Notes under the pieces: model-generated | Seen by the model: the letters and a program-made list of their open reading frames with translations, nothing else | Database searches by the model: none | Told to the model about the DNA's origin: nothing | In this document: one piece after another, positions 1 through 64,000 of the stretch | How positions within the stretch are numbered: position 1 is the first letter of the stretch | Layout: every line of letters begins with the position of its first letter | Assembly: GCA_003290465.1 (NCBI GenBank) | Contig: CP030759.1 | Coordinates: 1,205,144-1,269,143 of the forward strand | DNA: 64,000 nucleotides | From: Candidatus Sumerlaea chitinivorans | GTDB taxonomy: Bacteria; Sumerlaeota; Sumerlaeia; Sumerlaeales; Sumerlaeaceae | Reading direction: 5' to 3' | Translations under genes and position numbers: made by a program

Positions 1-533
1 GCTCATCCGCGAGGATGAGGTCTGGATTGTTTATCAGCGCACGTGCCAGAGCAACCCGCTGCTGCTCGCCACCTGACAATTTGGCAGGCCGGTGGTGAAG
101 TCGCTCCCCAAGTCCAAGCGCTGTCAGACGCTCGGTCGCCTCGCGTTCGAGTTCACTCCGGGGGCGCCCCAGAATCAAGCCGGGAATCATGACATTCTCC
201 AGTGCGCTGAACTCTGCCAACAGATGATGAAACTGGAAAATGAACCCCACATTACGGTTTCGAATCTGAGCGAGCTCTGCACTGTTTAAACGGGAGAGCT
301 CTTGACCTCGTAAGAAGATCTGGCCGGCAGTGACGCGGTCCAAGGCGCCTAACAGGTGAAGAAGCGTGCTTTTGCCCACGCCACTTGCTCCAACAATTGA
401 GACTATCTCCCCCTCGCGTACCGTAAGATTGACCCCACGCAAAACATGCAGTTCGCGCGTGGCGTCTAAGTACGATTTGTGAACGTTGCGCGCTTCAAGC
501 ACGATGGAATTCTGGGAGGGGCTCTTACTCATA
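1..533 (-). CDS. lolD: ABC transporter ATP-binding protein, LolD/MacB-type (N-terminal part; gene runs off the window start)
   Basis: Reverse-strand translation from ATG at 531-533 reads MSKSPSQNSIVLEARNVHKSY...GASGVGKSTLLHLLG (Walker A)...LSGGEQQRVALARAL (ABC signature)...LILADE (Walker B). Start overlaps the stop of the adjacent FtsX-type permease gene. Absent from ORF track because no stop lies inside the window. Confidence 0.8.
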
Positions 534-1757
534 GCGCAGCGCCTCAACGGGATCCAGTCGTGCGGCTTGGCGGGCGGGATAGTACGAGGCCGCAAGGCAA
601 ATGGTAAGAGCTGAGAAAACGATGAGGATGTTCCACCATGGATTGATAAGGATCGGAATTCGATCTGACAGATAGGCTTCAGAGAGCAGGTCTATTTTTA
701 CATGGTATTTCAGTAAATAACACGTCCCGAGCCCGAGCACCGCGCCAATTGCCGTTCCCACCATTCCAATGAATGTCCCCTGGAAAAGAAAAATCCGCAG
801 AATGGCTTGCTCAGTCGCCCCCATGGATTTGAGAATTCCGATCTCCCGGGTTTTTTCGATCACCACCATGATGAGAGTCCCGATGATGTTGAAGGCCGCT
901 ACGAGGACGATAAGCAGAAGAATGATAAACATTGCCCATTTTTCGAGTACGAGTGCGTCGAAAAGAACAGGATTTCGCTCTCGCCACGTTGTGACGGTGT
1001 AATCGGGTCCAACCGCGGCCTGCACTTTTTTGCGCGCTTCGTCCACCTTCTCGGGATCATTTACCACTAAATGGATCCCATCGACCTCATTCGGAGGCAC
1101 CATGAATAGCGCTCGAGCTGTCTCCAAGCTTGTATATCCAATCATTTCGTCGGCTTCGGGAAAACCACTTTCGAACGCCCCGCACACAATCGCATTGCGC
1201 GCCAAAGCAGCTCCTCCAGTGGGAGTCCGCACAACTTTTGGAGAGAGCACGGTCACTTTTGTGCCGAGAGGGATGTAGAGCTTTTGAAGAATTTTTTTGC
1301 CCAACACGATTTCGCCGGGACCGGGCAGTTTTTTCCCAACGACTTTGTCCATGAGACGGGTCACATGCTGTTCCGCCTCCAAATCCACCCCTTGAATAAA
1401 AATCGCCGTCTGGCGTGGCTCCTCCCCTTCCCCAGGAACCACTTGGATGAGAGCTTGGCGCATAATGACGGGCCCCGCCGCTTTTACCTCAGGCACCGAG
1501 CGGACGATGGGCAACAGCTTGTCAGGATCCACCGGTGGCGAGTCCGTGGTGGTTCGAACAATTTCAATGTGCGCATAGGCACCGATGATTTTCTGGACAA
1601 GGTTTGAATCGAATCCCTCCATCACCGCAAGGACCACAATCAATGCGTAGACCCCCAGGGCGACACCCGCGATCGAGATGATCGTTATGAGTGAGATCAG
1701 CGCCTTATGTGTCCCTGAGAATAGATAGCGGCGTGCAATAAACGGCTCGAACCGCAA
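525..1757 (-). CDS. lolE: Lipoprotein-release ABC transporter permease, LolC/LolE (FtsX) family
   Basis: 410 aa; N-terminus MRFEPFIARRYLFSGTHKALISLITIISIAGVALGV typical of LolC/E; large extracytoplasmic domain between TM1 and TM2; C-terminal FtsX-type TM bundle. Apparent TTG start. Confidence 0.8.
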   Translation of the reverse strand: MRFEPFIARRYLFSGTHKALISLITIISIAGVALGVYALIVVLAVMEGFDSNLVQKIIGAYAHIEIVRTTTDSPPVDPDKLLPIVRSVPEVKAAGPVIMRQALIQVVPGEGEEPRQTAIFIQGVDLEAEQHVTRLMDKVVGKKLPGPGEIVLGKKILQKLYIPLGTKVTVLSPKVVRTPTGGAALARNAIVCGAFESGFPEADEMIGYTSLETARALFMVPPNEVDGIHLVVNDPEKVDEARKKVQAAVGPDYTVTTWRERNPVLFDALVLEKWAMFIILLLIVLVAAFNIIGTLIMVVIEKTREIGILKSMGATEQAILRIFLFQGTFIGMVGTAIGAVLGLGTCYLLKYHVKIDLLSEAYLSDRIPILINPWWNILIVFSALTICLAASYYPARQAARLDPVEALRYE

Positions 1758-1924
1758 CGATCACTCCTCTACTCAGTCATAGTTGCCCACGTAACTCTGT
1801 GGGATGATTGTCAGTCGACTCGCCGGTGCAAGTACAAACGCCATGCGTTGCGTCTGACAGGTGTCTCAAACAGTGCACTAAGAACCAGTTTCTCATCCAA
1901 GTTTAAACTGCATCAGAAAAGCTG

Positions 1925-1962
1925 TGGGGCTCTCCGACCTTTTGTCGGTCAGGAGAGCCCCA
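1925..1962 (-). terminator. Rho-independent terminator downstream of hppA
   Basis: Inverted repeat ggggctctccgacc / ggtcaggagagcccc forms a ~14-bp GC-rich stem just downstream of the hppA stop (1997); on the minus strand it is followed by a U-rich tract (cuuuucu). Coordinates approximate. Confidence 0.6.
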
Positions 1963-1996
1963 CAAGGATCTCGTTTTTTTGCGCGTTGCGTCACGC

Positions 1997-4180
1997 TTAA
2001 ATGAACAGTGGTGCAAGCACTAAGGTGACGGTGCTTAATAGCTTGATCAGCACGTGCAAGGAGGGGCCAGCCGTATCCTTGAATGGATCTCCAACGGTGT
2101 CGCCGACGACGGCTGCTTTATGGGCATCCGAGCCCTTTCCACCATATTGGCCCGTCTCGATATACTTCTTGGCATTGTCCCACGCACCGCCACCATTGTT
2201 CATGAAGAGTGCCATCAGAATGCCGGCAATCGTGCCGACCATAAGCAAGGCGGCGACAGACTGAGGTGCAACCCCTTCTTTCGTGACGAATTTCAGGCCG
2301 AAACCCAGCGCCGCGGGCACGACCACGGGGAGAATTCCCGGCAAGACCATTTCTTTCAAAGCGGCCTTGGTCACGATATCCACGCAGCGAGCGTAATCGG
2401 GTTTGTCCTTACCCTCCATAATTCCCGGCTTTTCACGGAATTGCCGCCGCACCTCCTCGATGACGGACTGCGCGGCTTTACCCACGGAGCGAATCGCAAG
2501 CGCGGAGAACAAGAAGACAAGCATAGCGCCGATCGATGCCCCAATGAACACCGGCACGTGCCCAAGGTCCACCGTGGTCATAATGGCTTTCCCGGCATGA
2601 CGTAGATACTCATTCACTTCATCGATGTAGGCTTGGAACAGCAGGAACGCGGCTAACGCGGCAGATCCAACCGCATAGCCTTTCGTCAAGGCTTTGGTGG
2701 TATTGCCAACTGCGTCGAGGCGGTCGGTCTTTTCGCGAATGCTTTCGGGCTGCTGGCTCATTTCCACGATTCCGCCCGCGTTGTCCGTGATGGGTCCAAA
2801 GGTGTCCATTGCCAAGATGTAGGCGGCAGTGGACAACATGCCCATGGTCGCAATCGCGGTACCGTACAAACCGGCGGCCGTGGGGCTAATACCCGCTTTG
2901 GTCATTCCACCCCAGCCACCGAGGACATGCAGCATCCCCAATTGGCCAAATTTATAGGCAAGCATCAGGGCCACCGAAATCACAACGATCGGAATGGCCG
3001 TGCACTCCATACCAACCGATAAGCCAGAGATGATGGTGGTGGCAGGGCCAGTACGGCAGGAGTCCGCGATCCATTTCACGGGGCGATACCGATACTCAGT
3101 GTAATACTGCGTAATCCACACGAACGCGTAAGAGCATAGGATACCGACGACTCCGGCGAGGAAGAAGTAAATCTGGCCCTTCAGAAGCAACAGGACAGCA
3201 ATGTAGAACCCGATAATCCCTAAAATCGTTGTGACGAGGTAGCCGCGGTTGAGGGCCGACATGGGATCCTCCCATCCACTCTCCTCGCTGCCTTTGACCT
3301 TTACCGAAAGCACACCGACGATCGAGGCGATGAGTCCCAAAGCACGCGCAAAGAGCGGGAACATGATTGCGCCCAAACCAAACACGGGGCCGTTTTCACC
3401 TGTGATTTTGTAGAGGGCGATACCGAGAATCATGGCCCCAATGTTCTCCGCAGCGGTGGATTCGAAAAGGTCTGCGCCACGGCCCGCACAATCGCCAACA
3501 TTGTCGCCCACGAGGTCAGCGATCACCGCTGGATTTCGAGGATCGTCCTCAGGAATGCCCGCCTCGACTTTGCCAACAAGATCAGCACCAACGTCGGCAG
3601 CCTTCGTGTAGATTCCTCCGCCGAGCTGAGCAAACAGCGCGACGAAGGAGGCGCCAAAGCCGTAACCTACGATTTGCAAAGGTACGATATCGGGGTTCTT
3701 CAATCCGTCAAAAATCCAAAAGAGTAACCCGACACCCAACAGCGACATCGCAACCACCATAATACCCGAAACGGCTCCTCCGCGTAGAGCAACTTGGAGG
3801 GCAGTATTGAGGTTTTTGGTCGCTGCAGATGCAGTACGAATGTTCGAACGAATGGAAATATACATGCCGATGAAACCGGCAAACCCTGAGCAAAATGCAC
3901 CGAACAGGAAAGAAATAAACGTCCGAATGGCCAGCTGGCTGCCCTTCTCCTTGAAGTAGAAGGCAAAGAGGATTGCCGCCAAAACCACAGACAGAATCGC
4001 AATGGTTTTGTACTGGCGCTTTAGGAACGCTTCCGCGCCCTCTTTAATCGCGTTGGAGATCACCTGCATGGCGGGTGTCCCCGTGTCTTTGGCCAATACC
4101 CATTTCGCCATTGCAAAGGCGACGATGAGTCCGGCAACTGAGATCAGCATCGTAACAGCGAAGACAAGTTGCGGCGTCAT
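1997..4180 (-). CDS. hppA: Membrane-bound proton-translocating pyrophosphatase (H+-PPase)
   Basis: ORF 1997..4240; motifs [40 protein letters not shown], many TM helices. Start re-assigned to ATG at 4180 (MTPQLVFAV...); track start is GTG. Confidence 0.93.
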
Positions 4181-4589
4181 AGAACCCTTTCCTAAATAAA
4201 ATTTTGTCGGGAGCCGGAGCCCCCGAGACACTCCTAACACTCACGCGCGCACTTAACGTGTCAAGCGAACTCACGCCCCATTAGGCCACAAAGATGCCAA
4301 GAGGCTTGCAGCAAAGACACGAAGAAAGCACGACGCTACCGAAAGCCAAACAAACAGCTTTTTAGTCTATGTATTCAAAAGATGGTCACAGGATAAGTTA
4401 AATCGTTCCAATTATTTAGTACAAATAATGTACTCTTTCCGCGCAAACATTGACCCTGCGGAACTTGTGGGACGCGAGAGAAGTTCATGCTTGCCGCCAC
4501 AGATCGGTATTATGCGATGGTTTATATGCGCGTCTTAGTTGGCGCCCGGTAAATGATTGAGGGGAGGCAAATGCACGAAGTGAATCAAC

Positions 4590-4635
4590 AAAAAGGCCTT
4601 GTCGGGTTGAGCCCAAAAGGGGGACTCAACCCGAC
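4590..4635 (-). terminator. Rho-independent terminator downstream of the 4670-6064 gene
   Basis: Perfect inverted repeat gtcgggttgag...ctcaacccgac (11-bp stem) downstream of the minus-strand stop at 4670, followed on the minus strand by CCUUUUUGUUG. Coordinates approximate. Confidence 0.65.
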
Positions 4636-4669
4636 AGGCTGAACGGAAATCTGCAAACTTAGCTATGAG

Positions 4670-6064
4670 CTATTGTTTGCTACGGAAAGCGCCGATGAAC
4701 GCATCCAGTTCACTACGGAACTTGGTTAGGTAGGGGGTAAAGTCGGGATCCTGCGGCACAAACATTTCAATCTCTATAAGCTTTGGGGCAATGCTGACAA
4801 TCTTGCCATCTTCGACTTCCACGATCGCGTGACCGATTTGCCGTCCTTCGAAGCCTCCCGTGAGGACCCACGTGTTGCCAACGCGTTGGGCGTTGTTCAT
4901 GTAGTAGTCCTTCGCCTTGCCGGCAGTAAACTCTCCGCACACCACGATGGCAATGCTCTTAGCGGTATCGCCTAACTTTTCAAGCAGCGCGGGGACATCC
5001 TCGCGCGTGTAGTACGCCAAAAGAATGATGAGGTCGCTTTCTTTTTTGGCCTTTGGCAGCGTTTCCTTGAGCGCAGCCACTGGATCGGTGATCTCATAAT
5101 CAGGCTGCGGAGCAGTGGGAATGCGACCGTCCACTGGCTTCGTGACCCCAACAATCGCTACACTCACTTTCTTGCCGTTCATGAGCTTGAGCTTACTTAC
5201 GCGATACGCTGGAAACGCTAACTTCCCGTTTTGGGTGCGGACGTTTGCCGAAACAAATGGCAACGAAAAGCTCGTTTGGAGATCCTGTAGAAAATTGAGC
5301 CCACTGCTGAGGTCGGTAGTACCGACATTTACCGCATCAACTTGCATTTTTGCTAAAGCTTCTGCTATGTAACGAACCCCGATTTTGCTCGGCTCATTTG
5401 CGGGCACCCGCAAATAGCCCCCAGCGTCTACCTTGAGCTGCGGCTGGCCCCCTTCGGCAATAAGTTTGGCGATTTTAGCTTCGCGATCAATGCCACCGAG
5501 GGGATGAGCTGGGCAAGAGCAGGGCTCGAGGCTTGAACGACGATTGCTGGAGTGCAGCAACGAGAAGGCGCGTTCCATAGACTGCGGGGCACTCGTGGGG
5601 CGCAGATGGGCCAGCAAAACCTCCATGCTCACGGTCGTCGGCCGGGCTGCAAATTGGGTGGGTTTGCGTTGAGAGGCCTGCCGTGCCCTCATCTGTGCAA
5701 GCGTCTCTGAAGAAATGCTGGTTTGTCGGGGGCGCGTCGTCAAGCCAGCCCGACGCCGCATTTCCATTATCTCGGTCGTGCTAAAGGTTCGCCGTACCAG
5801 TGGTGGGGTGGACATCCGACGTGCTGGTCGCGCAACCAGTGGACCACTCGTTGCGCGTCCCGCTTTCAAGGGCGCCTCGAGACGCTTTTCTTGCCCCAAC
5901 AAAGGGTTTGGGGTTTCCGAAACAGCTGCCGTGCCAGCTACTTGGGCGAGGGCGCCTCCGACGCAGAAGAGCACGAAAACACCCATGAACCATGCCCCCA
6001 CTCGGCGAGCAGGTTTGTCAGCCAATTTCCAACGTCCCAACATCATTATCCTCCTTGAAAACAC
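4670..6064 (-). CDS. Membrane-anchored hypothetical protein with low-complexity linker and C-terminal degenerate 5'-nucleotidase/metallophosphatase-like domain
   Basis: 464 aa; N-terminal hydrophobic segment AWFMGVFVLFCVGGALAQVAG; Arg/Ser/Thr/Pro-rich linker; C-terminal region (LPFVSANVRTQNGK...KVSVAIVGVT...DLIILLAYYT...IAIVVCGE) follows the UshA/5'-nucleotidase N-domain pattern, but positions normally GNHEFD and GHSH read GTTDLS and VCGE. Start codon uncertain. Confidence 0.5.
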   Translation of the reverse strand: MFSRRIMMLGRWKLADKPARRVGAWFMGVFVLFCVGGALAQVAGTAAVSETPNPLLGQEKRLEAPLKAGRATSGPLVARPARRMSTPPLVRRTFSTTEIMEMRRRAGLTTRPRQTSISSETLAQMRARQASQRKPTQFAARPTTVSMEVLLAHLRPTSAPQSMERAFSLLHSSNRRSSLEPCSCPAHPLGGIDREAKIAKLIAEGGQPQLKVDAGGYLRVPANEPSKIGVRYIAEALAKMQVDAVNVGTTDLSSGLNFLQDLQTSFSLPFVSANVRTQNGKLAFPAYRVSKLKLMNGKKVSVAIVGVTKPVDGRIPTAPQPDYEITDPVAALKETLPKAKKESDLIILLAYYTREDVPALLEKLGDTAKSIAIVVCGEFTAGKAKDYYMNNAQRVGNTWVLTGGFEGRQIGHAIVEVEDGKIVSIAPKLIEIEMFVPQDPDFTPYLTKFRSELDAFIGAFRSKQ

Positions 6065-6161
6065 TCAGCTCTGGGAATGGTGATTATGCACAGCCTACCA
6101 GCTATTCCACCTGCGTCTACCCGTGGGCAGTTTTCTGTCTAAGCGACGGGGCCTCCAAACG

Positions 6162-7757
6162 TCACTGGGCATTTTTCCCCAACGACTCTCGGATGCTATT
6201 GGCCCAACGCCGCACCTCGTCCGCTCGGCTCCCCCCAACTTGTAGGTACCGCTCGTAGTATTTCAACGCTTGTTGCTTATCCTGGAGATGATCATCGTAG
6301 ATGATGCCGAGGTTCAGTAGGGCTTTTTCATAGTTTGGGTCGAGCTCGAGAACTTTTTTGAACTGCTCAGCGGCTTTCGCATATTCGCCCTTTTCCATGT
6401 AAACAACCCCCAAGTTGTTGCGAGCGAATTTGTGTTTAGGATCGAGCTCCAAAGCTCTGCGAAATGCACCAATCGCGAGGTCGAGGCGGCGCAATTCTCG
6501 ATACACATTGCCACGCCGGTAGTAAATTTGCGGCTCATTAGGATTTTGAGCGATGGCACGATCAAATTGCGCCTCAGCCGCGTCCAGCTCACCTGCACGA
6601 GCTAAGGCCTCTGCAAGTAAGGCTCGCGTCTCCACATCATTTGGATTCAGTCGCAAAGCCTGCTCATATTCGTTTGCAGCCTCGACCCAACGCTCCGACT
6701 TGCGATAAGAATCGGCCTTCTCCCGGTGAAAAGCGAATGTTCCAAGAGCCACCTTCTCGCGATTACCGTAACCTATGGATCCTCGCTCCGCCCGACTTTC
6801 TTCGCTAAAAGCGACCCGGTTCACTTCTTCTGCCGTCGGCCGCCCGCCTTCAGTGGGCCCAGGACCTTTCCCACCTTCAGAAACGCGTTCTGGGGCATGA
6901 TCCCGTATCTCAATATCCTGACCTTCTTCTTGATTCCCCATCGCTGGCTTCCGCGCCTCGAATCCCCTCTTAGCTCCTGATGGCTTTGAGCCCGCACCCG
7001 TCTGCGCCTGAGCGCTCTTCCCGCGCTTATCCTGCGGTTGTTCGGCGTTCACGATTTCACGAGCAGGAACCTCATGAACGATTTCGACCGGCTGCTGAGG
7101 GATGACCTGGTCGCGCACTCCTCCGACAGGGATCGCATTCTGGGGGCTACGGGGAATAGGTGGGGAAAAAGCTTCACTGCTGACTTTTGGCGGCTTTGGC
7201 AAAAGGAGTCCGACCCGACCAATGAGAGGCCGAGGTTCTGGGGTCGCATCGTCAGGTGCGACTTCGGGCTTGCGAAGGGATTGGATGGTCTCGACTTCCG
7301 ACTGAAGCGCGTCGACGTTGGTGCGGGCAGACTCCTCGCCTTCCTCACTCGAGGCCCCATGCGCTGAACGTCGGCGACTCGCCTGACTGCGGACACCAAG
7401 TTTGGCCAACTCCGCCTTTGCGAGTTCATACTCAGGATTGAGCTCGAGGGCTTTCTCAAAAGCTTCCCGAGCTTCGTCCTTACGCCCTAACCGGGCATAG
7501 ATCCGTCCCAACTCGCAATAGGCTGCCGGCGAGGGTGCGAGGCTCACGGATTTTTGAACCGCCTCGGCAGCTTGTTCGAGCTGCCCGTTGCTTGCGAGAG
7601 CCTTGCCATGAGCAAGGTACTCGATCGCCTGACGACGCCCTTCAAGCGGTCGCGCAGCCGGTCCTGCATTCACGACTCCGGCGAATAGTGCCAATCCAGC
7701 CACGAAAAGTGTGATTCTGCTCGCCATTTCCTGTGTCCACATTCGTTTTTGTATCAT
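6162..7757 (-). CDS. Tetratricopeptide-repeat (TPR) protein, secreted or periplasmic
   Basis: 531 aa; N-terminal signal-like segment ITLFVAGLALFAGVVNAG; TPR-like repeats at both ends (AYCELGRIYARLGRKDEAREAFEKALELNPEY; YYRRGNVYRELRRLDLAIGAFRRALELDPKH; GVVYMEKGEYAKAAEQFKKVLELDPNY); central Pro/Gly/Glu-rich low-complexity region. Confidence 0.75.
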   Translation of the reverse strand: MIQKRMWTQEMASRITLFVAGLALFAGVVNAGPAARPLEGRRQAIEYLAHGKALASNGQLEQAAEAVQKSVSLAPSPAAYCELGRIYARLGRKDEAREAFEKALELNPEYELAKAELAKLGVRSQASRRRSAHGASSEEGEESARTNVDALQSEVETIQSLRKPEVAPDDATPEPRPLIGRVGLLLPKPPKVSSEAFSPPIPRSPQNAIPVGGVRDQVIPQQPVEIVHEVPAREIVNAEQPQDKRGKSAQAQTGAGSKPSGAKRGFEARKPAMGNQEEGQDIEIRDHAPERVSEGGKGPGPTEGGRPTAEEVNRVAFSEESRAERGSIGYGNREKVALGTFAFHREKADSYRKSERWVEAANEYEQALRLNPNDVETRALLAEALARAGELDAAEAQFDRAIAQNPNEPQIYYRRGNVYRELRRLDLAIGAFRRALELDPKHKFARNNLGVVYMEKGEYAKAAEQFKKVLELDPNYEKALLNLGIIYDDHLQDKQQALKYYERYLQVGGSRADEVRRWANSIRESLGKNAQ

Positions 7758-7817
7758 TCTTCCCTCGAGGAAGGGGAATTTTAGCTGTTCTGGGGCAGCT
7801 TAAGCTCGGCAGCCGGT

Positions 7818-8501
7818 TTAGTACGAGTACGCTTCATCCTCAAACACAAGCTTGCCATTCGCGAAACTAAAAACCATTTCCTTGGCTGACTTGAAAGGTG
7901 AACGATAAAGCCAAGTTTCGCGCCGAATGTTCGGCGCAATCGTTGTCGCAATTACTTCGCTTGGGAGGCCATAAACCAAGATGGTTCGCTCCTGATCTGT
8001 GAGCGGACCTTCGTAAACCATGGTGCGGTCCACAAATTGAAATAGGTGATTCAGCCGATGATAAACCCATTCCACGACCAGTTCGCCGCGAGTGGATTTA
8101 TAGGGTCCTCGGAGGTAGTCCGGCTGTCCCCACTCGCGAAGGATTGCTTTCTGCTCTTCGGATAGGACTTCGTCAGGTTGGCGTTTGAGGCGCTTCCCTC
8201 GCATTACATGTTCCACCCCGTGAACGTTCTCATAGTAAGGATACTTACGAAAATGAAGAACGTTATGGGTGTTTTGGGCTGGATAGCGCTTCGTGAGGAT
8301 GGGGCGGCCATCTTCGGTAAAGTCGTACTTGGGGCGTGGCGGACAGACCTGATTCGGCTGATAGCGACTTGGCTGCTCTCCGGATTTCCCCGTGTTAAAA
8401 AACGGGAACGAGAACAGCGGCTTTTGGGCATAAGTTGGCGAAGCCATCAAGATCGGAATAGCAAGGAAAAGAAGACTCCTACTCAGCCACTTGTTGCGCA
8501 T
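7818..8501 (-). CDS. Hypothetical secreted protein
   Basis: 227 aa; signal peptide MRNKWLSRSLLFLAIPILMASPTYAQ; no recognisable catalytic motif. Confidence 0.5.
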   Translation of the reverse strand: MRNKWLSRSLLFLAIPILMASPTYAQKPLFSFPFFNTGKSGEQPSRYQPNQVCPPRPKYDFTEDGRPILTKRYPAQNTHNVLHFRKYPYYENVHGVEHVMRGKRLKRQPDEVLSEEQKAILREWGQPDYLRGPYKSTRGELVVEWVYHRLNHLFQFVDRTMVYEGPLTDQERTILVYGLPSEVIATTIAPNIRRETWLYRSPFKSAKEMVFSFANGKLVFEDEAYSY

Positions 8502-8800
8502 CCGTTAGCACCTCAATTCTTGACCACTTCAGTTATGGCACCCAGCCACGTAAGCCAAACTGCTGCGCCGTGTCCACCGAGCGCCGTATTTTCTGTATTA
8601 TTCACACTGATCTGATTGCTGTAAGCAAGCAAGATCTGCGCCCAAACATTCTGCACTTGTTGGCTGCGCAGTGTGCGAATTTGCTGTACAAAGGGATTGA
8701 AGAGGGGGCGTAGTAAACGCGATTCTGCGTTTGCGGTTGGGATTTTTCCCCCAAAATCATGAAGTTAGTAATCCGTCGAAGGGAAATCGGTGCTCAAATG

Positions 8801-9235
8801 AAAAAACTGGTTTTGACGATTATTGGATCATTCGTCGTGACGGTCGCTTTCGCAGGGGGAGAACTCCCGCGTGGTGCGGCCGCACCTGAGCCGGTCCGTG
8901 TGTTCAAGCCGCGAGACGAACAGAAGCGGCTTGGCCCGCCTGCGGGTGATCAAACCGTTTGTCGTGAGGCACCGTTGCCTGCTCCGTACCGGCCGATTGG
9001 GTGGGGTAAGAAACTCCATGAGAAGTATGGCCCGACGTACTATTACCCGTCTGAGCGCGCCTATGAGGGACTGAACCCTACGTATTATCCGTTTTTCCAT
9101 CCGCGCTTGTGGCCGAACTACAAAGCCCCAGCGCAATATCCCCGCAACCATTTCTGCGGCAGTAGCCGAAGCGGCTGGTATTGGGATGAGTACGACGACT
9201 GGGTGCGGGGCGGCCGTTACGAAGAGCGCCAGTAA
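8801..9235 (+). CDS. Hypothetical secreted Tyr/Pro-rich protein
   Basis: ORF 8759..9235; start re-assigned to MKKLVLTIIGSFVVTVAFAGG (signal peptide). The overlapping minus-strand ORF 8828..9310 is Arg-rich and less protein-like. Confidence 0.45.
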   Translation, partial: KKLVLTIIGSFVVTVAFAGGELPRGAAAPEPVRVFKPRDEQKRLGPPAGDQTVCREAPLPAPYRPIGWGKKLHEKYGPTYYYPSERAYEGLNPTYYPFFHPRLWPNYKAPAQYPRNHFCGSSRSGWYWDEYDDWVRGGRYEERQ

Positions 9236-9553
9236 GACATAGGCAAAAATTGCACAGTTCGGGGCGAAAACGTTCGCGTAGGGAACATTTTTAGGACCAA
9301 ATTTGTCCAATATCTGGACTCACTCAGTGAATATCTCTTCCGGCCGAGCCGATGCGGGACAGCAGCATAAGTTTAGGAACTTCAACAAGATTTGTGCGGA
9401 TGGATGGTTTGAAGAAGGATAGAATCGACCACTCCGTTCTGCCACCTGAGCAAACGGAACAAACTTTGCTCCACTTGCAACGAACGATTGAACAGTCTTT
9501 GAGCTTGAATTTGGTACAGTGAATCGGAAGCATTTCTTCAGAAAGTGGGAAAA

Positions 9554-10369
9554 ATGGTGAGTACAATATCCACAAGGCGAAGAACCCATTCCAAAGCGCA
9601 GAAGCGTTTACGGGGTAAGACCTTGTCACGCGTAGCCGAACCCCTCGATCTGCACGATGAGGTGGTGGAGAGCGAGCCAGAGCAGCGTGCTTTGCTTCCA
9701 CGGGAGGAACCAGAAACAGTGCTGGAGAACGACTTCGAAAACCAAGAGAATCTCCTTATTGAAGAGCCTACCCCGAGCGAGGAAGAACAGCGCTTCCTCA
9801 CGGCGGAAGAAGAAAGGGAGATTATACGCCGAGTCCAGCAAGGCGACCGTGCGGCTTTCGAACAGCTGGTCGCTGCCTATGAACAGAAAGCCTATTACAC
9901 GGCACTGCAGTTTGTGAACAATCCAGAGGATGCGAAGGATTTGTCCCAAGACTGCTTCGTCAAGGCGTACAAAGCAATCAAGACGTTCGATATTAACTCT
10001 CCATTCTTCCCGTGGTTTTACAAAATCATCAAGAATCACTGCCTGAACTTCCTAAAGAAAAACCAACGGGTGCGTAGCGACTATATGTCGCAAATGGAGG
10101 AGGACAACCATCAGCAATTTGAAGACTCGCGCCAGCCAACGCCGAGTGACTGGTTCGTCAACGATGACGTTCGACACAAGCTGTGGCAGGCCATCGAGCG
10201 GCTCAAACCCGATTTCCGCGAAATCATCGTGATGAAGCACTTCCACAACCTCTCCTATAAGGAGATTGCGGAAGCACTCCAGATTCCAATCGGAACGGTG
10301 ATGAGTCGTCTGTTCAATGCGCGTCAGGAACTGCGGGAGAAATACGAAGAAGTTTTGAAAGGCAAATAG
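9554..10369 (+). CDS. RNA polymerase sigma factor, ECF (sigma-70 family) with acidic N-terminal extension
   Basis: Region 2 (FEQLVAAYEQKAYYTALQFVNNPEDAKDLSQDCFVKAYKAI...PFFPWFYKIIKNHCLNFLKK) and region 4 HTH (IIVMKHFHNLSYKEIAEALQIPIGTVMSRLFNARQELR). About 90 aa of acidic low-complexity sequence precede region 2. Track start is GTG at 9545; first ATG at 9554. Confidence 0.8.
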   Translation: MVSTISTRRRTHSKAQKRLRGKTLSRVAEPLDLHDEVVESEPEQRALLPREEPETVLENDFENQENLLIEEPTPSEEEQRFLTAEEEREIIRRVQQGDRAAFEQLVAAYEQKAYYTALQFVNNPEDAKDLSQDCFVKAYKAIKTFDINSPFFPWFYKIIKNHCLNFLKKNQRVRSDYMSQMEEDNHQQFEDSRQPTPSDWFVNDDVRHKLWQAIERLKPDFREIIVMKHFHNLSYKEIAEALQIPIGTVMSRLFNARQELREKYEEVLKGK

Positions 10370-10398
10370 GCGCCCATTTCAAGCAAGCGAAAGACTTA

Positions 10399-10438
10399 GC
10401 CCCGTCGCCGGGAAAAGCGACGGGGCTCTTTCTTATTT
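10399..10438 (+). terminator. Rho-independent terminator after the sigma factor gene
   Basis: gccccgtcgc-cgggaaaa-gcgacggggc stem-loop followed by tctttcttattt, about 30 bp downstream of the stop at 10369. Confidence 0.75.
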
Positions 10439-10815
10439 GCAGAGCAAAAACAAATGCCGCCCCCCTCCCACCGCACCTGAGTTCACTGCAATAGATCTCA
10501 GTAGTCGGAGGTTTGGAAAAAGATCGCCCACGAAGATCTCATGGCGGAGGCAGCACGGAAATCCCTGACTGGGGTTGCGGCTCCACCGAAAAAGATTGGT
10601 AGAACAAAGTTCCTCCGTTACACTCGAGAATGGAGCCTTGATTTCGACAGACTGCGCAAATCTCCTTAACTCCATTGGTAAGGCTTACAGATCAACCTGC
10701 GCAATCACCCCTTATAACCGTTGAACAGCCTCTCGTCTCGTGGGACTCCCCTTCGGACGAAGGAGACACCAGCTTTACTCTATAGCAGACGCGCAGTTGT
10801 TCGCCCACGCGTTCA

Positions 10816-11955
10816 TCACGGCAGAGCATCGAGCAGTTGGTCGAGTTCCGACTCATCATTGTAAAAATGCGGGGAGACCCGCAAGAAGCCCCGCCGAGCA
10901 GCAATGAGAATCTTGCGCTCCTGAAGTTGCTGAACGATTTCGGAAGGGGAGATCCCTTCCTTGATGAAACTCACAATTCCCGCGCGGCTGGCCACGTCTG
11001 TCGGTGTGATGATTGAGTATCCCTTTCTTCGAACCCCTTCGATTACATACTCCGTGAGCTCCTGAACTCTGGCACCGATTCGCTCGAGTCCCACGTCAAG
11101 AAGAAGGCGGAGAGAACTTCCTAAAGCATGAATGGTCATCAAGTTATGGGACCCTTCCTCAAAACGCCGCGCATCTGGCTTATACGGCTGATCGTAGTTG
11201 TCGTAATCCTGCGGATTGGCAAGACCACACCAACCACACATGTTCAGATTCAGCTCCGGGATCCGCGAGCGCCGCACGTAAAGAATACCACACCCCTCAG
11301 GCGCCAAGAGCCACTTGTGGCCATCTGCTGAGAGAAAATCGACAGGAATTTCCTGAACGTCCAAAGGTAGAACGCCCAAGCCTTGGATAGCGTCCAAGAA
11401 GAACATCACGCCGCGCTCGGTACAAATCTGGGCCAAAGCTGCGATGTCGTTGCGCACCCCCGTGCCATATTCCACCCATGAGACCGCGAGGAGACGGGTT
11501 CGCTCATCTATTGCAGCAATAACGTCATCCAATCGAAAACGGTAATCCGGCTGTTCAGCAACCAGTCGCAACTCAACGCCCCGCTCAGCCAGATTTCGCC
11601 AAGGGTGAACATTTGCGGGGAACTCATGGGCAAACCCAACAATGTTGTCACCGGGGCGCCAGTTAATCGAGTTCGCAATAATTAGGATCCCGTGCGTGGT
11701 GTTGTGGGTGAAACAAATATCGCGAGGTTCAGCATTGATAAGGCGAGCTGCAGCCTCCCGCGCCTGTGCCATTCCATGCAGCCATGCGGCATAGTTCGCC
11801 GGACCTTCCTCAGCAGCATCTCTGGCGAATTCTGTGATCGCCATCTGCGTGGAAACAGGGATAGGCGCCACACCTGCATGGTTGAGAAAAACGTACTGCT
11901 CCTTGATTGGAAACTCGCTTCTCAGATCGAACGGAAACTCAGTATTCTTGCTCAT
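10816..11955 (-). CDS. Class V aminotransferase / cysteine desulfurase-family PLP enzyme
   Basis: 379 aa; FLNHAGVAP N-terminus, SADGHKWLLAPEGCGILYV (PLP-lysine motif), overall length and pattern of aminotransferase class V. Confidence 0.75.
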   Translation of the reverse strand: MSKNTEFPFDLRSEFPIKEQYVFLNHAGVAPIPVSTQMAITEFARDAAEEGPANYAAWLHGMAQAREAAARLINAEPRDICFTHNTTHGILIIANSINWRPGDNIVGFAHEFPANVHPWRNLAERGVELRLVAEQPDYRFRLDDVIAAIDERTRLLAVSWVEYGTGVRNDIAALAQICTERGVMFFLDAIQGLGVLPLDVQEIPVDFLSADGHKWLLAPEGCGILYVRRSRIPELNLNMCGWCGLANPQDYDNYDQPYKPDARRFEEGSHNLMTIHALGSSLRLLLDVGLERIGARVQELTEYVIEGVRRKGYSIITPTDVASRAGIVSFIKEGISPSEIVQQLQERKILIAARRGFLRVSPHFYNDESELDQLLDALP

Positions 11956-12128
11956 ACAATCGTAAGAATCTAAGAGCTTGCGTGAATTGCAAGCGGGGAA
12001 CGCGCTCCCATAGAGCCCTTCGCCTCAGAAACACTTCGCAGAAGTTGCATTTTGATGATTGACATCGACCGATGGAGCCACTTGGAGAAATTTTAGTTTC
12101 AAAACAATGGGCTTAGACAAAATCTGCG

Positions 12129-13178
12129 ATGAAAGAATTCCCTGACGAGCTGTCGACCGAACACGAATTAGAAGAGCTGCTGAGTGAGCCAACCCCCGAG
12201 ACAGTTGAAATGTTTCGTCGCCTTTCAGGCGATCTGATGATTCTTGGTGCCTCAGGGAAAATGGGTCCTTCGCTTGCACGTATGGCGGCGAAAGCTGCCC
12301 GCCGTGCAGGTAATCCCATGCGAGTCATTGCAGTGGCCCGTTTCTCTGATCCTCAGGCCCGGACGCTCCTCGAGAACGATGGTATAGAAACCATCGCTGT
12401 TGATCTACTGGATTATGAACAGGTCCTTCGCTTGCCGCGCGCGAAGTATGTCCTGTATTTAGTTGGGCGCAAATTTGGTAGGGCGGGCACGGAGACGTTG
12501 ACGTGGGCAACGAATGCAGTTGTCCCTGCCTACTTGCTCGAAGCCTGCCGCGGCTCTTATGTCGTTGCGTTTTCGACCGGGTGTGTTTACCCCTTAGTAC
12601 CCGTGCAGAGCCAAGGCTGTTCCGAGCAGGATCCGGCCGGCCCGGTTGGCGAATATGCGTGGTCGTGTTTAGCTCGGGAGCGTGTGTTCGAGTTTCTAAG
12701 TACGCGTTACGACACGCCTGTTCTCCTCTATCGCCTCAACTATGCCAATGCCGTACGTTATGGCGTGCTCACGGATCTGGCCACCACGATAGCGCGTGGC
12801 GAGCCGGTGGACCTGTCCGTAGTAGCTGTCAATCTGATCTGGCAGGGCGACGCGAACAATTTTGCCCTGCGGTGCCTCGAGTTCGCAAAAGTTCCACCCG
12901 AGGTATTGAACATCACCGGACCTGAGAAATGGTGGATTCGCGACCTCGCTATGGAAATCGGGCGTCTGATGAATAAGCCAGTGACTTTTTGCGGCTCCCC
13001 CACTGGTGTCGCGTATCTCAGTGATGCTTCGCGTGCCTGTGAACTGTTTGGTGCGCCTCGCGTCCCGATCCAAGTGGTTACTCGGTGGACCGCTCGTTGG
13101 GTAGCATCCGGCAAACCCATCTTAGGAAAACCAACCCACTTCCAAGTTACCGATGGTCAATTTCTCGATCCTGCATAA
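12129..13178 (+). CDS. NAD-dependent epimerase/dehydratase-family protein (Rossmann fold)
   Basis: 349 aa; glycine-rich dinucleotide-binding motif ILGASGKMG near N-terminus; extended-SDR-like length. Substrate not assignable. Confidence 0.6.
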   Translation: MKEFPDELSTEHELEELLSEPTPETVEMFRRLSGDLMILGASGKMGPSLARMAAKAARRAGNPMRVIAVARFSDPQARTLLENDGIETIAVDLLDYEQVLRLPRAKYVLYLVGRKFGRAGTETLTWATNAVVPAYLLEACRGSYVVAFSTGCVYPLVPVQSQGCSEQDPAGPVGEYAWSCLARERVFEFLSTRYDTPVLLYRLNYANAVRYGVLTDLATTIARGEPVDLSVVAVNLIWQGDANNFALRCLEFAKVPPEVLNITGPEKWWIRDLAMEIGRLMNKPVTFCGSPTGVAYLSDASRACELFGAPRVPIQVVTRWTARWVASGKPILGKPTHFQVTDGQFLDPA

Positions 13179-13202
13179 ATTGTGAGGAGGAAATCTGCCC
13201 TT

Positions 13203-14276
13203 ATGTCGCTTCCCATGCCTGATTCGGAAGTTCTTGCCACGCTGCGCCGGGGGGTCGTGATTCCGGCAAGTCCGCTCGCTCTGGACGCGGAGAAAAGGCT
13301 CGATACGCGTCGTCAAACGGCCCTCATGCGCTATTACTGCGCAGCAGGCGCTGGCGGGGTTGCTGTAGCAGTGCACACCACGCAGTTTGAGATTCGAGAC
13401 GCCGCAACTCGCATGTTCGAACAGGTGCTGGAAACCTGCTCGCGTGCGATCGATGAAGCCGGACGTGCCCAGCGCCGACGAATTGTAAAAATCGCAGGCG
13501 TGTGTGGGCGTACAACGCAAGCATTAGACGAAGCCCGCAAAGCTGCAGATTTCGGCTACGACGCCGCACTACTCAGTCTTGCTGCTCTTCAGAATTCATC
13601 CGAGGAAGAGCTAATTCGGCATTGCCAAGCAGTGAGTCAGATCATTCCGCTCGTCGGTTTCTATCTTCAACCCGCCGTAGGGGGCAGAATCTTGCCCTTC
13701 TCATTCTGGCGTCGGTTCGTAGAAATAGAAAACGTCGTCGCTATCAAGATTGCCCCATTCAATCGCTATCAGACGCTTGACGTCGTGCGAGCAGTTGCAC
13801 TGGCCGGTCGGGATGAGGAAATTGCCCTCTACACGGGCAACGACGATAACATCATTGCGGATTTACTCACCCCATTTACGCTGCAAACCCAAGCGGGACC
13901 CGTGCGCCTACGCATTCGCGGTGGACTCTTGGGACAGTGGAGTGTTTGGACGCGCACCGCGGTCCGGCTTCTCCATGAAATTCACGAGGCGTTGGCAACG
14001 TCAGACCACATCCCAATCAGCTTACTTGAAAAGAATGCCCAGCTAACCGATGCAAACGCGGCCATCTTTGACGCTGCCCACGGTTTTGCCGGGTGCATCG
14101 CAGGCATCCACGAAGTCCTGCGACGGCAAGGGCTGCTCGAATTCACACATGCGTTGGATGAGAAGGTTCAACTCTCGCCGGGGCAAGCGGAAGAAATCAC
14201 TCGGGTGACGCGCGACTACCCGTGGCTCCCAGATGATGACTTCGTGAGTGCACACCTTGCCGAATGGCTCGACTGA
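13203..14276 (+). CDS. Dihydrodipicolinate synthase-family (class I aldolase, TIM-barrel) protein
   Basis: ORF 13182..14276; start re-assigned to ATG at 13203, preceded by AGGAGG. DapA-family pattern with candidate Schiff-base lysine in VVAIKIAPFN. 4-bp spacing from upstream epimerase gene suggests an operon. Confidence 0.6.
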   Translation: MSLPMPDSEVLATLRRGVVIPASPLALDAEKRLDTRRQTALMRYYCAAGAGGVAVAVHTTQFEIRDAATRMFEQVLETCSRAIDEAGRAQRRRIVKIAGVCGRTTQALDEARKAADFGYDAALLSLAALQNSSEEELIRHCQAVSQIIPLVGFYLQPAVGGRILPFSFWRRFVEIENVVAIKIAPFNRYQTLDVVRAVALAGRDEEIALYTGNDDNIIADLLTPFTLQTQAGPVRLRIRGGLLGQWSVWTRTAVRLLHEIHEALATSDHIPISLLEKNAQLTDANAAIFDAAHGFAGCIAGIHEVLRRQGLLEFTHALDEKVQLSPGQAEEITRVTRDYPWLPDDDFVSAHLAEWLD

Positions 14277-14391
14277 GCTCAGACGCACGTTCTGAAGCGA
14301 AAATAGCCCCGGTCGGCGTCAGTCTCAAGCTGCCCCCACTAAAGCAGCAGGGATACGCAACTGGTGCATATAGCACGTTCGCCAATGAAGT

Positions 14392-14772
14392 TTATGGAGA
14401 GGGCACAGGAATGATGCGTTTGACTGAGACACGCGGGCGACCCGCGGGGACGTGTGCGGTCACGACCAACGATTGCGTGGTAGCCTCTGCTCCGTCATTA
14501 AGGAGTGAGACCTCCACCACACCGGATTCAAACTCAAATCGGCTGGTCTGTGTCGTCGCGCGATCGCTCGCGTGGGCTTGTACTGCGCACACTGCACCTC
14601 TTGCCAGCCACTCCGCCTGTGCGCGCTCGACGGCGGCCGCAACGCGCTTAACGCTACGTACGTGAGACTCGGCAAGTCCGAACATAAGTATCGTCAGCAC
14701 GGCAAGAGCCCCCACAAGGTAGAGCATCGTCGTGCCGCGCTGCGTTTTCAATTTGACCTCGCTCGACCTCAT
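14392..14772 (-). CDS. Minor pseudopilin-like protein (GspK/J-like?)
   Basis: 126 aa; leader MRSSEVKLKTQRG followed by hydrophobic helix TTMLYLVGALAVLTILMFGLA; Tyr instead of Glu at +5; last gene of the pilin-like trio. Confidence 0.45.
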   Translation of the reverse strand: MRSSEVKLKTQRGTTMLYLVGALAVLTILMFGLAESHVRSVKRVAAAVERAQAEWLARGAVCAVQAHASDRATTQTSRFEFESGVVEVSLLNDGAEATTQSLVVTAHVPAGRPRVSVKRIIPVPSP

Positions 14773-15338
14773 CAGCGCTTCTCCTCCTTTCCTGCCCCAG
14801 TCAACGTCGCGGCCAAGGGGTCAGGCACTGCGTAAACTGTCAGCTGCTGGGTACTATGAAAAGCGTCGAACCCATCGCGAGTGGCTATTTCTAATACGAA
14901 TGCGCCCTCGCGCGTTTGAGACACCGAGACCGTTGTGAGATCCGATGCTAACCGCTGCTTGGCGATCGGGCGTCTGTCCGCTCCGTAACGCGTGCGTATT
15001 ACGCCGAACGTCCCCTCAGGGTTTTGCGTGATCTGGTACTCACATCTTGGAGCAACGGGATCCGCCTGCTCGAGCACCAACAGACGTTTTTCAGTAGCGG
15101 ACGTTTCCTGAAGGTGCCCTCGAATGGTCTTGTGGATGTCCGTACGCCATGCCTGCTCTAAGGTCACAAGTTCTTCCAAACGGAGTTGCTGGGCAGTCAC
15201 CCCCCGCTCGAGGCGGATCGTCATGATAAACACGGAGAAGACGCTGCCCATGAGAATTGCCATGGCAGCGATGACAATGAGCATCTCTATAAGCGTCACG
15301 GCCCGGTCAAATCGTTGCTTCAGCCAGTTCTTATTCAT
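14772..15338 (-). CDS. Prepilin-type N-terminal cleavage/methylation-domain protein (pseudopilin)
   Basis: 188 aa; basic leader MNKNWLKQRFDRA followed by VTLIEMLIVIAAMAILMG (class III signal with Glu at +5), but Ala rather than Gly at -1. Confidence 0.65.
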   Translation of the reverse strand: MNKNWLKQRFDRAVTLIEMLIVIAAMAILMGSVFSVFIMTIRLERGVTAQQLRLEELVTLEQAWRTDIHKTIRGHLQETSATEKRLLVLEQADPVAPRCEYQITQNPEGTFGVIRTRYGADRRPIAKQRLASDLTTVSVSQTREGAFVLEIATRDGFDAFHSTQQLTVYAVPDPLAATLTGAGKEEKR

Positions 15339-15799
15339 GGCTGCCTCCCTTGGTGTAGGCGTGTTGTCATGGTTACGCGCAAAGGACGATGCGGGAACGC
15401 CCCAAACATGCAGGATGCAGTTGCCGAAAGCTCCAGCATTCCGTGCTCGCGTCGTCGCACCCGCAACACGGTCTGTTCATTCGGGGCAAGGTCGGCTGCG
15501 GTCGGATTCGCAAAGGGATGTTCCCCTTCGGTGAGGGTTGCCAGACGCTCCGGCGACGCGACTTTCCACCATTCAAGTTCGTTCTGAGCCAACACACTGA
15601 GCCTTAGGCGTTCTTGGCTCACCCGAGTCCCCATCAGTGCCCGCTCACCGATTGTTAGGAATGCCAGAAATCCGGCGCTGACAATCGCAGCGACGACAAT
15701 CAGTTCAAGCAAGGTTATGGCGCGCGAGCGGTGCAGTGTCAGTTTGAGAAAGATTCGACGTCTGCGTTCCATATCGGCGGTCCTCCTTCTCACAGCCAC
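15335..15799 (-). CDS. Prepilin-type N-terminal cleavage/methylation-domain protein (pseudopilin)
   Basis: 154 aa; leader ...LHRSRA followed by ITLLELIVVAAIVSAGFLAFL (Glu at +5, Ala at -1). Track start is GTG; an in-frame ATG (MERRRR...) lies at 15772. Confidence 0.65.
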   Translation of the reverse strand: MAVRRRTADMERRRRIFLKLTLHRSRAITLLELIVVAAIVSAGFLAFLTIGERALMGTRVSQERLRLSVLAQNELEWWKVASPERLATLTEGEHPFANPTAADLAPNEQTVLRVRRREHGMLELSATASCMFGAFPHRPLRVTMTTRLHQGRQP

Positions 15800-16824
15800 T
15801 TATGCAACGTTTGGAAATGAGCAAAAATGCTTGCGACGTACGAGCCGACCAAGAGCCCGAGAACGCAAATAAGTGCGGGCTCGAGAAGGCGGTAAGCCAC
15901 CTCGAGATTGCCAAAGTCTTCCAGACTGCGTGCCGCAAGCCTACGGAAATACTGCTCCACATTCTCGCGCTCCTCAGCGCGCTCCAAGAGCCAGACTTCG
16001 GATCTGGGGAACCACGAGACCTTTGCGAGTCCTCGAGAAAGTGGCGTTCCGTGCTCGATCGCTTCGCGCAGTTCCTTCACGGTCTCGCCGACCAATGGCA
16101 AATCTGGCGTCTCGAGGATCGTGGCGAGCGCCTCGCGCAGGGGCACGCCCTCACTCAGCATAACATCCAGCATCGCCGAAAGGTGGTAGAGTCGCGCATG
16201 ACGCAATGTACGACCATAGACGGGAAGGCGGAGCAAAAGGCGATCTGCGGTAGCTGACCCTGGCCGAAAAACGCTAACAACGGTTAGCCCAACGCTGGTC
16301 AACCACACGAGCACGATGACCACCGTGAGGCAAAGCAAAGCGAGACGTACTGGCAAGAATCCGTGTAAATACGCCTCTCGCTGCCCTGTTGGGATGAATG
16401 CAAGAGCCACCTCCTGCAGCGGCCCGTACACGAACGCATAAAACACGACCGAGATAGCTGCAAGCAGCGTGAGAACTACCGCTGGGTAGACCAAGGCAGC
16501 CAAGAGAGCGTTCTGCAAACGACGCCGCATTTGAAGATACTCAAGGTATTTACTTAGGGCCTGTGGGAGCCGCCCACTGACTTCGCCAGCTCGAGTGATC
16601 GCGAGAAGGACAGGAGGTAATCGGTCGGCAACTCGTGCCAGCGCTTCGCTCAACGACTGACCAGCTTGGAGACCATTACTTACCACGTCCAGCCTCTTAC
16701 CAAGCGGACTCTGGCCAAGGCGCTCTTTCGCGCATCTCAGTGCGTCCGTCAGATCGACTCCCACTGCCCCAGCTCCAGCCAGTTCACTGACGAGTAGCTC
16801 AATTTCCTTCCAGCGGTAAGACAT
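15790..16824 (-). CDS. Type II secretion / type IV pilus platform protein, GspF/PilC family (paralog D)
   Basis: 344 aa; two T2SSF-like repeats (LQAGQSLSEALARVADRLPPVLLAITRAGEVSGRLPQAL and LSEGVPLREALATILETPDLPLVGETVKELREAIEHG) separated by TM helices; ATG preceded by GAGGAG. Confidence 0.75.
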   Translation of the reverse strand: MSYRWKEIELLVSELAGAGAVGVDLTDALRCAKERLGQSPLGKRLDVVSNGLQAGQSLSEALARVADRLPPVLLAITRAGEVSGRLPQALSKYLEYLQMRRRLQNALLAALVYPAVVLTLLAAISVVFYAFVYGPLQEVALAFIPTGQREAYLHGFLPVRLALLCLTVVIVLVWLTSVGLTVVSVFRPGSATADRLLLRLPVYGRTLRHARLYHLSAMLDVMLSEGVPLREALATILETPDLPLVGETVKELREAIEHGTPLSRGLAKVSWFPRSEVWLLERAEERENVEQYFRRLAARSLEDFGNLEVAYRLLEPALICVLGLLVGSYVASIFAHFQTLHKWL

Positions 16825-16834
16825 GGTTCACTCC

Positions 16835-18088
16835 TCACGTGTAAGGGATGCAGGTCACAATTTTGAAAATGGCGAGGTAGACAGTGGTCGCGAGTCCAAC
16901 ACCGCTTAAGAGAACAATGCTGTGAGCAGAGATGCCGAGCGTGTGTGCGAGAGCATGCCGTTGCTTTACCCAAATCTCTAACTGGGCCCTTCCTGCGGTG
17001 AGCAGAACATTCGGCATGGAGTCTGAGCTCTGTGCACGAGCAAGCAGATTTGAGAACTCTCTGGAAAGTTGCGGAACAATTGCGAACACTTCCTTCAGCG
17101 GCATACCGGACGCGAGTCGCTTCTCCAACTTAGGCAAAAATGCCCGCAACACAGGATCGCGAGACGCCTGCACAGCAGCCCGCAGGGCCTGCTCTATCGA
17201 CACGCCATACTTTAGGAATGTACCGAGAGTGAGCGAGAAGCGTATGAGCGCCTCTTGCCATGAAAACTCACGCAGCGGGCCGGCAATCGCGCGCACCATG
17301 CGACACGCGAGCGCACTTCGCCGATAAACGAAGTGCAGGACACGAATCGCCACTGCCAAGACGAGAACACCTACCACTACGTAGGACCACACGGCAAGCA
17401 ACCCATAGGAGAACGGCCAAACCTTCGCCGGTGCCACATCGGACTGCAGGAATTCTTGTTCCAAAACGCTGAATCGCAAAAGGATCAGCCAAGAAACGGC
17501 GAGAAGAACGAGACCCTCGGAATATGCAAGTGCTAGGTGGCGATTTGCGCCAAACCTGGACGGACTCGAGAGAGCCGGCTCTGATAACATGCTGAGCGCG
17601 GCACTCAGTGAGTCGCCTTTTTCGGCAGTTGTGATGACTGCAAGATCTGAGCTCGGGAAGATTGCCGGTCGCTTGCTCAGCGCGTTGGACAGAGGCGCTC
17701 CTGTGCGGAGTTCAGCCGCTATCTCGGTGAAAACTTTCTTCATGGCCTGTGGCAGGTCGCTGTTGGCAAACCCCTCGGTGATGCGTGCGGGATCGCCCCC
17801 AAGCTCGATGCCATCGCGCAAGTAGCAATAATAGGCTCTTCGTAGCACCGCCACGCGATACCGCGCATAGCGCGACTGTGCGAACAGGTGAATGTACATC
17901 ACCCAAACAGTAAGCAGAAGCAGCGCTAAGCCAAAGCGCACCATCTGATCCGCAGTACTCCTTGGCACACCCTCAACCTCTGTCGCTGCAGCAAGCACTT
18001 CTCTCCAAATGAAAACCGAACCGAGCGCGAGGGGCACAAACAGTATTGCCAGAACGATCGAGGATTTCGCCTTCAACAACATGGCCAT
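16835..18088 (-). CDS. Type II secretion / type IV pilus platform protein, GspF/PilC family (paralog C)
   Basis: ORF 16835..18313; start re-assigned to ATG at 18088 (MAMLLKAKSSIVLAILFVPLALG). Two T2SSF-like repeats (...LAVITTAEKGDSLSAALSMLSE; ...RAAVQASRDPVLRAFLPKLEKRLASGMPLKEVF) plus TM helices. Confidence 0.7.
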   Translation of the reverse strand: MAMLLKAKSSIVLAILFVPLALGSVFIWREVLAAATEVEGVPRSTADQMVRFGLALLLLTVWVMYIHLFAQSRYARYRVAVLRRAYYCYLRDGIELGGDPARITEGFANSDLPQAMKKVFTEIAAELRTGAPLSNALSKRPAIFPSSDLAVITTAEKGDSLSAALSMLSEPALSSPSRFGANRHLALAYSEGLVLLAVSWLILLRFSVLEQEFLQSDVAPAKVWPFSYGLLAVWSYVVVGVLVLAVAIRVLHFVYRRSALACRMVRAIAGPLREFSWQEALIRFSLTLGTFLKYGVSIEQALRAAVQASRDPVLRAFLPKLEKRLASGMPLKEVFAIVPQLSREFSNLLARAQSSDSMPNVLLTAGRAQLEIWVKQRHALAHTLGISAHSIVLLSGVGLATTVYLAIFKIVTCIPYT

Positions 18089-18131
18089 CGCCTCGCGTGG
18101 AAAATTAGCTGGCCAGCCTGCGCCCCCATCC

Positions 18132-19397
18132 TCACGCCTCCCCCACGATGCGTCGGGCTTCAGCAAGTGTGATAAGGCCAGCAGCAACACACTGAAGAGC
18201 TGCCTTCCAAAGTGAGGTGGTCCCGCTTGCGAGCACCAGTTGGCGCAGCTCTGCTGTTGGGGCTTTGCGTACAATTGCCTCGCGAAGTGGATCGTCGGGC
18301 ACGGAAACCTCAAAGCCAGCTCGACGCCCGCGATATCCCGTTTCCGAGCACGCTGGGCATCCCCCTACCTCGTACAAATGGTCTGGAATAGGAAGCCCTT
18401 CCCCCGCCCATAAGTTTTCCGTACCCGTTGCCGAAATCGGGCGCTTACATTGCGCGCACAGCTGTCGAGCGAGCCGCTGGGCAACGACCCCAGAAATGGC
18501 GCCCGCCAGAAGAAATGGCTCAATCCCCATGTGCAAGAGACGGGCGTAAACCTGCGCTGTCGTGCCACTGTGAATCGTCGAAAGCACCAAATGACCGCTG
18601 AGGCCTGCTTGCATGACGGTGGCGGCTGTTTCCTCGTCGCGTATTTCCCCAACGACAATCACGTCTGGGTCCATTCGCAGAAGAGTGCGAAGACCCGTGA
18701 GAAAGGTGAGCCCGCCCGTCGGATCGATCTGTGTCTGATTGACCCCATCTATCTCCTGCTCGATGGGATCCTCAAGAGTCGCGATATTCGGGATAAGGGG
18801 AGAACGATCGAGGAGAAAGCGCAGGGCTGCGTAGATCGAGGTGCTCTTGCCGCTGCTACAAGGGCCGGTAAATAGTATGACACCGTGCGACCGAAGAAGG
18901 GCTCGCTGAAGCCGCCCCAAATCAGTCGCAGACAGGCCCAACTCTTCAAGTCGGCGAGGAGCGATCTGGGTAGGGAGCCGCAGGACAGCCTTCTCGCCGT
19001 GGAGGGTTGGCATGAACGCGGCCCGAAGCGCCAAGCCATCATCGTTTCCGAGCCGACCGTCCTGCGGCAAACGCTTTCGATACGTAAGAACCTTCGCAAG
19101 CATTTTCAGGCGCGCTATGACGTTTTCGCCGCGCTTGCGCGACAATCTTGCGACAGGGATCAGTTGACCATCCACCCGGTAGCGGACGAGGTAATGATCT
19201 GGTCTTGCTTCCAAATGAATGTCACTTGCGCGCAACTCCTGAGCGGCGTTCAAGATCCTGTCCGTCAATTCGGGGACGGCCATTTCGTCTAAGGCCCCCA
19301 ACTGTTCGATTTCTTGCTTCAGGAAAGCAAGAACCGTTGGCGGCTCATGCTGGTCCGCTTCTGCTGCCACTCTGTTTTCCTTCGTGATTTCCGTCAT
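18132..19397 (-). CDS. GspE/PilB-family secretion ATPase (short form)
   Basis: Walker A FTGPCSSGKSTSIYA, Walker B-like DPDVIVVGEIRD, His-box HLVLSTIHSGTTA, C-terminal tetracysteine CAQC...CPAC. Track ORF starts at TTG 19538; ATG at 19397 (MTEITKENR) has an AAGGA RBS, giving about 421 aa. Confidence 0.8.
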   Translation of the reverse strand: MTEITKENRVAAEADQHEPPTVLAFLKQEIEQLGALDEMAVPELTDRILNAAQELRASDIHLEARPDHYLVRYRVDGQLIPVARLSRKRGENVIARLKMLAKVLTYRKRLPQDGRLGNDDGLALRAAFMPTLHGEKAVLRLPTQIAPRRLEELGLSATDLGRLQRALLRSHGVILFTGPCSSGKSTSIYAALRFLLDRSPLIPNIATLEDPIEQEIDGVNQTQIDPTGGLTFLTGLRTLLRMDPDVIVVGEIRDEETAATVMQAGLSGHLVLSTIHSGTTAQVYARLLHMGIEPFLLAGAISGVVAQRLARQLCAQCKRPISATGTENLWAGEGLPIPDHLYEVGGCPACSETGYRGRRAGFEVSVPDDPLREAIVRKAPTAELRQLVLASGTTSLWKAALQCVAAGLITLAEARRIVGEA

Positions 19398-19557
19398 ATC
19401 TTTAAGGTCCTTCGCCTGAGTGTTAGACGTCCAAGCCATGCGATTCGTTGACACTTGCCTCGCAATTGCTCTATCCCGCTCCAAATCCCCGTTCCTTGCT
19501 GCCGCTCCTCGCACACCTTGACTTCGCAAAGTTGGCAAATCGGTGGAGAATCCTGGT

Positions 19558-20610
19558 TTACCGCATCCCGAAGATCCAAAACATGAGCAACGGCCAGACG
19601 GTGAGGACGTATATGCCCATGAGTAAGCCGAGGAACGCCATCATCATGGGTTCGATTGCGCGAAGGGAGCGCCCAAATTCGTCAAGTTCATCAAGCGTGC
19701 GCTGGGCAAGGTCCTGAAAGTATTCGGTGACTGTGTCCTGAAGAAAGGCTTGTTCCATTAACCAGCACTCGTGGGAGGGGAACCATTCTTCTTTTCCAAG
19801 CGCCTCTGTGGGCGAAGCCCCACGAGCGAGCGTGTCACGTAGTTTTTTGCACACTCCTGCCAAAAGTGGTTCTTCACGCATTTGGGCAATTGCCTCGAGT
19901 CCGTCCCGCAAGCAAGCTGCTCCTCCCGAAACGAAGGTCCCCATTAGGGTAGCAAAATGGTACAAATTTGCGCGTGCGACCACGACGCCAAAGAATGGTA
20001 GGGTCGTAAGAAAACGTTCGAAGCGGGCTCTCCGCGGAGCAGAGAGGATAAGAGCAGACACTGCAAAAGTACTGAGGGCCAACACTACCAACGTACACAG
20101 GACTGCCCACCGCAAAAGGCGTACGGGTAACAAAAACTCAGTGCTCTGGGATTCAAATCCGCGGCTCATGGCTGCAAATTCCAACAATGCATACGGTTCA
20201 TTCGAAAGCGACGCGAGATACGACTCACAAACAATCATCAGAATGGCCGCGATCACCAAAACCACCACGGGATAGGTAATTGTGCGCAGGTAGGCACTCT
20301 GAATACGCCGGCGGGCTTCGACGTACGCGACAATCCGCCGAAACCACACATCCAGCTCGCCTGAGGTCTCGCCCGCAGCGATCAAGCTAATGATCGGACG
20401 AGGCAGCGGGCAGCGGGCCTTGGTCAAGGCTTCGCTCAAGCTGAGGCCTAATCGAAGGAATTCCTCTGTCACCTCAAGTGCTTGAGCAAATCTACGATTC
20501 TTCACTCCCCTACGGATAGCCGGGAGCACATCTACCGGAGCCAGTCCGACCGAAAGTCCGGCACTAAGTTCCCGTACAAAGAGCTCCAAATCTCGCCATG
20601 AGGTTCGCAT
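19558..20610 (-). CDS. Type II secretion / type IV pilus platform protein, GspF/PilC family (paralog B)
   Basis: 350 aa; two T2SSF-like repeats (RFAQALEVTEEFLRLGLSLSEALTKA...IISLIAAGETSGELDVWF; LMGTFVSGGAACLRDGLEAIAQ...LMEQAFLQDTVTEYFQDLAQ), three predicted TM segments; ATG preceded by AGGAGGG. Confidence 0.75.
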   Translation of the reverse strand: MRTSWRDLELFVRELSAGLSVGLAPVDVLPAIRRGVKNRRFAQALEVTEEFLRLGLSLSEALTKARCPLPRPIISLIAAGETSGELDVWFRRIVAYVEARRRIQSAYLRTITYPVVVLVIAAILMIVCESYLASLSNEPYALLEFAAMSRGFESQSTEFLLPVRLLRWAVLCTLVVLALSTFAVSALILSAPRRARFERFLTTLPFFGVVVARANLYHFATLMGTFVSGGAACLRDGLEAIAQMREEPLLAGVCKKLRDTLARGASPTEALGKEEWFPSHECWLMEQAFLQDTVTEYFQDLAQRTLDELDEFGRSLRAIEPMMMAFLGLLMGIYVLTVWPLLMFWIFGMR

Positions 20611-20620
20611 CGGTTCCCTC

Positions 20621-21844
20621 CTACTCGAATGGCACGATAGTTACGACAGAGAAGAGGCTGAGATAGATGGCTGACACCAAAATGATGCCAAAAGCTAAGA
20701 CGGCGAGATGCACAATCGCTGCAATAAGCTGCATCATTAGAGCCCGTTGAAGTTTCCACTTTTGCTGAAGCTCGTAGGCACCTGCGCAAAGGACCTCAGG
20801 CGCGGTTTCCGACACGCTAGCCCGCATAAGCACCTGATGAAACACCGTGGGAAGAGACGGAATCCCAGCGAAGAGATTCGGCAACGAAGCACCGGCCCTG
20901 ATTCGTTCCCGTAGGAGCGGAAGGCATCGCTGCAGAACCGGGTCCCCCGTGGCTCGTACTGCCGAGTCAAATGCAGACAAGGGATCTACGTTCCATTTCA
21001 GAAGCATTCCAAGCGTGTGTGCAAAGCGGGCCAACTTTCGAAGCCAAAGAAGTTCGGCCAGCCGTTCACTTCTGTTTGCAAGAAGGCGCCGAACCCAGAG
21101 GCTTCGTCGTTCGAGAACACGAATTCCCCACAGAAGAACAAGCAACAATACCAGACCCTGCCATAAAGGAACCGAGTATCGAACGACCTGCTGCGTGAAA
21201 ACGGGTGGTTGCTTGTGGAGATCCGCGTAGAGTTCCGCAATCCTCGGCAAGGTTTGAATGGCGAATAGGCCAAGGATAAAAGAGAATACGATGAGCTCTC
21301 CAACGATGATCCCAACCCACACCTTGCGGCTAAAACCATGCTCGCGATCCACTAACTCCTCACTTGCGAGAAACCGCAAAGCCTCGGGAAGGCTGTCCGA
21401 ATCCTCTGCAGCGGAAATGACTGCAAGGTGCGCACCGGGGACGGGCGCGCGTCGGAACAAGGTGGGTTTTAACGTCTCCGCCAGCGAAGCACCAACCTCC
21501 AATCGCTTCGATGCCCGTAGCAACAGGCGCCGCACGCGCCATGGCATCTTGATGGAGCTTGAGGCAAAGGCACGGGTAGCGTCGGCAAGTCTGCCGCGTA
21601 CCAAGCACGCTGTCCCGAGGTAACGGTAAAACTGATACCTCCAGCCATAGGGCGCCCCTGCGGTAGATCTCCCTAAGAGCAAGGCAAAAGCGTAAACAGT
21701 AAGTAAAATCCCACCTAAGAACAAGATTGAGTCATGAAACACACGAAAGAGGTTCCGGTCCGCCTGTTCCACCCACGCGATGAGCATGACGTAGAGATAA
21801 GCGGGTAAGAGAACCCAGAACAGATATCGTGGCACTCGACTCAT
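20621..21844 (-). CDS. Type II secretion / type IV pilus platform protein, GspF/PilC family (paralog A)
   Basis: 407 aa; N-terminal TM helices then two T2SSF-like repeats (LEVGASLAETLKP...HLAVISAAEDSDSLPEALRFLA; FDSAVRATGDPVLQRCLPLLRERIRAGASLPNLF...LMRASVSETAPEVL); ATG preceded by AAAGGGGA. First gene of the cluster. Confidence 0.7.
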   Translation of the reverse strand: MSRVPRYLFWVLLPAYLYVMLIAWVEQADRNLFRVFHDSILFLGGILLTVYAFALLLGRSTAGAPYGWRYQFYRYLGTACLVRGRLADATRAFASSSIKMPWRVRRLLLRASKRLEVGASLAETLKPTLFRRAPVPGAHLAVISAAEDSDSLPEALRFLASEELVDREHGFSRKVWVGIIVGELIVFSFILGLFAIQTLPRIAELYADLHKQPPVFTQQVVRYSVPLWQGLVLLLVLLWGIRVLERRSLWVRRLLANRSERLAELLWLRKLARFAHTLGMLLKWNVDPLSAFDSAVRATGDPVLQRCLPLLRERIRAGASLPNLFAGIPSLPTVFHQVLMRASVSETAPEVLCAGAYELQQKWKLQRALMMQLIAAIVHLAVLAFGIILVSAIYLSLFSVVTIVPFE

Positions 21845-22088
21845 TCTAACTGTCCCCTTTCAGTAGCCCACTGCGTTGGTAGCGTGGTGAAAGCCTAATC
21901 ACGCCTAGGAAGAGCAACCTCTGCTGAACCTGCGCAAAGGGGTGTCCCGCTCGCTTCCCCCCGTGCCGTCGTTCCCGTAATCATTGTTCACCAGCCGTCC
22001 GGTCCATCCCGCTTAAACGCTCCTTTGTCGTCACCATGTTAGACGGAGAGGCTCGGGTGAGTGGTTGACACGGTTTCCAGAATTTTTT

Positions 22089-22967
22089 CTAATCGCATGG
22101 GACAGGAGTAGATTCCCCGCGCGTCCCCTCGAGTGTGGCCACGGCAGCGGAGCCAAGGATCATCGCCGCGCCGATCCAGAAGCGCATCGGCATTGTGTCC
22201 CCCAGGAATAGAGTTCCAAACATGGCGCTCCAAACCACCACAGTAAGCGAGAGCAATCCGCCTTGCGCCGCCGTCAAAACCCGGTAGGCATTCGTCATCA
22301 GGAGCTGAGCGACCGTTGCAAATGCCACCATGCCGACCACAAGCAGCCATTCCCGAGCGTGCGGAACCACAAAGTGCAATGCGGTGGGAAAAGCCGTCAC
22401 AATGGTCCCTACGAGGGTAAAGAAAATCACAATCCAGCCACTCGACTCGGTTCCGCGAAGGAGCCGCACGCTGACGATCGCTGATCCGGTCAGAGCCCCC
22501 GCCGCAAGTCCGACGAGGTCCCCAAAGCTAAACGCAAAGTGTCCAGTTGAGAAATCCAAGGTGAGAAGGGTCCCCACAACCCCGAGTGGAAGCGACCAGA
22601 GGGTAAGCCGATGTGGTTTTTCGCGCAGTTCAAACCACGCAAAGAGGGCCGACCACACGGGATACGTATAGCAGTAGAGCGTTGCCTTCGGTAGCCCAAT
22701 GTGATCGATGGCGTAGAAATAACAAAGCAGCGCGGCGGTACCAGCGACCCCACGCCACAGAAGGCGTCGGTAATTCCCGGGACGTCCAAGGGGGCGACGT
22801 GTGACCACGTAGAGGCACACGACGAGGATGAGACCGAAGAGACTGCGGAAGAAGACTTTCTCTATGCTCGGTAAACGCGGGAGCAGGCGCGTACACAACG
22901 CCATCAAGGCAAAACAGAACGCGGAGGCAAGCATAAGGAGCTGACCGCGGAGAACTCCGTGACGCAT
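22089..22967 (-). CDS. EamA/DMT-family transporter
   Basis: 292 aa, about 10 TM helices, duplicated EamA-like halves (LMLASAFCFALMALCTRL...; ...SAMFGTLFLGDTMPMRFWIGAAMILGSAAVA). Confidence 0.75.
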   Translation of the reverse strand: MRHGVLRGQLLMLASAFCFALMALCTRLLPRLPSIEKVFFRSLFGLILVVCLYVVTRRPLGRPGNYRRLLWRGVAGTAALLCYFYAIDHIGLPKATLYCYTYPVWSALFAWFELREKPHRLTLWSLPLGVVGTLLTLDFSTGHFAFSFGDLVGLAAGALTGSAIVSVRLLRGTESSGWIVIFFTLVGTIVTAFPTALHFVVPHAREWLLVVGMVAFATVAQLLMTNAYRVLTAAQGGLLSLTVVVWSAMFGTLFLGDTMPMRFWIGAAMILGSAAVATLEGTRGESTPVPCD

Positions 22968-22971
22968 CGCT

Positions 22972-24660
22972 TTAGCGTTCCTTTATCGTGTCTGGGAGGG
23001 TGGGCCGAGCCGATGCACGAGGCTTATAGAGGAAAAATTGCCACAGGTGCCCTCCTTGAATCACCCGATCGAGCCGGTATGTGTCGCGTAAAGCTTCCCG
23101 CATTCCGGGCGTGAACGCATCCGTGTAGGCGTCCGAAAACAAGTCCGTCGTGGACGCAAAAATTGTGAAACGCCCGGCCCGAATATCTTTCAGAAACCTT
23201 GATTCGTCCCAACGACCTTGCCGCGCCAATTCACTCATAATAAACGGCTGAAACAGCACAGGCTTTTCTGCGAAGAGCGCATAGGCGGCCACCTCGCTCA
23301 CGACGTCCCCCGAAGCTCGGGCGAGTTCGCTCGTTAAGCGAGCTGCAGCTTCGAAATCCGCGGGTGTCGGCCGCTTCCATTCGCCGAAAATCACCTTTTC
23401 CCAGCGGTGCAGGTGCACTGCGTGAAGTGCGAGGAGAAACGCCATTAGGAGAATCCACGCCTTCCATGAGTCGGACTGCGCGGCGGTGCGTTTCCGTAAT
23501 CCATATCCGATAGCAACCCCAACCGCAAGGCTCCACGCTGCAAGAGGTTCAAGGAGATAATTCTCCGCGCTTCCAGCTTTAGGAAGAGAGAGGAAATTCG
23601 TGACAGACAACATCTGGTAAGCGACGCAAGCGATAAGAAGGAAGCGCGTTCGCAAAAGTTCCTGTTCCGCCCTCGAGGTCACAGCCGTCGAGACAGGATT
23701 AGAAGAGGCCGCCGCGTCCAGTGTGCCATGAATCGTCGCGAGAGGACGCCAGGACCGGACAAGTTCACGCACAAGAAGGGCAAAAGCCAGGAGCCCGGCG
23801 AGCAGCCACCAACGGTAGAAGCGCCACACATGGGCCGCCCACACCAGCAAGTCCGGCCAGTGATAGCGATTCATGTTGTACCAAATTGTGTGAACAGCGA
23901 ATTGCCCACCCGTAAGAGCACTCAGGGCAAGGAACGGCAGGCCTGCCGCAGCTACAAATGTAACCGCGTAACGTCGAAAGGCAGCACGGTCCCACACCCA
24001 CAAAGCAATTAGCGAAACAACGGGCACGGAATACATCGTCTGCTTGGTGAACAAAGCCAGTGCAGCAAGACATGCTGCGCCGATATGCATCCACTTTTTC
24101 TCGGAACCCCCAAGCAGAAGCGCCAAGCTCGACAGCGTCAGCGCTAAGGCGAGCAAATCTACGCGAAAGTAGGCCGACCAGTTGTAGCACTCAAAGGTGG
24201 CTAAGAAAAGAAGCGGAGCAAGCAGAGCAGCAAAGATCTGACGCGTGAGTGCATAGACGATGGTGAACAGTAGAATGCCGGTGGAGAACACCGACAGTGC
24301 AGTGATGAGGCGCCCGACAAAGAAGCTGGGAGTGTGAAGATTCGTCAGGCTTCCTGCCACCCAGAGATAGAAGGGAGGATAGGTCCCAACGAGATAGGGG
24401 TAGTCGTTCAGTTCGCGGTAGAGCGGTTTGCCTTGGGCAACACGTACAGCTTGAGCGAGGAGTGCCCCTTCTTCGTTGTCCAGTTGAAGCATCGGATGAG
24501 CAAGCGCCTCAGTCACACGTACATAAACGTGTGGGATCAGCACCGCCAGCCCCAACACACATAAGACTACGAGCCCCCGAATGAGTATGGCACCGAAGTC
24601 GTCGGGCCATCGGTTTTCCTGCGTTGCTTCCTCCTCAACCTGCACAGGATTGTTCATCAT
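22972..24660 (-). CDS. Polytopic membrane glycosyltransferase (GT39/ArnT/PMT-like fold)
   Basis: ORF 22972..24717; likely start at MMNNPVQ. Multi-TM N-terminal region with Tyr/Trp-rich loops and a C-terminal soluble domain, typical of lipid-linked-sugar-using glycosyltransferases. Family assignment is by pattern only. Confidence 0.5.
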   Translation of the reverse strand: MMNNPVQVEEEATQENRWPDDFGAILIRGLVVLCVLGLAVLIPHVYVRVTEALAHPMLQLDNEEGALLAQAVRVAQGKPLYRELNDYPYLVGTYPPFYLWVAGSLTNLHTPSFFVGRLITALSVFSTGILLFTIVYALTRQIFAALLAPLLFLATFECYNWSAYFRVDLLALALTLSSLALLLGGSEKKWMHIGAACLAALALFTKQTMYSVPVVSLIALWVWDRAAFRRYAVTFVAAAGLPFLALSALTGGQFAVHTIWYNMNRYHWPDLLVWAAHVWRFYRWWLLAGLLAFALLVRELVRSWRPLATIHGTLDAAASSNPVSTAVTSRAEQELLRTRFLLIACVAYQMLSVTNFLSLPKAGSAENYLLEPLAAWSLAVGVAIGYGLRKRTAAQSDSWKAWILLMAFLLALHAVHLHRWEKVIFGEWKRPTPADFEAAARLTSELARASGDVVSEVAAYALFAEKPVLFQPFIMSELARQGRWDESRFLKDIRAGRFTIFASTTDLFSDAYTDAFTPGMREALRDTYRLDRVIQGGHLWQFFLYKPRASARPTLPDTIKER

Positions 24661-25879
24661 CCGCCTCTTGAGGAGCAGAATGAATGGTCTGGGTCGCCGC
24701 AAGCCGGTGGAGGCCACGCAACACCGCGGCGCCTACAACGTCACCGCGTAAAGCTTCCATGCACATGGGCTGCTTGTCGCAGGTCTTTAAATAGCATGGG
24801 CTGCAGCTGAAATCGGTCACAATTTTCTCACCACGATCATAAAGCTCAATTTCAACGGGGGAAGTTGAGCCAAAGATTGCGACGACCCATTTCTGTCGGG
24901 CAATCGCGATATGCATTGCCAGACTGTCGGAGCTCACGACTAAATCACAGGCATCCACCACACCGACGAACTCGTCGAGCGTATTGCCGCAGCCGGTGTC
25001 GAAGAGATAGGGACAGCGCTGAAGGATCTGGGCGTTGAGTTCGCGCTCGGCTTCACCTCCGAGAAGCAGCAACGATACGTGTGGAAGGTGCGCATGCAAG
25101 AACTCGCACAACTCAACCCACCCTGCTAAGGTCCACTGCTTGGTTCGAAAAACTGAGCCGCAACCCGTGTTGATCCCGATGCGCGGTGGCTGGGGTACCC
25201 CGGCGAGAATCTCGGCGCGACGACGCTGACCGTTTTCAGTCAAAAAAAGTTGGTAGGGATCGCGCGCGTATGGCAGGCAGGCCATTTCGGCAATGATTTC
25301 TGGATACGTTTTCCGATTCTTGCGAAATTTCAGCTCGTCGCTCACCCCGAGAAGCAAGGCATATTCCGACTCAGGATTGAATACCGTCGGCGTATTCCAT
25401 TGCGTAGGTGCAAAACCAAGGTGTCTACGGGCAGGAACCTTTCCCGCAAGTGCAAGCGGCTCACTTTCCTTCTCAAAGTTTAAGAGAAGATCAAACGTCT
25501 CGCGCATGAGGGTTTGAACCGTTTCGCCGTCGAGGGCCAACAACCGGTCTATATTCGGGTTTGCCATCAGCAACGGAATGGACGGAGGGGCAGTCACCCA
25601 CGTGATATGGGAGCGGGGATACGCTCGGCGCAACGGAGCCAAAAGGGTTGTCGTGCGGAGCACATCGCCCATGGCACCGGTTTTGATGATCAGGATGCGC
25701 ACCTGTCCGGCCTCACCAAAGGCGCCCGGGGCGGTCACCTTGACTGGACTTGCCGGGTTGCCAACCACCTCGCTCCGCCGCTCGTACCATTGGCAATCTC
25801 GGCATTCATTGCCGTACTTGCACGGCTTGTAGCCGTTGTAGAGAACGCAATCGAATTTGATGTCTCTGAATTCAAGCAT
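24635..25879 (-). CDS. Glycosyltransferase family 9 (ADP-heptose:LPS heptosyltransferase-like) with Cys-rich N-terminal extension
   Basis: 414 aa; GT9 pattern VRILIIKTGAMGDVLRTTTLLAPLRRAYPRSHITWV and C-terminal ...CDLVVSSDSLAMHIAIARQKWVVAIFGSTSP; N-terminal ~40 aa MLEFRDIKFDCVLYNGYKPCKYGNECRDCQWY contains 5 Cys. Confidence 0.75.
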   Translation of the reverse strand: MLEFRDIKFDCVLYNGYKPCKYGNECRDCQWYERRSEVVGNPASPVKVTAPGAFGEAGQVRILIIKTGAMGDVLRTTTLLAPLRRAYPRSHITWVTAPPSIPLLMANPNIDRLLALDGETVQTLMRETFDLLLNFEKESEPLALAGKVPARRHLGFAPTQWNTPTVFNPESEYALLLGVSDELKFRKNRKTYPEIIAEMACLPYARDPYQLFLTENGQRRRAEILAGVPQPPRIGINTGCGSVFRTKQWTLAGWVELCEFLHAHLPHVSLLLLGGEAERELNAQILQRCPYLFDTGCGNTLDEFVGVVDACDLVVSSDSLAMHIAIARQKWVVAIFGSTSPVEIELYDRGEKIVTDFSCSPCYLKTCDKQPMCMEALRGDVVGAAVLRGLHRLAATQTIHSAPQEADDEQSCAG

Positions 25880-26039
25880 CGTTGCTGCGGACTAAACGCA
25901 ACAGTAACAGAATGTTCAATTGCATTTCAGGTGGGGAACGCACAGGACCCAACACCTCAGATTTCGCCTCGAGCGAGCTCTGGCCCCCATCGGGTTGTCA
26001 GAACTTCACACGGTGGGAACGCCATGCCACCGGCTTTCG

Positions 26040-28412
26040 CTATTCTGCAGAGTTTTCCCCCTTGGAGTTCGCAGCGGCAAGGGCTTGGCGAAACTGGATC
26101 TCGTAGAACCGGGCATATCGCCCACCCAATTTCACAAGTTCGTCGTGGGTACCACGTTCTACGATTTTCCCCTGATCAAGCACGAGAATGCTGTCCGCAT
26201 GCAGAATCGTGGAGAGTCGGTGGGCGATGACAAAGACCGTCCGGCCCTTGATGATGCGGCTAAGGGCTTCTTGGATGAGAGCTTCAGTCTCGGAGTCGAG
26301 CTGGCTGGTGGCCTCGTCCAGGATAAGGATTGGGGCGTTCTTCACAAATGCACGGGCAATGGCCAAACGTTGGCGTTCTCCGCCCGAGAGACGGACGCCG
26401 CGCCCACCGACCACTGTGTCGTAGCCGTGGGGCAATCGCATGATAAAATTGTGGGCATTTGCTGCTTTTGCGGCTTCGATGATTCGCTCCCGAGGAATAT
26501 CATCCGGCATACCGTACGCAATGTTACGGGCGATGGTGTCATTGAAGAGAATCACATCCTGAGTTATGATGGCAATCTGGTCGCGCAGAGAACGCAGCCG
26601 AACACTGCGGATATCCACACCATCAAATAGGATCCGTCCCTCGGTGGGGTCGTAAAAGCGCGGCAGTAGATTTACAAGGGTGGTTTTACCCGCCCCCGTT
26701 TCGCCAACAATCGCGGTGACATGGCCGGCGGGGACGGTGAAGTGGACATCCTTCAGCACATGGTGGGACTCCGCAGAATACCGAAACCACACGTGCTCGA
26801 AGGAAATCTCGCGTTGGACAGGTCGCAGTTCGGGAGCACTCGGGTCATCCACAATCTTCGCTTTTGTGTCTAAGACGCGGAATACCCGATCACTCCCAGC
26901 CATGCCACGTTGAATTTTTGCAATGACCCGGCTGCTGCCCTTTAGGGGGCGGAAAACTTGTGTGAGGAACAAAATAAAGAGGACGAAGTCTGAGCCGCTA
27001 AGCTCGCGAGTCTGAAGCACATAGTAGCCACCCGCCAGAATCATGGCAGAGACTGTCACGATGCCCAAGAGAGCGACCAAACCAGTTCCGAGCTCTTCGG
27101 CGATGACTGTTTTTAGAGTGCGACCGAAAACATTCCAGCTTTCACGCTCGTAGCGGTTTGCCTCCTTCGTCTCCATATTGTAAGCCTTCACGACCCGGAT
27201 TCCGCTGAATGTCTCTTCGGCTATTGAGGCAATTTGGGCACGGATCTCTTGGACACGCTTTGAGATTTTACGCACCTTGCGCCCAATTCCATAGAGCAGC
27301 AATCCCAGAATCGGGGCGACGCCAAAACTGAGCAGCGTGAGTGGCGGAGAAATAAAGAGCATTGCGATGATGAGCGTGACAACCGTGAGAGGCGTTTTGA
27401 GAACATTTGAGAAAAGCACTTCAATGGCGCCGCTGATCGCCATGACATCTTGCATGATTGTGGATAGAAGCGTACCGACAGCCCGGCGATTGTAGTACTC
27501 CATGTCCAGCGTCAGCATATGCCTGTAGACATGGTTGCGGAGCCGTAACAAACAGAGGTTTCCCAGATAGGCGCTCAAGTACCCCGCAAAAAAGGCGGCA
27601 GTCACCATGCAGAGCGCAGAGACGACCATGGCCCCCAGAATCAGACCCAGCAAACGGAACTTATTCTCGGAGCTGGTCATGACGTAGTCCTGAAGTCGCT
27701 CAAGATACGGAAGTGTGCGTTTCGTGAACTCGGCTTTGAGGGACGAAATCCATCCCGTGTGGTGCTTTTTCGTGAGCACGGGCACGGGCACATCCTTCAG
27801 CTTAGTGGTGAGGAGTGCAACAGCCGGTGGAGCCCCCTCAGGATAGATTTCGAACCACTCGTGAGGATCGAGCCCATGTAGATTGGTTTCCCCTTGCGGT
27901 AGGATAATGGTGAGCTTGACGCCACGTTGTGCAGAAACCATGCGGCCAAAATAACATTGGGCCCAGCCACTTTCATCAATTCGGTGAACTTGTGATAAAT
28001 CAAGAATGACCCACTTGTGCGGGGGCTTGAGTAACGCTGCTAAAGCGCCGTGGAGTTCCTCCGCCGCACGTGATCCCGCAAGTTCCCCTGCGGCGCGCAA
28101 GGCATACGTTTCCTCCCCAACGGGTTGAGGCGGAGCAAGCTCGAATGATGCTTTTTCAGCGGCCTTGGTGACATCGGTCAGACGGTTCTTGATAAGAAGC
28201 TCAAGTGCGGGACGAGTAAGCGAAAGTGTCGTCACTGTGAACAGGGCCTCAAAGAGCATCGCTAGTACAAGGCCAGCGACGACCCACTTGGTGCCATGCA
28301 AATACGTCACGAGACGCCGGTAAAGGCCTAAATCCGTGTAGCGACGTTTACTCACTCGGCCGACTTCCCACCGACAGCGCTTTCGAGCTTCTGCAAATAA
28401 ATCGCGAGACAA
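26040..28412 (-). CDS. ABC exporter (fused TMD-NBD, MsbA-like) with STAS-like domain inserted after TM1
   Basis: 790 aa; NBD motifs GETGAGKTTL (Walker A), LSGGERQRLAIARAF (signature), ILILDEATSQLD (Walker B), AHRLSTI. Between TM1 (WVVAGLVLAMLFEALFTVTTLSL) and the next TM helix lies ~170 aa including YALRAAGELAGSRAAEELHGALAALLKPPHKWVILDLSQVHRIDESGWAQCYFGRMVSAQRGVKLTIILP, matching the anti-sigma-antagonist (STAS) pattern. Start overlaps the upstream ORF by about 60 bp. Confidence 0.8.
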   Translation of the reverse strand: MSRDLFAEARKRCRWEVGRVSKRRYTDLGLYRRLVTYLHGTKWVVAGLVLAMLFEALFTVTTLSLTRPALELLIKNRLTDVTKAAEKASFELAPPQPVGEETYALRAAGELAGSRAAEELHGALAALLKPPHKWVILDLSQVHRIDESGWAQCYFGRMVSAQRGVKLTIILPQGETNLHGLDPHEWFEIYPEGAPPAVALLTTKLKDVPVPVLTKKHHTGWISSLKAEFTKRTLPYLERLQDYVMTSSENKFRLLGLILGAMVVSALCMVTAAFFAGYLSAYLGNLCLLRLRNHVYRHMLTLDMEYYNRRAVGTLLSTIMQDVMAISGAIEVLFSNVLKTPLTVVTLIIAMLFISPPLTLLSFGVAPILGLLLYGIGRKVRKISKRVQEIRAQIASIAEETFSGIRVVKAYNMETKEANRYERESWNVFGRTLKTVIAEELGTGLVALLGIVTVSAMILAGGYYVLQTRELSGSDFVLFILFLTQVFRPLKGSSRVIAKIQRGMAGSDRVFRVLDTKAKIVDDPSAPELRPVQREISFEHVWFRYSAESHHVLKDVHFTVPAGHVTAIVGETGAGKTTLVNLLPRFYDPTEGRILFDGVDIRSVRLRSLRDQIAIITQDVILFNDTIARNIAYGMPDDIPRERIIEAAKAANAHNFIMRLPHGYDTVVGGRGVRLSGGERQRLAIARAFVKNAPILILDEATSQLDSETEALIQEALSRIIKGRTVFVIAHRLSTILHADSILVLDQGKIVERGTHDELVKLGGRYARFYEIQFRQALAAANSKGENSAE

Positions 28413-29053
28413 GCGATTAGATAAACAATCGTGAAGCCCCCGCTAAACATTTCACGCGCCCAAACACCCCATGGGATCTTGAAAATTGTTTGCGGGCGGT
28501 GCGGATGGACGACACGCAACATCTCCGTGTCCACCATTTCCTCCAAGTCGCTGATGAACTGGAATCCTCGTTTCTCGAGTTGTGGCCGTAGCGTGATATT
28601 GTGAAATGAAGCAAAATCAAACACCATACGGATCGAAATCCGACGTGGCAAGAGCATATCATCCAAAAAATCTTCGCGGACCCAACTCTCCAGCCGGGTC
28701 TTAGGATCCAAAGGCATCGGTGCGTTCGCAACCTCGGAAAGATCGTAGACAAGATGCGGACCGCTTGAAGCAAAAAGCTTGCGAGCTTCGTGCTCCAAAA
28801 CCTCCATCACCGAGGCCGCCATCTCGTCCGGCAGGTTCCACGGAATAAAAGCCAAGACCACTTGGGGATCGACCTGCGCCAAGAGTAATTGCGATTGCTC
28901 AAACGCCTCGAAAGCAAAATCATAGTAGAGAGGGCGCAAGGCCGCCCACCGTTCAATGCCCTCCGTGACCTCGGCAAGCTCCAGATTCTTCTGCGCCACC
29001 AAGTCAGCGCAGCGGTTCAAATCGTAAAGTAATATCGGGTTCGAGTTTTCCAT
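28352..29053 (-). CDS. Hypothetical protein, first gene of the envelope operon
   Basis: ORF 28352..29092; likely start MENSNPILLYD. No recognisable motif. Co-directional with and overlapping the ABC exporter gene. Confidence 0.45.
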   Translation of the reverse strand: MENSNPILLYDLNRCADLVAQKNLELAEVTEGIERWAALRPLYYDFAFEAFEQSQLLLAQVDPQVVLAFIPWNLPDEMAASVMEVLEHEARKLFASSGPHLVYDLSEVANAPMPLDPKTRLESWVREDFLDDMLLPRRISIRMVFDFASFHNITLRPQLEKRGFQFISDLEEMVDTEMLRVVHPHRPQTIFKIPWGVWAREMFSGGFTIVYLIACLAIYLQKLESAVGGKSAE

Positions 29054-29389
29054 CCTGAGCCTTGGTCTTAGCCACTCCGGTTCACAAATCAATGCGAATG
29101 CACTAACGCGCGAATAACAAAAGCATTCGCAATGGGGCAGATTGAACCGCGCGATGACAATGAAAACAGGTGTTTTGCAATTCAGCTACCTGAACTGGAG
29201 ATCAGTTTCGGCAATGCATAGAAAGGCCGATGGATTGGATCGTTACAAACGTACATTCGTTTATCTTGATCGTCGAATCACAGGAACAATGAAGTCGTAA
29301 GTAATGTCAGAATAACCGAGAAGCGCTGGCCGCGCGCTCTCAAGTGAGGGGTGTGATCGCAGTCGAAGTCCACTGTGGAGGTGTGTACG

Positions 29390-29779
29390 ATGACTGCTAC
29401 AAACATTTCCCACAAAGTCCTTGTTCTCCTGCCTGAAAGAGACAAGCCCGCATTCGCTGTTTCCACTGGAACTCCACACCCGATTGAATGGGTCGAGGCC
29501 ACGTCACTCGAGGAGGCCGCGCGTATGCTGCGCGAGCTCGAGTTCGATTTTACGGTGATTGATGCGGACAACCCCTCGATTGATTACCGGAAGTGCATTC
29601 ATTTCGTAAAATCCACTCAACCCAAAGCCCGGGTGGTTGTGGCTGCAGAGATTGGGGATGACGAAATGTGGCTGGATGCGCTCGATGCGGGGGCTTGCGA
29701 TCTCGTGGAGAAACCCATTGATGGGACGTATCTTGAGCGTCTGTGCCACCGCGCAGCAAGCCGCGCCGCCGCCGCGTAG
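29390..29779 (+). CDS. Stand-alone receiver (REC)-like domain protein, degenerate
   Basis: ORF 29375..29779; ATG at 29390 preceded by GGAGG. Fold pattern of a CheY-like receiver (KVLVLL...FDFTVIDADNP...ARVVVAAEIGDD...DAGACDLVEKP) with candidate phospho-Asp and conserved Lys, but lacking the N-terminal acidic DD pair and the conserved Thr/Ser. Confidence 0.5.
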   Translation: MTATNISHKVLVLLPERDKPAFAVSTGTPHPIEWVEATSLEEAARMLRELEFDFTVIDADNPSIDYRKCIHFVKSTQPKARVVVAAEIGDDEMWLDALDAGACDLVEKPIDGTYLERLCHRAASRAAAA

Positions 29780-29898
29780 AATTGTTTGCCATAATTTTCT
29801 AAAATTTGTGAAGTGCACCTTGACAACCACCTTCTTGTTTTCGCGAAGTTCTCTTTGTTAGAATGGGAAAATAGCGAATTTTGGTCATAGGAGAGCGC

Positions 29899-30936
29899 AT
29901 GTTACTACCATCGCACTCGAAGAGGAACAAGAAGCGGGTTATTCTTTTTTTAGATACAGGTGATAATTGCCGATGTCCACTCGCAAAAGGCTACCTCACA
30001 AAACTTCTCGAAGAGCGTGGTATACGCCACATTGAGGTTAAAACGGCTGGTGTCATGACGCCAACGGGGCTCCTCCCCCAACCAGAAGTCGTCCAGTTAC
30101 TTAAAGAGGAAGGGGTCGACATCTCGCACCATCGCTCTCACCCCGTCACCGTCCAAATGATCGAAGATGCCGATCTCATCCTTGGGATGTCGTCTTTTCA
30201 CGTCCAGACGGCGATTCGCCGGTCGCCGGCCGCTCGGGGCAAAGCATTTCTTCTCAAAGAATATGTGGGTTATAGCGGCAAGGCCATCCAAATTGGCGAC
30301 CCAATGGGGGGGACGATGGAAATCTTCAAGAAATGCTTCGAGCAAATCAAGGATGCCCTCGAAAAGCTCGTCGAAATGGATATTATCCGCAAGCCGCCCG
30401 AAGACTGGACCGAACCCCCAGCACGAGCTCCGCGCGAAGGTGAACCCTTAGAGGCAGAGGCTGTAGGGGCAGGCGGAGATGGGCACGTAGGTTCGACCAC
30501 AACCGCAAAAAAAGAAACGGCTGCTGCAGGAGCGATCGAAGCTGGTACAAAACCCCGGCGCCGAGGGCGCCCACCCAAAAGCGCGCAGAAATCCGTAGAG
30601 GTGGCCCAATCCGCAGAACTCAAACGCAAGCGGGGACGTCCGCCGAAAAGCGCCAAAGCCGGTGAAGCTCAGGCGCCAGCAAAAGCTCCAAAAATAGGAA
30701 AGGCTACCGCCGCCGAGACAGGGCGCCGGAGAGCGAGTGCCCCCAAAGCCAAGAAAGCGGCAGCAGGACGGAGCAGACGCGTAGCGGTCAAAGGTTCTGC
30801 GAAAGCGGAATCAGCCCCAAAAGTGAGAGAAAAAAGCACTTCTAAGAAGCAGAAGACCGGGGAGAAAACCTCAACCAGAACTCCTCAACGTACAAAGAAA
30901 GCATCTGCAAAAACAGCTACAAAAAAATCCAAGTAA
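29899..30936 (+). CDS. LMW-PTP-fold protein with Cys-to-Asp P-loop substitution and C-terminal AT-hook tail
   Basis: ORF 29881..30936 (TTG); ATG at 29899 preceded by AGGAG. N-terminus VILFLDTGDNCRCPLAKG aligns residue-for-residue with the LMW-PTP P-loop (I-x-F-V-C-T-G-N-x-C-R-S-P), with Asp at the nucleophile position; DPMGG general-acid loop retained. C-terminal ~180 aa Lys/Ala/Pro-rich with two AT-hook cores (KPRRRGRPPKS, KRKRGRPPKS). Confidence 0.65.
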   Translation: MLLPSHSKRNKKRVILFLDTGDNCRCPLAKGYLTKLLEERGIRHIEVKTAGVMTPTGLLPQPEVVQLLKEEGVDISHHRSHPVTVQMIEDADLILGMSSFHVQTAIRRSPAARGKAFLLKEYVGYSGKAIQIGDPMGGTMEIFKKCFEQIKDALEKLVEMDIIRKPPEDWTEPPARAPREGEPLEAEAVGAGGDGHVGSTTTAKKETAAAGAIEAGTKPRRRGRPPKSAQKSVEVAQSAELKRKRGRPPKSAKAGEAQAPAKAPKIGKATAAETGRRRASAPKAKKAAAGRSRRVAVKGSAKAESAPKVREKSTSKKQKTGEKTSTRTPQRTKKASAKTATKKSK

Positions 30937-30948
30937 GGAGCACTGTGC

Positions 30949-32934
30949 ATGAACAGTAGCTATCGTTCAATGTCAGTTAACGTGATTCTTTTACTACTCG
31001 CGGGAGTGCTAATTGGAAACGTATCAGTTGGCGCTCCCGAGAAAACGCGCAAGTCTCGTGTCACGCTAAAAGATGAGCAGCCAGAATTATCAACGACCCA
31101 TGTCAATGGGCCTTCTGTCGCATCTGGCAAGAATGACAAGATAAGCGCGCAGTCAGATGGTCCGACTTCAAGGGTTGCCACCTCCAAGGATGGAAAGACG
31201 GACAAAGTCACAACCTCCATTGATGTCGGGACGCCTGGGAATTTCCTGCTTGCTCGCGTCAAGGACAAGTACCTGCGGGATCCCGATGTCATGAACTATA
31301 AGCAACTGATGGACATCACCGAAGGTGGGGTGTGGACGGATGTCCGTGATCGTGAAACACTTGAGGACATGGTCCTTCAGGAAGTACTCTTTGATATCGT
31401 CCCCACTCTTCGTAAGGAGGAACATGGGAGCCTCCATGGTACGTATCCTTCCACCATGGAAGAGCGCATGTACCTTCGGGTCAGGATGCGCGAAGAGATA
31501 GAAAAAGAAACCACCCCGACTCGCGAGCAGCTCGAAGAATGGACTGCACGCAACATTTCCCGCTTCACCCGACCTGAGCGCGTGCACGCTTATCACCTCT
31601 TCATGCAGGTCTCGAAGGATAATCCGACCAGCAGCCTTGAAGCAGTGCGGCAGCGGATGGAAAAGGTAAAACAAGAGGCGGACGCCGGGACATCTTTTGC
31701 GCAGCTTGCTCGCAAGTACTCGGAAGCTGCCAGCGCCAAGGTGGGAGGCGAGATTGGATGGGTGACCCGCCGAATGCCAATCGGCGCGGAAAATAAGCCG
31801 ATGAACATTGTCCTCGAGAACGCCCTGTTTGCTCTTAAAACCGGTCAGGTCTCGGACATTCTTCAGACCTCCCATGGGCTCCACCTTATGTATGTTGCGG
31901 ACCGGCTCACGACCTACGTTCCTACAGTGGATGACCTCATTACAAGCCGTATCTTGCCGAGAAGTGCACAGGTGGAACTTGTTGCGCAGAAATGGCGGGA
32001 TTTGACGTCCGCAACCCGTCAGCGCTATCACGCGAAGATCCTCTTCGATCTAAATAAAGGCACCAAGCTGACGACCGACGTTCCTGCGGTGGAGTTCAAC
32101 GGCCAGAAGTGGACGGTGGGGGAACTTGAGCAATTGTATGGTCAGCGCTTCGTTTCCGCCTACCGCCTGCGTCAAGACACGACAGAGACTTTGGTAGGGC
32201 TCCTGAATGAAGTCCTGGACGAAATGGCGCAGGTACAGCTCGCACTCGACAGGAAGCTGGACAAAGATACCACCGTCGCCCGCAATTTGAAACTTCTTCA
32301 TGATCGAGTACTTTTCAAGAAAGCCTTCCAGCAGTACGTTGCGCAAACTTCACCGATTACTGAGAAGAAAATCAGAGATAAGTACGAGGCGGAAAAGGAC
32401 CGGAATCGGCTACCAGAGGCCACGGGTTACATCATTTCGATCAAAGTGCAACCAACGACGGTAGGCTTGGACCGCGAAGAAGCGCGAAAAATCGCGCGCG
32501 AGAAAGCTGAAGAGATCCGCAAACAGATCCTCGCGGGAGCTGATATCGAAAAGCTTGCTCGGGAGCACTCCCAAGACGATCGCGCCTCCTCGGGCGGACT
32601 GGTCCCGCGAAGCCGTCTTGCATCGCTGCATGACCTCTCGGGCCGACGTTTTGCCGCAGTGGCAAGTACACTCAAACCCGGTGAGGTGAGCGATGTGCGT
32701 GACTTTGGCGACGTCTTCGTAGTGGTGAAGCTTGTCGAACGCTGGCCCGGTGAGCCTCCTGCTATTGAAGAGGTGCGCGAGCGCTTGAAGGCAGCTCTCA
32801 CGAATGAGGCAAACCGTACTGCACGTGACCGGCTGATTAACGCGGCTGCACAAAAAGGCCTGTTGCGGTGGGCGAATCCGGCTGCAAGTTATGGAATCAC
32901 GCCCAAACCCAATCTGGCAGATGACCCGCAATGA
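30949..32934 (+). CDS. Periplasmic chaperone / peptidyl-prolyl isomerase, SurA/PpiD/PrsA-like (parvulin domains)
   Basis: 661 aa; signal peptide MSVNVILLLLAGVLIGNVSVGA; parvulin-like segments (FAQLARKYSEAASAKVGGEIGWVTR; LAREHSQDDRASSGGLVPRSRL...); ATG preceded by AAGGAG; 13 bp after the upstream gene. Confidence 0.7.
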   Translation: MNSSYRSMSVNVILLLLAGVLIGNVSVGAPEKTRKSRVTLKDEQPELSTTHVNGPSVASGKNDKISAQSDGPTSRVATSKDGKTDKVTTSIDVGTPGNFLLARVKDKYLRDPDVMNYKQLMDITEGGVWTDVRDRETLEDMVLQEVLFDIVPTLRKEEHGSLHGTYPSTMEERMYLRVRMREEIEKETTPTREQLEEWTARNISRFTRPERVHAYHLFMQVSKDNPTSSLEAVRQRMEKVKQEADAGTSFAQLARKYSEAASAKVGGEIGWVTRRMPIGAENKPMNIVLENALFALKTGQVSDILQTSHGLHLMYVADRLTTYVPTVDDLITSRILPRSAQVELVAQKWRDLTSATRQRYHAKILFDLNKGTKLTTDVPAVEFNGQKWTVGELEQLYGQRFVSAYRLRQDTTETLVGLLNEVLDEMAQVQLALDRKLDKDTTVARNLKLLHDRVLFKKAFQQYVAQTSPITEKKIRDKYEAEKDRNRLPEATGYIISIKVQPTTVGLDREEARKIAREKAEEIRKQILAGADIEKLAREHSQDDRASSGGLVPRSRLASLHDLSGRRFAAVASTLKPGEVSDVRDFGDVFVVVKLVERWPGEPPAIEEVRERLKAALTNEANRTARDRLINAAAQKGLLRWANPAASYGITPKPNLADDPQ

Positions 32935-32964
32935 GCTTACATCGTAAGCGATTGGATTGATTGG

Positions 32965-33005
32965 GCTGGCAGATGCCACTCCAAGGCATCTGCCAGCTTT
33001 TTTTT
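32965..33005 (+). terminator. Rho-independent terminator of the REC-like / PTP-like / SurA-like operon
   Basis: gctggcagatgcc-actccaa-ggcatctgccagc (13-bp perfect stem) followed by tttttttt. Confidence 0.85.
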
Positions 33006-33094
33006 GCGTTAGTGAAAAGCTGGGCAGGTGAGGGATAGATTGCTTTGCAGCACTTTTAAAACAATCAAACCGTGCCCGACAGGATAGTTTGACG

Positions 33095-33340
33095 TCATTC
33101 GGCTGGGGGTTCGGCGACCATTATTTGCCACTCGACTTCGCTGAACAATGCCGCAACGTCAGCCTCGATGTCTTCGGGGTCAGCCCACGGCTTGATGGCG
33201 AACTCAATCCATGCTCGGTCGTGCTCATCACACATGAAGTGAATTCCCGCCAACTCGCGGTGTTGGTGGAGAAACTGTTGGATGAGATCGCGATGACGGG
33301 CCCGCCACTCGAGCAGCTCACTCAGTGTCATGACCGACAC
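33095..33340 (-). CDS. Hypothetical small acidic protein
   Basis: 81 aa ORF (MSVMTLSELLEWRARHRDLIQQFLHQHRELAGIHFMCDEHDRAWIEF...); protein-like composition; no motif recognised. Confidence 0.4.
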   Translation of the reverse strand: MSVMTLSELLEWRARHRDLIQQFLHQHRELAGIHFMCDEHDRAWIEFAIKPWADPEDIEADVAALFSEVEWQIMVAEPPAE

Positions 33341-33352
33341 TCACCATAAAAA

Positions 33353-33442
33353 TGGCGGTGGGAGTAGGATTCGAACCTACGAGGGGCTTGCACCCCTGGC
33401 GGTTTTCAAGACCGCTGCCTTAAACCACTCGGCCATCCCACC
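33353..33442 (-). tRNA. tRNA-Ser (anticodon TGA)
   Basis: Reverse strand reads GGTGGGA-TG-GCCGAGTGGTTTAAGGC-A-GCGGT-CTTGAAA-ACCGC-(long variable arm CAGGGGTGCAAGCCCCTC)-GTAGG-TTCGAAT-CCTAC-TCCCACC-G-CCA. 7-bp acceptor stem, type-II variable arm, anticodon UGA, encoded CCA. Coordinates checked against the overlapping ORF's codon frame. Confidence 0.9.
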
Positions 33443-33479
33443 GCGCACGAACATTTTACATTCATCCGCGGCGCGTACT

Positions 33480-34316
33480 TCACCTGTTTGTCGCTTCAGT
33501 CTCGCCGGAAAGCTCACGACTACGACGTGTAGCTGCCTCAACGCATTTCTCGACAAGTGTCGAGAAGCCTCCCTCAGAAAGTACTCGCAGCCCGGCTTCC
33601 GTCGTACCCCCTTTTGTTGTCACGGCCTGCCGCAATTCGGAAAGAGGCTTCCCACTTTCTAAAGCCATTTTCGACGCCCCGTATAGCGTTTGGAGAACGA
33701 GTTTGGTTGCTGCATCCTCGGGTAAACCCAGCTTCTGCGCGGCTTGGATGAGGCACTCGGCAAAATAAAAAACATAGGCAGGTCCACTGCCGCTCAGCCC
33801 CGTTACGACGTCCAACAAATCCTCCTCAAGCACCACGGTAATGCCTATGGCGTCAAACAGCCTTCGAACGGTTTCGATATCGTCCGCGGTGGCATAACGA
33901 CCTGCCGAAATCGCAGTAGCACCACAGCCAATGAGTGCGGGTGTATTCGGCATGACACGGATCACACGGGGGGTTCCGCGCAAACGCTTCTCAATGAATG
34001 AGGAACGAATGCCGGCGCAAATCGAAACAAAGAGTTGGTCTGTACGCGTGAGTTCAGCTATTTCGGCACAAACATCGGCCACGTGAAAGGGCTTCACAGC
34101 GAAGATCACAATGTCGGCAAACTGCGTAACTTCTCGATTCGTGTTCACGGATCTGCAGTTAGTCGCCCGAGTAAATCCTTCCCGCTGCTGCAGGACGACA
34201 TCCGAGGCAACAATATCTTCCGCACGAACAAGACCTGCACGCACCACTCCCCCAGCAATGGCTCGCGCCATATTCCCAGCGCCCAAGAATCCAATTCGCT
34301 TCTTCACTTCATCCAT
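33480..34316 (-). CDS. proC: Pyrroline-5-carboxylate reductase
   Basis: 278 aa; N-terminal Rossmann IGFLGAGNMARAIAGG; C-terminal P5CR pattern GSGPAYVFYFAECLIQAAQKLGL...ATTKGGTTEAGL. Confidence 0.9.
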   Translation of the reverse strand: MDEVKKRIGFLGAGNMARAIAGGVVRAGLVRAEDIVASDVVLQQREGFTRATNCRSVNTNREVTQFADIVIFAVKPFHVADVCAEIAELTRTDQLFVSICAGIRSSFIEKRLRGTPRVIRVMPNTPALIGCGATAISAGRYATADDIETVRRLFDAIGITVVLEEDLLDVVTGLSGSGPAYVFYFAECLIQAAQKLGLPEDAATKLVLQTLYGASKMALESGKPLSELRQAVTTKGGTTEAGLRVLSEGGFSTLVEKCVEAATRRSRELSGETEATNR

Positions 34317-34499
34317 TTGACCTTACCTGATCTGTGTCTGATCGTACTCGCTCTACCGGTGCATAGACGAATATTGAAGGCAAGCTTTTGACACAAGTAT
34401 TCGTTGCATGTTCGGGCGGTTGCGTCGTGCTATAGAAAGCACGAAGCAGTCTCTTGCATTAGCGAAGGCAAGGCTGGGTTCGTATCGGTTGGCGAAATC

Positions 34500-35240
34500 A
34501 TGGTCGAGACCGTTAAACAACAGATCCACGAGCAGATACGGATTGTTCAAGAGCGCATAGCTCGGGCGGCTCAGCGAGTGGGACGCCGCCCTGAGGAGGT
34601 GCGGCTTATCGCCGTGACCAAGACTCATCCTGTGGAGTTTGTGGTCGCAGCAATGGAAGCTGGGATTACGGACATCGGAGAAAACCGAGTTCAGGAGGCG
34701 ATTGCGAAATTTGGCGCTCTTCGTTTGACCCCAATCGCCCAACAGTTGAAGCCACGTTTCCATCTCATTGGCCATCTGCAGACGAACAAAGCAAAGCTTG
34801 CGGTGGAGTGGTTTGACCTGATTCACTCGTTGGATTCCATTAAACTTGCGGATGAGCTCGAGAAACATGCAGCGACTCATGGCCGTATGTGTGAAGTTCT
34901 CATCCAAGTGAACGTGTCAGGTGAGGAAACAAAGTTCGGGATTGAACCCGTGCAGGTCAGAAGTCTCGTAGAACATATCTTGCAGGAATGCCCTCATCTG
35001 GTGGTGCGGGGATTTATGACGATGGCGCCCTTTGAAGCCATTGCGGAGGCAACGCGGCCTCATTTTCGCAAACTTCGCGAGTTGCGGGATTCCCTGCTCC
35101 AACAATTTTGCGGATGCGAGCGTTTCTTAGCTCACGAGCTATCCATGGGAATGACCAACGATTATGAGGTCGCAATCGAAGAAGGAGCCACGATGGTGCG
35201 TATTGGCAGCGCCATCTTTGGTGTGCGGGCTGCCCATTGA
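34500..35240 (+). CDS. yggS: YggS-family pyridoxal-phosphate homeostasis protein
   Basis: ORF 34404..35240; start re-assigned to MVETVKQQI (34500). Pattern RLIAVTKTHPVEFVVAAMEAGITDIGENRVQEA...HLIGHLQTNKAK...VRGFMTMAP...LSMGMTNDYEVAIEEGATMVRIGSAIFG. Confidence 0.88.
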   Translation: MVETVKQQIHEQIRIVQERIARAAQRVGRRPEEVRLIAVTKTHPVEFVVAAMEAGITDIGENRVQEAIAKFGALRLTPIAQQLKPRFHLIGHLQTNKAKLAVEWFDLIHSLDSIKLADELEKHAATHGRMCEVLIQVNVSGEETKFGIEPVQVRSLVEHILQECPHLVVRGFMTMAPFEAIAEATRPHFRKLRELRDSLLQQFCGCERFLAHELSMGMTNDYEVAIEEGATMVRIGSAIFGVRAAH

Positions 35241-35301
35241 GAAGGCTATGGAGAACTCGGATGCCGCAAAAGTGATAACCTCTTGAAATAGAAAGGATGG
35301 G

Positions 35302-36384
35302 GTGTTGCACAACGCAGCCAGCCACAAAGGGCCTGACACTGTTGGCAAAGGTAATGTGTCTTCAGTGTCATTAGCGAACGACGACACATGTTGCTCTGCT
35401 GTTCTTGAGGTGAATGAGCTATGTGTCGAATTCGCCACGGCAGAGGGACAGTACCGCGCAGTGGACGGAGTGACATTTGAACTCCGGAGAGGTGCCACCG
35501 TTGGCCTCGTCGGCGAGTCGGGCTCGGGTAAAACTGTAACCGCTTTGAGTATCATGCAGCTTCTCCCGAAACCGACGGGTCGCGTTCTCTCCGGCTCGAT
35601 CCGTTTTCTCGGACAAGAACTTGTGGGGCAGCCTGAGCATGAGCTCCGTGCACTCCGTGGGAACCGCATTTCGATGATCTTTCAGGAACCCACCACTTGC
35701 TTGAATCCTCTGATAACCGTAGGCGACCAAGTCGCTGAAGTGCTTCGTGTGCATAAAGGGTTGAGCCGACGTGATGCGCTGGAAGAGACCTTGAAACTCT
35801 TTGAACTCGTCAAAATTGCGGCGCCACGCGAGCGACTGCATGCGTATCCGCATCAGTTGAGCGGTGGGATGCGTCAGCGGGTGATGATTGCAATGGCAAT
35901 TGCGTGCAATCCTGACCTGCTGATCGCAGATGAGCCGACCACAGCCTTGGATGTCACGGTTCAGGCGCAAATTCTGGCCCTTCTGGAGGAACTTCGCGTT
36001 CAATCCTCGGCTGCGATTCTTCTTATTACGCATGATCTCGGCATTGTGGCCGAAATGTGTGACGAAGTCTTGGTTATGTACGCTGGGCAGATTGTCGAGC
36101 AGGCCGACGTCTACACTCTTTTCTCGCGTCCCCTCCATCCATACACTTTGGGCCTGCTTCGTTCGCTCCCCAAAATGGAGCACGGAAAAAGTCGGCTAAC
36201 TCTCTACAGCATTCCGGGAACAGTGCCAGACCCTCGCCATTTCCCGAGCGGGTGCCGATTTCATCCTCGTTGTGAATTTGCAGAGGCTCGGTGTAAGAGC
36301 GAAATCCCTGCTTTCACGCACGCCGACAAAAACCACCTCGTGCGATGTCACCTGTGGGATAAAATTGAATCACGTGAGCTCTGA
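35302..36384 (+). CDS. Peptide/nickel-type ABC transporter ATP-binding protein (OppD/DppD-like), orphan
   Basis: 360 aa; Walker A GESGSGKTVT, signature LSGGMRQRVMIAMAIA, Walker B LLIADEPTTALD, C-terminal oligopeptide-ABC extension with Cys pairs. True start probably downstream of the track start. No cognate permease or binding protein adjacent. Confidence 0.75.
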   Translation: MLHNAASHKGPDTVGKGNVSSVSLANDDTCCSAVLEVNELCVEFATAEGQYRAVDGVTFELRRGATVGLVGESGSGKTVTALSIMQLLPKPTGRVLSGSIRFLGQELVGQPEHELRALRGNRISMIFQEPTTCLNPLITVGDQVAEVLRVHKGLSRRDALEETLKLFELVKIAAPRERLHAYPHQLSGGMRQRVMIAMAIACNPDLLIADEPTTALDVTVQAQILALLEELRVQSSAAILLITHDLGIVAEMCDEVLVMYAGQIVEQADVYTLFSRPLHPYTLGLLRSLPKMEHGKSRLTLYSIPGTVPDPRHFPSGCRFHPRCEFAEARCKSEIPAFTHADKNHLVRCHLWDKIESREL

Positions 36385-36478
36385 GGCGTTATTCAGCGCT
36401 TGACTGCATCAGACGCTACTAATAGAGGTGAGCATTGTCATTGAGTACAGTATATGAAACTCAGGAGCAATCCGAGCC

Positions 36479-37663
36479 ATGCAGACGTTGAGATTTGCTC
36501 TCGTGGCAGCCGTGCTGACGGCCATGGTCATGAGCCCCTCGCTTGAAGAGCCGCGCGTTGCCACTGTGGAAACCCCTCGTGAGGCCCCCATGGCAGTGCT
36601 CCGTGTCCAACCCATGGTTCCGACAATTGCCGCCCCGAGTCGGGCACCCATTTCGGCTTATGCATCAGCCCACAAACCTTTGGAAGGAATTCGCATTTGC
36701 ATCGATCCCGGCCATGGCGGACAAGAAAAATGGGACAAGATCCTCTACACCGGCGGAACACGCGGCGTGGTTACGGGCCAAACCGAAAGCGATGTGAATT
36801 TGCGCGTTGCGCTCTTGCTGCGGCAATACCTGGAAGCTGCCGGGGCCGACGTCATTATGACTCGAACTTCGGATGAGCGTTGTACGAACTGCGGCGATAA
36901 ACGAGACGAACTGGATTTCCGCCCCAATTTGGCGAACTCGACAAACTCCGATATTTTCGTGAGCATTCACCACAACGAGGCAAATGACCCCTCAGTAAAT
37001 TATACGATGACGTTCTTCCCCGCCGGCATGCCCAGTGCAGCCTCGTTGGCTGATAACGTGGCTTCTGCGGTGTCACGTTACCTGGGTACTCCATGCGCCG
37101 GGGCAAGACCGGGAACCTATCGGATTTTACAGAAGGCAAAGATGCCGGCGGTCTTAGTTGAGGCATCGTTTATGAGTAATCCGAGTGAGGACCTTCGGCT
37201 TCAGTCGCTTGCCTACAACAAGCTGGAGGCCAAGGCGATCGCCACGGGTATCCTCAACTATGTTCGAGCCACAAAAGGGCGTCCTGTCGATTTCTCCACA
37301 ATCTTTGCGCCAATTGACGAACAAGCTCCTGCGGCGCAAGCAATTGCGGATGCGACCATCGTGCGAAAGACAATTCGCGAGAAAAAGTCCCTCTTCGGAC
37401 GCAAATATGAAGAGGTAGCGCTCGACGCCACGGGGCGTGTCATCAGCCGACGAGACATTGGTGGTGGCAGCCTGAGTAAAAAACGTCCAGCCGCCCAAAA
37501 GGTTGTCGCTTCGGCAACTGGAAAGCGTCAAATTTCAAGCAGCGTCACAAAGGCCTCGAAATCTGCATCGGTAGCGCACTCCAAGGCGCCTGCCAAGAAA
37601 GCCTCCAGCGGGAAAGCAAGTTCTGCAAAACCGACGAAGACCAAAAAAATGGTTGTCAAATAG
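36479..37663 (+). CDS. N-acetylmuramoyl-L-alanine amidase (Amidase_3 family) with basic C-terminal tail
   Basis: 394 aa; signal peptide; catalytic pattern [10 protein letters not shown]...[10 protein letters not shown]...[10 protein letters not shown]...[10 protein letters not shown]...[13 protein letters not shown]; C-terminal ~60 aa Lys/Ser/Ala-rich. Confidence 0.85.
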
Positions 37664-37712
37664 CTGCCGCTCAGGGGTTGTACACTCGAAATTATTGCAT
37701 CGAGGTGCAAAC

Positions 37713-39584
37713 ATGCGTAGTGACACCATTAAGCGGGGCTTAGAGCGTGCTCCCCACCGTGCACTCCTGAAAGCAACCGGCGTCCGCGATGAAGACATGC
37801 ATAAGCCGTTCATCGCGATTGCGAACTCTTACGTGGACATTATACCTGGTCATGTCCACCTTAAAGAGGTCGGCGAATACGTTAAGGCCTGTGTGCGCCA
37901 GGCTGGTGGCGTGCCTTTTGTCTTCAACACCATTGGCGTGGATGACGGCATTGCTATGGGACACACAGGCATGAAGTATTCGTTGCCGTCGCGCGAACTC
38001 ATCGCAGATTCCGTGGAAACCATGATCCGCGCCCACTGCTTCGATGCAATGATTTGCATCCCAAACTGTGATAAGATTGTCCCCGGCATGCTCATGGGCG
38101 CGATGCGGTGCAATATCCCCACCATTTTTGTCAGCGGTGGGCCGATGGAAGCCGGTCGCACAGCAAGCGGCCAAACCGTGGACTTAATCAGTGTCTTCGA
38201 AGGGGTGGGCGCACGCCAAGCGAACCAAATCTCGGACGAAGAGTTGAAACAACGCGAAGACGCGGGCTGCCCAACCTGTGGCTCGTGCAGCGGAATGTTC
38301 ACGGCGAATTCTATGAATTGCCTGTGCGAAGCATTAGGTATGGCGTTGCCAGGTAACGGGACAGTTTTGGCCACAAATCGCGAGCGCCTAAAGCTGTACC
38401 GGTGGGCAGCTTTCCAGATCATGGAGCTGCTCCGGAGAGATATTAAACCACGCGATATCGCTACGCTTGAGGCCTTCGACAATGCGATGATCTTGGACAT
38501 GGCGATGGGAGGCTCAACAAATACGCTCCTGCACCTACTCGCGATCGCCCGCGAGGCGGGCATTGAGTACACGATGGATCGCGTAAACGAACTCTCTCGC
38601 AAAACACCCAACCTGTGCAAGGTGTCCCCCTCGTCGAAGTACCACGTCGAAGATGTGGCACGGGCGGGTGGCATTCACACAATTCTGTGGGAAATCTTGC
38701 AGGGCAAGCCTGGGTTACTTACTGAAAGCTGCCTGACGGTGACCGGCGAAACACTTGGGGACAACATCAGGAAGTACTCAGTACGGTCCCCAGAATGTTG
38801 TGAAATCGGTCGGATTCAGACAGAGCGGGGAAGCATCCCGACCGGGCGCTTGCGTGATGAGGTGGTTGCAATTCTTCAAGAGGAAACTCAACGCGTGCGG
38901 AGCGGCCATGAGGAGCCTGAGCCCGAGACGGCGGTGCGGGCTGCGGATTCCATGCCTTTTGATGCGTTCGATGTAATTCGTACCGTTCAGAATGCATACT
39001 CCCCCGAAGGCGGATTGTCGATTCTGTATGGCAACCTTGCCGAACGGGGTGCTGTCGTGAAAACAGCTGGCGTCGACCCCAAAATGCTTGTCCATAGCGG
39101 CCCCGCGGTTGTGTTCGAGTCGCAAGAGGATGCGTGTAAGGGAATTTTAAGCGGTAAGGTGAAGCCCGGAGATGTGGTGGTGATTCGAAACGAAGGGCCG
39201 AAGGGTGGCCCTGGCATGCAGGAAATGCTTGCTCCAACGTCCTACATCAAGGGCATGGGCCTTGGCGACAAGTGCGCGCTTGTTACCGACGGGCGTTTCA
39301 GTGGGGGCACTGCCGGCGCATGCATTGGGCACGTCTCGCCCGAAGCTGCGGCTGGTGGTGTGATTGGTCTTCTTAAGGACGGCGATATTATTGATATTGA
39401 TATACCGAACCACAAGCTCAACGTGCGGCTCAGCCCTGAGGAAATTGCTCGGAGGCGCGAAGAACTGGAGAAAGCTGGTGGATGGAAATCTCGCTTGCCC
39501 GAAGAACTCCGCCGCGGTTGGCTGGGCCGCTATATGGCAATGGCCACAAGCGCGGACACAGGTGCGGTGCTGCGCTGGGAGTAA
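37713..39584 (+). CDS. ilvD: Dihydroxy-acid dehydratase
   Basis: ORF 37653..39584; ATG at 37713 preceded by GAGGTG ([23 protein letters not shown]). Motifs [47 protein letters not shown] (Fe-S cysteines), GRFSGGT. Confidence 0.92.
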
Positions 39585-39681
39585 ATGAGTGTTTTGACCT
39601 TACTCTCGCCGGCGAATGGCAATCGGCCTTGGTGCTTTGGCGCTGCCTCAGAATAGGGAGAAGGTAGGCTCTTTAAAGAGC

Positions 39682-40860
39682 ATGAAACCCAAGCAGGTTC
39701 TTATCGCTCACCAGAACTCAATTCCCCATTACCGAGTTCGCTTTTATGAACTACTTGAGGAACGTCGGCCGCGGGACTGGGAATTTCGTGTTGTATTCGA
39801 TACGTGCCCGAAGCGTTACCAGCGATTCTTTAAAGTTCCCATCACGCCGTCTCAGTTTAAATTCCCCATTCTCGATGTACGGTCGTTTTTCCTGCATCCG
39901 CAACGAGATGACGTTGTTTGGCAGACTTTTTTTCTTGCGGCACGGCAAGCCGACCTTCTGATCACTGACACATATCTTAAGAACCTGACTTATCCGGCGA
40001 CCTTAATGTGGAAAGGTTTTGGCCAAAAACGCATTTTCTGGGGTATCAGTCGTCATCGGAGCATTCCTAAAGAAGAGCAGTCTCCGCCCAAGCGCCTCTT
40101 GGAATGGATAAAACAGCGAATGATAAGGTGTGCTGACCTTTTTTTTGCTTACACGCCGGGTGAAAAGGAGTGGCTCATTGCTCACGGTTGGCCAGAAGAT
40201 CGCGTCATTAGTCTGAACAACACAATAGATACTCTCGCTCTACGTCGCGACTATCTTGCTCTAAAAGATAAGCGTGGGGCCGTTCGGTCAGAGTTGGGGG
40301 TCAGTGACCGGCATGTGCTGATCTACGTGGGAAGACTCATCCAAGGCAAGCGGGTTGAATTTCTTTTGGATTCGTTTCGTCGATGGCAAGCGGTAGATCC
40401 CATGGCAACTCTCTTTGTTTCGGGTGGGGGTGATTTCGGGAACAAACTCGAATCCCTGGCGAAGGAAGCGTTTCCAGAAGGAACCGTTCATTATTTTGGA
40501 GCACTGCCGGACGCGGAACTGTCGAGAATCTTATTGGCCTCCGATGTCTACGTCATTCCGGGCAGAGTAGGCTTGGCCCCGCTAACCGCAATGTGTTTTG
40601 ACTTGCCAGTGGTTGCCTTCGACCTGCCAATCCATAGCCCTGAGATTGAGTATTTGACCCCTGAGAATTCAGTAATCCTGCCGGCGTCGACCACGCCCGA
40701 AGAGTTTGCTGAGCAACTGCCTAAGATTTTTGAACAGTTTAGCGACCCTGCACGGCGGGCCAAGATCTACCCGTCCATCGCTCACCTAACAATGGAAGCT
40801 ATGGTGGACCGCTTTATCGAGGGGATCGAGCGGGTCTTCGCTCTCGACCGGAAAGCCTAA
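39682..40860 (+). CDS. Glycosyltransferase, group 1 (GT4-like)
   Basis: ORF 39616..40860; start MKPKQVLIAH (39682). C-terminal GT1 pattern LIYVGRLIQGKRVEFLLDSF...VIPGRVGLAPLTAMCFDLPVVAFD. Confidence 0.7.
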   Translation: MKPKQVLIAHQNSIPHYRVRFYELLEERRPRDWEFRVVFDTCPKRYQRFFKVPITPSQFKFPILDVRSFFLHPQRDDVVWQTFFLAARQADLLITDTYLKNLTYPATLMWKGFGQKRIFWGISRHRSIPKEEQSPPKRLLEWIKQRMIRCADLFFAYTPGEKEWLIAHGWPEDRVISLNNTIDTLALRRDYLALKDKRGAVRSELGVSDRHVLIYVGRLIQGKRVEFLLDSFRRWQAVDPMATLFVSGGGDFGNKLESLAKEAFPEGTVHYFGALPDAELSRILLASDVYVIPGRVGLAPLTAMCFDLPVVAFDLPIHSPEIEYLTPENSVILPASTTPEEFAEQLPKIFEQFSDPARRAKIYPSIAHLTMEAMVDRFIEGIERVFALDRKA

Positions 40861-40869
40861 CGCTGCTGC

Positions 40870-41496
40870 CTACGTGTCATTCGGCCCAGCCTCAACTCCC
40901 GCGGAGGTATCGGGGAAAAGCTCTTCTTGTACGGCGTCTGGAATTGTGTGGCAATAACGACATCGCGCCTCGTATGCATCACCTGCGCCAATCAGGACAA
41001 GGTCTTTGTTTTGTACTTTTCGTTGGGTGCGGTGGGCAGGAGCACCACACACCACGCAAATAGCGAGCATTTTTTGAACGTACTCCGCAACCGCCATGAG
41101 TTCAGGCACAGGATGCCACGGACGGCCGCGGTAATCTTGATCGAGCCCAGCACAAATCACTCGGATCCCTCGGTTTGCCAACTCCTCGCACACGGCAACT
41201 ATTTCGGAACCGAGAAATTGAACCTCGTCAATTCCAACAACTTCAGTATCCGGCTCAAGATAACGGTAGATATCTGCTGCTGCCCCAATCGTAACGCACG
41301 GAATCTGCTGTTGTGAGTGGGAGGAAATGCAACTTTCGCTATAGCGGGTGTCGATCTGAGGCTTGAAAGCAATAACCTTTTGGCGGGCAATCTGAGCGCG
41401 GCGCAGACGCCGGATAAGCTCTTCGCTCTTACCGCTAAACATACTTCCACAAATGACTTCGATCCAACCACGGTTTGGATATTTCAGAACATGCAT
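40870..41496 (-). CDS. tdk: Thymidine kinase
   Basis: 208 aa; P-loop GSMFSGKSEELIRR, VIGIDEVQF, C-terminal zinc ribbon CVVCGAPAHRTQR...ARCRYCH. Confidence 0.9.
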   Translation of the reverse strand: MHVLKYPNRGWIEVICGSMFSGKSEELIRRLRRAQIARQKVIAFKPQIDTRYSESCISSHSQQQIPCVTIGAAADIYRYLEPDTEVVGIDEVQFLGSEIVAVCEELANRGIRVICAGLDQDYRGRPWHPVPELMAVAEYVQKMLAICVVCGAPAHRTQRKVQNKDLVLIGAGDAYEARCRYCHTIPDAVQEELFPDTSAGVEAGPNDT

Positions 41497-41616
41497 GACC
41501 CCATTGCCCTCGAGGATTGCGCCTTCGTCAAGCTTGGACGTAGGACGTTTTCTTGCTCAGCTCTCTTGCAGTCACACCATATTGAAAAACGCCCAAAAAC
41601 GTCGGTTGCGTCGCGA

Positions 41617-42726
41617 TTATCGTTCCAGCAGTACTTCCAAAATCCGCCTTGCAGCGTGGCCATCGCCAAAGGGGTTTTGGTGAATCGAAGTCGGTGGGTG
41701 AACGACTTTTGTCCGCGCGAGGCATTCTTGTGCGGCTTGAATAAGTCTCTCCGCATTTGTGCCAACAATGTGCGCCCTCCCCGTTTCCAAAACCTCCGGT
41801 CTTTCCGTCACTTCACGCGTGATGAGAAGCTCTTTCCCAAGCGCGGTAGCTTCTTCTTGTACCCCACCCGAATCCGTAATTACGAGGGTTGCGTGCTTGA
41901 GCAAAGTCAGGAAGGAAGGGTAATCGGGCGGCTCGATCACTTGGACATTCGCGCACGGGTCAAGCAACTCACGGACAACATCACGCACGTTCGGATTCGG
42001 ATGTACGGGGAACACCCATTCGACTTCCGGATGTTGTTCTGCAAGCTTCCGCAAGGCCATTAGGACAGCCCTCAGTGGAGCACCAAAATTTTCACGCCGA
42101 TGAAGTGTGATGAGCACAAATCGGCGAGCTATGATGCTGCGAATCTGTTCCGAAATCGGCAGTTCTTGACGCAGCACCCATTGAACGGCGTCCACAACCG
42201 TGTTGCCGGTCACATAGATACGGTCCGGCGATATCCCTTCCTGTAGCAGATTCACTCGGGCTTGTTGAGTTGGGGCAAAGTGGTACTGGGCAATATGGCT
42301 AATTAGGCGCCTATTGATTTCTTCAGGAAACGGCGCGTAGGGATCGGCGGTGCGTAGACCTGCTTCCACGTGAGCCACGGGAATGCGTTCATAGAACGCA
42401 CACATTGCTCCCACAAATGCACTGGTAGTGTCACCCTGCACAATCACCCAATCCGGTCGCTCCTCGGCAAGGATGGGCGGCAGTGTCTCGAACAATCGGG
42501 CAGTGAGTTGCGGCAAGGTTTGGTTGGGTATCATCACGCCAAGCCAATGGTGCGGCTGCAGTCCAAAGACGTCGCACGCTTGCTTCAGCAACTCGTTATG
42601 CTGCCCTGTTGCACAAATCCTCACCTCAGCCCTTGGTTCGATCGCTTGGGCTTGGATGGCAATGGGAGCGAGTTTTATCGCCTCCGGACGCGTACCAAAA
42701 ATCAGAAGCAGTCTTTTCTGTCTCAT
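41617..42726 (-). CDS. wecB: UDP-N-acetylglucosamine 2-epimerase (non-hydrolysing)
   Basis: 369 aa; LLIFGTRPEAIKLAPI, HVEAGLRT, QGDTTSAF and overall WecB/MnaA pattern. Confidence 0.88.
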   Translation of the reverse strand: MRQKRLLLIFGTRPEAIKLAPIAIQAQAIEPRAEVRICATGQHNELLKQACDVFGLQPHHWLGVMIPNQTLPQLTARLFETLPPILAEERPDWVIVQGDTTSAFVGAMCAFYERIPVAHVEAGLRTADPYAPFPEEINRRLISHIAQYHFAPTQQARVNLLQEGISPDRIYVTGNTVVDAVQWVLRQELPISEQIRSIIARRFVLITLHRRENFGAPLRAVLMALRKLAEQHPEVEWVFPVHPNPNVRDVVRELLDPCANVQVIEPPDYPSFLTLLKHATLVITDSGGVQEEATALGKELLITREVTERPEVLETGRAHIVGTNAERLIQAAQECLARTKVVHPPTSIHQNPFGDGHAARRILEVLLER

Positions 42727-42896
42727 GGTTGGCCTTCTTAGTTGGGAATTCTAACAAGTCCTTGCCAAATCAAATTTTGCCTTGATAGTAATTAGGACCA
42801 CAACGGTCGCGGTTCGCGGAAAATCCGTTGGCATGTTTTCGTTGATTGACGTTCATCAGTTTATCACCACGAACTACGTTTCAGAAAGGTTCGGAA

Positions 42897-43763
42897 ATGG
42901 CCGAGAATCTAAAGGCGCTGCGGCGACGCCTGCGGACAATTCGAAACACCAAGCAGATTACGCGCGCGATGGAAATGGTTAGCGCGGCAAAGTTGCGCCG
43001 TGCACAAAATGCGCTTTTTGCAGGAAGGCCTTACGCGTCCAAGCTTACGGACGTGTTAGCTCGCCTCAGTGCAAGCGGCACCGTCGCACACCCCCTTCTT
43101 GCTCAGCGGGAGCTGCGGCAAAGGTGGCTTGTTGTTGTGACTGCCGACCGCGGGCTTGCCGGAGCGTTCAACGCGCAAATCATAAAACAAGCCGAACAAT
43201 TCCTGCGGGAAAATCCTGAAAACGTAGCTCTCGTGTGCATTGGAAAAAAGGGGTTCGACTACTTTCGGACGAAGAAATGGCAGATTGCGTGGGCGGTGAC
43301 CGACCTCAATGCCAGAATCTCCTCGCAACGAGCAAACGAAATCGCTGATCGCCTTATGGAGAGTTTCCTAAACGAGGAGACCGACGAGGTTCTGTTGCTC
43401 TACAACAAATTTATCTCCACACTGGTGTATCGGCCTGCTCTGGAGCCCATTTTGCCACTGCGGGCTATCACAGGGCAGGAGACGGAAACCCGAAGTTCGG
43501 TACGAGAATACCTGCTGGAGCCCTCACCCGATGCTGTCCTTCAGGCCTTGCTGCCGCGCTTCGTTCGAAGTAAAATCTTTATCATGTTAGCAGAAACCTT
43601 CACTGCTGAGCACAGCGCCAGAATGGTGGCAATGAGTGGGGCAACACGCAATTGCGAAGAGCTTACGGACAAACTCACGCTCAGGTTGAACAAAGTACGC
43701 CAAGCGGCAATCACGAAGGAGATTATTGAAATCGTGAGTGGGGCCGAGGCACTGAAGGCCTGA
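42897..43763 (+). CDS. atpG: F-type ATP synthase gamma subunit
   Basis: ORF 42846..43763 (TTG); ATG at 42897 after AAAGG. N-terminus MAENLKALRRRLRTIRNTKQITRAMEMVSAAKLRRAQ and C-terminus ...ITKEIIEIVSGAEALKA are canonical gamma-subunit helices. No other atp genes adjacent. Confidence 0.9.
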   Translation: MAENLKALRRRLRTIRNTKQITRAMEMVSAAKLRRAQNALFAGRPYASKLTDVLARLSASGTVAHPLLAQRELRQRWLVVVTADRGLAGAFNAQIIKQAEQFLRENPENVALVCIGKKGFDYFRTKKWQIAWAVTDLNARISSQRANEIADRLMESFLNEETDEVLLLYNKFISTLVYRPALEPILPLRAITGQETETRSSVREYLLEPSPDAVLQALLPRFVRSKIFIMLAETFTAEHSARMVAMSGATRNCEELTDKLTLRLNKVRQAAITKEIIEIVSGAEALKA

Positions 43764-43784
43764 TTTGGACTCGCGATTCTCACG

Positions 43785-44654
43785 ATGAAAGAGGCTGAAG
43801 CCAGCAAACGCAAACATAGTGGCGCAGGAGAGGATTTCGCTGCCGCGATCGCCGATCTTCCGCTCATCAGCCGTGTTTACTTTTTTCCAGAAATTGATTC
43901 GACTTCGACGTGGGCGCACCAACTTCTTCTCAAGTCTGGGTACTCAGCCGCTCTCCACGGCTCGATTGTTCTCGCAGACTACCAGACTGCCGGTCGAGGA
44001 CGATACCAGCGTGCATGGGTAAGTCCTCCGCAACGGTCTTTACTATTCACCCTGATTCTAAGTGCCAACGCTTTCCCGTTCAAAGCACAACGCTCTCTTG
44101 CGACGAGGAGCCAGCATGTCGCCCAATGGCTGAGCCTTGCCGCTCCATTGTCCGTTTGCGAGGGACTGCAGGAGGCAGCGCAAATACCGGCGCGCGTGAA
44201 GTATCCAAACGATGTGTACGTGCACGACAGTAAGATTGCGGGTATCTTGCTCGAGAATTCTGGCAGCGAACATGAATGGTTTCTTGTAGGAATTGGCGTG
44301 AACGTAAATCAGACTCGCGACGAGCTGCCGTCCCCAGCCGAATGCCAAGCAACGTCACTTTTTTGTGAGACCCAGCGGCAGTTTGAGCGGCCCCGCGTAC
44401 TTCGGGCCATTCTCGAAAAGCTGAGTCGGTGGTGGGAATTAGGAGATATTGCCCCCCTCACCCGACGGATGAATGAGTTGTGCTACACCATTGGGCGACT
44501 GGTGAAGATTGTCCTCCCAGAGACCGAAATTATGGGAGTCGCTTTAGGAATTGCTCCCGGCGGGGCACTTCTGGTACGGGATTCAGCGGGACGCACCCGC
44601 GAAGTGTATGCGGGTGATATCCGGGAACTGCGCTTTATAGAGCCAAAGCCATAG
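43785..44654 (+). CDS. birA: Biotin--[acetyl-CoA-carboxylase] ligase
   Basis: 289 aa; YQTAGRGRYQRAWVSPP (GRGRxGR biotin-binding loop), KYPNDVYV, KIAGILLE. No obvious N-terminal HTH. Confidence 0.85.
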   Translation: MKEAEASKRKHSGAGEDFAAAIADLPLISRVYFFPEIDSTSTWAHQLLLKSGYSAALHGSIVLADYQTAGRGRYQRAWVSPPQRSLLFTLILSANAFPFKAQRSLATRSQHVAQWLSLAAPLSVCEGLQEAAQIPARVKYPNDVYVHDSKIAGILLENSGSEHEWFLVGIGVNVNQTRDELPSPAECQATSLFCETQRQFERPRVLRAILEKLSRWWELGDIAPLTRRMNELCYTIGRLVKIVLPETEIMGVALGIAPGGALLVRDSAGRTREVYAGDIRELRFIEPKP

Positions 44655-44686
44655 CGAAAGGCAACGGAGGTTAAAGGTAACCACGA

Positions 44687-45502
44687 ATGCTTCTTACCGT
44701 TGATATTGGAAATACAAACATCGCTCTTGGGCTTTTTGATGGAGACTCGTGCGTTCGTTTCTGGCGCGCAGCCAGCGACACCAGACGGACAGTGGATGAG
44801 TACGCCGTGTTACTTGAGGCGTTGCTGGCCCATAGCGCGGTAGATGTGCAATGCATAGAAGGCGTGGTCATTGGAAGCGTCGTACCGGTACTCTCTGACA
44901 CATTGAATGATGCCTTACAGCGCGTATTCGGACGTGTCCCCTTCCATGTCACTTACACGGTCCCGATGCCTGTCAAAAACCGCTATGCAAAACCGAATGA
45001 AGTGGGTGTGGACCGTCTCGCCAACGCAGTAGCTGGAGTTGAGCTCGTCGGAGCTCCTACAATTATCGTAGATGTGGGTACGGCTATCACGCTTGATGTG
45101 GTGAACAAACGAAAAGAGTACTTGGGCGGGGCAATCTTGCCCGGCCTTGAGATGAGTGCGGAGGCCTTGGCAAAACGTACCGCCCGCCTACCGCGCGTTG
45201 CTCCACATGAACCCCATCATGTCATTGGGCGAACAACCGTCGAAAGCATCCGCTCGGGTTTGCTCAACGGACTTGTTGGCTCGGTGGATTATCTCATCGA
45301 ACGAATGTGGGAAGAACTCGGCTATCGGACGGCAGTTATTGCCACGGGCGGCCTTGCAGGCCTTGTGACCCACCGCTCTCGGTTGGTCAAAGAAAGTCGA
45401 GAGGACCTTACCCTCTTGGGGCTAAAGCGCATCTTTGAATTCAACCACACCAAAAAGATCCTCAAAGCACGTCGAACTGCCCGCAATACTGGCAGAGCGT
45501 GA
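44687..45502 (+). CDS. coaX: Type III pantothenate kinase
   Basis: 271 aa; MLLTVDIGNTNIALGLF, IIVDVGTAITLDVV, ATGGLA; conserved birA-coaX adjacency. Confidence 0.9.
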   Translation: MLLTVDIGNTNIALGLFDGDSCVRFWRAASDTRRTVDEYAVLLEALLAHSAVDVQCIEGVVIGSVVPVLSDTLNDALQRVFGRVPFHVTYTVPMPVKNRYAKPNEVGVDRLANAVAGVELVGAPTIIVDVGTAITLDVVNKRKEYLGGAILPGLEMSAEALAKRTARLPRVAPHEPHHVIGRTTVESIRSGLLNGLVGSVDYLIERMWEELGYRTAVIATGGLAGLVTHRSRLVKESREDLTLLGLKRIFEFNHTKKILKARRTARNTGRA

Positions 45503-45514
45503 CCCCTCACTCAT

Positions 45515-46978
45515 TTATGCGGTTTTACCATTGCGTCGAGAGAGAGCCCACTTCAGGAGAGGTGGGGTCATCATAGTGGTCACAACGACCATAATGACGA
45601 TCGCGGAGAAGGTGTCGGTAGCAATCACGCTGTGCCCTTCGGGCGTTCGCATTGCGGCGCCGATACTCGCGACGATGAGTCCTACCTCGCCTCGCGGGAC
45701 CATGCCCAAACCCACAACCATTCGTTTGAGCCCTTTTTCTAAGACACCGAGAGCGCAGATTTGCTTTCCGGCGATAGCTGCAACAGTGAGAGCAAGAGCG
45801 AATCCCAGAACGTGCCACTGGGCAAATACTGCAAGTTGGACTTTCATTCCCATGTGGACGAAGAACACCGGAACAAGAAAGTCACAGACCGGCTTCAGAA
45901 GCTTTTCCAAAGGTTCTTCGCGCCCCTCCCAGTTGAGGAAAGTCGCTTCTTCGAGTACGAGCCCCGCTGCGAAAGCCCCAACAATCGGAGCTAATCCAAT
46001 CTTTGCGGCGATATAGGAAATCGCAAAGCACCAAATTAGCGTGACAGTGAGTAGAATCCCTTTTCCACGCAAATACGTTGCCCAGTGGAACAGTTTCCGT
46101 GAAACAGTCAATCCAAGAGCAATGGCAAGGATGAAGAAAAGGAGAGCCTTTACGACAATCCACGCGACCGCCCAGAGGCTGATCTCTTGTCCAGAGTTCA
46201 CGGCAGTAATAATGCCTTGGACCGCTGCAAGCACGATGAGGCCGAGGACATCGTCGATGACTGCGGCCCCCAAGACAATCTTAGCCTCGCGCAGTTGCAT
46301 TTTCCCTAAGTCCGATAGCACGCGTGCCGTAATGCCAACACTTGTGGCTGCAAGCACTGCCCCCAGATATAAATGCACTGTCCACGGTTCCTGAGGCAGA
46401 AAGATTTCGCCCACGAGAAAACCAAGCGCTACTGGCGCTACGACCCCTAAGCACGCCACGAGAAGCGATGATGGCCCAACGGACACCATCTCGCGAACAG
46501 TGGCTTCAAGACCAACCTCGAAGAGCAACAGAATCACTCCGATTTCGGCGATGACGGTAATGAACAAATCTACGGTTGGGTCATGAACAATGCGGTCGAG
46601 TGAGTCGGACAAAAACGGCATGTGGAATAGAGAGAGATTGCCGAGCACCATGCCGAAAATCAGTTCTCCCAGGACAGCCGGTTGCCCAAACCGCTCAAAC
46701 AAATCGCCGCCCACTTTCGCAGCGAGCAGAATTAAGATCAGGACAATGAGGACTTCCTCCACCAGCCCCGCGGCATGAGGTTTATCGGCCTTCGATTCTG
46801 GCACCCCAGTCGTGGAACTGGAATGCGGCGATGACTCCATCGCGGGAGCAGTAGTCACGGACTCTCCTGCTGTGGGGGAAGCAAAGCCCAATGGGCTTTG
46901 ACCTGTCACGAAAAAGTAGAGCACACTTGTGACAACAGCGAGCAGCAACGCACGATAAAAACGGCCTCGTCTCAACAT
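45515..46978 (-). CDS. Cation:proton antiporter (CPA1/CPA2, Na+/H+ exchanger family)
   Basis: 487 aa polytopic membrane protein; pattern AVLGELIFGMVLGN...LLLFEVGLEATVREM...; N-terminal ~60 aa Ser/Thr-rich extension. Confidence 0.8.
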   Translation of the reverse strand: MLRRGRFYRALLLAVVTSVLYFFVTGQSPLGFASPTAGESVTTAPAMESSPHSSSTTGVPESKADKPHAAGLVEEVLIVLILILLAAKVGGDLFERFGQPAVLGELIFGMVLGNLSLFHMPFLSDSLDRIVHDPTVDLFITVIAEIGVILLLFEVGLEATVREMVSVGPSSLLVACLGVVAPVALGFLVGEIFLPQEPWTVHLYLGAVLAATSVGITARVLSDLGKMQLREAKIVLGAAVIDDVLGLIVLAAVQGIITAVNSGQEISLWAVAWIVVKALLFFILAIALGLTVSRKLFHWATYLRGKGILLTVTLIWCFAISYIAAKIGLAPIVGAFAAGLVLEEATFLNWEGREEPLEKLLKPVCDFLVPVFFVHMGMKVQLAVFAQWHVLGFALALTVAAIAGKQICALGVLEKGLKRMVVGLGMVPRGEVGLIVASIGAAMRTPEGHSVIATDTFSAIVIMVVVTTMMTPPLLKWALSRRNGKTA

Positions 46979-47070
46979 GAGGGAAGTCTGTTTCGTAGTG
47001 TTTGATGAGAGTCAATCGGAACCGAATACGTGGGGAGACGAGAGGGTAAATTCTTGCCGGACCCTTCCGA

Positions 47071-47154
47071 GCGGGCGTGGCGGAATGGCAGACGCGCCGG
47101 ACTTAGGATCCGGTTCCGCAAGGAGTGGAGGTTCAAGTCCTCTCGCCCGCACCA
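47071..47154 (+). tRNA. tRNA-Leu (anticodon TAG)
   Basis: GCGGGCG-TG-GCGGAATGGCAGACGC-G-CCGGA-CTTAGGA-TCCGG-(variable arm TTCCGCAAGGAGT)-GGAGG-TTCAAGT-CCTCT-CGCCCGC-A-CCA. 7-bp acceptor stem, anticodon UAG, long variable arm, encoded CCA. Coordinates checked against the overlapping ORF's codon frame. Confidence 0.88.
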
Positions 47155-47206
47155 CCTTCACGGACTAAAGTCCTATTTCTTCCCCACTCAAACTTCTTCG
47201 TGTGCC

Positions 47207-48451
47207 TCAATAGAAATAGGTATCAAAAATTCGTCGCATACGCTCGATGAAACGGCTTACCACATTCTCATGGTGTATTGGATAGGCCACAAGGGGATCG
47301 TTTCGCAGTGCCCCCATTACCAGACCAACACAGGTCGAGTAGGCAGGGGATTTTACAGCATTCTTCAACCCGTGGATACAATCGGGATAGCGCACCACGA
47401 CCTCATCACTTTTGTCGAGCACACGACCAGCAACATCTTCGATGCCTTTGAGTAGGGCGGTTCCCCCTGTCAGCACCACGCCTGCTTTGAGGCGCTGGTC
47501 AATGCGTGCTGCCGTAAGCAAGTCACGCACCTTTGTAAAAATCAGCTCAAGCTGAGCTTCGACAATTTCACAAAGAAATGCGCGAGAGACCGTACGAGTC
47601 TTGTCCGCGAGCACATCCGTGTATTCGACCACTTCCGTCGGATCAACCCCCCGCGAAGTTGCTTGTGCTGAACGAATCTTCAAATTTTCGGCCTCTTCAG
47701 GGGAACAATGAAGCACCTTGTATATGTCGCGTGTCACGTTGTCGCCCCCGCATGGCACAACACCAGTGAAAATCACGCTATCATTATCAATCACCGCGAT
47801 ATCGGTGGTTCCCCCGCCAATGTCGAGTAGGATGACACCCGCCTTCCGTGCCTCGGGTGTTAGAGTCGCAACAGCGCTTGCAAGACTTTCAAGCACGGTT
47901 TCTCGTGGAGTAATTCCCGCGCGCTGTATACAGCGCGTAATGTTGCCCATGCTAAAGGTATCCGCAAGGACGATGTGCATGTGGACTGTGAGCTGGTTGC
48001 CGGTCATACCGATCGGATTCTGCACACCGTGAGCATCGTCGACACTGTAGCTGTTAGGAATGCAGTGGAGAATAGTTTCTCCTTCCTGACGCGGCAACTT
48101 TTCAATCGTGCGCTGAATGACTTTACGCCGGTCCTCTTCCGTGACCCCACGCTGGGGATTTGCAATCTCGATTCCCCCACTGACGTTTAGGCTGCGCACG
48201 TGATTCCCGGCGATGCCGACGAACACCTCGCGAATGCGGTAGCCGGAGTTTTCCTCACATGCTTGCACGGCACTCTGGATGGAAGCTACCGTTTGCTCAA
48301 TGTCGACGACTTTGCCGCAACGCAAACCATAAGAGGGGCGGGGCGCAAATCCAATGATGTTGATCTGATCCTTGTCGTCAATATAACCTTGGATCGCACA
48401 GATCTTGGTTGTACCGATATCGAGCCCCGTGACAATTCGCTTTTTTCCCAT
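47207..48451 (-). CDS. ftsA: Cell division protein FtsA (actin-like ATPase)
   Basis: 414 aa; IVTGLDIGTTKICAI, VFVGIAGNHV, ILLDIGGGTTDIAVI, C-terminal amphipathic tail. Confidence 0.88.
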   Translation of the reverse strand: MGKKRIVTGLDIGTTKICAIQGYIDDKDQINIIGFAPRPSYGLRCGKVVDIEQTVASIQSAVQACEENSGYRIREVFVGIAGNHVRSLNVSGGIEIANPQRGVTEEDRRKVIQRTIEKLPRQEGETILHCIPNSYSVDDAHGVQNPIGMTGNQLTVHMHIVLADTFSMGNITRCIQRAGITPRETVLESLASAVATLTPEARKAGVILLDIGGGTTDIAVIDNDSVIFTGVVPCGGDNVTRDIYKVLHCSPEEAENLKIRSAQATSRGVDPTEVVEYTDVLADKTRTVSRAFLCEIVEAQLELIFTKVRDLLTAARIDQRLKAGVVLTGGTALLKGIEDVAGRVLDKSDEVVVRYPDCIHGLKNAVKSPAYSTCVGLVMGALRNDPLVAYPIHHENVVSRFIERMRRIFDTYFY

Positions 48452-48467
48452 TCACACTCTCTCCTCG

Positions 48468-49712
48468 TCACTCCGACTGGTCATCAACTGGGGCCAAAAG
48501 AATGGGCTGGCGAGTCTGAGAGGCCTGCCTCCGCCAGAAGAAAAACCGAGAACGGCGCTGAGGTACTTCGGGTTGTAGATCAGAAACCACGCTGGGTTCG
48601 TGAGAGAATTCGATTGTTCCATCTTCCACATTGCCTGCCTGTCGGCTACGATTCTCACTACGTACCGATTCGCTTTTTCGTTTTGTTTGGGGGTTTTGAT
48701 TCTCTGAGGCTGGCCCGCCAAATGATGCTGAACGTGCATTTGATGCCGTTTTGTCTGCATGAGAATCTTTTTTCTTTTCGGCCGCCTCGCTCTCTTTTGC
48801 TGTCGCCTCGATATCCTCAAGCAGCCCAGCCCGAAGGGCGAGCGCGGTCGCACGATCCATGTAAACGATCTGATTGCGAAACCGCAGATCGACATACGCG
48901 AGCGAAAATGGGTCGTTCCCCTGCTGCTTTTGTTGCTGCACGAAGAAGTCCAGCGCGGGCAATTTCTCCACTGGGTTCTTATCTCCGAACCGCACTTCCA
49001 TTCCGCCCCGCAGACGAGCTGTGATATTGTCAAACTGGGCAACGGGATCCTTCGCAAGGTTGACCTCAGACAGCCACGAATACAATTCTGGATTTCGGTC
49101 ACGTAACGTCTCTACCAGTTCAAGTGCGCGCCGGAGGACGACGTTGGGAATCTGCTTGCCCACTTCCACTTCACTACCGGCTATTCCTGTAATGTAGGGT
49201 AAATCATACTCGCGCAATGCGGCAGGCCGTACCCGATCCACAACGTATCCTTCTCGATCCACAAGATAGAAGCCGTCCGCACTGACGATGGCGACGGGCA
49301 CACGTTCTGCAGCACTAACAAGTAAGGTATCGGGATACGAAATAGACACGCGTGGTTGCCGGATTTTAGGATACGCCGCCAAGTCGCGCTGGAGTTTGGT
49401 GAGGTTAATTGCTAACAAATTTGGGTTAGGACCTAAGAGCTCGCTCGTCAGCGAACGAAGCTCATCTTCGAGTGGTTTGGATACTCCCACGATTTTTAGG
49501 GTACGGAGGCGGAAATACGGTTGGTCCAAGACCCATTGGTAGGAAGCTTGCGCTATCGCCCAAACCGCGAGGGAGGTCCCAATGAGATAAAACAAAAACA
49601 GCAATGGCGAACGACGACGACGGCCACGGTGATCCCGTGATTTTGGTGCACGACGGCCCGAAGTCACGTCACGAACCACTTCTCTTTTTGATTTTGGTGC
49701 GAGATAGGCCAT
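48468..49712 (-). CDS. ftsQ: Cell division protein FtsQ/DivIB (POTRA domain) with long disordered C-terminal extension
   Basis: 414 aa; basic N-terminus, single TM (LLFLFYLIGTSLAVWAIA), POTRA-like FRLRTLKIVGVSKPLEDELRS; ~120-aa Lys/Glu/Ser-rich C-terminal tail; immediately upstream of ftsA. Confidence 0.75.
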   Translation of the reverse strand: MAYLAPKSKREVVRDVTSGRRAPKSRDHRGRRRRSPLLFLFYLIGTSLAVWAIAQASYQWVLDQPYFRLRTLKIVGVSKPLEDELRSLTSELLGPNPNLLAINLTKLQRDLAAYPKIRQPRVSISYPDTLLVSAAERVPVAIVSADGFYLVDREGYVVDRVRPAALREYDLPYITGIAGSEVEVGKQIPNVVLRRALELVETLRDRNPELYSWLSEVNLAKDPVAQFDNITARLRGGMEVRFGDKNPVEKLPALDFFVQQQKQQGNDPFSLAYVDLRFRNQIVYMDRATALALRAGLLEDIEATAKESEAAEKKKDSHADKTASNARSASFGGPASENQNPQTKRKSESVRSENRSRQAGNVEDGTIEFSHEPSVVSDLQPEVPQRRSRFFFWRRQASQTRQPILLAPVDDQSE

Positions 49713-50089
49713 CGTCCAGCCCTACTGCATCCCTTTCCCTCACCCAACCCTAAACCTGCTAATTAGTTGGGTTATTTGGGGTTAGCCGTAAGATCTTCAA
49801 GTAATTTTGTACAAAGCTTCTATGTAAGACGACAATCGAAGCTTGGTACCGGTTTCCAGCCAGAGCATTCGTGACAGAGCTTTGCTACCAAAGCAAGAGG
49901 TTTTCCAGCAAAACCTGTGATTGCTCGCACAAAAGGCGGCTCTCCGACTCCCGCCGCTTCCCGGCTCGTGATTTCTCAGCAGCCTCCACCAGAATCGTGC
50001 TTGCACAAAAGACAACGGCACCATCAGCTTCATCCTGATTCTCAATTCTCACGTGAGAATACAACACAGACCCTCAAGGCGGACAACAG

Positions 50090-51301
50090 ATGAGCTCGCA
50101 ACACGGCGATTTGCACGAGTCATTTTTGCGCTACGTGTGCCAGACATCGCCTTTCCCGACTGCATTCGAAGTGAGTCACGCGAAGGGGTGTTATCTCTAC
50201 GACCGAGCGGGGCGGGCATATCTCGATTTTATTTCGGGCATCTCTGTGAACAATCTTGGGCATAATCACCCGGCGATCCAAGCCGCGGTGATGCAACAAA
50301 TTGAGCGATATGCCCACACGATGGTGTATGGCGAACACATTCAAGAGCCTCAAGTGAAGTTGGCTCGGGCTTTGGCGGAGATCGCGCCGGAGAATTTGAA
50401 TTGCGTCTACTTTCTCTCTACTGGGGCCGAGGCAAACGATGCGGCACTTAAGCTTGCTGCAAAGTTGACCGGTAGGCGCCGGTTTTGCGCGTTTCACAAG
50501 GCTTATCACGGGGACACGGTGGGAGCGGCGTCCTGTTTTGGGGACGAGTCATTTCGCCACCCTTACCAGCATATCCTTCTTCCTGTCACATTTCTGGAAT
50601 TTGGCAAGGTTGATGATCTGGAGAAGATCACTGAGGATATTGCAGCGGTGCTTGTGGAACCAGTGCAAGGCGAGGGAGGAATTCGGGTTCCATTGCCAAG
50701 TTTTTTACAAAGTCTGCGGCAGCGATGCACTGCTACTGGAACTTTGCTAATTTTTGATGAGGTACAAACCGCATTGGGACGCGTCGGCGATTGGTTTGCG
50801 GCCACTCTTTTCAACGTTACCCCCGACTTGATCACCATGGCAAAAGCTTTGGGCGGTGGGTATCCTCTCGGTGCCTTGGTCGGCGAACGAGAGATGCTTC
50901 GGAGGTTTGCCGCTGAGCCGCCCTTTTCGCATATCACCACTTTTGGTGGACATCCAGTCTCGTGCGCAGCTGGGTTAGCGGTGATCCGCACCATCCGCAG
51001 CGAGCGTCTACTAAGCAACGCCCGACGCATGGGCAAGAAGCTGATGGAGGGGCTGCAGAAGATTTGCCTTCGAGACGAGCGTGTGCGAGAAGTGCGTGGG
51101 ACAGGGCTTATGATCGGGGTCGAGCTCATGGATTCTCAGCTTGCCCGCAAGGTAGTGACGGACTGTCGCGAACGTGGGCTCATCCTTGAGACTACGCTGC
51201 TCGACGAGCGCGTCGTGCGGTTCAGTCCCCCTTTGATCGTAAGTGAACAGGAGTGTAGCACCGCGCTCGAGATTTTTGAAACCGTTCTGAAGGAGTGCTG
51301 A
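50090..51301 (+). CDS. Class III aminotransferase (acetylornithine/ornithine aminotransferase-like)
   Basis: 403 aa; DFISGISVNNLGHNHP, LSTGAEANDAALKLA, LLIFDEVQTALGRVG, TMAKALGGG (PLP lysine in AKALGGG). Confidence 0.8.
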   Translation: MSSQHGDLHESFLRYVCQTSPFPTAFEVSHAKGCYLYDRAGRAYLDFISGISVNNLGHNHPAIQAAVMQQIERYAHTMVYGEHIQEPQVKLARALAEIAPENLNCVYFLSTGAEANDAALKLAAKLTGRRRFCAFHKAYHGDTVGAASCFGDESFRHPYQHILLPVTFLEFGKVDDLEKITEDIAAVLVEPVQGEGGIRVPLPSFLQSLRQRCTATGTLLIFDEVQTALGRVGDWFAATLFNVTPDLITMAKALGGGYPLGALVGEREMLRRFAAEPPFSHITTFGGHPVSCAAGLAVIRTIRSERLLSNARRMGKKLMEGLQKICLRDERVREVRGTGLMIGVELMDSQLARKVVTDCRERGLILETTLLDERVVRFSPPLIVSEQECSTALEIFETVLKEC

Positions 51302-51313
51302 AGATCGCGCCCT

Positions 51314-53146
51314 TTATGTCGACGCGATGAGAGGGGCGGAAGACTTCTCGGAAGTGTCTTGCCCTCCTTGAGCACCGTCGCGAAATTGCAGTTCGTAAAG
51401 CCTGCGGTAGAGGCCATTCCGCGAGAGCAACTCGGTATGTGTACCTACTTCCCGCACCTTCCCATGATGCAACACGATAATCTTGTCGGCATGGCGAATG
51501 GTCGACAGACGATGCGCAACCACGATAGAGGTTCGACCGTGGAGAAGCTTTTGCAGGGCATCTTGAATGATCAGCTCGGTTTCCGTATCAATGCTCGCCG
51601 TTGCTTCATCGAGTAGCAGAATTTGTGGATCGAAAGCTAATGCTCGCGCAAAGGCCAAGAGCTGCTTCTGCCCCACCGACAATGTTGCCCCCCGTTCTCG
51701 CACCTCATGGCGATAGTTCTCCGGGAATTTCTCGATGAAGAGTGCAGCGTTTACGTACCGTGCACTTTCACGAACTTTCTCCATCGAAATGCTGTCCCTT
51801 CCCAATCGGATATTTGACGCAATATCTCCGCTAAATAGGAAGACGTCTTGAAGAACAATCGCGAGCAGGCTTCGAAGAGAGTGCAAGTCCATCTTCCGAA
51901 TATCTGTGCCATCGATACGAATCGCCCCCCGTTGCACATCGTAGAAACGCGCGAGCAGATTCAAAATCGTGCTTTTGCCACTTCCCGTCGGACCTACGAT
52001 TGCGACGGTCTCGCCACGGCGAACTTCGAAACTGACATCGCGTAGGACCCACTCCTCGCCTTGGTAAGCAAACCAGACATTTTCGAAAGTTATGGAGCGT
52101 TCCATGCGAGAGACTTTGATCGCGTTCGGTGGCGAAACAATCCGTGGCTGAGTGTCGAGCAGTTTGAAAATTCGCTCGGCAGCAGCCATGGCGGTTTGGT
52201 AAATGTTAAATTTATCGCTCAGATCCTTGATGGGCTGGAAAAAGCGCTGCGTGTATTGGATGAATAGGTAGACCGTCCCCAAAGTGATCGAGCCGTCAAG
52301 CGATCCGATCCCGCCCCGCCAAAGAATGAGCGCAAGTGCGATTGCGGCAATTAATTCGATTGCTGGGAGGAAGATTGCATGCGCGAAAACTGTGCGCATG
52401 TGCGCCCGGCGCAATTCCTCATTAATCGCCGCGAACTTCTCCCCCATCGCTTTCTGGCGGTTGTAAGTTTGAACGGTTCTTATCCCTCCGAGAGATTCCT
52501 GAACAAACGCATTGAGCTGGGAAAGTTTTGCGCGCACCTCACTGTAGCCCGCACGCACATGCGTGCTAAACAAATGACCGGCAATAAGCACAAGGGGAGC
52601 AGTCGTAAACACGAGAAGTGTCAGGATGTGGCTTGTCTTGAGCATAAGCACGACAATGGCAATCAACAAAAAGATGTCCCCTGCGACTGTCATCACGCCT
52701 TGGCTGAAAAGTTCGTTGAGGGCTTGCACATCACTCGTGACGCGCGTGAGAAGGCGTCCCACTGGATTGCGATCAAAAAATGCGAGGTCAAGCTTCTGCA
52801 GGTGAGCAAAAAGCTCATGACGCAGGCGACGCATTCCTTCTTGGCCCACAAATGCGATGAGCCATCCCTGCCAGTACTCGAGAAAGAAACCGACAACGAC
52901 GGTGAGAAGATAAAGCGCGCTCATTTGCGCAATCCCCAGGACATCACCCGCCGCAATGTAATTGTCGATCGTAAGCTTGACAAGGTACGGGCCCACGAGC
53001 TGAAGCACCGCCATTGCTAACGAGACCGCGCTCGAGAGTACGATCAGTTTCCAGTAGGGTCGAACAAACCTCAGTAAGCGAATCGTGAGCCGATGATCCG
53101 CTAACTCAGAGCTGTGGTCCTGTTCGATGTAAGATGAAGCCAACAT
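51314..53146 (-). CDS. ABC exporter, fused permease/ATPase (MsbA/lipid A exporter-like)
   Basis: 610 aa; six N-terminal TM helices; GPTGSGKSTIL (Walker A), LSVGQKQLLAFARAL (signature), LLLDEATASID (Walker B), AHRLSTI. Confidence 0.85.
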   Translation of the reverse strand: MLASSYIEQDHSSELADHRLTIRLLRFVRPYWKLIVLSSAVSLAMAVLQLVGPYLVKLTIDNYIAAGDVLGIAQMSALYLLTVVVGFFLEYWQGWLIAFVGQEGMRRLRHELFAHLQKLDLAFFDRNPVGRLLTRVTSDVQALNELFSQGVMTVAGDIFLLIAIVVLMLKTSHILTLLVFTTAPLVLIAGHLFSTHVRAGYSEVRAKLSQLNAFVQESLGGIRTVQTYNRQKAMGEKFAAINEELRRAHMRTVFAHAIFLPAIELIAAIALALILWRGGIGSLDGSITLGTVYLFIQYTQRFFQPIKDLSDKFNIYQTAMAAAERIFKLLDTQPRIVSPPNAIKVSRMERSITFENVWFAYQGEEWVLRDVSFEVRRGETVAIVGPTGSGKSTILNLLARFYDVQRGAIRIDGTDIRKMDLHSLRSLLAIVLQDVFLFSGDIASNIRLGRDSISMEKVRESARYVNAALFIEKFPENYRHEVRERGATLSVGQKQLLAFARALAFDPQILLLDEATASIDTETELIIQDALQKLLHGRTSIVVAHRLSTIRHADKIIVLHHGKVREVGTHTELLSRNGLYRRLYELQFRDGAQGGQDTSEKSSAPLIAST

Positions 53147-53281
53147 TGCGTGCGAAGTCTGGAGAATCTAACGCTAACGAGACAAAGTATTGTCGCGACT
53201 TCCGAAATTCGCGGAATGCGAAGTCCTTGAGTACGCACTAGCCCGTAGTATGGATGAGGGATTGAGAAGTTAGAAAAAGCA

Positions 53282-54448
53282 TTGCTTTCTAGGGTCCGCT
53301 ATCATCCGTTGATAGCCATGGGTGCAATTAATTTCAGCAGGAAGTGGTCAAACCTTTTCGGGCTTGTGTTTGTGGGCGCTGCAATTGTTTGGAGCGTTGT
53401 GGCCATCCCGTGCTGGAGCACATCGTCACAAGCACCATTCAGTGCGCGAGGTCAGGGGAACGCAGCCAATACGTCTCGTTCTGGCAAGGGCACACATCCT
53501 GCTCTTCCTTCCGTTCGACTCGGTGATATTGCCCCGCTGGATTTGAGCAAACTGCCTCAGTTACCCACAGGGGAACGCTATGTAGCAGTGGTGAATGGCA
53601 CGACAATTACGGAGCGACGTTTCGCTGCAGAGCTTGCCCTTGCGATCGAACAGCAACAGTTCTCACAGATTCCTTCTCCCACGACGTCCGATGAAGCCGC
53701 GGGATTGCGAGCCGCCCTCGCCCAACCGGTCCTCGATCAACTCATCGCCAATGTTTTGATCAAGCAGCTTGCAGAGCGCCGACGAGTTTCTGTCGCCGAT
53801 GCAGAAGTAGAGCGTGCTGTCAACCAAACGAACGAGAAGCTCCCTCCGGGACGGAAGTTGCAGGACCTCGCGGTCTCCTATGGCCTCACTTTTGACGAGA
53901 TCAAAGATACGTTTCGAGCGCTGCTTCTTGCCGCGAAAATTGAAGACACTTTTGGGCGTGATGAGCGAGATCCCACTCCAGAGGAGCTCCGGAACTTCCT
54001 CAAGAGCCATCCTGAAGCAAACACACCAAACGAAGAAATTCGGGTGAGTGCGATTTTGCTCAAGTTGCCGAATCAAGCCACAACCGAGACTCGTGAGCGG
54101 ACCCGCAGGCTTGCGGAGAGAATTGTCCAAGAGCTGCGTGGCGGAGCCGATTTCTGTGAGCTTGCGATGAACTACTCACAGGATCGGGCTTCTGCTCCAA
54201 AGTGTGGTGATCTTGGTTACGTTTCACGCGGCAAGATGGATCCAGAATTCGACAAGGTCGCGTTCTCATTACCAATCGGAAAAATCAGCGACGTGGTGGC
54301 CACCCCTCGCGGGTTTTACATCATCTTGGTGCGCGAGAAACATCCTACGAGCGCTCGTCAGGCTTATCGTCAGTTCAAAAAACGTGAAGCCTACCTGCGG
54401 TGGTTCGAAGAAGAAAAACGCAAGGCAAAGATCGAAAAATTCTTGTAG
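53282..54448 (+). CDS. Peptidyl-prolyl cis-trans isomerase, parvulin/SurA-like
   Basis: 388 aa; N-terminal TM/signal anchor; C-terminal PpiC pattern FCELAMNYSQDRASAPKCGDLGYVSRGKMDPEFDKVAFSLPIGKISDVVATPRGFYIILV. Start may be at the internal Met at 53318. Confidence 0.75.
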   Translation: MLSRVRYHPLIAMGAINFSRKWSNLFGLVFVGAAIVWSVVAIPCWSTSSQAPFSARGQGNAANTSRSGKGTHPALPSVRLGDIAPLDLSKLPQLPTGERYVAVVNGTTITERRFAAELALAIEQQQFSQIPSPTTSDEAAGLRAALAQPVLDQLIANVLIKQLAERRRVSVADAEVERAVNQTNEKLPPGRKLQDLAVSYGLTFDEIKDTFRALLLAAKIEDTFGRDERDPTPEELRNFLKSHPEANTPNEEIRVSAILLKLPNQATTETRERTRRLAERIVQELRGGADFCELAMNYSQDRASAPKCGDLGYVSRGKMDPEFDKVAFSLPIGKISDVVATPRGFYIILVREKHPTSARQAYRQFKKREAYLRWFEEEKRKAKIEKFL

Positions 54449-54561
54449 CATAGCATCCTTGCGCCACAGTGGCCCAACTTCAGTTCTCAGTTGAATTCGG
54501 CTTTTGCCGGCGGCAGTTGGCTGAGTAAGACTTGCGGGAATCAAGAAAGGGTAAGGGAAAA

Positions 54562-55866
54562 ATGGTAAAGGGAAATGTGTCGGTCCAGAGCGTGAACGAG
54601 CTTTTGCCGGAGATCAAGGTCACCCCTCCCGGTCCGAAAGCGAAAGCAGTGATCGAGAGAGACCACGCGATCATGTCCCCCTCCTACACTCGTGACTACG
54701 GCTTTGTGATGGAGCGCGGTGAAGGTTGCGTGGTTTGGGACGTCGACGGAAATCGGTACCTTGATCTTGCTGCCGGGATCGCTGTCTGTTCGACCGGCCA
54801 TTCCCATCCTAAGGTCGTAGCCGCTATTCAGGAACAAGCCTCGAAATTCCTGCATATGAGCGGAACGGACTTCTACTATGAGGTTCAAATCCGCCTTGCG
54901 GAACGGCTCGCCAAATACGCCCCAATCTCGGGCCCCAAGCGAGTTTTTTTCACAAATTCCGGCGCTGAATCCATCGAGTGTGCTATTAAGCTCGCGCGCC
55001 ACCACACGCGAGGCCATCAGATGTTGGCCTTTTACGGATCATTCCACGGACGCACGATGGGGGCGCTCTCACTAACCTCGAGCAAGAATATCCAGCGCAG
55101 AAACTTCGGCCCATTCCTGAGCGGGGTGGTGCACGTAGACTACCAGCAGCCCGTTGAGCTCATCGAGCGCAATGTGATCAAGCGCGTAATTGATGAGGGA
55201 AATTTTGCTGCGGTCTTTGTGGAGCCAATTCAGGGTGAAGGTGGCTATATTGTGCCGAGCAAGCAATGGCTACTGGAATTGCGCGAGCTTTGCACTCGCT
55301 ACGGGATTGTATTGGTCGCCGACGAAGTGCAGTGCGGCATGGGGCGCACCGGCAAGATGTTCGCTTGCGAGCACTTTGGCCTCGAGCCAGACATCATTTG
55401 CACTGCGAAGGGTATCGCCTCCGGTTTACCGCTCGGCGCCGTCATCGCTCGCGCAGACATTATGAACTGGCAACCCGGTCAACACGCCTCCACCTTTGGC
55501 GGAAATCCTGTTGCTTGTGCAGCGGCGAACGCCACGTTGGATCTTCTCGAAGAATCTCTCATGGAAAATGCGAGCGTCGTCGGTGCGTATCTCGTCGAGC
55601 AGCTCCACGCACTCTGCCAGCGAGTGAAAATTCTTGCGAACCCCCGAGGCCTTGGTCTGATGGTGGGGATCGATGCCGTGGACAAGGAGGGGAAACCCTC
55701 CCCCGATCTGCGCAATAAAATTGTGACCAGCCTCTTCTACGAAGGAGTTCTCATCTTGGGCTGCGGTGCCCATAGCATCCGTTTCTGCCCGCCACTTGTT
55801 CTCCAAAAAGAACAAGTGGATTACGCGATCGCAGCATTAGAGCGCGTATGCGCGAAACTCCAATAA
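54562..55866 (+). CDS. Class III aminotransferase (4-aminobutyrate / omega-aminotransferase-like)
   Basis: ORF 54532..55866 (TTG); ATG at 54562 after AAGGG. Pattern DLAAGIAVCSTGHSHP, FTNSGAESIECAIKLAR, LVADEVQCGMGRTGKMFA, CTAKGIASG (PLP lysine). Confidence 0.82.
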   Translation: MVKGNVSVQSVNELLPEIKVTPPGPKAKAVIERDHAIMSPSYTRDYGFVMERGEGCVVWDVDGNRYLDLAAGIAVCSTGHSHPKVVAAIQEQASKFLHMSGTDFYYEVQIRLAERLAKYAPISGPKRVFFTNSGAESIECAIKLARHHTRGHQMLAFYGSFHGRTMGALSLTSSKNIQRRNFGPFLSGVVHVDYQQPVELIERNVIKRVIDEGNFAAVFVEPIQGEGGYIVPSKQWLLELRELCTRYGIVLVADEVQCGMGRTGKMFACEHFGLEPDIICTAKGIASGLPLGAVIARADIMNWQPGQHASTFGGNPVACAAANATLDLLEESLMENASVVGAYLVEQLHALCQRVKILANPRGLGLMVGIDAVDKEGKPSPDLRNKIVTSLFYEGVLILGCGAHSIRFCPPLVLQKEQVDYAIAALERVCAKLQ

Positions 55867-55958
55867 AGCTCGGGGCTGAACCAACGCGCTGAGTTGAATG
55901 GCTGGAAAACGGCCTCCCAGTGATTCGCTGGTTGGCATTACTGACCAAAGCGGAAAGC

Positions 55959-55986
55959 TTGCGGGTGTAGAAAAATGTGATAAGAT
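55959..55986 (+). promoter_or_regulatory. Candidate sigma-70-type promoter upstream of coaE
   Basis: TTGCGG - 16 nt - TAAGAT about 80 bp upstream of the coaE start; weak match to TTGACA/TATAAT. Coordinates approximate. Confidence 0.25.
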
Positions 55987-56067
55987 TTGCACAAACGGCT
56001 GTAACTTATAGCGACGCCAGTGCAGCTTATCCCCCGCACAAGCATCCGAGAGTGAGCTTTTAGTATT

Positions 56068-56667
56068 GTGATCTTGGGGTTAACTGGTACTATTGGAAGC
56101 GGGAAAAGCACTGTTGCTCGCATGTTTCAGGAACTTGCGGGGGCGATCGTCATCGACGCAGATTCCATCGCCCACGAAGTTCAAGAGCCCGGTGGCGCCG
56201 CCTACGAGGCCATCCTCAACGCGTTCGGAAAGGAAGTTTTGCTGCCGGACGGCAGAATTTCGCGAGCAAAACTCGGCGAACTTGTTTTTCGGGATCCGAA
56301 GAAACGGACTGTACTAAACGAAATTATTCATCCCCGCGTTCGTGAGCGCGAATTAGAGTTACTTGAGAAATATCGTGAGCACCCATTGGTGATCTTGATG
56401 GTTCCATTGCTGTTTGAGAACCAAATGGAATCACTGGTGGACAAGGTTGTGGTTGTCGCCACGGATGACGCGATTCGGCGCGAGAGACTTAAGGCGCGGT
56501 CGGGGTGGGATGATGAAGAGATTTCCCGAAGGTTGGCTGCTCAACTTTCGGACGATGAGAAGGTTCGACGAGCTGACTACGTGATCTGGAACAGCGGTTC
56601 AATGCAAGAAACCCAGTCACAAGTCGAAGCGCTACTCAAAGAGCTTGGCTTTCTGCAGACGACTTAA
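56068..56667 (+). CDS. coaE: Dephospho-CoA kinase
   Basis: 199 aa; GTG start; MILGLTGTIGSGKSTVARMF (P-loop), IDADSIAHEV, length typical of CoaE. Confidence 0.9.
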   Translation: MILGLTGTIGSGKSTVARMFQELAGAIVIDADSIAHEVQEPGGAAYEAILNAFGKEVLLPDGRISRAKLGELVFRDPKKRTVLNEIIHPRVRERELELLEKYREHPLVILMVPLLFENQMESLVDKVVVVATDDAIRRERLKARSGWDDEEISRRLAAQLSDDEKVRRADYVIWNSGSMQETQSQVEALLKELGFLQTT

Positions 56668-56808
56668 CGGATCACCCAAGATTCGTTCGCGTTAGCCTGC
56701 AGTGCCTGTTTTTCACCCCTAAAGCCTGTGCACTGCAAGTGGGTGTCGGAGGTACGCCCCTTGCCCACAGGCCAAAACAGAGAATCGAAGCAAAGGAGAA
56801 TGTCACCT

Positions 56809-58074
<1,266 letters not shown>

Positions 58075-58405
58075 GGGGATTCCACTTCTGAGGATGCCAG
58101 CAGGCCACGCTATGGGGTCGCAGCTATTCTCTCACTTCTATGCGCGGGGCTGTGCGGCAGCGGATACTGAGCGTCCTTGTTACGTCGTGTTCTAACAAAC
58201 AAGCGCTGCAACTCTCCTCGAAAAGTCTGCCCGGAGTTAGCAGCGCAGAAGCTCCCCATAGGGAAGGTCGCGCGAGGATGCGGTTCGAGACGACGATGGT
58301 TGCCGCGGAAACACGTTCGCGCGAATCCCTTAAGCGTGATCGCCCCCTCGGCGAAAGTTAAGGTACTCACTTATGCTCGCGAACATTTCGGCCTCGGCAG
58401 CTGAC

Positions 58406-59242
58406 TCATGGATTGCGAAACGATACCATGGTTTCTGTAATCACATTGTCCGCTTGGCGCGTATCGACGTGACTCTCCGCCGGTGACCTCGAACCAGTCA
58501 AAAAGCGTCCGACTCTTCCCGGCCAACGCCATGAAAAAGCCCACAACGAGACGGTCCAGCCGATTGCTCCACCCATCAGGATGTCCTCGAGATAATGGTG
58601 GCTGGACTTCACGCGCGCAAGGGCTGCGAGCACAGCAAGACCAAGCCAAATCCACCGCGCCTCCGGATACATCGCGCACAAAAAGGCGGCAAGGGCAAAC
58701 GCCGCACAGGCATGACCCGACGGAAAAGAAGCATCCCAATCTGCAAACCACAGACGATTGCGATGGAGGCCAAGCCACAGATCCCGGTGTTCTATCGGAA
58801 TGTACTTGTCGGGATGCCTTTGGGCACGCTCGAGCATGACCTTTTCGCGATGAGCATCCAAGTTGATTGACCATTCGGGACGGCGGCGTCCCGCAGTTTC
58901 CTTGATAACACTATTCAGACCTCCCGCCGCAAGAGCGCCAACCACGAGGTATGGAAGGAAATGTCGGCGACGCCGATCTAACATCCAGACCGTCAGGAGA
59001 ACAACCACGGGGGCGAAGGGATTGGCATATTGCAGGGCTAAAGCGAACAAATGCTGAAGGGGAGCATTTTCAAGAGCAGGTTGCAAAACACGAAAAATCG
59101 CTACGCCATACGGGATGAGCGCAAGCGATAAAAGGGCTGCAGCTCCGGGAACAAGCACGGAACGCCAGGACCATGGAAGCAGCACCCAATCCGTACACTT
59201 ATCAGGTGTAGAACCCACCGATCCTTCAGCAGCACTATCCAT
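58406..59242 (-). CDS. PAP2-family phosphatase (phosphatidic acid / undecaprenyl-PP phosphatase-like)
   Basis: 278 aa membrane protein; PAP2 signature elements ...AGRRRPEW, SFPSGH, ...SSHHYLEDIL. Confidence 0.75.
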   Translation of the reverse strand: MDSAAEGSVGSTPDKCTDWVLLPWSWRSVLVPGAAALLSLALIPYGVAIFRVLQPALENAPLQHLFALALQYANPFAPVVVLLTVWMLDRRRRHFLPYLVVGALAAGGLNSVIKETAGRRRPEWSINLDAHREKVMLERAQRHPDKYIPIEHRDLWLGLHRNRLWFADWDASFPSGHACAAFALAAFLCAMYPEARWIWLGLAVLAALARVKSSHHYLEDILMGGAIGWTVSLWAFSWRWPGRVGRFLTGSRSPAESHVDTRQADNVITETMVSFRNP

Positions 59243-59301
59243 ACTTTCTATGATTTCCGCGTGCGTCAGGAGAAATGGACACTCAGAACTTCTGCCGAAG
59301 C

Positions 59302-59793
59302 TTATGTGCGCGGGTCGGGGTTATTCAGAATCTTTGCCGCTTGTTCAGCCCGGAATGCTTCGAGTTTGGTGCGGTAGCTCGGTTCGCTTTGCGCGAGAAT
59401 GGCTATTGCGAATAGCGCGGCATTGACGGCTCCCGCTTTCCCAATTGCAAACGTCGCCACGGGCACGCCTGCGGGCATCTGGACCATGGAAAGCAGAGAG
59501 TCGAGGCCCTGCAGGGCATCGGATTTCATCGGCACAGCAAGAACGGGTAAGGTAGTCTTTGCGGCCAGAACACCGGCTAAGTGCGCTGCCCCCCCCGCTG
59601 CTGCAATCAGCACCGAGAGGCCTCGCGCGGCAGCGGTCGCGGCATACTCAAAAGCTGCATCCGGAGTGCGATGGGCGGAACAAACACGCACTTCACAACT
59701 AACTCCAAACCGCTCCAACGTTTCCACACAATGACGCATGGTCTCCCAGTCGGATTTCGATCCCATGAGCACACCGACCTGTGGTTGGGACAT
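59302..59793 (-). CDS. purE: 5-(carboxyamino)imidazole ribonucleotide mutase
   Basis: ORF 59302..59919; start re-assigned to MSQPQVGVLMGSKSDWE (59793). Pattern VRVCSAHRTPD, IAAAGGAAHLAGVLAAKTTLPVLAVP. Confidence 0.88.
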   Translation of the reverse strand: MSQPQVGVLMGSKSDWETMRHCVETLERFGVSCEVRVCSAHRTPDAAFEYAATAAARGLSVLIAAAGGAAHLAGVLAAKTTLPVLAVPMKSDALQGLDSLLSMVQMPAGVPVATFAIGKAGAVNAALFAIAILAQSEPSYRTKLEAFRAEQAAKILNNPDPRT

Positions 59794-59912
59794 TGCACGA
59801 TCTCCTTCAAAATCCTCGATGGTTTCGAACGCGCGTTTTCCTGGTTCAAAGGCCGATGGACTCGCAAGGAGAACCAGACGTCGTCGTGTGTGACAAATTT
59901 GTGTCGGGACGC

Positions 59913-61055
59913 CTACCACTCCCTCCTCGGCAATAAGCGAAACAAGTGGTGTAACGCTATACCAATCAAAATGGCCCAGACATACCCATAGGGAACGAGG
60001 GCAGCAAGCAAGCCTCCACTCAAAGCGATAAAGAGTTCTTCACGGTTTGGAGCCACATCCTTGATGAAACGCATCAAAGTTATGGCTTCAAAGACCAGAA
60101 TGACACCAAGTATTGAGGTCGGGAACACTTGAACAAGGTCGGAAAACGCCTTCGAAAAAAACAAGCCAACCACAAGCCAAATGCTTCCATAAATTACGAC
60201 ACTCCCTCCGGTGCGCGCCCCAAAGAAACAATGGCCTGCCATACCACCGCACCCGTGGCACGTCGGAATGCCTCCAAGAAGAGGTTGAACAAAATTCATC
60301 AAGCTATAGGTCACGCCAAGTTTTCGAACGGTGATGCGGCGCTCTGGGAAGAGATCATTTGCGACAGCCGTCGTGGCAAAGAGAGAATTGGACATGCTCA
60401 GGGGAAGTTGTGGTAAAGAAAGCAACAAGAAACCTGTCCAAAGGTCTTCCCACGAAACAGTATGCAAGGTTGGAAGACGAAACTCGATCCCTTGAATTAT
60501 GCTCGAGAACGGGACCTTGCCCTGAAACACAGTCCACACTAACCCCAAAGCCACCACCACTAACGCGGCTGGTAACCGACGATTTCCTATCAGCAGAATC
60601 ACGATCCCCGCCCCCACAAAAGCAAGAAGCCAGCCGAGGGGCCCTTCTCGTGGGATATAATCTTTAAGTGCTAATGAGGCCAGCTGCAGCCCTAATCCGA
60701 ATTGGACACCGCGGATGGCGGAACGGGGAATCAACCGACATAGCCAGTCGAGAATTCCACTCGCTGATAGTATAAGCATCACAATTGCAATCGCAAGTCC
60801 GCCCCCCCAGAGAACATTTGCCGGCAGCTTCTGCGCGAGCACAATCACAGCCATGGCTTTGAGTGGCTGCACCGGCATGGGGATCCCATAGACAAGCCCA
60901 GTCAAGAGCTGCGCCACGCCAAATCCCACGAGGGGTCCCACTGGATCCATCTTGGTTGATTGGATGATGCCGACGATGAGGGGTAGATCGGTACCAATAT
61001 CTCCAAACGCCCCTGCAAGTTCGTTTCGGTTAAAAGAGATTCGTGGTTTCCACAT
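59913..61055 (-). CDS. Putative sulfate/molybdate transporter-family membrane protein
   Basis: ORF 59913..61118; likely start MWKPRISFNRNELAGAFGDIGTDLPLIVGI (61055). About 10 TM helices; N-terminal AGAFGDIGTDLPL motif resembles MOT1/SulP-related transporters. Family assignment tentative. Confidence 0.5.
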   Translation of the reverse strand: MWKPRISFNRNELAGAFGDIGTDLPLIVGIIQSTKMDPVGPLVGFGVAQLLTGLVYGIPMPVQPLKAMAVIVLAQKLPANVLWGGGLAIAIVMLILSASGILDWLCRLIPRSAIRGVQFGLGLQLASLALKDYIPREGPLGWLLAFVGAGIVILLIGNRRLPAALVVVALGLVWTVFQGKVPFSSIIQGIEFRLPTLHTVSWEDLWTGFLLLSLPQLPLSMSNSLFATTAVANDLFPERRITVRKLGVTYSLMNFVQPLLGGIPTCHGCGGMAGHCFFGARTGGSVVIYGSIWLVVGLFFSKAFSDLVQVFPTSILGVILVFEAITLMRFIKDVAPNREELFIALSGGLLAALVPYGYVWAILIGIALHHLFRLLPRREW

Positions 61056-61375
61056 GGCTCCCTTGCCAAAGCGCCGATGGAGCCTCAGCGTTTGCAAGAA
61101 GAATGTTCCCTCGGCCACGCAGCTCCAAACTCGACATTTCTTGACATTAGTTAATGGCGAGCGTGACTCTTGCGAAGGGGCTCACCCGGTTCTTCCGCGC
61201 CCCAACTGACGGACGCCACGTTGCGAGCACGAGTGAAGCAAACTCACTAATGTTACTCCTCGCGAAGATCCGGCTGTTACCTTGTATGCGAGGGTCGCCA
61301 AAGGACGCCCAACACCGCAGGGCAACTTTTCCTTACCACAAGAAACTAAGGACGCAATCAATCTGAACCAATGTA

Positions 61376-61398
61376 GTTTTGTATAATTGATACAAAAC
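61376..61398 (+). promoter_or_regulatory. Perfect 9-5-9 inverted repeat overlapping a consensus -10 box upstream of ackA (candidate operator)
   Basis: GTTTTGTAT-aattg-ATACAAAAC; TATAAT at 61382-61387 lies inside the left arm and spacer; in an AT-rich intergenic region about 110 bp upstream of the ackA ATG. Confidence 0.5.
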
Positions 61399-61509
61399 AG
61401 TCGAGAATATGCTTGATTGCTCAGGATTCTTTATTTGATTGTGGAATAAATTGCGTGCGAAAAGGTACTGTGTCATCGGCTTAATCTTCTTTCAATAAAA
61501 GGAATCTGT

Positions 61510-62748
61510 ATGAAAGTTCTCGTTTTGAATGTTGGAAGTTCTTCGGTAAAATTTGAGCTCATTGAAACAAGCCTCGAAGCAATCCAAAATGGCACGGAAC
61601 GCAAACTGGGCCGGGGGCTGGTCGACAAAATCGGCATGACGACCTCGACGGTGAAGTTTCAGGCGCCCGGTAAAGATCAATTTGTGGACACACCCAATGT
61701 GCCGGACCACCAGACAGCCATCAAGCATGTGCTGAGTCTGTTGTGCGATCCAAAGACCGGTGCCATTGCGAATGTGAGTGAAATTGAAGCCGTCGGACAC
61801 CGCGTAGTCCATGGCGGCGAGGACTTTGTACAGTCGACACTCATTGACGATGCGGCGCTCGAGAAAATCCGTGAGTGCTTTGAGCTCGCCCCCCTTCACA
61901 ACCCCCACAATTATAAGGGCATTCGTTTGATGCAAGAAGCCCTTCCGAACATTCCGCATGTGGCAGTGTTCGATACCAGCTTCCACCAAACGATGCCCAA
62001 ATACGCATATATTTATGCGCTTCCTTACGAAGTCTATCAAAAGTATAAAGTGCGCCGATACGGGTTCCATGGTACGTCGCATCGGTACATGACCTATGCG
62101 CTCGAGACGCGCTTCGCCAAAAAGCCCAGAAAAGAGTTCAAGGCCATCACTGTTCACTTGGGCAATGGCTGCTCACTGGCTGCAGTTGACGGTGGTCGTT
62201 CCATTGACACCTCGATGGGCTTCACTCCCCTTGAGGGCCTGATCATGGGCACACGGTGCGGCGATGTGGATCCCGCCGTGATCCTATACCTCATGGCCAA
62301 GGAAGATCACTCGCTGCAGGAGATGAACACGATCCTTAACAAATTCAGCGGCCTGAAAGGAATCTCCGGCGTCTCAAACGATATGCGCGAGCTCGTGGCT
62401 GCGATGCGTGAAGGGAACGAGCGGGCCACTTTGGCGGTACGCGCATTCGCCTACCGCGTGCGCAAATATATTGGTGCGTACCATGCAGCATTGGGCGGAG
62501 CGGATTATATCGCATTTGCGGGCGGCATTGGCGAGAACAGTCCATTGGTGCGGGAACTGATCCTCGACGGGATGGAGAAGCTGGGAATCATTCTCGACAA
62601 AGGCCGCAATAACTCGGTCGGCGGGACAGGGAGCCTAGGTGGTGAAATCACGGCAGAGGGCTCTCCGATTCGCGCCTTTGTGGTGCCGACGGACGAAGAA
62701 CTTGTCATCGCTCGTGACACCGTCCGTTGCATCGCGGGCGTACTGTAA
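61510..62748 (+). CDS. ackA: Acetate kinase
   Basis: 412 aa; MKVLVLNVGSSSVKFEL, VGHRVVHGG, AVFDTSFHQTMP, RYGFHGTSH; ATG preceded by AAAGGA. Confidence 0.93.
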   Translation: MKVLVLNVGSSSVKFELIETSLEAIQNGTERKLGRGLVDKIGMTTSTVKFQAPGKDQFVDTPNVPDHQTAIKHVLSLLCDPKTGAIANVSEIEAVGHRVVHGGEDFVQSTLIDDAALEKIRECFELAPLHNPHNYKGIRLMQEALPNIPHVAVFDTSFHQTMPKYAYIYALPYEVYQKYKVRRYGFHGTSHRYMTYALETRFAKKPRKEFKAITVHLGNGCSLAAVDGGRSIDTSMGFTPLEGLIMGTRCGDVDPAVILYLMAKEDHSLQEMNTILNKFSGLKGISGVSNDMRELVAAMREGNERATLAVRAFAYRVRKYIGAYHAALGGADYIAFAGGIGENSPLVRELILDGMEKLGIILDKGRNNSVGGTGSLGGEITAEGSPIRAFVVPTDEELVIARDTVRCIAGVL

Positions 62749-62874
62749 TCGGCGCGTGATCTCGGCAAATTGGTGGATCGCCGCTTCCGAGTTGAATGCG
62801 GAAGCGGCTTTTACTTTGGCCTCTCACGCATTTTGCTTCACAAAGAAACTGTGGGCAGAGGATAAGTTTAGGCT

Positions 62875-63390
62875 ATGAAGCGATATATTCTGACTTTCAC
62901 AGGAGCGGACCGGCCGGGGCTGATTGCCGCCATTGCGACAGTGCTGGCCGAAGAAGGGGTGGACATCGAAGACGTTTCCATGACCCGGCTATCGGGCAAT
63001 TTTGCGCTGATCCTGTTAGCCCGTGTGGGTGAGGAAGGGCGATTGCGAGAGCGTATGGGTGCTACTGCAGCAGACCTCGGCCTGCATTGGGACCTCGAAC
63101 CAGCCGTCGAGGAAATTGAGCACGAAAAACCCAACTTATTTGTCTCTGCAGTAGGTCCAAATCGGGTGGGGATTGTAGCTAAGCTCGCTACGACATTGGC
63201 GCGGCACAATGCGAACATCCTTGAGATGACTACCCGCTTGCTGGAACGCACAAGCGTACCAGTTTATCTTGTCCGCATTGAGGCCTACGTTCCGGAGGCG
63301 ATTGAAGCTCTGGAAATGGATCTTCAGGAGGCCGCACGTGAAATCGGGGTAGAGATTCGCGTGGAGCCCATTTCGATCGAGGAGTTATAG
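62875..63390 (+). CDS. Tandem ACT-domain regulatory protein (GcvR-like)
   Basis: 171 aa; two ACT-like halves (ILTFTGADRPGLIAAIATVLAEEGVDIEDV; LFVSAVGPNRVGIVAKLATTLARHNANILEM). Confidence 0.7.
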   Translation: MKRYILTFTGADRPGLIAAIATVLAEEGVDIEDVSMTRLSGNFALILLARVGEEGRLRERMGATAADLGLHWDLEPAVEEIEHEKPNLFVSAVGPNRVGIVAKLATTLARHNANILEMTTRLLERTSVPVYLVRIEAYVPEAIEALEMDLQEAAREIGVEIRVEPISIEEL

Positions 63391-63395
63391 GCGCA

Positions 63396-63887
63396 GTGCC
63401 CGCCCGTCCGATTCTTACCCTGCCCCATCCCCTCCTGCGCGCAAAAGCCGAAGTCGTGCAACCGCCATTTGACGCTGTTTCCGAAGTCATTCGGGACCTA
63501 TGGGAGACGCTGGATGCCCACGTTGGGGTAGGCATTGCAGCCCCCCAAATCGGAGAGTCGCTACGCATCATCGTGGCGGACGCAACCCGCGCCAAACGGC
63601 CGGTGAAAAACCACGGCAGACTTACTCTCATCAATCCGGTCATTCTCGAACGCGAAGGAACAATTGCATTTCGGGAAGGATGTCTCTCCGTGCCTGATTA
63701 CGTTGCCTTCGTAGAGCGCTCGCGCGTGGTGACGGTAAGCGCTCTGGCGCCCGATGGCTCACCGTTAGTGGTCACAGCCGAGGGGTTCGAAGCGGTCATT
63801 CTTCAGCACGAAATTGACCACTTAGACGGCATCCTTTTCATCGACCGGATCCGGCACGCCCGCGACATCAAGCTGCGCCCCCGGTAG
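63396..63887 (+). CDS. def: Peptide deformylase
   Basis: 163 aa; GTG start; GVGIAAPQIG, EGCLSVPD, HEIDHLDG metal-binding motifs. Confidence 0.92.
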   Translation: MPARPILTLPHPLLRAKAEVVQPPFDAVSEVIRDLWETLDAHVGVGIAAPQIGESLRIIVADATRAKRPVKNHGRLTLINPVILEREGTIAFREGCLSVPDYVAFVERSRVVTVSALAPDGSPLVVTAEGFEAVILQHEIDHLDGILFIDRIRHARDIKLRPR

Positions 63888-64000
63888 CCGTCTTCCACGT
63901 CCGAAAAGCACCCGTGAGATTGCGCACCCGAAAACCGTGTTGTGTCAGGAGCCTCGATGCATAATAGGAGCGCTGACCCGCGGCACAATAGACAATGACG

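What the first reader, a model, noticed from the sequence alone, without database searches (positions are those of the whole stretch)
27870..28130. STAS-like domain inserted between TM1 and TM2 of an ABC exporter
Seen in sequence: the 790-aa ABC exporter has an N-terminal TM helix, then about 170 residues including GELAGSRAAEELHGALAALLKPPHKWVILDLSQVHRIDESGWAQCYFGRMVSAQRGVKLTIILP, which follows the STAS / anti-sigma-antagonist pattern (GEL...vvlDLS.V.fiDSsG...g.kl.l), before the remaining TM helices and the NBD. Established knowledge: in type-I ABC exporters the TM1-TM2 loop is short and extracytoplasmic, and STAS domains are normally cytoplasmic (SulP C-termini, SpoIIAA, MlaB). Inference: this is either an unusual extracytoplasmic STAS-like domain or a topology with an extra helix. 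The gene sits in an envelope operon with a GT9 heptosyltransferase, a GT39-like glycosyltransferase and an EamA transporter, so it may gate export of a glycolipid.
Basis: partly seen in the sequence, partly recalled or inferred. Interest (0 to 1): 0.65.

Follow-up and report, generated by a model that had tools for sequence, protein, structure and literature searches.

The report
Periplasmic STAS domain in MsbA-like exporter
A lipid-flippase-type ABC exporter from an uncultured bacterial phylum (Candidatus Sumerlaeota) carries a signalling-type STAS domain, known in the literature I could search only from the cytoplasm, spliced into its first outward-facing loop; this architecture turned up in no paper I searched.

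Summary
The quoted peptide is encoded exactly at window 27897-28088 (minus strand) in one uninterrupted gene, 26040-28355. The start is most likely a GTG, giving 771 aa rather than 790.

The protein is an MsbA-like type IV ABC half-transporter. About 180 residues sit between TM1 and TM2, where E. coli MsbA has a loop of roughly 14 residues. They comprise a STAS-fold core (aa 70-185), a Pro/Lys-rich linker and an extra helix leading into TM2.

Three independent lines support the STAS fold:
- Sub-threshold Pfam STAS hits in 10 of 21 orthologues.
- A family profile that retrieves only STAS proteins from the PDB.

No hydrophobic helix is conserved inside the insert, so canonical topology places it in the periplasm. 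The phosphorylatable serine of anti-sigma antagonists is not conserved.

The architecture is kept in about 22 orthologues. Every one that carries a taxon name is Candidatus Sumerlaeota. The glycosyltransferase neighbourhood holds only in closer relatives.

Function is inferred, not shown: most likely a periplasmic cap or docking module riding on the TM1-TM2 pair. I class it as a new variant of a known kind, of moderately high interest.

The parts
26040..28355 (-). Whole gene: 771-aa MsbA-like ABC half-transporter with the insert (GTG start at 28355, stop at 26040-26042).
   Evidence: ORF. An identical 771-aa protein, P0001, is on record with the same gene call. ABC_membrane scores 145 bits and ABC_tran 118 bits. 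The best NCBIfam model is MsbA TIGR02203 at 516.5 bits.
28191..28334 (-). Cytoplasmic elbow helix and TM1 (aa 8-55).
   Evidence: Full-length model helices H8-19, H23-45 and H47-55. Hydropathy peak. Aligns with E. coli MsbA residues 1-53. The N-terminus is basic, with 5-7 K+R in 22 residues.
27801..28148 (-). STAS-fold core of the insert (aa 70-185).
27753..27800 (-). Pro/Lys-rich basic linker after the STAS core (aa 186-201, LKDVPVPVLTKKHHTG).
   Evidence: No regular secondary structure and low pLDDT in the models. Net charge is 0 to +5 across orthologues and P192 is present in 21 of 22.
27672..27752 (-). Extra helix leading into TM2 (aa 202-228), with conserved K207 and the P216-Y-L-E motif.
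   Evidence: H202-227 in the full-length model is followed directly by H229-282, which is TM2. K207 is present in 20 of 22 orthologues and P216 in 22 of 22. The segment is moderately amphipathic, muH up to 0.52.
26871..27671 (-). TM2-TM6 of the transmembrane domain (aa 229-495).
   Evidence: PF00664 match. Aligns with MsbA from TM2 onward. The best Foldseek matches of the full model are MsbA structures, target-normalised TM-score 0.78.
26076..26810 (-). Nucleotide-binding domain (aa 516-760). Walker A (GETGAGKT), signature (LSGGERQR), Walker B with catalytic Glu (ILILDEATS) and the H-loop His are all intact.
   Evidence: PF00005 at 118 bits. These motifs are invariant in the 22-sequence alignment.
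28352..29053 (-). Upstream co-transcribed gene: a conserved 233-aa protein of unknown function with one C-terminal hydrophobic helix. Its stop overlaps the exporter's GTG start as GTGA.
   Evidence: Sequence, gene call. Orthologues occupy the same position in L001, L002 and L084. No Pfam, PDB or STAS-profile match.
24635..25879 (-). Downstream GT9 (heptosyltransferase-like) glycosyltransferase.
   Evidence: PF01075 at 63.5 bits. Weak matches to heptosyltransferase I, II and III models. PDB hits 3tov and 1psw. It follows the exporter in the window, L001, L002 and L084.
22972..24660 (-). GT-C type membrane glycosyltransferase (PMT_2, i.e. PMT/ArnT-like).
   Evidence: PF13231 at 27.1 bits, just above its cut-off. 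Gene call of 562 aa. Conserved in L001.
22089..22934 (-). EamA/DMT-family membrane transporter, last gene of the run.
   Evidence: PF00892 at 112.8 bits. Gene call. Conserved in L001.
29390..29779 (+). Divergently transcribed single-domain response regulator (129 aa).
   Evidence: PF00072. The same divergent gene sits next to the exporter in L084, L085 and L086 and in L002.

Best explanation
SHOWN OR STRONGLY SUPPORTED
- Window 26040-28355 (minus strand) encodes a 771-aa homodimer-type ABC half-transporter with the type IV (MsbA/Sav1866) fold, from a Candidatus Sumerlaeota bacterium.
- Its first extracytoplasmic loop, between TM1 and TM2, has been expanded by about 180 residues. The parts are a divergent STAS-fold domain (aa 70-185), a Pro/Lys-rich basic linker (186-201) and an extra helix (202-228) that runs into TM2.
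- The N-terminus is a basic cytoplasmic elbow helix and no hydrophobic helix is conserved in the insert. The STAS domain must therefore lie in the periplasm, two copies per dimer.
- It has lost the phosphorylatable serine of SpoIIAA/RsbV-type antagonists, as expected where there is neither ATP nor kinase. It keeps the G-x-L, D-L-S and helix-2 N-terminal positions that form the usual STAS contact face.

INFERRED
- The transporter flips a lipid A-core-like glycolipid made with the adjacent GT9 heptosyltransferase-like enzyme.
- The two STAS domains ride on the TM1-TM2 helices, which move during the ATP cycle. They act as a periplasmic cap or docking platform over the exit of the translocation cavity. 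They either close the exit in the inward-facing state or hold a periplasmic partner, such as the ArnT-like GT-C enzyme or a downstream lipid carrier, at the point where the substrate emerges.
For: Transporter identity
- ABC_membrane and ABC_tran are well above threshold.
- The best NCBIfam model is MsbA TIGR02203 at 516.5 bits, matching from model position 61, i.e. after TM1.
- The best half-transporter matches in the PDB are MsbA and Sav1866, again starting at TM2.
- The full-length model's best structural matches are MsbA structures, target-normalised TM-score 0.78.

Insert position
- It lies between E. coli MsbA D53 and D54.

STAS fold
- Pfam STAS and STAS_2 at E about 1e-3 in the window protein and independently in L001.
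- 10 of 21 orthologous inserts hit STAS, best 1.3e-5.
- All six PDB hits of the family profile are STAS proteins. The best is RsfB at E=2.8e-4, aligned over almost the whole domain.
- AlphaFold gives mean pLDDT 85.7 and 94-98 in the core, with beta-beta-beta-alpha-beta-alpha-beta-beta-alpha order.
- The top 22 Foldseek hits are all STAS.

Topology
- No TM-grade hydrophobic segment is conserved in the insert.
- The N-terminus and ICL1 are basic.

The insert is real and under selection
- 22 orthologues keep it. Insert identity is 23-52%, with R58, G90, L101, D119 and P216 invariant.
- Between L001 and L002, pN is 0.27 in the STAS core against pS 0.86.

Substrate context
- GT9 lies immediately downstream in four loci. 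A GT-C enzyme and EamA follow in the close relatives.
- This copy scores higher on the MsbA model than the insert-less exporter in the same window, 516 against 453 bits.

Precedent for a cap
- In MsRv1272c, ECL1 (residues 62-109) forms a helical hairpin that caps the exit of the substrate cavity (PMC12038006).
Against: - No experiment or dimer model places the STAS domains relative to the cavity exit. I could not read the model coordinates, so the cap or dock geometry is untested.
- Single-sequence Pfam scores are below the curated cut-offs: 20.0 against 22.6 bits, and 19.5-22 against 29.2.
- The MsbA equivalog cut-off is not reached, 516.5 against 602 bits.
- Of the lipid A-binding residues recalled for E. 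coli MsbA, only K299 is invariant. R78 is absent and R148 aligns next to a conserved Lys.
- The GT9, GT-C and EamA neighbours are missing in three more distant loci, L083, L085 and L086. The substrate inference therefore rests on a subset of the family.
- The STAS core evolves about nine times faster than the membrane domain, dN 0.33 against 0.037. That fits an accessory role but also a loosely constrained one.
- Whether Sumerlaeota make LPS was not established.
Confidence: 0.5

Rival explanations
1. The periplasmic STAS domain is a substrate acceptor. It binds the flipped lipid or glycolipid, or its head group, directly and hands it on, acting as a fused periplasmic carrier rather than a protein-docking cap.
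For: - From my own knowledge, the SpoIIAA-like fold is shared with lipid-binding CRAL-TRIO domains.
- A conserved basic Pro/Lys linker next to the domain could contact phosphate groups.
- The insert sits exactly where substrate leaves a type IV exporter.
Against: - No lipid-binding protein appears among the top structural matches. The closest are anti-sigma antagonists.
- The STAS core is small, about 115 aa, mildly acidic at net -3 to -6 in most orthologues, and shows no sign of a hydrophobic pocket at sequence level.
- The most conserved positions are the classic protein-contact face.
Confidence: 0.2
2. The domain is a periplasmic sensor or allosteric regulator. It senses an envelope signal or binds a periplasmic regulator and modulates ATPase and transport through TM1 and TM2. 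This would be analogous to STAS regulation of SLC26 transporters and to MlaB regulation of MlaF, but from the other side of the membrane.
For: - STAS domains are regulatory in all well-studied contexts: partner switching, SLC26, and MlaB (PMC7367683).
- A single-domain response regulator is divergently transcribed next to the exporter in the window and in L002, L084, L085 and L086. This hints at a regulated locus.
- The rapid evolution of the insert is typical of sensor or interaction surfaces.
Against: - The phospho-acceptor serine is not conserved.
- No candidate periplasmic partner or kinase is encoded nearby.
- The response regulator is cytoplasmic and its link to the exporter is only positional.
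Confidence: 0.15
3. The STAS domain is a constitutive dimerisation or stabilising module with no dynamic role. It simply holds the two half-transporters together on the periplasmic side.
For: - From my own knowledge of SLC26A9 and prestin cryo-EM structures, STAS domains form the main dimer contact in SLC26 transporters. SLC26 STAS domains are among the matches.
- The transporter is a half-transporter that must dimerise.
Against: - Type IV exporters must separate their TM1-TM2 wings to open outward. A permanent periplasmic clamp on ECL1 would oppose that.
- MsbA homologues dimerise well without any such domain.
Confidence: 0.1
4. The topology is non-canonical: the insert is cytoplasmic, or the N-terminal part is really a separate gene fused by an assembly or sequencing error.
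For: STAS domains are otherwise described as cytoplasmic. A literature search found no paper describing a periplasmic or extracytoplasmic STAS.
Against: - The reading frame is continuous.
- The same architecture is found in 22 independent assemblies.
- TM1 aligns with MsbA TM1, with the usual basic elbow helix before it.
- No second hydrophobic helix is conserved that could return the chain to the cytoplasm.
Confidence: 0.03

Closest known systems
MsbA (lipid A-core flippase; TIGR02203; e.g. PDB 8tso, 9bd6, 5tv4)
   Same: - Same fold and domain order: elbow helix, six TM helices and a C-terminal NBD with all catalytic motifs.
- 33% identity to E. coli MsbA.
- MsbA is the best family model and gives the best structural matches.
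- The gene sits next to a GT9 heptosyltransferase-like gene.
   Different: - About 180 extra residues in ECL1, including a folded STAS domain.
- The score is below the MsbA equivalog cut-off.
- The R78 equivalent is missing.
- The substrate is unknown.
SpoIIAA / RsbV / RsfB anti-sigma-factor antagonists (single-domain STAS, PF01740)
   Same: - Detectable profile similarity over the whole domain.
- The G-x-L and D-L-S motifs are retained.
   Different: - Inserted in a membrane-protein loop and predicted to be periplasmic rather than free and cytoplasmic.
- The phosphorylatable Ser (SpoIIAA S58) corresponds to E128 here and varies across orthologues.
- No partner kinase or phosphatase is encoded nearby.
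MlaB of the MlaFEDB lipid transporter (STAS subunit of an ABC transporter)
   Different: MlaB is a separate cytoplasmic subunit that binds the NBD MlaF (PMC7367683). Here the STAS is covalently inserted in an extracytoplasmic loop of the membrane domain, in a different ABC fold class.
MsRv1272c of the mycobacterial exporter MsRv1273c/72c (ECL1 helical hairpin), and from my own knowledge the external helix of PglK
   Same: A type IV ABC exporter with an extra structured element in ECL1 between TM1 and TM2. In MsRv1272c this element caps the exit of the substrate cavity (PMC12038006).
   Different: That element is a 48-residue helical hairpin. Here it is an autonomous alpha/beta STAS domain of about 115 residues plus a linker and an extra helix.
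MacB / LolCDE (type VII ABC transporters with a periplasmic domain between TM1 and TM2)
   Same: A large periplasmic domain inserted between TM1 and TM2 on helical extensions. This suggests that ATP-driven helix movements could be transmitted to the periplasm.
   Different: A completely different membrane fold (4-TM FtsX) and a different periplasmic domain (MacB_PCD). An example sits in the same window at 525-1757. The protein studied here has the six-helix ABC_membrane fold.

Membership tests
STAS domain superfamily (SpoIIAA-like fold; Pfam PF01740/PF13466) | Alpha/beta fold with a 4-5 stranded sheet packed by 4 helices, in the order of SpoIIAA. | tested here: met
   [not shown]
STAS domain superfamily (SpoIIAA-like fold; Pfam PF01740/PF13466) | Significant sequence match to STAS family models. 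| tested here: inconclusive
   Single sequences stay below the Pfam cut-offs: 20.0 against 22.6 bits, and 19.5-22 against 29.2. However, 10 of 21 orthologues hit STAS, best E 1.3e-5. The family profile finds only STAS proteins in the PDB, best E 2.8e-4.
SpoIIAA/RsbV-type anti-sigma antagonists (subfamily of STAS) | Conserved phosphorylatable Ser/Thr at the N-terminus of helix 2 (SpoIIAA S58), with a partner kinase. | tested here: not met
   The equivalent position is E128 in the window protein and varies across orthologues (E, D, V, M, G, P, H, S, T, A). No anti-sigma kinase gene is nearby.
STAS domains as described in the literature | Cytoplasmic location. | tested here: not met
   The insert lies between TM1 and TM2 of a canonical N-in exporter, with no extra TM helix. 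This is a prediction only, with no experimental topology.
Type IV (ABCB-like) ABC exporter half-transporter | ABC_membrane six-helix domain followed by an ABC ATPase with intact Walker A, Walker B, signature and H-loop. | tested here: met
   PF00664 at 145 bits and PF00005 at 118 bits. The motifs are invariant in 22 orthologues. Structural matches are to MsbA, Sav1866, TM287/288 and TmrAB.
MsbA (lipid A-core flippase) | Score above the curated equivalog cut-off of TIGR02203 / NF008381. | tested here: not met
   516.5 bits against a 602 cut-off, and 443.6 against 867. The match misses TM1 because of the insert. It is still the top-ranked model, and scores higher than the second exporter in the window at 452.9 bits.
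MsbA (lipid A-core flippase) | Basic residues that bind the lipid A glucosamine phosphates (E. coli R78, R148, K299; recalled from the MsbA-LPS structures). | tested here: inconclusive
   K299 is invariant. R148 aligns one position from an invariant Lys (VLKTP). R78 aligns with Ser, next to a 4-residue insertion in all the Sumerlaeota proteins.
MsbA (lipid A-core flippase) | Genomic association with LPS core or lipid A genes. | tested here: inconclusive
   A GT9 heptosyltransferase-like gene lies directly downstream in the window, L001, L002 and L084. It is absent in L083, L085 and L086. No lpx or lpt genes were seen in the window.
MsbA (lipid A-core flippase) | ATP-dependent flipping of lipid A-core. 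| not testable with these tools
   Requires biochemistry or genetics.
MacB/LolCDE type VII ABC transporters | 4-TM FtsX permease fold with a MacB_PCD periplasmic domain. | tested here: not met
   No FtsX or MacB_PCD match. The membrane domain is PF00664.

The most novel reading that the evidence does not exclude
The STAS domain, mounted on helical extensions of TM1 and TM2, does work in the periplasm. ATP-driven movement of the TM1-TM2 wing is transmitted to the domain so that it takes the flipped glycolipid and hands it to the next step (a modification enzyme or an outer-membrane transport bridge). That would be a MacB-like mechanotransmission principle grafted onto an MsbA-type flippase, using a fold so far reported only as a cytoplasmic regulator. 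It could replace or bypass a canonical extraction component in this phylum.
Probability: 0.15. Interest if true: 0.8.

Novelty: new variant of a known kind. Interest (0 to 1): 0.6.

Why it matters
In every setting described in the papers I could search, STAS domains are cytoplasmic. This includes partner-switching regulators, the C-termini of SLC26/SulP transporters, and MlaB. My literature searches found no report of an extracytoplasmic STAS, or of one inside an ABC exporter.

If the predicted topology is right, the fold can work without phosphorylation or nucleotides in the periplasm. It would sit at the very point where an MsbA-type flippase releases its lipid.

That bears on an open question in envelope biogenesis: how flipped glycolipids are passed from the flippase to periplasmic modification or transport machinery. 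It also provides a natural construct in which the two steps may be physically fused.

Finally, it marks ECL1 of type IV exporters as a site where whole domains can be inserted. This is useful for protein engineering and for annotating exporters from uncultured phyla.

Tried and rejected
- Homology search with the insert alone in the word-indexed 5.8-billion-protein database found nothing. Both are uninformative rather than negative.
- The exhaustive HMMER scan of 1.84 billion representatives with the insert found only the protein's own cluster, two N-terminal fragments with the same architecture (P0002, P0004) and one spurious repeat protein (P0003).
- I tested whether the upstream 233-aa protein is a second STAS-like module, because it contains a 'VYDLSEV' stretch. 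The profile-profile comparison with the insert family gave probability 0.4%. No PDB or Pfam match was found. Rejected.
- I checked loci with longer tblastn matches (L073, L009) for similar inserts. They have short ECL1 loops.
- dN/dS could not be computed properly because synonymous sites are saturated between L001 and L002. Only pN against pS is reported.
- The one Sumerlaeota genome paper available in the library does not mention LPS, outer membrane or MsbA, and a wider Sumerlaeota plus lipopolysaccharide search found nothing informative.
- The promoter and terminator scans gave nothing above the shuffled background.
Full report
**1. What is in the sequence**

The finding lies in a single minus-strand open reading frame, 26040-28412.

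The mechanical ORF starts at a TTG and gives 790 aa. The start is more likely the GTG at 28355, giving 771 aa, for three reasons:
- A protein with exactly that sequence is on record in public metagenome data (P0001), with the same gene call.
- Orthologues start at the equivalent position.
- The GTG overlaps the stop codon of the upstream gene as GTGA, a typical coupled junction.

All numbering below uses the 771-aa protein.

**2. The transporter**

- Pfam gives ABC_membrane (aa 218-471, 145 bits) and ABC_tran (118 bits).
- The best NCBIfam model is MsbA TIGR02203 at 516.5 bits. That is below the equivalog cut-off of 602, and the match starts only at model position 61.
- In the PDB, the best half-transporter matches are MsbA from several species and Sav1866, and again the matches start at TM2.
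- Walker A, the signature motif, Walker B with the catalytic Glu, and the H-loop are invariant among orthologues.
- A full-length AlphaFold model (mean pLDDT 78.7) matches MsbA structures best, with target-normalised TM-score 0.78.

**3. The insert and its topology**

Hydropathy shows TM1 at about aa 21-48, and the next hydrophobic helix from about aa 231.

In an alignment with E. coli MsbA, taken from NC_000913:
- Residues 1-55 align with MsbA 1-53 (elbow helix and TM1).
- Residues from about 222 align with MsbA 54 onward.
- About 170-180 extra residues therefore sit exactly in extracytoplasmic loop 1.

Across 22 orthologues, the highest 19-residue hydropathy inside the insert is 0.7-1.8, and the peak is not at a conserved position. 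TM2 scores 2.2-3.6. The N-terminus and ICL1 are rich in Lys and Arg.

With the canonical N-in orientation, the insert is periplasmic. The 'extra helix' alternative is not supported.

**4. Is it a STAS domain?**

- **Sequence.** Pfam STAS (E 6e-4) and STAS_2 (E 1.1e-3) are the only non-ABC families that hit this region, but both are below their gathering scores. The L001 orthologue gives the same weak hits independently. Scanned alone, 10 of 21 orthologous inserts hit STAS, best E 1.3e-5.
- **Profile.** A profile of the 21 inserts searched against all PDB sequences returns six hits, all STAS proteins: RsfB (E 2.8e-4), SpoIIAA, TM1442, a mycobacterial antagonist, and a stressosome component. The alignments cover nearly the whole domain.
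- **Structure.** AlphaFold on the insert alignment gives mean pLDDT 85.7, and 94-98 for residues 21-140 of the construct. The element order is that of SpoIIAA.
  - The top 22 Foldseek hits against the PDB are all STAS domains: SpoIIAA, RsbV, RsfB and MlaB. SLC26 STAS domains follow further down the list.

I therefore accept the fold assignment. The domain is a divergent member that single-sequence HMM thresholds miss.

**5. Anatomy of the insert**

| Residues | Element | Notes |
|---|---|---|
| 47-55 | Short extension of TM1 | |
| 56-69 | Low-confidence linker | |
| 70-185 | STAS core | Mildly acidic in most orthologues |
| 186-201 | Pro/Lys-rich basic linker | Net charge 0 to +5; P192 in 21 of 22 |
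| 202-228 | Helix continuous with TM2 | K207 in 20 of 22; invariant P216-Y-L-E |

Conserved STAS positions are G90 (the G-x-L turn before helix 1), L101, D119-L120 (the D-L-S motif at the end of strand 3), W131 at the start of helix 2, and P153. These cluster on the face that STAS domains normally use for partner contact. That reading comes from established knowledge of SpoIIAA-SpoIIAB complexes.

The residue equivalent to the phosphorylated Ser58 of SpoIIAA is E128 here, and it is not conserved. That is what one expects in a compartment without ATP.

**6. Distribution and selection**

- The word-indexed search with the full protein found 22 full-length proteins of about 730-816 aa and 48-65% identity that share the architecture (P0005-P0025), plus two shorter hits, P0026 and P0027, that I did not examine. 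Every one that carries a taxon name is Candidatus Sumerlaeota or Sumerlaeaceae.
- The species-level genome collection gave two full-length loci, both Sumerlaeota MAGs (L001 and L002).
- Identity to the window protein averages 34% in the insert, against 62% in the membrane domain and 68% in the NBD.
- Between L001 and L002, the STAS core has pN 0.27 against pS 0.86. Its dN is about nine times that of the membrane domain. It is constrained but fast-evolving.
- The exhaustive representative scan with the insert alone found only two further N-terminal fragments. At sequence level the insert is confined to this lineage, as far as these databases show.
- The nearest insert-less relatives, about 40% identical, are MsbA-like proteins of Zixibacteria, Nitrospiria, Gemmatimonadota and others.
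- Some of those relatives (P0089, P0114) have unrelated inserts of roughly 55-95 residues at the same site. ECL1 appears to be a permissive insertion point.

**7. Neighbourhood**

In the window the run on the minus strand is:
1. A 233-aa unknown protein with a single C-terminal hydrophobic helix.
2. The exporter.
3. GT9.
4. A GT-C (PMT_2) glycosyltransferase.
5. EamA.

A single-domain response regulator and a gene pair (LMW phosphatase, then a double PPIase) are transcribed divergently.

| Loci | Neighbourhood |
|---|---|
| L001, L002 | Same order as the window |
| L084 | Keeps the unknown protein, the exporter, GT9 and the response regulator |
| L085, L086 | Keep only the response regulator |
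| L083 | Keeps none of them |

From established knowledge:
- GT9 enzymes add heptose to Kdo2-lipid A on the cytoplasmic face, before MsbA flips it.
- ArnT-type GT-C enzymes, together with small DMT/EamA-type flippases (ArnE/F), modify lipid A on the periplasmic face.

The operon therefore reads as a coherent unit for assembling, flipping and modifying a lipid A-core-like molecule. That reading is inference and holds only for part of the family.

A second exporter without the insert lies at 51314-53146. It scores lower on the MsbA model, at 453 bits, and has no envelope-related neighbours.

**8. Mechanism**

What is shown is the architecture. What follows is inference.

In type IV exporters, TM1 and TM2 form part of a wing that moves as the transporter switches between inward- and outward-facing states. 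ECL1 lies at the rim of the periplasmic exit.

A homodimer would therefore carry two STAS domains at that exit. Each sits on a helix that extends TM2.

The nearest precedent is MsRv1272c, whose ECL1 helical hairpin caps the exit of the cavity (PMC12038006).

I consider a cap or docking role the most likely. It fits the conserved contact face and the known use of STAS domains as protein-binding modules.

The rivals are:
- Direct substrate acceptance.
- Periplasmic sensing or allosteric control.
- A purely structural dimer clamp.

None of these can be separated with the tools available, because I could not model the dimer or inspect model coordinates.

**9. Comparison with known systems and novelty**

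- The protein works like, and is built like, an MsbA-type flippase, but it fails the curated MsbA equivalog threshold.
- The insert has the STAS fold but is not a SpoIIAA-type antagonist, because it lacks the phospho-site.
- MlaB is the only STAS module described as part of an ABC transporter in the papers I retrieved. It is a separate cytoplasmic subunit that binds the ATPase (PMC7367683).
- Literature searches for periplasmic, extracytoplasmic or extracellular STAS, and for STAS together with MsbA, found nothing relevant.

I classify this as a new variant of a known kind: a lineage-specific domain insertion that places a fold otherwise reported only as cytoplasmic in the periplasm.

**10. 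Verdict**

- Confidence in the architecture and topology is about 0.9.
- Confidence in the explanation as a whole, including the cap or dock role and the glycolipid substrate, is about 0.5.
- Interest is 0.6.

Noticed in passing
window 28352-29053 (-): A conserved 233-aa protein of unknown function lies directly upstream. Its stop overlaps the exporter's GTG start (GTGA). It has one C-terminal hydrophobic helix (GGFTIVYLIACLAIYLQKL), which suggests a tail-anchored cytoplasmic protein. Orthologues sit in the same position in L001, L002 and L084. It has no Pfam or PDB match and no similarity to the STAS insert.
   Followed up: partly
window 29390-29779 (+): A single-domain response regulator (129 aa) is transcribed divergently from the exporter operon. 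This is the most widely conserved neighbour of the exporter, present in the window, L002, L084, L085 and L086. No cognate kinase was seen nearby.
   Followed up: partly
window 29881-30936 (+); L001 7399-8472 (-): A low-molecular-weight phosphotyrosine phosphatase domain is fused to a Lys/Ala/Pro-rich tail of about 190 aa. The tail carries repeated K/R-R-G-R-P-(P/R)-K-S motifs that resemble AT-hooks. The fusion is conserved in L001.
   Followed up: no
window 24635-25879 (-): The GT9 heptosyltransferase-like protein carries an N-terminal Cys cluster (FDC-x9-C-x6-C-x2-C) and a C-terminal cluster (CSPC-x4-C-x5-C). Both are conserved in L001 and L002. They could bind a metal or an iron-sulfur cluster.
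   Followed up: no
window 51314-53146 (-): A second MsbA-like type IV ABC exporter (610 aa) without any ECL1 insert. It is flanked by an aminotransferase and a SurA-like PPIase, and it scores lower on the MsbA model than the STAS-bearing copy (453 against 516 bits).
   Followed up: partly
proteins P0089 (631 aa) and P0114 (651 aa): MsbA-like exporters from other uncultured lineages carry unrelated inserts of roughly 55-95 residues at the same TM1-TM2 loop. ECL1 may be a recurrent insertion site in this fold.
   Followed up: partly
window 15790-21844 (-): A cluster of five type II secretion or type IV pilus-like genes lies immediately downstream of the envelope operon: four GspF/PilC-like paralogues and one GspE-like ATPase. 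Part of the arrangement is also seen in L001.
   Followed up: no
window 30949-32934 (+) and 53282-54448 (+): Two SurA/PpiD-like parvulin PPIases, one with two rotamase domains (661 aa). Together with a MacB/LolC-like permease at 525-1757, they are consistent with a double-membrane envelope, but no lpx or lpt genes were found in the window.
   Followed up: no

Follow-up and report, generated by a model that had tools for sequence, protein, structure and literature searches.

The window analyzed here, a 64,000-nucleotide (64-kb) stretch of the Candidatus Sumerlaea chitinivorans genome, encodes a small single-domain protein (here called the window protein) that resembles a response regulator receiver but lacks much of the chemistry of one. 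Judged from its residues and their conservation, the window protein is probably a phospho-incompetent, stand-alone pseudo-receiver that has been kept for phosphorylation-independent interaction, mainly via its β4-α4-β5 surface. A pseudo-receiver is defined computationally as a receiver without at least one of the residues DD, D, T, and K, and approximately 6 to 13% of bacterial receivers are pseudo-receivers (PMC12632262), such that the phenomenon itself is common. By alignment, the window protein lacks both the acidic pair and the Thr and is a pseudo-receiver under that definition. Most genomes can be expected to contain degenerate orphan receivers, and the kind is already recognized; the window protein is a lineage-restricted addition to it. 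What stands out more at this locus is a neighboring YwlE-like protein with a Cys-to-Asp substitution and the clade-wide association of that protein with the pseudo-receiver. Pseudo-receivers amount to several percent of bacterial receivers and their mode of action is little understood (PMC12632262), and the window protein offers a compact case: it has no fused output domain and a surface motif specific to its family, and just two or three candidate partners are encoded alongside.

Gene, start site, and annotation

A preliminary description of this DNA had proposed an open reading frame of about 130 codons, and a gene for 129 amino acids was confirmed at that position (Table 1). All of the strings that had been quoted from its translation were found: KVLVLL at residues 9 to 14, FDFTVIDADNP at residues 52 to 62, and VEKP at residues 106 to 109. 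The start was assigned to ATG 29390 because of the GGAGG ribosome-binding site ahead of it, and an alternative start at GTG 29375 was dropped because that codon falls within the ribosome-binding site.

To compare codons and to calculate dN/dS, a strain with 90% identity (L050) was used as the reference. The last 60 nt ahead of the gene are nearly the same in L050, and the first 45 codons differ by six synonymous changes and one nonsynonymous change. Because the upstream region and the N-terminal codons are constrained in this comparison, we conclude that the 84-amino-acid call in the reference genome (AXA35885.1) is truncated. The public record is thereby corrected in one place, and in a second place by the finding that the neighboring "LMW phosphatase" is without its nucleophile. 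The window protein, which GIX44153.1 and RMH29077.1 match at 100% identity, is encoded on 16 contigs of Ca. Sumerlaea chitinivorans. Its public labels read "response regulator" or "DNA-binding NtrC family response regulator," and such labels are no evidence here for a two-component pathway. Rfam indicated no RNA element near the gene, with matches only to two tRNAs elsewhere, and a literature search on the organism returned nothing concerning the gene. The phylum of the source organism, Sumerlaeota (formerly BRC1), is uncultivated.

Table 1. Features of the pseudo-receiver locus, in window positions
Feature	Positions	Strand	Description
233-aa gene	28352..29053	-	Divergent; overlaps start of STAS-ABC exporter gene; alternative candidate partner
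Ribosome-binding site GGAGG	29377..29381	+	8 nt 5′ of ATG 29390
Pseudo-receiver gene	29390..29779	+	ATG 29390, stop TAG 29777-29779; 129 aa, single domain
L14-P15	29429..29434	+	Slot of the Mg2+-binding acidic pair (CheY D12/D13)
D58	29561..29563	+	Phospho-acceptor Asp (E. coli CheY D57, T. maritima CheY D54); followed by conserved D60
A86	29645..29647	+	Replaces Thr/Ser (E. coli CheY T87, T. maritima CheY S82)
G89-L105 block	29654..29704	+	β4-α4 loop, α4, and β5; most conserved part of the family: GD[DE]ExW94...G101 A102 x D104 L105
K108	29711..29713	+	Conserved Lys (E. coli CheY K109, T. maritima CheY K104); P109 next
C-terminal tail ASRAAAA	29756..29776	+	...AA/...VA end common to nearest subclade; may be a degron
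Spacer to downstream gene	29780..29898	+	119 nt; probable promoter and 5′ UTR of the YwlE-like gene
YwlE-like LMW-PTP-fold gene	29899..30936	+	Pfam LMWPc, E 3.8e-25; candidate partner

Receiver fold

The proposal that the gene encodes a receiver domain held up both in profile searches and in structure prediction. Pfam PF00072 (Response_reg) matched with an E value of 1.5e-7 and a score of 32.0 bits, which passes the curated gathering score of 30.2 marginally, and the alignment spans profile positions 26 to 106 only, such that the β1-α1 part goes unrecognized. The search at E ≤ 1 otherwise gave only a spurious match to Lambda_Kil and no dedicated pseudo-receiver family of the kind represented by FleQ (PF06490). 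The best solved sequence relative detected by phmmer was T. maritima CheY (1tmy), at an E value of 7e-7.

Structure prediction was performed with AF2 on an alignment of 60 single-domain relatives taken from a full HMMER scan, and the resulting model (pLDDT 89.5, pTM 0.83), which superseded a single-sequence model at pLDDT 43.6, has the complete (β/α)5 topology of a receiver. The predicted strands cover residues 8 to 13 (β1), 32 to 37 (β2), 54 to 58 (β3), 81 to 86 (β4), and 104 to 107 (β5), and the predicted helices cover residues 16 to 22 (α1), 40 to 49 (α2), 66 to 76 (α3), 91 to 100 (α4), and 112 to 128 (α5). Helix α1 is short, at about seven residues, and is followed by a Pro/Gly-rich loop (residues 23 to 31) with lower pLDDT. 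When the model was compared to the PDB by Foldseek, the best 50 of 351 matches at E ≤ 1e-3 were all receivers or receiver-like, with TM scores of about 0.7 to 0.78; matches include KdpE, FleR, CosR, PmrA, and the atypical receivers of TadZ/CpaE. We conclude that the homology of the window protein to receivers exceeds chance and that the protein is a divergent receiver.

Loss of phosphorylation residues

Residue equivalents were determined by aligning the window protein with CheY of E. coli and of T. maritima. The acidic pair and the Thr/Ser had been described as absent and the Asp and Lys as present, and the alignment agrees, with L14/P15 and A86 in the first two places and D58 and K108 in the others. 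The pseudo-receiver reading is thus left standing, with a significant receiver-fold match on the one hand and an acidic pocket that is not intact on the other. In total, three of the five catalytic residues are missing (both acidic-pair positions and the Thr/Ser), and the Y-T coupling pair is gone too, as L105 stands at the aromatic switch site (K-3; Y106 in E. coli CheY and F101 in T. maritima CheY), where 13 of the 14 family members have Leu. As D58 is kept, the window protein is no aspartate-less receiver, and what it lacks are the metal-binding pair and the Thr.

CheY with the substitution T87A is still phosphorylatable, and thus A86 by itself would be no bar to phosphorylation. The loss of Thr to Ala is confined to the Ca. 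Sumerlaea chitinivorans lineage, Thr being kept in most orthologues, and within that lineage Ala is maintained, as the codon change relative to L050 is synonymous (GCA to GCG). Residues L14 and P15 are no metal ligands, and the protein is therefore most likely unable to catalyze phosphotransfer. Two positions past the empty DD slot lies E16, a position at which about half of the orthologues have an acidic residue. An unconventional metal site may be formed by E16 or by the conserved D60. We conclude, from the identity of these residues, that the window protein is most likely phosphorylation incompetent.

The gene had also been described as lacking an adjacent histidine kinase, and this observation could be extended. 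Neither HisKA nor HATPase_c was found among the non-overlapping (called) open reading frames of at least 200 amino acids in the 64-kb window, and no histidine kinase was found within 6 kb on either side in the two long orthologous contigs, L011 and L014.

Orthologues and selection

To collect orthologues, an exhaustive HMMER scan was performed, and about a dozen small proteins among its 518 hits were recognized as a family sharing the motif GD[DE]ExW...GAxDL. A word-indexed homologue search recovered only the protein of Ca. Sumerlaea chitinivorans itself. The higher-scoring multidomain hits P0008 to P0023 were rejected because they are hybrid kinases or generic proteins with several receivers, in which scores add up. 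Loci were gathered by contig look-up and by using the neighboring gene as query against Sumerlaeota genomes and metagenomes, and the metagenome scan added just three informative loci. The pseudo-receiver locus is represented in about ten lineages (window/L050, L011, L014, L016, L017, L020, L022, L049, L052, and L055).

The catalytic positions vary widely among the syntenic orthologues. Listed as acidic pair/Asp/Thr/Lys, four read EE/D/T/K, SN/D/V/K, SP/D/T/K, and GK/D/V/K, and another four read ET/D/T/K, ET/E/T/R, DS/D/T/T, and DT/E/T/R; the variants of the DD slot across orthologues are EE, SN, SP, GK, GG, SA, ET, DS, and DT. The full catalytic quintet is present in no syntenic orthologue, and each of the five positions is replaced at least once in the approximately ten loci. 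Of the 14 family members, 12 have Asp at the D58 position; the exceptions, L020 and L049, have Glu there and also carry Arg at the K108 position, which is Thr in L022 and P0019. Conservation calculated over the 14 family members was lowest in α1 (0.22) and in the DD slot (0.29) and peaked at the junction of α4 and β5 (0.83) and in β5 (0.77). It is concentrated on β3 and on the β4-α4-β5 face, with G89, W94, G101, A102, and D104 invariant. Mosaic loss of the catalytic positions combined with a conserved α4-β5 argues that selection acts on the fold and its face and not on phosphochemistry.

One alternative is that the window protein is an orphan regulator of the CheY/DivK type, in which D58 would receive its phosphoryl group from acetyl phosphate, an Hpt protein, or an unlinked histidine kinase and in which E16 and/or D60 would bind the metal. 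Orphan receivers are common, D58 and K108-P109 are retained, D60 and D58 each occur in 12 of the 14 family members, the E16 position is acidic about half of the time, and a canonical relative with DD/D/T/K, P0040, carries the same GDDxLW motif. The gene neighborhoods of P0040, P0027, and P0033 gave no useful information. The metal-binding positions of the window protein are hydrophobic or Pro, however, and an acidic state is not conserved there in the syntenic orthologues. Moreover, Asp or Lys is replaced in L020, L049, and L022 while the remaining protein is conserved, the Pro at D+4 is Ser in the close variant P0004, and the PF00072 match lacks β1-α1. Even if the protein were phosphorylated, the usual Y-T coupling would be impossible, as Thr and the aromatic switch are absent. 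We consider a phosphorylated orphan regulator unlikely.

Another alternative is that the gene is a decaying relic, a former response regulator that is becoming a pseudogene and has no function. The pseudo-receiver diverges faster than its neighbors, with only 30 to 50% identity between lineages compared to 63 to 73% for the LMWPc domain and 45 to 65% for the ABC protein; it scores barely above the Pfam threshold, and it has been lost in L021 and L057. Comparison to L050, however, gave a dN/dS of 0.09 at a dS of 0.385 (25 synonymous and 10 nonsynonymous codon changes), which indicates purifying selection rather than decay. The same value was obtained for the PpiC gene nearby (0.09), and the LMWPc domain, at 0.03, is somewhat lower than the pseudo-receiver. 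The open reading frame is intact in every lineage examined and has a strong ribosome-binding site, and the invariant residues listed above and the confident fold prediction also speak against decay. Decay to a relic is thus effectively refuted by the selection analysis, and we regard it as extremely improbable.

Putative interaction surface and C-terminal tail

With three of the five phosphorylation residues lost, the window protein probably acts by protein binding and not by phosphorylation. It would thus be a single-domain interaction module for which no phosphorylation is needed, and conservation points to the G89-L105 face (GD[DE]ExW...GAxDL) as the putative binding surface. The α4-β5 face is the usual dimerization and interaction surface of receivers, and most solved pseudo-receivers dimerize or interact via α4-β5-α5 (PMC12632262).

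A further alternative is a link to proteolysis. The window protein might be a Clp adaptor resembling CpdR or RssB, or else a ClpXP substrate by way of its ...AAAA end, in which case the level of the protein would carry the signal. ClpX classically recognizes proteins by a nonpolar Ala-Ala at the C terminus, the ssrA tag and CtrA being examples. The last residues of the window protein are ASRAAAA, members of the nearest subclade terminate in ...AVA, ...PAA, ...RAAA, ...RVAA, and ...RRAA, and 18 of 60 single-domain relatives have AA or VA ends, although the enrichment of such tails in distant hits carries a bias, as the Ala tail of the query itself raises their score. In half of the syntenic orthologues (P0005, P0015, L020, L022, and L049) the tail is missing, and it is therefore not essential to the function of the family. 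No protease or adaptor gene is nearby, and the receivers of CpdR and RssB are canonical and phosphorylatable. Adaptors that are single-domain proteins or contain a receiver are known, RssB (PMC6546054) being an example. We consider a role in proteolysis improbable, and we continue to favor a pseudo-receiver that binds a partner through the α4-β5 face.

Candidate partners

The gene immediately downstream encodes a protein whose closest solved relatives are the YwlE arginine phosphatases. Its P-loop reads DTGDNCRC compared to CTGNTCRS, such that the nucleophile Cys is replaced by Asp, and the general-acid DP motif is retained. The tail of the protein is rich in Lys, Ala, and Pro and contains two RGRPPK AT-hooks. 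When a neighbor-joining tree was constructed from 37 Sumerlaeota homologues, the 12 Asp variants formed one clade and the 25 Cys forms fell outside it. The genes for nine of these 12 Asp variants are preceded by a pseudo-receiver gene, and L017, too short for the tree, is a tenth case; none was found upstream among the approximately 25 Cys-form loci. The Asp-variant gene occurs without the pseudo-receiver in L021 and L057, and L054 is too short to judge. The typical order, seen in about ten lineages, is the 233-amino-acid gene on the minus strand followed by the pseudo-receiver, LMWPc, and PpiC genes on the plus strand, with the 233-amino-acid gene missing from L049. We note that the divergent 233-amino-acid gene is linked almost as well as the YwlE-like gene.

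The pseudo-receiver gene had been described as heading an operon, and this part of the description was not borne out. Within the 119-nt spacer are a TTGACA box (29820 to 29825) and, farther downstream, a TTGTTT box (29835 to 29840), an 18-nt gap, and a TG-n-TAGAAT element (29856 to 29864). The extended −10-like sequence is TGTTAGAAT, and the box CTTGACAA is conserved in most orthologues, including L021, which has no pseudo-receiver gene. Moreover, the 3′ 70 nt of the spacer differ from L050 by one base despite a dS of about 0.4 to 0.5. A consensus scan for promoters and terminators returned nothing useful in either intergenic region, and the promoter suggestions rest on conservation instead. 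Because the spacer is conserved and the TTGACA box is kept in L021, the YwlE-like gene probably has a promoter of its own, a tentative assignment. The same scan gave no terminator-like site on the plus strand of the spacer, and read-through from the pseudo-receiver gene is thus possible.

The further proposal, that the two genes constitute a small regulatory module, fared better in part. Adjacency in about ten lineages whose pseudo-receivers share just 30 to 50% identity, and only with the Cys-to-Asp form, supports it; the association is limited to one clade, with L021 and L057 as exceptions. As the co-occurrence belongs to one clade and probably reflects one event, it points to a functional link but is no proof of it. 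We conclude that a regulatory module of the pseudo-receiver and the YwlE-like protein is plausible on the evidence of gene arrangement.

The candidate partners were ranked with the Asp-variant YwlE-like protein first, the unit of the 233-amino-acid protein and the STAS-ABC exporter second, and Clp protease third. The downstream YwlE-like protein with its putative DNA-binding tail is a possible partner that we put forward tentatively, and in that case bound pseudo-receiver would modulate the activity of the YwlE-like protein or its association with DNA.

A more specific version, which we consider rather unlikely, is that the pseudo-receiver and the Asp variant are a coevolved, "dead" phospho-signaling pair that serves as a phosphorylation-free switch. 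Here, a YwlE-type arginine phosphatase with a tail resembling histone H1 and AT-hook proteins would have undergone the Cys-to-Asp swap at the base of one Sumerlaeota clade, and a receiver lacking the metal site would have been acquired upstream at the same time. The phosphate-binding loop of the pseudo-phosphatase would be the docking site for either the α4-β5 face or the β3 loop, which is acidic and conserved (D58-x-D60), and docking would control association of the basic YwlE-like protein with DNA.

The second-ranked partner is the divergent unit, consisting of the 233-amino-acid protein and the STAS-ABC exporter and then envelope glycosyltransferases, in which case the pseudo-receiver would regulate the envelope or export. 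The head-to-head 233-amino-acid gene is kept in L011, L014, L016, L017, L020, and L022, every long locus retains the ABC exporter, and the 233-amino-acid protein evolves as fast as the pseudo-receiver (28 to 40% identity). The exporter also has a weak N-terminal STAS match (E 6e-4), and in other bacteria, STAS proteins and proteins with receivers act together in partner-switching. L049, however, has the pseudo-receiver without the 233-amino-acid gene, and shared intergenic regions often lack a functional link. The 233-amino-acid protein had no Pfam or NCBIfam match and thus contributes no domain assignment, and by eye its C terminus has a hydrophobic stretch that is a possible membrane anchor. 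We consider the divergent unit a doubtful partner, on a par in this respect with the proteolytic role, and the YwlE-like protein stays the first candidate.

Relation to known receivers

Among solved proteins, T. maritima CheY (1tmy) is similar to the window protein in size, single-domain architecture, and fold, with approximately 22% identity over β2-β5 and with the Asp and the Lys-Pro in common. The window protein differs from CheY in the absence of the acidic pair, the Thr, and the aromatic switch and in its shortened α1, and differs from CheY-type regulators in that no chemotaxis genes or kinase are near its gene.

The receivers of TadZ/CpaE (4lda, 4dn6, 4dad, and 4myr) are among the best structural matches, with TM scores of 0.65 to 0.72, and are likewise nonphosphorylated modules for interaction or localization. 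They are fused to a ParA/MinD-type ATPase, unlike the window protein, and identity to them is only 15 to 20%. A link of the TadZ/CpaE type to the T2SS/T4P genes 8 to 13 kb upstream was rejected, as short orthologous contigs keep the pseudo-receiver-LMWPc pair without T2SS/T4P genes.

The aspartate-less receivers (PMC4395418) belong to the same broad nonphosphorylatable class, and the orthologues with Glu in place of Asp, L020 and L049, would qualify as such. With the characterized pseudo-receivers FrzS, HP1043, ChxR, and the second domain of PleD, the window protein shares a match to the receiver HMM and the (β/α)5 fold, and with pseudo-receivers more broadly (PMC12632262) it shares the loss of catalytic and Y-T residues, a conserved α4-β5 surface, and the absence of a linked kinase. 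The window protein stands alone, unlike most of the characterized pseudo-receivers, which are joined to a DNA-binding or another domain, and it has in addition a GD[DE]ExW motif of its own that occurs in one Sumerlaeota clade only.

The pseudo-receiver gene and its public record

The sole reference-genome call for the pseudo-receiver gene, AXA35885.1, begins at M46 of the stand-alone receiver-fold protein. Together, the ribosome-binding site and the constraint on the N-terminal codons establish the 129-aa form, rather than the 84-aa one, as the true product.

At the C terminus, the pseudo-receiver and the subclade closest to it carry ...AA or ...VA (ASRAAAA, RDAAVA, HRAVA, LRPAA, PRAAA, RRVAA, and HRRAA; the relatives named for such ends are P0006, P0007, P0010, P0011, P0013, P0025, P0027, and P0038), and these ends are similar to ClpX recognition ends of the ssrA/CtrA type. 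Such an end was found in 18 of 60 single-domain relatives, a ranking biased by the query's own tail. The nonsyntenic relative P0027, for which no Pfam hit was recorded, lies immediately downstream of another receiver-like open reading frame (ORF) in L018 and L019, which suggests that small receivers occur in tandem in an unrelated organism.

The spacer and the downstream Cys-to-Asp gene

Within the spacer that separates the pseudo-receiver gene from the LMW-PTP-fold gene, a TTGACA box is kept across divergent orthologues, including one that lacks the pseudo-receiver gene. The spacer also contains an extended −10-like element, TGTTAGAAT, and its last 70 nt differ by a single base from those of a strain at a dS of ~0.4 to 0.5.

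The P-loop of the downstream protein reads DTGDNCRC instead of the canonical CTGNTCRS and thus places Asp at the nucleophilic Cys position. The Asp variant was found in the window and in L011, L014, L016, L017, L020 to L022, L049, L052, L054, L055, and L057. Among Sumerlaeota homologues, the change marks one monophyletic clade of 12 loci, and the canonical P-loop is retained in ~25 others. Basic Lys/Ala/Pro-rich tails occur in nearly all full-length copies, Cys and Asp forms alike, and that of the window copy carries two RGRPPK AT-hooks. The Asp variant represents a pseudo-phosphatase or else an Asp-nucleophile form. The C215D mutant of PTP1B was characterized previously (Romsicki 2003, as cited in PMC3172300).

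Neighboring genes

Two SurA/PpiC-type peptidyl-prolyl isomerases are encoded in the window. The gene for the 661-aa protein always follows the LMW-PTP-fold gene within the Asp-variant clade, and it was not found downstream in Cys-form loci. The small ORF beyond it had no Pfam match; counterparts at 42 to 46% identity occupy the equivalent position in L011 and L014.

The 233-aa protein matched neither Pfam nor NCBIfam, and its hydrophobic stretch, judged by eye, is possibly a membrane anchor. Its gene overlaps the start of the ABC exporter gene (STAS match, E = 6e-4) by 4 nt; a GT9 heptosyltransferase and a PMT_2-like protein follow, and this gene order is retained across orthologous loci.

Coordinates of the features discussed (window positions unless a locus is named)
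Feature	Position	Strand	Remark
ABC exporter gene	26040-28412	-	weak N-terminal STAS match
233-aa protein gene	28352-29053	-	C-terminal hydrophobic stretch
AXA35885.1, 84-aa "hypothetical protein"	29525-29779		reference-genome annotation
Pseudo-receiver C-terminal end, ASRAAAA	29756-29776	+	
Spacer, pseudo-receiver gene to LMW-PTP-fold gene	29780-29898		
LMW-PTP-fold gene	29899-30936	+	nearest to YwlE arginine phosphatases
SurA/PpiC-type peptidyl-prolyl isomerase, 661 aa	30949-32934	+	two rotamase domains
Small ORF, 78-81 aa	33095-33340	-	between PpiC gene and tRNA
tRNA	33356-33442	-	
Second SurA/PpiC-type peptidyl-prolyl isomerase	53282-54448	+	
Receiver-like ORF upstream of P0027	L018 2-568; L019 1-681

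Follow-up and report, generated by a model that had tools for sequence, protein, structure and literature searches.

What does an LMW-PTP fold do for a bacterium when its nucleophilic cysteine has been replaced by aspartate and a chromatin-type tail follows it? This question is raised by a gene of Candidatus Sumerlaea chitinivorans at 29899..30936 (+ strand, stop codon included; ORF list and direct reading of the sequence) within the 64,000-nucleotide stretch of DNA analysed here, which we call the window. Translation from ATG gives a product of 345 amino acids. A TTG codon at 29881 is an alternative start and would give 351, and the ATG at 29899 is favoured because an AGGAGA ribosome-binding site, identified by direct reading (29889..29894, +), lies 4 nt upstream of it. 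The same ATG is the start in public gene calls, and exactly this protein is called from it on 13 public contigs. An earlier note on this DNA placed the aspartate at residue 25, a number that holds only from the TTG codon; counted from the ATG, as done here, it is residue 19.

The fold itself is clear. Residues 11-165 (29929..30393, +) were assigned to the LMW-PTP (LMWPc) domain by Pfam, AlphaFold and Foldseek. Pfam LMWPc (PF01451) aligns residues 15-157 with profile positions 1-143 of 144 (89.2 bits against a cut-off of 23.2; E 3.8e-25), and the AlphaFold model has a pLDDT of ~98 over residues 11-170. The top Foldseek matches of this model were 4egs and the YwlE structures 4kk4, 4etn and 4kk3 (target TM-score 0.91-0.94, rmsd 1.4-1.6 Å), and target TM-scores against 50 LMW-PTP/ArsC chains ranged from 0.82 to 0.94. 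Arginine phosphatases of the YwlE/PtpB type (B. subtilis YwlE 4kk3, Geobacillus 4pic, 4egs) are the best matches both by sequence (E 1e-19 to 1e-23) and by structure (target TM-score 0.84-0.94, rmsd 1.4-1.8 Å). The likeness to YwlE covers P-loop length, the P-loop Arg, the DPxGG acid loop and the order of secondary-structure elements.

The active site departs from this template at defined positions. In a phmmer search of PDB sequences, ILFLDTGDNCRCPLA, beginning at residue 15 of the query, aligned without gaps around the P-loop to IIFVCTGNTCRSPMA, beginning at residue 3 of YwlE; this pairs Asp19 with YwlE Cys7, Arg25 with Arg13, and Asp134 with the general acid of the DPFGG loop. The P-loop of the window protein, D19-T-G-D-N-C-R-C26 (29953..29976, +), is delimited by gapless YwlE alignments, clade-specific columns and a codon table, and reads C-T-G-N-T-C-R-S in YwlE. 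Asp19 stands in place of the nucleophilic Cys, Asn23 in place of the Thr of phospho-arginine specificity at position 5, and Cys26 in place of the Ser at position 8, while Arg25 is kept. In YwlE the position-5 Thr is critical for phospho-arginine activity and preference (PMC7772506), so this YwlE-type feature is missing. The general-acid loop D134-P-M-G-G (30298..30312, +; phmmer and homolog alignments) is intact, and Asp134-Pro135 is unchanged in all 40 aligned homologs. The protein thus has the fold and profile of an LMW-PTP together with its P-loop Arg and Asp-Pro loop, and lacks the C-x5-R-(S/T) nucleophile motif. The earlier note had proposed this combination of fold, Asp at the nucleophile position, retained Arg and intact DPMGG loop, along with a K/A/P-rich tail holding two AT-hook cores, and each element is present; for the domain this follows from a full-length profile match, gapless alignment, a confident structure model and superposition on YwlE at 1.4 Å.

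Other assignments of the site fail. A shifted register that brings another cysteine into the nucleophile position is rejected by the gapless YwlE alignments and by the absence of C-x5-R anywhere in the protein, whose cysteines, by direct reading, are residues 24, 26 and 146. Cys26 is unlikely to be a migrated nucleophile, because several Asp-form orthologs have Gly, Ala or Ser in its place (P-loop position 8). A thioredoxin-coupled arsenate reductase of the pI258 type is rejected by score (TIGR02691, 40.8 bits against a cut-off of 174.3) and by the state of the ArsC Cys10/Cys82/Cys89 redox triad, in which the first Cys is Asp and the relay positions hold no Cys. Nor is this a phosphatase with a HAD-type Asp nucleophile: the loop D-T-G-D lacks DxDx(T/V), the fold is that of LMW-PTPs, and no HAD family match was found.

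Is the aspartate an oddity of one genome? The Asp-form protein is common to one lineage of the uncultured phylum Sumerlaeota (BRC1). The ortholog survey that the earlier note had proposed found the Asp kept in a main clade of 35 sequences, of which 33 differ from that of the window. Columns 19, 23 and 26 are clade-specific. T20, G21, C24, R25, P27 and D134-P-M-G are 100% conserved within the clade. Position 5 of the P-loop is Asn in 91% of the clade's genome-derived sequences and Thr in 96% of other Sumerlaeota homologs. Among the clade's genome-derived loci (L009-L014, L017), domain identity ranges from 57 to 65%; in the same loci, two neighbouring products, a peptidyl-prolyl isomerase (PPIase) and an ABC protein, are 32-41% and 45-54% identical, respectively. 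This pattern of substitution and constraint indicates that the active site of the Asp clade is remodelled rather than decayed.

The family's history points to where this state came from. Sister Cys forms in Sumerlaeota have a CTGNTCRS loop identical to that of YwlE and the gene order ywlE-rpiB-glyA, and the ancestral form joins this loop to an lptFG-ywlE-rpiB-glyA context. The window gene is probably the Sumerlaeota ortholog of the YwlE-type LMW phosphatase in a derived state. In the main Asp clade, to which it belongs, the gene adjoins that of a two-parvulin PPIase and not rpiB-glyA. In a second Asp group (DTGDICRC; P0172) the gene is still at its ancestral place in ywlE-rpiB-glyA, and the change from Cys to Asp probably arose twice, once in each group. 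Ser variants use both TCN and AGC codons and are scattered across the tree; they and the Ala variants arose separately. All these losses are confined to tail-bearing Sumerlaeota proteins; the Cys is kept in 26 of 26 loci from outside the phylum and in every more distant representative with a P-loop that was found. With Asp (probably twice), Ser and Ala each having independently taken the place of the Cys, catalysis in the Sumerlaeota family looks dispensable.

We therefore weigh first a role without turnover. To our minds there is about an even chance that the protein is a pseudophosphatase that binds a phospho-ligand without cleaving it and is tethered to nucleic acid by an HMGA/H1-like tail. 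The sequences are compatible with a pseudophosphatase: the nucleophile is gone, as it is repeatedly elsewhere in the family, while the remainder of the site has been kept. By analogy, such a protein is best read as a natural counterpart of pseudophosphatases that have been engineered by replacing this very Cys of the P-loop with Asp. In work attributed to Romsicki et al. in 2003, PTP1B C215D reportedly had an unchanged Km and a kcat ~70-fold lower at pH 4.5 and ~7000-fold lower at pH 6; it is also said to have been insensitive to oxidation and proposed as a substrate trap. Cys-to-Asp substitution in PRLs (PRL-3 C104D, PRL-1 C104D, PRL-2 C101D) abolished catalysis, kept high-affinity binding of active-site ligands because the negative charge was preserved, and raised thermal stability by 8-10 °C (PMC8728433). 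This published behaviour and the recurrent, independent loss of Cys to Asp, Ser and Ala are what lead us to favour the pseudophosphatase. The engineered proteins are laboratory mutants of eukaryotic enzymes, the dual-specificity-like PRLs and the classical PTP1B, whereas the Sumerlaeota case is natural, conserved, bacterial and of the LMW-PTP class, with two further loop changes that may be compensating.

[quoted passage not shown] Turnover would be lost or very slow at neutral pH, and the site would no longer be oxidisable. The domain would serve as a reader or trap, not as an eraser. With its tail holding it on nucleic acid, most likely AT-rich nucleoid DNA, the protein may bring a phospho-ligand to the chromosome or shield it there.

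Eukaryotic pseudophosphatases offer a looser parallel: they share with this protein a PTP-superfamily fold, a change in the catalytic site and, as we read it, a domain selected for a non-catalytic role, and differ from it in PTP class and in the substitutions they carry. The D2 domains of RPTP gamma and zeta are reported to have Asp at the Cys position. In STYX, receptor-PTP D2 domains and PTPRU D1, the change in the catalytic site abolishes turnover or is presumed to do so (PMC7320164, PMC7772506).

An active enzyme would also account for the retention of Asp134 and for the three P-loop positions that changed together, and the alternative that survives best, though we hold it somewhat unlikely, is that the protein is still a phosphatase. 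Asp19 would then act as the nucleophile, through an acyl-phosphate, or as an activator of water, giving a slow or acid-optimum enzyme insensitive to oxidation. A divalent metal might possibly be held by Asp19, Asp22 and Asp134 or by Asp19, Cys24 and Cys26. The invariance of Arg25 and of the general acid speaks for this possibility, as does the way in which three loop positions co-vary with the Cys-to-Asp change without drift. Two groups, probably independently of each other, have fixed Asp specifically, and PTP1B C215D reportedly retains some measurable activity, which depends on the Asp and is greatest at acidic pH. An oxidation-proof site could also be an advantage, since Sumerlaeota are reported from habitats where oxygen fluctuates (PMC8092238). 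Against all this, the engineered Cys-to-Asp PRLs are catalytically dead (PMC8728433), and sister lineages with Ser or Ala in place of the same Cys argue that turnover is dispensable. The variation at position 8 among Asp-form proteins means that an Asp/Cys/Cys metal site is not universal, and the loop has none of the HAD-type motif with which an Asp nucleophile is associated.

The second half of the preferred reading, a pseudophosphatase tethered to nucleic acid, concerns the tail. Residues 166-345, 180 in all, are predicted to be disordered (pLDDT ~50), carry a net charge of +30 and consist of 16% K, 10% R, 20% A and 9% P. The tail opens with an acidic to neutral disordered linker (residues 166-215; 30394..30543, +; net charge -6, pLDDT ~50-60), which is followed by a polycationic, disordered region rich in K, R, A, P, S and T that resembles HMGA and histone H1 in composition (residues 216-345; 30544..30933, +; net charge +36). 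K/A/P-rich tails are not a general habit of this proteome as sampled in the window, where no other ORF of at least 120 amino acids has one. Direct reading identifies two AT-hook cores, KPRRRGRPPK (30550..30579, +; RGRP at residues 222-225) and LKRKRGRPPK (30619..30648, +; RGRP at 245-248). About 0.014 RGRP motifs are expected by chance from the composition of the tail (an estimate), against the two present. Both cores contain the octamer RGRPPKSA, and because six of its eight codons differ synonymously between them, selection appears to act on the peptide. The Pfam AT_hook model (PF02178) matches the two stretches at 14.3 bits (E 0.036), below its cut-off of 17.4.

Precedent for such a tail on a folded bacterial domain comes from CarD of Myxococcus xanthus. 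Its tail consists of an acidic segment followed by RGRP hooks and binds DNA (PMC4374960), and CarD orthologs alternate between AT-hook tails and hook-less, H1-like K/A/P tails (PMC4374960, PMC9304148). Both families have disordered tails of ~140-180 residues, acidic and then basic, K/A/P-rich and with RGRP, and in both the orthologs vary between hooked and hook-less H1-like forms. CarD differs in having 3-4 hooks, an RNA-polymerase-interacting domain and a distribution limited to myxobacteria; the Sumerlaeota protein has 0-4 hooks on a phosphatase-fold domain and shares composition and layout with CarD, with no sequence homology. The acidic linker and the basic region with its two hooks would, on this likeness, form an HMGA-like DNA-binding tail.

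It is nevertheless conceivable, if unlikely, that the tail is a general polycation engaged with RNA, ribosomes, polyphosphate or condensates, not a DNA-binding module, and that the two RGRP motifs in this species are incidental. RGRP or RGRK cores occur in seven of ~40 Asp-form proteins, whereas no Cys-form protein that was checked has one, with 0-4 hooks per Sumerlaeota protein, and because most orthologs are without hooks, the tail's conserved function cannot be sequence-specific binding of AT-rich DNA. The tails of homologs cannot be aligned and have only their composition in common, and the AT_hook match stays sub-threshold. RNA, ribosomes or polyphosphate would be equally plausible partners for a polycationic tail, and ppk/ppx genes are reported in Sumerlaeota (PMC8092238). 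What speaks against an incidental origin of the hooks is the selection on the shared octamer, and hook-less H1-like tails of CarD orthologs themselves bind DNA, as does the CarD tail whose acidic-then-hook layout this one resembles. Within Sumerlaeota, the K/A/P-rich polycationic tail is phylum-wide, and it is absent from homologs of other phyla. The tail predates the loss of Cys.

A switch in chemistry could also be coupled to the tail, a scenario to which we give only a small share of belief. Asp19 would form an acyl-phosphate, possibly with the help of Asp22, Asp134 or Cys24/Cys26 and a metal, and the protein would be either an oxidation-proof Asp phosphatase or a receiver-like phospho-acceptor on whose state the contact between the HMGA/H1-like tail and the chromosome depends. 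If this were so, the probable double origin of Asp, in the main clade and in the DTGDICRC group, would amount to positive selection for Asp chemistry.

Can the neighbourhood of the gene narrow these choices? The conserved unit is a pair. A gene for a 661-residue chaperone, apparently exported or membrane-anchored (30949..32934, +; Pfam Rotamase, Rotamase_3 and Rotamase_2), starts 12 nt after the stop codon of the LMWPc-tail gene with its own GGAG ribosome-binding site, and encodes two parvulin PPIase domains, with a Rotamase_2 match, behind an N-terminal hydrophobic anchor or signal. A hairpin resembling a strong intrinsic terminator, with a 15-bp stem and then a T-run (32963..32999, +), ends the two-gene unit. 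In each of the five loci with listed gene coordinates, 2-12 nt separate the two genes, and in the other seven D-form loci a PPIase match lies within a few hundred nt downstream; a PPIase homolog was found downstream of every main-clade Asp-form gene examined. Upstream by 119 nt is a gene for a 129-residue receiver-like (REC) protein (29390..29779, +; Pfam Response_reg, 31.9 bits against a cut-off of 30.2), which, compared with CheY, keeps the acceptor Asp and the Lys and has Ala at the Thr/Ser position. This gene was detected in three of 12 Asp-form loci (the window, L005 and L013; tblastn E 1e-8), a distribution that makes it a lineage-specific neighbour rather than a conserved partner. The three-gene operon of REC protein, LMWPc protein and chaperone that the earlier note described cannot therefore be a conserved signalling operon. 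Its label of a SurA-like chaperone is only approximate, because the NCBIfam models of the SurA, PrsA and PpiD types all score the protein far under their thresholds. A divergent pair recognised by Pfam and synteny (26040..29092, -), made up of a 246-residue protein that matches no Pfam family (28352-29092, -) and an ABC exporter with a weak STAS match (26040-28412, -), often adjoins main-clade Asp-form genes as well (L005, L008, L009, L011-L014, L017). The pseudophosphatase reading, the best that we have, does not account for why the gene is so closely and consistently paired with that of an exported PPIase.

The move to this new context bears on whether the Asp form could be an additional paralog with a new function, with a canonical Cys-form YwlE elsewhere in the genome keeping the phosphatase activity. 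We consider this highly doubtful. A duplicate might well be found away from rpiB-glyA beside a PPIase gene, as the main Asp clade is, and the genomes are incomplete MAGs in which the single-copy result holds among the matches listed. Yet, among those matches, no second LMWPc locus was found in the genomes of D-form species and no Asp form in ~45 genomes that carry a Cys, Ser or Ala form, and the second Asp group, P0172, sits in the ancestral position itself. A homolog search with SHMT for the rpiB-glyA locus of Asp-form genomes returned matches of mixed phyla, SHMT being too conserved.

That Asp19 is a sequencing or assembly error, a worry about GAT versus TGT voiced in the earlier note, or the mark of a decaying pseudogene has essentially no standing: it draws solely on the prior expectation that a CX5R enzyme without its Cys is broken, and is excluded by identical DNA in independent assemblies (locus L091, from a different dataset, matches the window over 7,038 nt, and L092 has an LMWPc domain without any difference), by the use of both Asp codons in 11 species-level genomes, window included (GAC in six, GAT in five, the window having GAT), by the two substitutions needed from TGY to GAY, by the intact ORF, and by a domain that is the most conserved gene of the neighbourhood in most D-form loci.

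To our knowledge, pseudoenzymes of the phosphatase classes are almost undescribed in bacteria, and the literature searched yielded no description of a bacterial LMW-PTP pseudophosphatase. Sumerlaeota offer a natural experiment in which, within one phylum and one orthologous family, a chromatin-type tail was gained first and the nucleophile was lost several times later, with Cys-form sisters available as controls. The family also provides a ready test of whether evolution uses the Cys-to-Asp change by which binding was to be uncoupled from catalysis in engineered PRLs and PTP1B. Practical value is modest: the domain could be an oxidation-insensitive, possibly thermostable module for binding phospho-ligands. 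If a DNA-tethered reader of phospho-arginine or phospho-tyrosine is the true state of affairs, this family would represent a new type of bacterial nucleoid-associated signalling protein.

The gene at 29899-30936 (+) encodes 345 amino acids from an ATG that is preceded by an AGGAGA ribosome-binding site and used as the start in public gene calls. Starting instead from the in-frame TTG at 29881 would lengthen the protein by six residues; the 'Asp25' of the earlier note follows that numbering, and the same residue is Asp19 from the ATG. Pfam LMWPc matches residues 15-157 over its whole profile (E 3.8e-25), and in a phmmer search of PDB sequences 4egs and arginine phosphatases of the YwlE type come out on top (E 1e-19 to 1e-23). 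The P-loop region, ILFLDTGDNCRCPLA, aligns by phmmer without gaps to that of YwlE, IIFVCTGNTCRSPMA. Asp19 is thereby paired with Cys7, the nucleophile of YwlE, while Arg25 pairs with Arg13 and D134-P-M-G-G with the acid loop DPFGG. An AlphaFold model with 40 homologs as input has a pLDDT of ~98 at residues 11-170 and ~50 elsewhere, and Foldseek matches the domain to 4egs and to the YwlE structures 4kk4, 4etn and 4kk3 with target TM-scores of 0.91-0.94 and rmsd of 1.4-1.6 A. No C-x5-R motif occurs in the whole protein, whose cysteines are residues 24, 26 and 146 only. The earlier claims of an Asp at the nucleophile position, a missing CX5R motif and a retained Arg and DPMGG loop are therefore borne out, and structural comparison places no Cys at that position.

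A sequencing error at this codon (GAT for TGT) is ruled out by a contig from a different sequencing run that is identical to the window across 7,038 nt and by the use of both GAC (six) and GAT (five) in 11 species-level genomes. Exactly this protein is called on thirteen public contigs, the identical one among them, as is another with 46 differences from the window, none of them in the domain; a change from TGY to GAY takes two substitutions.

Disorder is predicted for all of residues 166-345. This 180-residue tail (K 16%, R 10%, A 20%, P 9%) begins with 50 acidic residues (net -6), followed by 130 with a net charge of +36. As described before, it is Lys/Ala/Pro-rich and bears two AT-hook cores: RGRP lies at residues 222-225 (in PRRRGRPPKSA) and 245-248 (in KRKRGRPPKSA), with a chance expectation of ~0.014 by our own estimate from tail composition. 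Pfam AT_hook matches both cores at 14.3 bits, under its 17.4 cut-off. The common octamer RGRPPKSA differs synonymously at six of its eight codons, which argues that selection acts on the peptide itself. No comparable K/A/P-rich segment occurs in the window's other ORFs of at least 120 aa. The ORF at 36479-37663 (+; 394 aa) has a signal-like N-terminus and a short basic Ser/Ala/Lys-rich C-terminal stretch, under the threshold set for such a tail.

P-loops, tails and neighbours were extracted from 80 genome loci, each species being represented by a single genome, and from 146 cluster representatives. Among the matches listed, every close homolog belongs to a metagenome-assembled genome of the Sumerlaeota (BRC1); among the cluster representatives, every more distant homolog in which a P-loop was found has the Cys. 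Non-Sumerlaeota loci share a C-T-G-N-x-C-R-S loop (26/26; CTGNTCRS or CTGNSCRS in 24), have no tail (0/26) and usually the gene order ywlE-rpiB-glyA. Nearly all Sumerlaeota proteins carry a K/A/P/R-rich tail of 13-330 residues, and most of them have retained Cys (as CTGNTCRS or CTGDTCRG) together with the ancestral gene order, in many cases lptFG-ywlE-rpiB-glyA. Thus, the tail is phylum-wide and predates the loss of the Cys.

Asp forms occur in at least 11 species genomes besides the window, with the loops DTGDNCRC, DTGGNCRC, DTGDTCRA, DTGDNCRG/A and DTGDICRS, and orthologs keep the Asp throughout a main clade of at least 35 sequences, metagenome proteins included. A neighbour-joining tree built after masking the eight P-loop columns recovers it in 350 of 500 bootstraps, with Cys forms from lptFG-ywlE-rpiB-glyA loci as its sisters. 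Columns fixed in the clade but seldom seen in the rest of the phylum include three in the P-loop, with Asp for Cys at position 19, Asn for Thr at 23 and Cys for Ser at 26, and one in the loop that follows strand 2, with Pro for Ile at position 55. T20, G21, C24, R25, P27, H78-R-S and D134-P-M-G are 100% conserved within it. Identity to the window at seven homolog loci (L009-L014 and L017) is 57-65% for the domain, 32-41% for the downstream PPIase and 45-54% for the ABC protein. To judge from this pattern, the active site has been remodelled rather than decayed. Position 23 corresponds to YwlE Thr11, reported to confer phospho-arginine preference (PMC7772506). Adjoining the general-acid loop, the column at residue 138 is Cys in 55% of non-Asp Sumerlaeota homologs (DPMG-C-T) and mostly Gly (73%) in Asp forms; the Cys may have been a second one sensitive to redox state, made unnecessary by loss of the nucleophile.

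Gene order has changed as well. A two-parvulin PPIase gene (30949-32934, +, in the window) follows every main-clade gene with flanking DNA, after 2-12 nt at the five loci with listed gene coordinates, and neither rpiB nor glyA is near any of these members. In the window a terminator with a 15-bp stem follows the PPIase. Upstream of most main-clade genes lies the same divergent pair, in the window a 246-aa protein with no family match (28352-29092, -) and an MsbA-like exporter (26040-28412, -) with ABC_membrane and ABC_tran domains. The exporter's weak STAS match (residues 104-175, E 6e-4, under the cut-off) is N-terminal of its membrane domain. The receiver-like gene (29390-29779, +) was detected at only three of 12 Asp-form loci, the window, L005 and L013, so that the three-gene operon proposed earlier gives way to a conserved unit of two genes, the LMWPc-tail gene and the PPIase. 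The receiver-like protein aligns with CheY from strand 2 onward only; the phospho-acceptor Asp and the conserved Lys are present, but the Thr/Ser position holds Ala. With L-P-E-R-D, by eye, as its N-terminal acidic pocket, it may be a pseudo-receiver or an otherwise atypical one. In the AT-rich spacer behind it, 35 nt upstream of the ATG, TGTTAGAAT at 29856-29864 (+) resembles an extended -10 element (TGnTAnAAT); the -35 that goes with it, TTGTTT at 18 nt, is weak. The element is absent from the consensus-scan output and could give the LMWPc-PPIase pair its own promoter. Between the PPIase terminator and tRNA-Ser/proC, a 78-81-aa ORF with no family annotation lies at 33095-33340 (-) in the window, 8826-9062 (-) in L005 and 6197-6433 (-) in L091; its being called in the window's organism and a related genome suggests a real conserved small gene.

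The nucleophile has been lost elsewhere in the family. Four proteins of 443-492 aa with a DTGDICRC loop (P0172, P0174, P0175 and P0178) are monophyletic in 499/500 bootstraps and join the main Asp clade in just 81/500; the gene for P0172 is in the ancestral ywlE-rpiB-glyA position. This group changed Cys to Asp in place, probably in an event separate from that in the main clade. The tree also contains, at scattered positions, Ser forms (STGNICRS, STGDTCRS, STGNTCRS, STADTCRS; encoded by TCN or AGC) and an Ala form (ATGDTCRS). No genome among the matches listed has both an Asp and a Cys form, which makes their coexistence unlikely. On L089, a DTGDICRC contig, the gene calls split glyA (SHMT), which lies downstream of rpiB, into three pieces (7903-9215), the mark of either assembly-error frameshifts or a disrupted gene. 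A further homolog from another organism, P0166 (1,679 aa), has by eye a PEP-utilising/pyruvate-phosphate-dikinase-type look over its N-terminal ~850 residues, followed by five tandem LMWPc-like domains with divergent P-loops (CAGNACRS, CSFNTSRS, GAGYTDRS, CTHNTSRS, CAANHSRS), one without Cys.

The domain is an LMW-PTP superfamily member by sequence, fold and descent. Several database entries label such proteins tyrosine or arginine phosphatases, an unwarranted annotation since the domain lacks both the C-x5-R nucleophile and the YwlE position-5 Thr. Fold, the substitution and its conservation, disordered basic tail and altered gene order are what the data show; beyond them, we would give an even chance that the protein serves to read or trap a phospho-ligand while tethered to nucleic acid, with the nucleoid as the likeliest anchor. 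[quoted passage not shown] Turnover at a useful rate would be gone and the site no longer oxidisable. That Cys has repeatedly given way to Asp, Ser or Ala, and has done so in the tail-bearing family only, suggests a function that no longer needed catalysis after the tail had been gained.

Precedents also point to a reader or trap. PTP1B C215D reportedly behaves like the Cys-to-Asp mutants of PRL phosphatases and is said to have been proposed as a substrate trap. In PRLs, the engineered change inactivates catalysis, keeps high-affinity active-site binding via the preserved negative charge and makes the proteins more stable by 8-10 C (PMC8728433). The HMGA-like DNA-binding domain of Myxococcus CarD has the same layout as the tail, an acidic segment and then RGRP hooks in K/A/P-rich sequence, and in CarD orthologs, too, hook-bearing and hook-less H1-like versions alternate (PMC4374960, PMC9304148). 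A reader or trap leaves unaccounted for the invariance of the general-acid Asp134, the Ser26-to-Cys change accompanying Cys to Asp, and the tight, conserved pairing with an exported PPIase. These points keep alive a less likely alternative, in which Asp-based chemistry, perhaps aided by a metal, still takes place at the site. Cys26 could possibly replace the Ser-OH-to-thiolate bond with a thiol-to-carboxylate hydrogen bond, or possibly form a metal site with Asp19 and Cys24.

On paper, the domain behaves like eukaryotic pseudophosphatases and like laboratory Cys-to-Asp mutants. One literature collection yielded no paper on a bacterial LMW-PTP pseudophosphatase, an absence that is not proof of novelty. 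The series introduces no new principle and answers no long-standing question; what the Sumerlaeota family offers is a clean, testable natural series in which Cys has given way to Asp, Ser or Ala.

Follow-up and report, generated by a model that had tools for sequence, protein, structure and literature searches.

In Escherichia coli and most bacterial phyla, the 3′ end of the dcw cluster runs from murC/ddl or murB through ftsQ and ftsA to ftsZ. In Candidatus Sumerlaea chitinivorans, a member of the Sumerlaeota (the phylum earlier named BRC1), ftsQ and ftsA form an isolated pair. This raises the question of whether ftsZ has been lost from this lineage or lies elsewhere on the chromosome, and the locus is informative about bacterial division only if ftsZ is truly missing from the genome. 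Our analysis points to the second answer: the dcw cluster has very probably been broken up in the family, leaving ftsQ–ftsA as a presumably functional two-gene operon, and ftsZ has been relocated rather than lost.

Layout of the ftsQ–ftsA locus

The window, a 64-kb stretch of contig CP030759.1, contains the following features around the pair.

45515–46978, minus strand: CPA2-family monovalent cation:proton antiporter (Pfam Na_H_Exchanger, 207 bits)
47071–47154, plus strand: tRNA-Leu gene (anticodon TAG; ARAGORN), convergent with ftsA
47207–48451, minus strand: ftsA, encoding a 414-aa actin-like cell-division protein (Pfam FtsA, 112 bits; SHS2_FTSA, 76 bits)
48468–49712, minus strand: ftsQ, encoding a 414-aa bitopic division protein (Pfam FtsQ_DivIB_C, 42.5 bits; cutoff 21)
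49713–50089: intergenic region (377 bp) that separates the divergent ftsQ and aminotransferase genes
50090–51301, plus strand: class-III (ArgD-like) aminotransferase (Pfam Aminotran_3, 345 bits), divergent from ftsQ

As the initial annotation had described, ftsQ and ftsA are adjacent on the minus strand, with a tRNA-Leu gene and a cation antiporter in place of ftsZ and a divergent aminotransferase, rather than ddl or murC, upstream of ftsQ. The spacer between the two genes is 16 nt. Position 47071, which had been given as the start of the pair, is that of the tRNA gene; ftsA itself ends at 47207. The tRNA-Leu(TAG) gene holds the slot 3′ of ftsA that is taken by ftsZ in most bacteria. The antiporter, an unrelated neighbor downstream of ftsA, scored 154 bits with TIGR00932, under the cutoff of that subfamily. 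For the aminotransferase, the top NCBIfam models were those of acetylornithine transaminase, and every one of them scored below its cutoff.

The 377-bp intergenic region is the presumed promoter region of a ftsQ–ftsA bicistron. No sigma-70-like match was found within it, promoter-like matches in the 3.3 kb around ftsQ–ftsA did not exceed their frequency in shuffled sequences, and a terminator scan around the pair gave no signal above shuffled sequence.

Linkage of ftsQ–ftsA to mur, ddl, mraY, or ftsW upstream and to ftsZ downstream was not found in the window or in its 10-kb flanks. Tubulin/FtsZ, Mur ligase, MurB, MurG, MraY, FtsW, and Ddl domains were absent from the window ORFs of at least 180 amino acids, and tblastn searches of the window with the FtsZ of E. 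coli and five Sumerlaeota FtsZ sequences (E ≤ 10) returned only noise, with no remnant or pseudogene. In the 10 kb past either window end, ftsZ, mur, and ddl were also not found. A GT9 glycosyltransferase gene (24635–25879) was considered as a former ftsZ–GT2–GT9 site and rejected: an ABC transporter lies upstream of it, and similarity to FtsZ was nil. The lack of ftsZ, or of any remnant of it, in about 84 kb around ftsA is compatible with the loss of ftsZ in Ca. S. chitinivorans, which would then divide without FtsZ, as do the Planctomycetota and Chlamydiota, yet, unusually, would have kept FtsA and FtsQ. As the following sections describe, we consider such a loss unlikely.

Identity of FtsA and FtsQ

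Weak secondary Pfam matches to MreB_Mbl and PilM_2, together with the type II secretion/type IV pilus-like modules in the window (15790–21844), might suggest that the putative ftsA encodes a PilM/MreB-type actin paralog beside a POTRA protein, in which case no ftsZ neighbor would be expected. The initial annotation had itself raised this concern. Membership of FtsA was assessed with TIGR01174 or with PF14450 plus PF02491. The protein scored 349.7 bits with the TIGR01174 equivalog model (cutoff 175.85), whereas its scores with the models for PilM (45.9; cutoff 133), MreB (53.9; cutoff 365.75), and EutJ (46; cutoff 182) were all far below their cutoffs. The FtsA-specific SHS2 insertion (subdomain 1C) is present at residues 82–161 and covers the whole PF02491 profile (76 bits). 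The top matches in the PDB were the FtsA structures 7q6g and 7q6d (E = 1e-56), and every significant PDB match was an FtsA. Moreover, homologs in L105, L015, and 75 other loci are placed between ftsQ and ftsZ. With model scores, the SHS2 insertion, structural matches, and the context of homologs all pointing the same way, the paralog reading was rejected as having practically no chance of being correct, and the product of 47207–48451 is a genuine FtsA.

This FtsA is also intact, and its sequence matches at 100% identity that of P0001, a protein named FtsA of Ca. S. chitinivorans. A C-terminal amphipathic membrane-targeting helix is predicted at residues ~396–414, with a peak hydrophobic moment of 0.85 at NVVSRFIERMRRIF (residues 396–409). 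All 66 positions that are invariant among 18 homologs, a set that includes one genome with an adjacent ftsZ, are retained, so there is no sign of decay. An FtsA with twice the equivalog cutoff score, a membrane-targeting helix, and all of the clade-invariant residues speaks against the loss of ftsZ, because a tether for FtsZ would be unexpected in a cell lacking FtsZ.

Membership of FtsQ/DivIB was assessed with PF03799 and PF08478. The protein has a basic N-terminus, a single transmembrane segment at ~36–55 (Kyte–Doolittle maximum at 36–54), and an FtsQ/DivIB domain at residues 142–277 that matches the complete profile. Its matches to the NCBIfam FtsQ equivalogs were weak and far under the cutoffs. 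POTRA_1 was not reported in the window FtsQ at E ≤ 0.001; residues 65–140 align with the orthologs that bear POTRA_1, which was detected, in part weakly, in L003, L004, L005, L006, L015, and L066. Beyond the FtsQ/DivIB domain, the protein carries a low-complexity C-terminal tail of ~120–130 amino acids, ending in RSRFFFWRR. In an alignment with seven relatives, this tail was confined to the clade of genomes that have only ftsQ–ftsA; the FtsQ proteins of L105, L015, and L066 are 272–285 amino acids long and lack it.

In a more specific form of the loss scenario, ftsZ has been wholly lost, FtsA and the tail-extended FtsQ have been kept, and division has become FtsA-dependent and FtsZ-independent. 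We regard this as improbable. In its weaker version, the periplasmic tail of the Sumerlaeaceae FtsQ, with its RFxFWRR motif, would have appeared as the cluster broke up and would be a novel module for interactions within the divisome.

Gene order in Sumerlaeota relatives

Of the 79 informative loci, which come from many phyla, 75 have ftsZ downstream of ftsA at a distance of no more than 800 nt, and two of the four exceptions are Sumerlaeota. Three relatives, L003 (GCA_026418615.1), L004, and L005 (GCA_019695055.1), have the aminotransferase gene followed by ftsQ–ftsA, with ftsZ missing and with differing downstream genes; their FtsA proteins are 44–45% identical to that of the window. The aminotransferase gene occupies the equivalent position beside ftsQ in L002, L003, L004, and L005. 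The layout of an aminotransferase gene and ftsQ–ftsA without ftsZ is thus the norm in this clade, the very outcome that the initial annotation had named as grounds for giving up its reading of the locus.

These comparisons also bear on the quality of the assembly. The window comes from a metagenome-assembled genome (MAG), and misjoins tend to fall at tRNA genes or between genes, so that the isolation of ftsQ–ftsA could be an assembly or binning artifact, with a chimeric join at the tRNA gene or in the divergent intergenic region. However, two independent assemblies of this organism (GCA_017161645.1 and GCA_026416205.1) share the order ABC transporter–aminotransferase–ftsQ–ftsA–antiporter–coaX–birA–atpG, the upstream junction is common to three other genomes, and the GC content is flat at 0.53 through the region. 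An artifact is therefore very improbable.

Sumerlaeota-like genomes at a greater distance retain more of the cluster. L105 has the full order murE–murF–mraY–murD–ftsW–murG–murC–murB–ftsQ–ftsA–ftsZ, and L015 (BRC1 ADurb.BinA292) has murB–ftsQ–ftsA–ftsZ. In L066 (Sumerlaeia 15dZY3.bin.32), an aldo/keto reductase gene is inserted between ftsA and ftsZ (murB..ftsQ–ftsA–[aldo/keto reductase]–ftsZ), and L006 has murC–murB–ftsQ–ftsA without ftsZ. Intermediate stages of break-up are thus found across the phylum, from the full cluster, through the insertion of one gene, to the departure of ftsZ with murCB kept. Sumerlaeota relatives in which the cluster persists have murC and then murB ahead of ftsQ, and not the ddl named in the initial annotation.

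In a neighbor-joining tree of FtsA, the eight Sumerlaeota-type sequences formed one clade (80% bootstrap). Within it, the genomes that have only ftsQ–ftsA grouped with a bootstrap value of just 44%, and the window FtsA was on a long branch; the case for one common origin of the rearrangement thus leans mainly on the shared aminotransferase neighbor. The long branch, with only 45% identity to the closest relatives, could also be taken as a sign of ftsZ loss.

The following course for the relocation of ftsZ is very probable. The ancestral Sumerlaeota order would have been the canonical murE...murC–murB–ftsQ–ftsA–ftsZ. On the line of descent to Ca. S. chitinivorans, one breakpoint would have parted ftsQ from murB, where the class-III aminotransferase gene is now divergent upstream, and another would have parted ftsA from ftsZ. 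The downstream neighbors vary by genus, being tRNA-Leu and the antiporter here. The ftsQ–ftsA pair would persist as an ordinary, presumably functional bicistronic operon, probably transcribed from its own promoter, and ftsZ as a lone gene at another chromosomal site.

Location of ftsZ

Stand-alone ftsZ genes occur in several Sumerlaeota genomes. In the MAGs of L003 and L005, which share the layout of the window, a canonical ftsZ is located on a separate contig (loci L086 and L087); its product has both expected domains (Tubulin and FtsZ_C), the motif GGGTGTG, and a tail of the form DDL(D/E)TPPFLKRRKNLFE. In three further Sumerlaeota-type genomes (L088, L100, and L104), ftsZ also stands alone, and the 10 kb to either side of it contain no ftsA. 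Glycosyltransferase genes often lie downstream of the stand-alone ftsZ in the family. All relatives that could be checked encode a canonical FtsZ whose C-terminal peptide for FtsA binding is intact, which argues against loss. The DDL(D/E)TPPFLKRRKNLFE tail is conserved among the FtsZ proteins of relatives, and the window FtsA may bind the C-terminal peptide of FtsZ; it is expected to tether FtsZ filaments to the membrane via its amphipathic helix and to recruit FtsQ and the late divisome.

The FtsZ of Ca. S. chitinivorans itself was not among the best 120 matches of a profile search built from two Sumerlaeia FtsZ sequences, nor among the best 120 of one built from two Sumerlaeaceae FtsZ sequences. 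Its absence from both lists would fit a loss of ftsZ, but the lists end at ~500 bits, with more than 100 places taken by closer Sumerlaeota sequences, and therefore say nothing on this point. A phmmer search of 1.84 billion representatives (50% identity), followed by inspection of the clusters of the 10 top representatives, also did not identify it; the candidates P0247, P0282, and P0211 were rejected because they belong to other Sumerlaeota genomes. In a published pan-genome table of the Sumerlaeota, the FtsZ family COG0206 comprises 11 genes, the same number as FtsA, and is inferred to have been present at internal Node 4 of the phylum tree (PMC8092238, Data Set S1h); division genes are not discussed in the text of that paper. 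The equal counts of FtsZ and FtsA genes are a further point against loss, as is the absence of ftsA from phyla that lack FtsZ (PMC8871954). Judging from its relatives, Ca. S. chitinivorans in all likelihood carries ftsZ elsewhere in its genome. Of the two options in the initial annotation, relocation or absence, the stand-alone genes of the relatives and the published table favor the former, and the latter is unlikely.

Comparison with known systems

The locus resembles the 3′ end of a canonical dcw cluster in that ftsQ directly precedes ftsA on one strand, with a 16-nt spacer, a standard domain architecture in FtsA, and an apparently standard one in FtsQ, but it differs in having no ftsZ after ftsA and no mur or ddl genes before ftsQ. 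L105, L015, and L066 belong to the same FtsA clade (80% bootstrap), and their FtsA proteins are 38–41% identical to that of the window; however, they keep murB upstream and ftsZ downstream and have a shorter FtsQ.

The Sumerlaeaceae join the lineages in which the dcw cluster, otherwise very stable, has been fragmented. An aminotransferase gene divergent from ftsQ–ftsA, combined with a stand-alone ftsZ, can serve as a gene-order marker for the family, and a missing ftsZ after ftsA should not be taken as the loss of FtsZ. The suggestion that the locus is informative thus stands with respect to the lineage, whereas it says little about unusual division machinery: it reflects a rearrangement typical of the lineage rather than a novel way of dividing, and has little import beyond taxonomy and annotation.

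Among fragmented clusters, that of the Cyanobacteria, in which the dcw genes are dispersed, a ftsQ–ftsZ doublet survives, and ftsA is absent (PMC8871954), is similar in that most dcw genes are present yet scattered and small doublets survive. The surviving doublet in the Sumerlaeaceae, in contrast, is ftsQ–ftsA, with ftsA kept. The Planctomycetota and Chlamydiota lack both ftsZ and ftsA genome-wide (PMC8871954). The locus described here shares with these FtsZ-less PVC lineages the presence of remaining division genes without an adjoining ftsZ, but the relatives in the Sumerlaeaceae demonstrably retain both ftsZ and ftsA.

The ftsQ–ftsA locus

The initial annotation described ftsQ and ftsA as adjacent on the minus strand, with a tRNA-Leu gene, a cation antiporter gene, and a divergent aminotransferase gene as neighbors. 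All were borne out: two ORFs, ftsQ upstream of ftsA with a 16-nt spacer, matched the respective Pfam families, between the following genes.

Genes at the ftsQ–ftsA locus (window positions)
45515-46978: CPA2-type antiporter
47071-47154, plus strand: tRNA-Leu(TAG), convergent with ftsA
47207-48451, minus strand: ftsA, 414 aa; Pfam FtsA, 112 bits, and SHS2, 76 bits
48468-49712, minus strand: ftsQ, 414 aa; Pfam FtsQ_DivIB_C, 42.5 bits (cutoff 21)
48468-48850: FtsQ tail, C-terminal ~120–130 aa
50090-51301: class-III aminotransferase, divergent from ftsQ across a 377-bp intergenic region

FtsQ had a basic N-terminus and a single hydrophobic segment (residues 36–55). FtsA carried the SHS2 insertion specific to this family and scored 349.7 bits against the ftsA equivalog TIGR01174 (NCBIfam; cutoff 175.85). 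A PilM or MreB paralog, the alternative considered for this gene, was rejected, with scores far below the NCBIfam cutoffs (45.9 bits against 133 for PilM; 53.9 bits against 365.75 for MreB) and every significant PDB match being an FtsA structure (best 7q6g, E=1e-56); the original ftsA call was upheld. The protein was 100% identical to the NCBI-named FtsA of Candidatus Sumerlaea chitinivorans (1,337,063-bp contig, GCA_017161645.1) and was intact, retaining every one of the 66 positions that do not vary across 18 homologues. Its C-terminus, NVVSRFIERMRRIF, was its strongest amphipathic segment (hydrophobic moment 0.85), which fits a predicted membrane-targeting helix.

In a Pfam scan of essentially every ORF of at least 180 aa in the 64-kb window, no Tubulin/FtsZ, Mur ligase, MurB, MurG, MraY, FtsW, or Ddl domain was found. 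Searching the window by tblastn with FtsZ from E. coli and five Sumerlaeota returned only noise, even at E<=10, and therefore the window contains no ftsZ pseudogene. The 10 kb beyond either window end added no division or cell-wall genes, so that the absence of ftsZ, mur, and ddl noted beside the pair holds across the window and both extensions. An assembly artifact is very unlikely to be the source of this isolation, because a second assembly (GCA_026416205.1) had the same order from an ABC transporter gene through ftsQ, ftsA, the antiporter, coaX, birA, and atpG, and the GC content was flat across the region.

Elsewhere in the window, an ATP synthase gamma subunit gene (42846-43763, plus strand; PF00231, 317 bits) stood alone between a wecB-like epimerase gene and birA–coaX, with no further atp genes nearby, and an epsilon-subunit-like gene (ATP-synt_DE_N) just outside the window (L098) was likewise isolated. 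[quoted passage not shown] Five secretion/pilus-type genes (15790-21844, minus strand) were ordered F-F-E-F-F, where the four F are GspF/PilC-like (T2SSF) genes and E is a GspE/PilB-like ATPase gene. Of the T2SSF proteins, the longer two (407 and 492 aa) matched the domain at the C-terminus alone. Positions 14772-15338 held a prepilin-like gene (N_methyl). Two genes for SurA/PpiD-like parvulin peptidyl-prolyl isomerases occurred <25 kb apart (53282-54448 and 30949-32934, both plus strand), the latter encoding 661 aa with two rotamase regions.

Distribution of ftsA without ftsZ

An FtsA profile searched against species-representative genomes yielded 80 loci from many phyla, 79 of them informative. 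The ftsA–ftsZ linkage, which the initial annotation took to be conserved across most phyla, was indeed so: in 75 of the 79 loci, a same-strand ftsZ followed ftsA by <=800 nt (median distance between alignments, ~145 nt). Compared with bacteria in general, ftsQ–ftsA without ftsZ is unusual. Two of the four exceptions were labelled Sumerlaeota. The only non-Sumerlaeota loci among the 79 without ftsZ <=10 kb downstream of ftsA were from a Woeseiaceae MAG (L057) and Armatimonadetes CG2_30_59_28 (L072), which may be additional independent breaks.

Within the organism's own clade, the layout is not unusual. The nearest FtsA homologues (44–45% identical) came from the Sumerlaeaceae MAGs GCA_026418615.1 (L003) and GCA_019695055.1 (L005) and an ENA metagenome contig (L004). 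All three had a class-III aminotransferase gene divergent from ftsQ–ftsA; downstream of ftsA were unrelated genes, differing among them, and no ftsZ. The initial annotation had named a clade-wide norm as what would count against its interest in the locus, and the synteny of these relatives matches the window. At L004:7500-8482 and 5949-7088, the aminotransferase gene was split into two ORFs of 182 and 159 aa, with a DDE transposase gene ~0.4 kb past it; the aminotransferase gene is probably a pseudogene resulting from insertion-sequence activity at the same junction.

More distant loci retained more of the cluster. An ENA contig (L105), whose FtsA and FtsZ both grouped with Sumerlaeota, carried murE-murF-mraY-murD-ftsW-murG-murC-murB-ftsQ-ftsA-ftsZ; BRC1 bacterium ADurb.BinA292 (L015) had murB-ftsQ-ftsA-ftsZ; a Sumerlaeia genome (L066) had murB and ftsQ-ftsA, with a single aldo/keto reductase gene inserted before ftsZ; and another Sumerlaeota genome (L006) had murC-murB-ftsQ-ftsA, with no ftsZ in the next 4 kb. 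These four and the sequences from loci with ftsQ–ftsA only formed one clade in a neighbor-joining FtsA tree (80% bootstrap). The latter group itself received 44%, because the window FtsA lies on a long branch, and a single upstream break rests more securely on the common aminotransferase junction than on this tree. Within Sumerlaeota, the dcw cluster would have eroded stepwise at its 3' end, with the window representing the fully separated state.

FtsQ was 363–427 aa long in the ftsQ–ftsA-only clade (window, L003, L004, and L005) and 272–285 aa, without a tail, in L006, L015, L066, and L105, which keep murB or murB and ftsZ. The tail was low-complexity, rich in S/E/A/R/Q, presumably periplasmic, and ended in a semi-conserved [LS]RFxFWRR motif.

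Tail-bearing FtsQ of relatives
L003:8759-9976
L004:8887-9978
L005:724-2007

Location of ftsZ

A profile built from the FtsZ of L015 and L066, in which ftsZ still follows ftsA, recovered many Sumerlaeota FtsZ, including those of two MAGs whose ftsQ–ftsA loci lack ftsZ. In both MAGs, ftsZ stood alone on a different contig from the ftsQ–ftsA locus. Its neighbors in GCA_026418615.1 (L086) were a type III CRISPR-Cas locus on one side and GT2/GT9 glycosyltransferase genes on the other; in GCA_019695055.1 (L087) they were unrelated small genes. Both proteins were canonical, with Tubulin and FtsZ_C domains, the GGGTGTG nucleotide-binding signature, the T7 loop NVDF, and, at the C-terminus, a conserved peptide, DDL(D/E)TPPFLKRRKNLFE, resembling those that bind FtsA. 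Stand-alone ftsZ, usually with glycosyltransferase genes after it and with no ftsA <=10 kb away, was also found in three further Sumerlaeota-type genomes (L088, L100, and L104). Same-strand glycosyltransferase genes (GT2 then GT9 heptosyltransferase-like, or GT4) followed ftsZ at L086:8934-12402, L088:10001-14510, and L100:10001-12703, and this vicinity is a recurrent new neighborhood of ftsZ in several Sumerlaeota genomes. These stand-alone genes therefore show that ftsZ was relocated, not lost, in the family Sumerlaeaceae. In the supplementary gene-family table of a comparative-genomics study of Sumerlaeota (PMC8092238, Data Set S1h), the FtsZ family (COG0206) has 11 genes, equal to the FtsA, MurG, and MurD counts, and is inferred to be present at internal Node 4 of the Sumerlaeota tree (posterior probability 0.999998). 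Two proteins akin to Sumerlaeaceae FtsZ, P0292 (840 aa) and P0294 (826 aa), came from a search of database representatives. Each contained two complete FtsZ units (2x Tubulin and 2x FtsZ_C); they are either tandem FtsZ–FtsZ fusions or duplicated genes that gene calling read through as one.

The FtsZ of Candidatus S. chitinivorans was not among the best 120 matches of either FtsZ profile search, both occupied by other Sumerlaeota sequences down to ~500 bits; nor was it identified among the unnamed representatives, collapsed at 50% identity, of an exhaustive FtsZ search, and a single-protein FtsA search of genome contigs found no relative. Since FtsA is only 45% identical to its nearest relatives, FtsZ is expected to fall below these floors, and its absence from the lists is no evidence of loss. 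The initial annotation held ftsZ to be relocated or absent; relocation is supported by the Sumerlaeaceae MAGs, and absence is disfavored because every checkable relative has FtsZ. FtsA is moreover intact, with its invariant positions and predicted membrane-targeting helix retained, and the FtsZ-less phyla treated in PMC8871954 also lack FtsA. We thus consider it very probable that ftsZ sits elsewhere in this genome.

Presumed function and comparison with other lineages

FtsA anchors FtsZ filaments at the membrane and brings in downstream components of the divisome, and FtsQ is a bitopic scaffold of the FtsQLB complex; by analogy, the window proteins should act as their families do elsewhere. 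Transcription of both genes together probably starts at a promoter within the 377-bp divergent region and probably stops ahead of the convergent tRNA-Leu gene. A promoter/terminator consensus scan around ftsQ–ftsA gave nothing above shuffle expectation, as is unsurprising in a phylum that has been little studied.

Broad surveys have found the dcw cluster to be ancient, yet broken in some clades. Its fragmentation is well documented in several lineages, and the literature searched contained no description for Sumerlaeota. The isolation of ftsQ–ftsA adds one more lineage to a known phenomenon, and the genes involved are ordinary representatives of known families. The locus is of low interest, and would be of far greater interest only if ftsZ were missing from the genome altogether. 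In Cyanobacteria, as described in PMC8871954, the dcw genes are dispersed, and the surviving doublet there is ftsQ–ftsZ.
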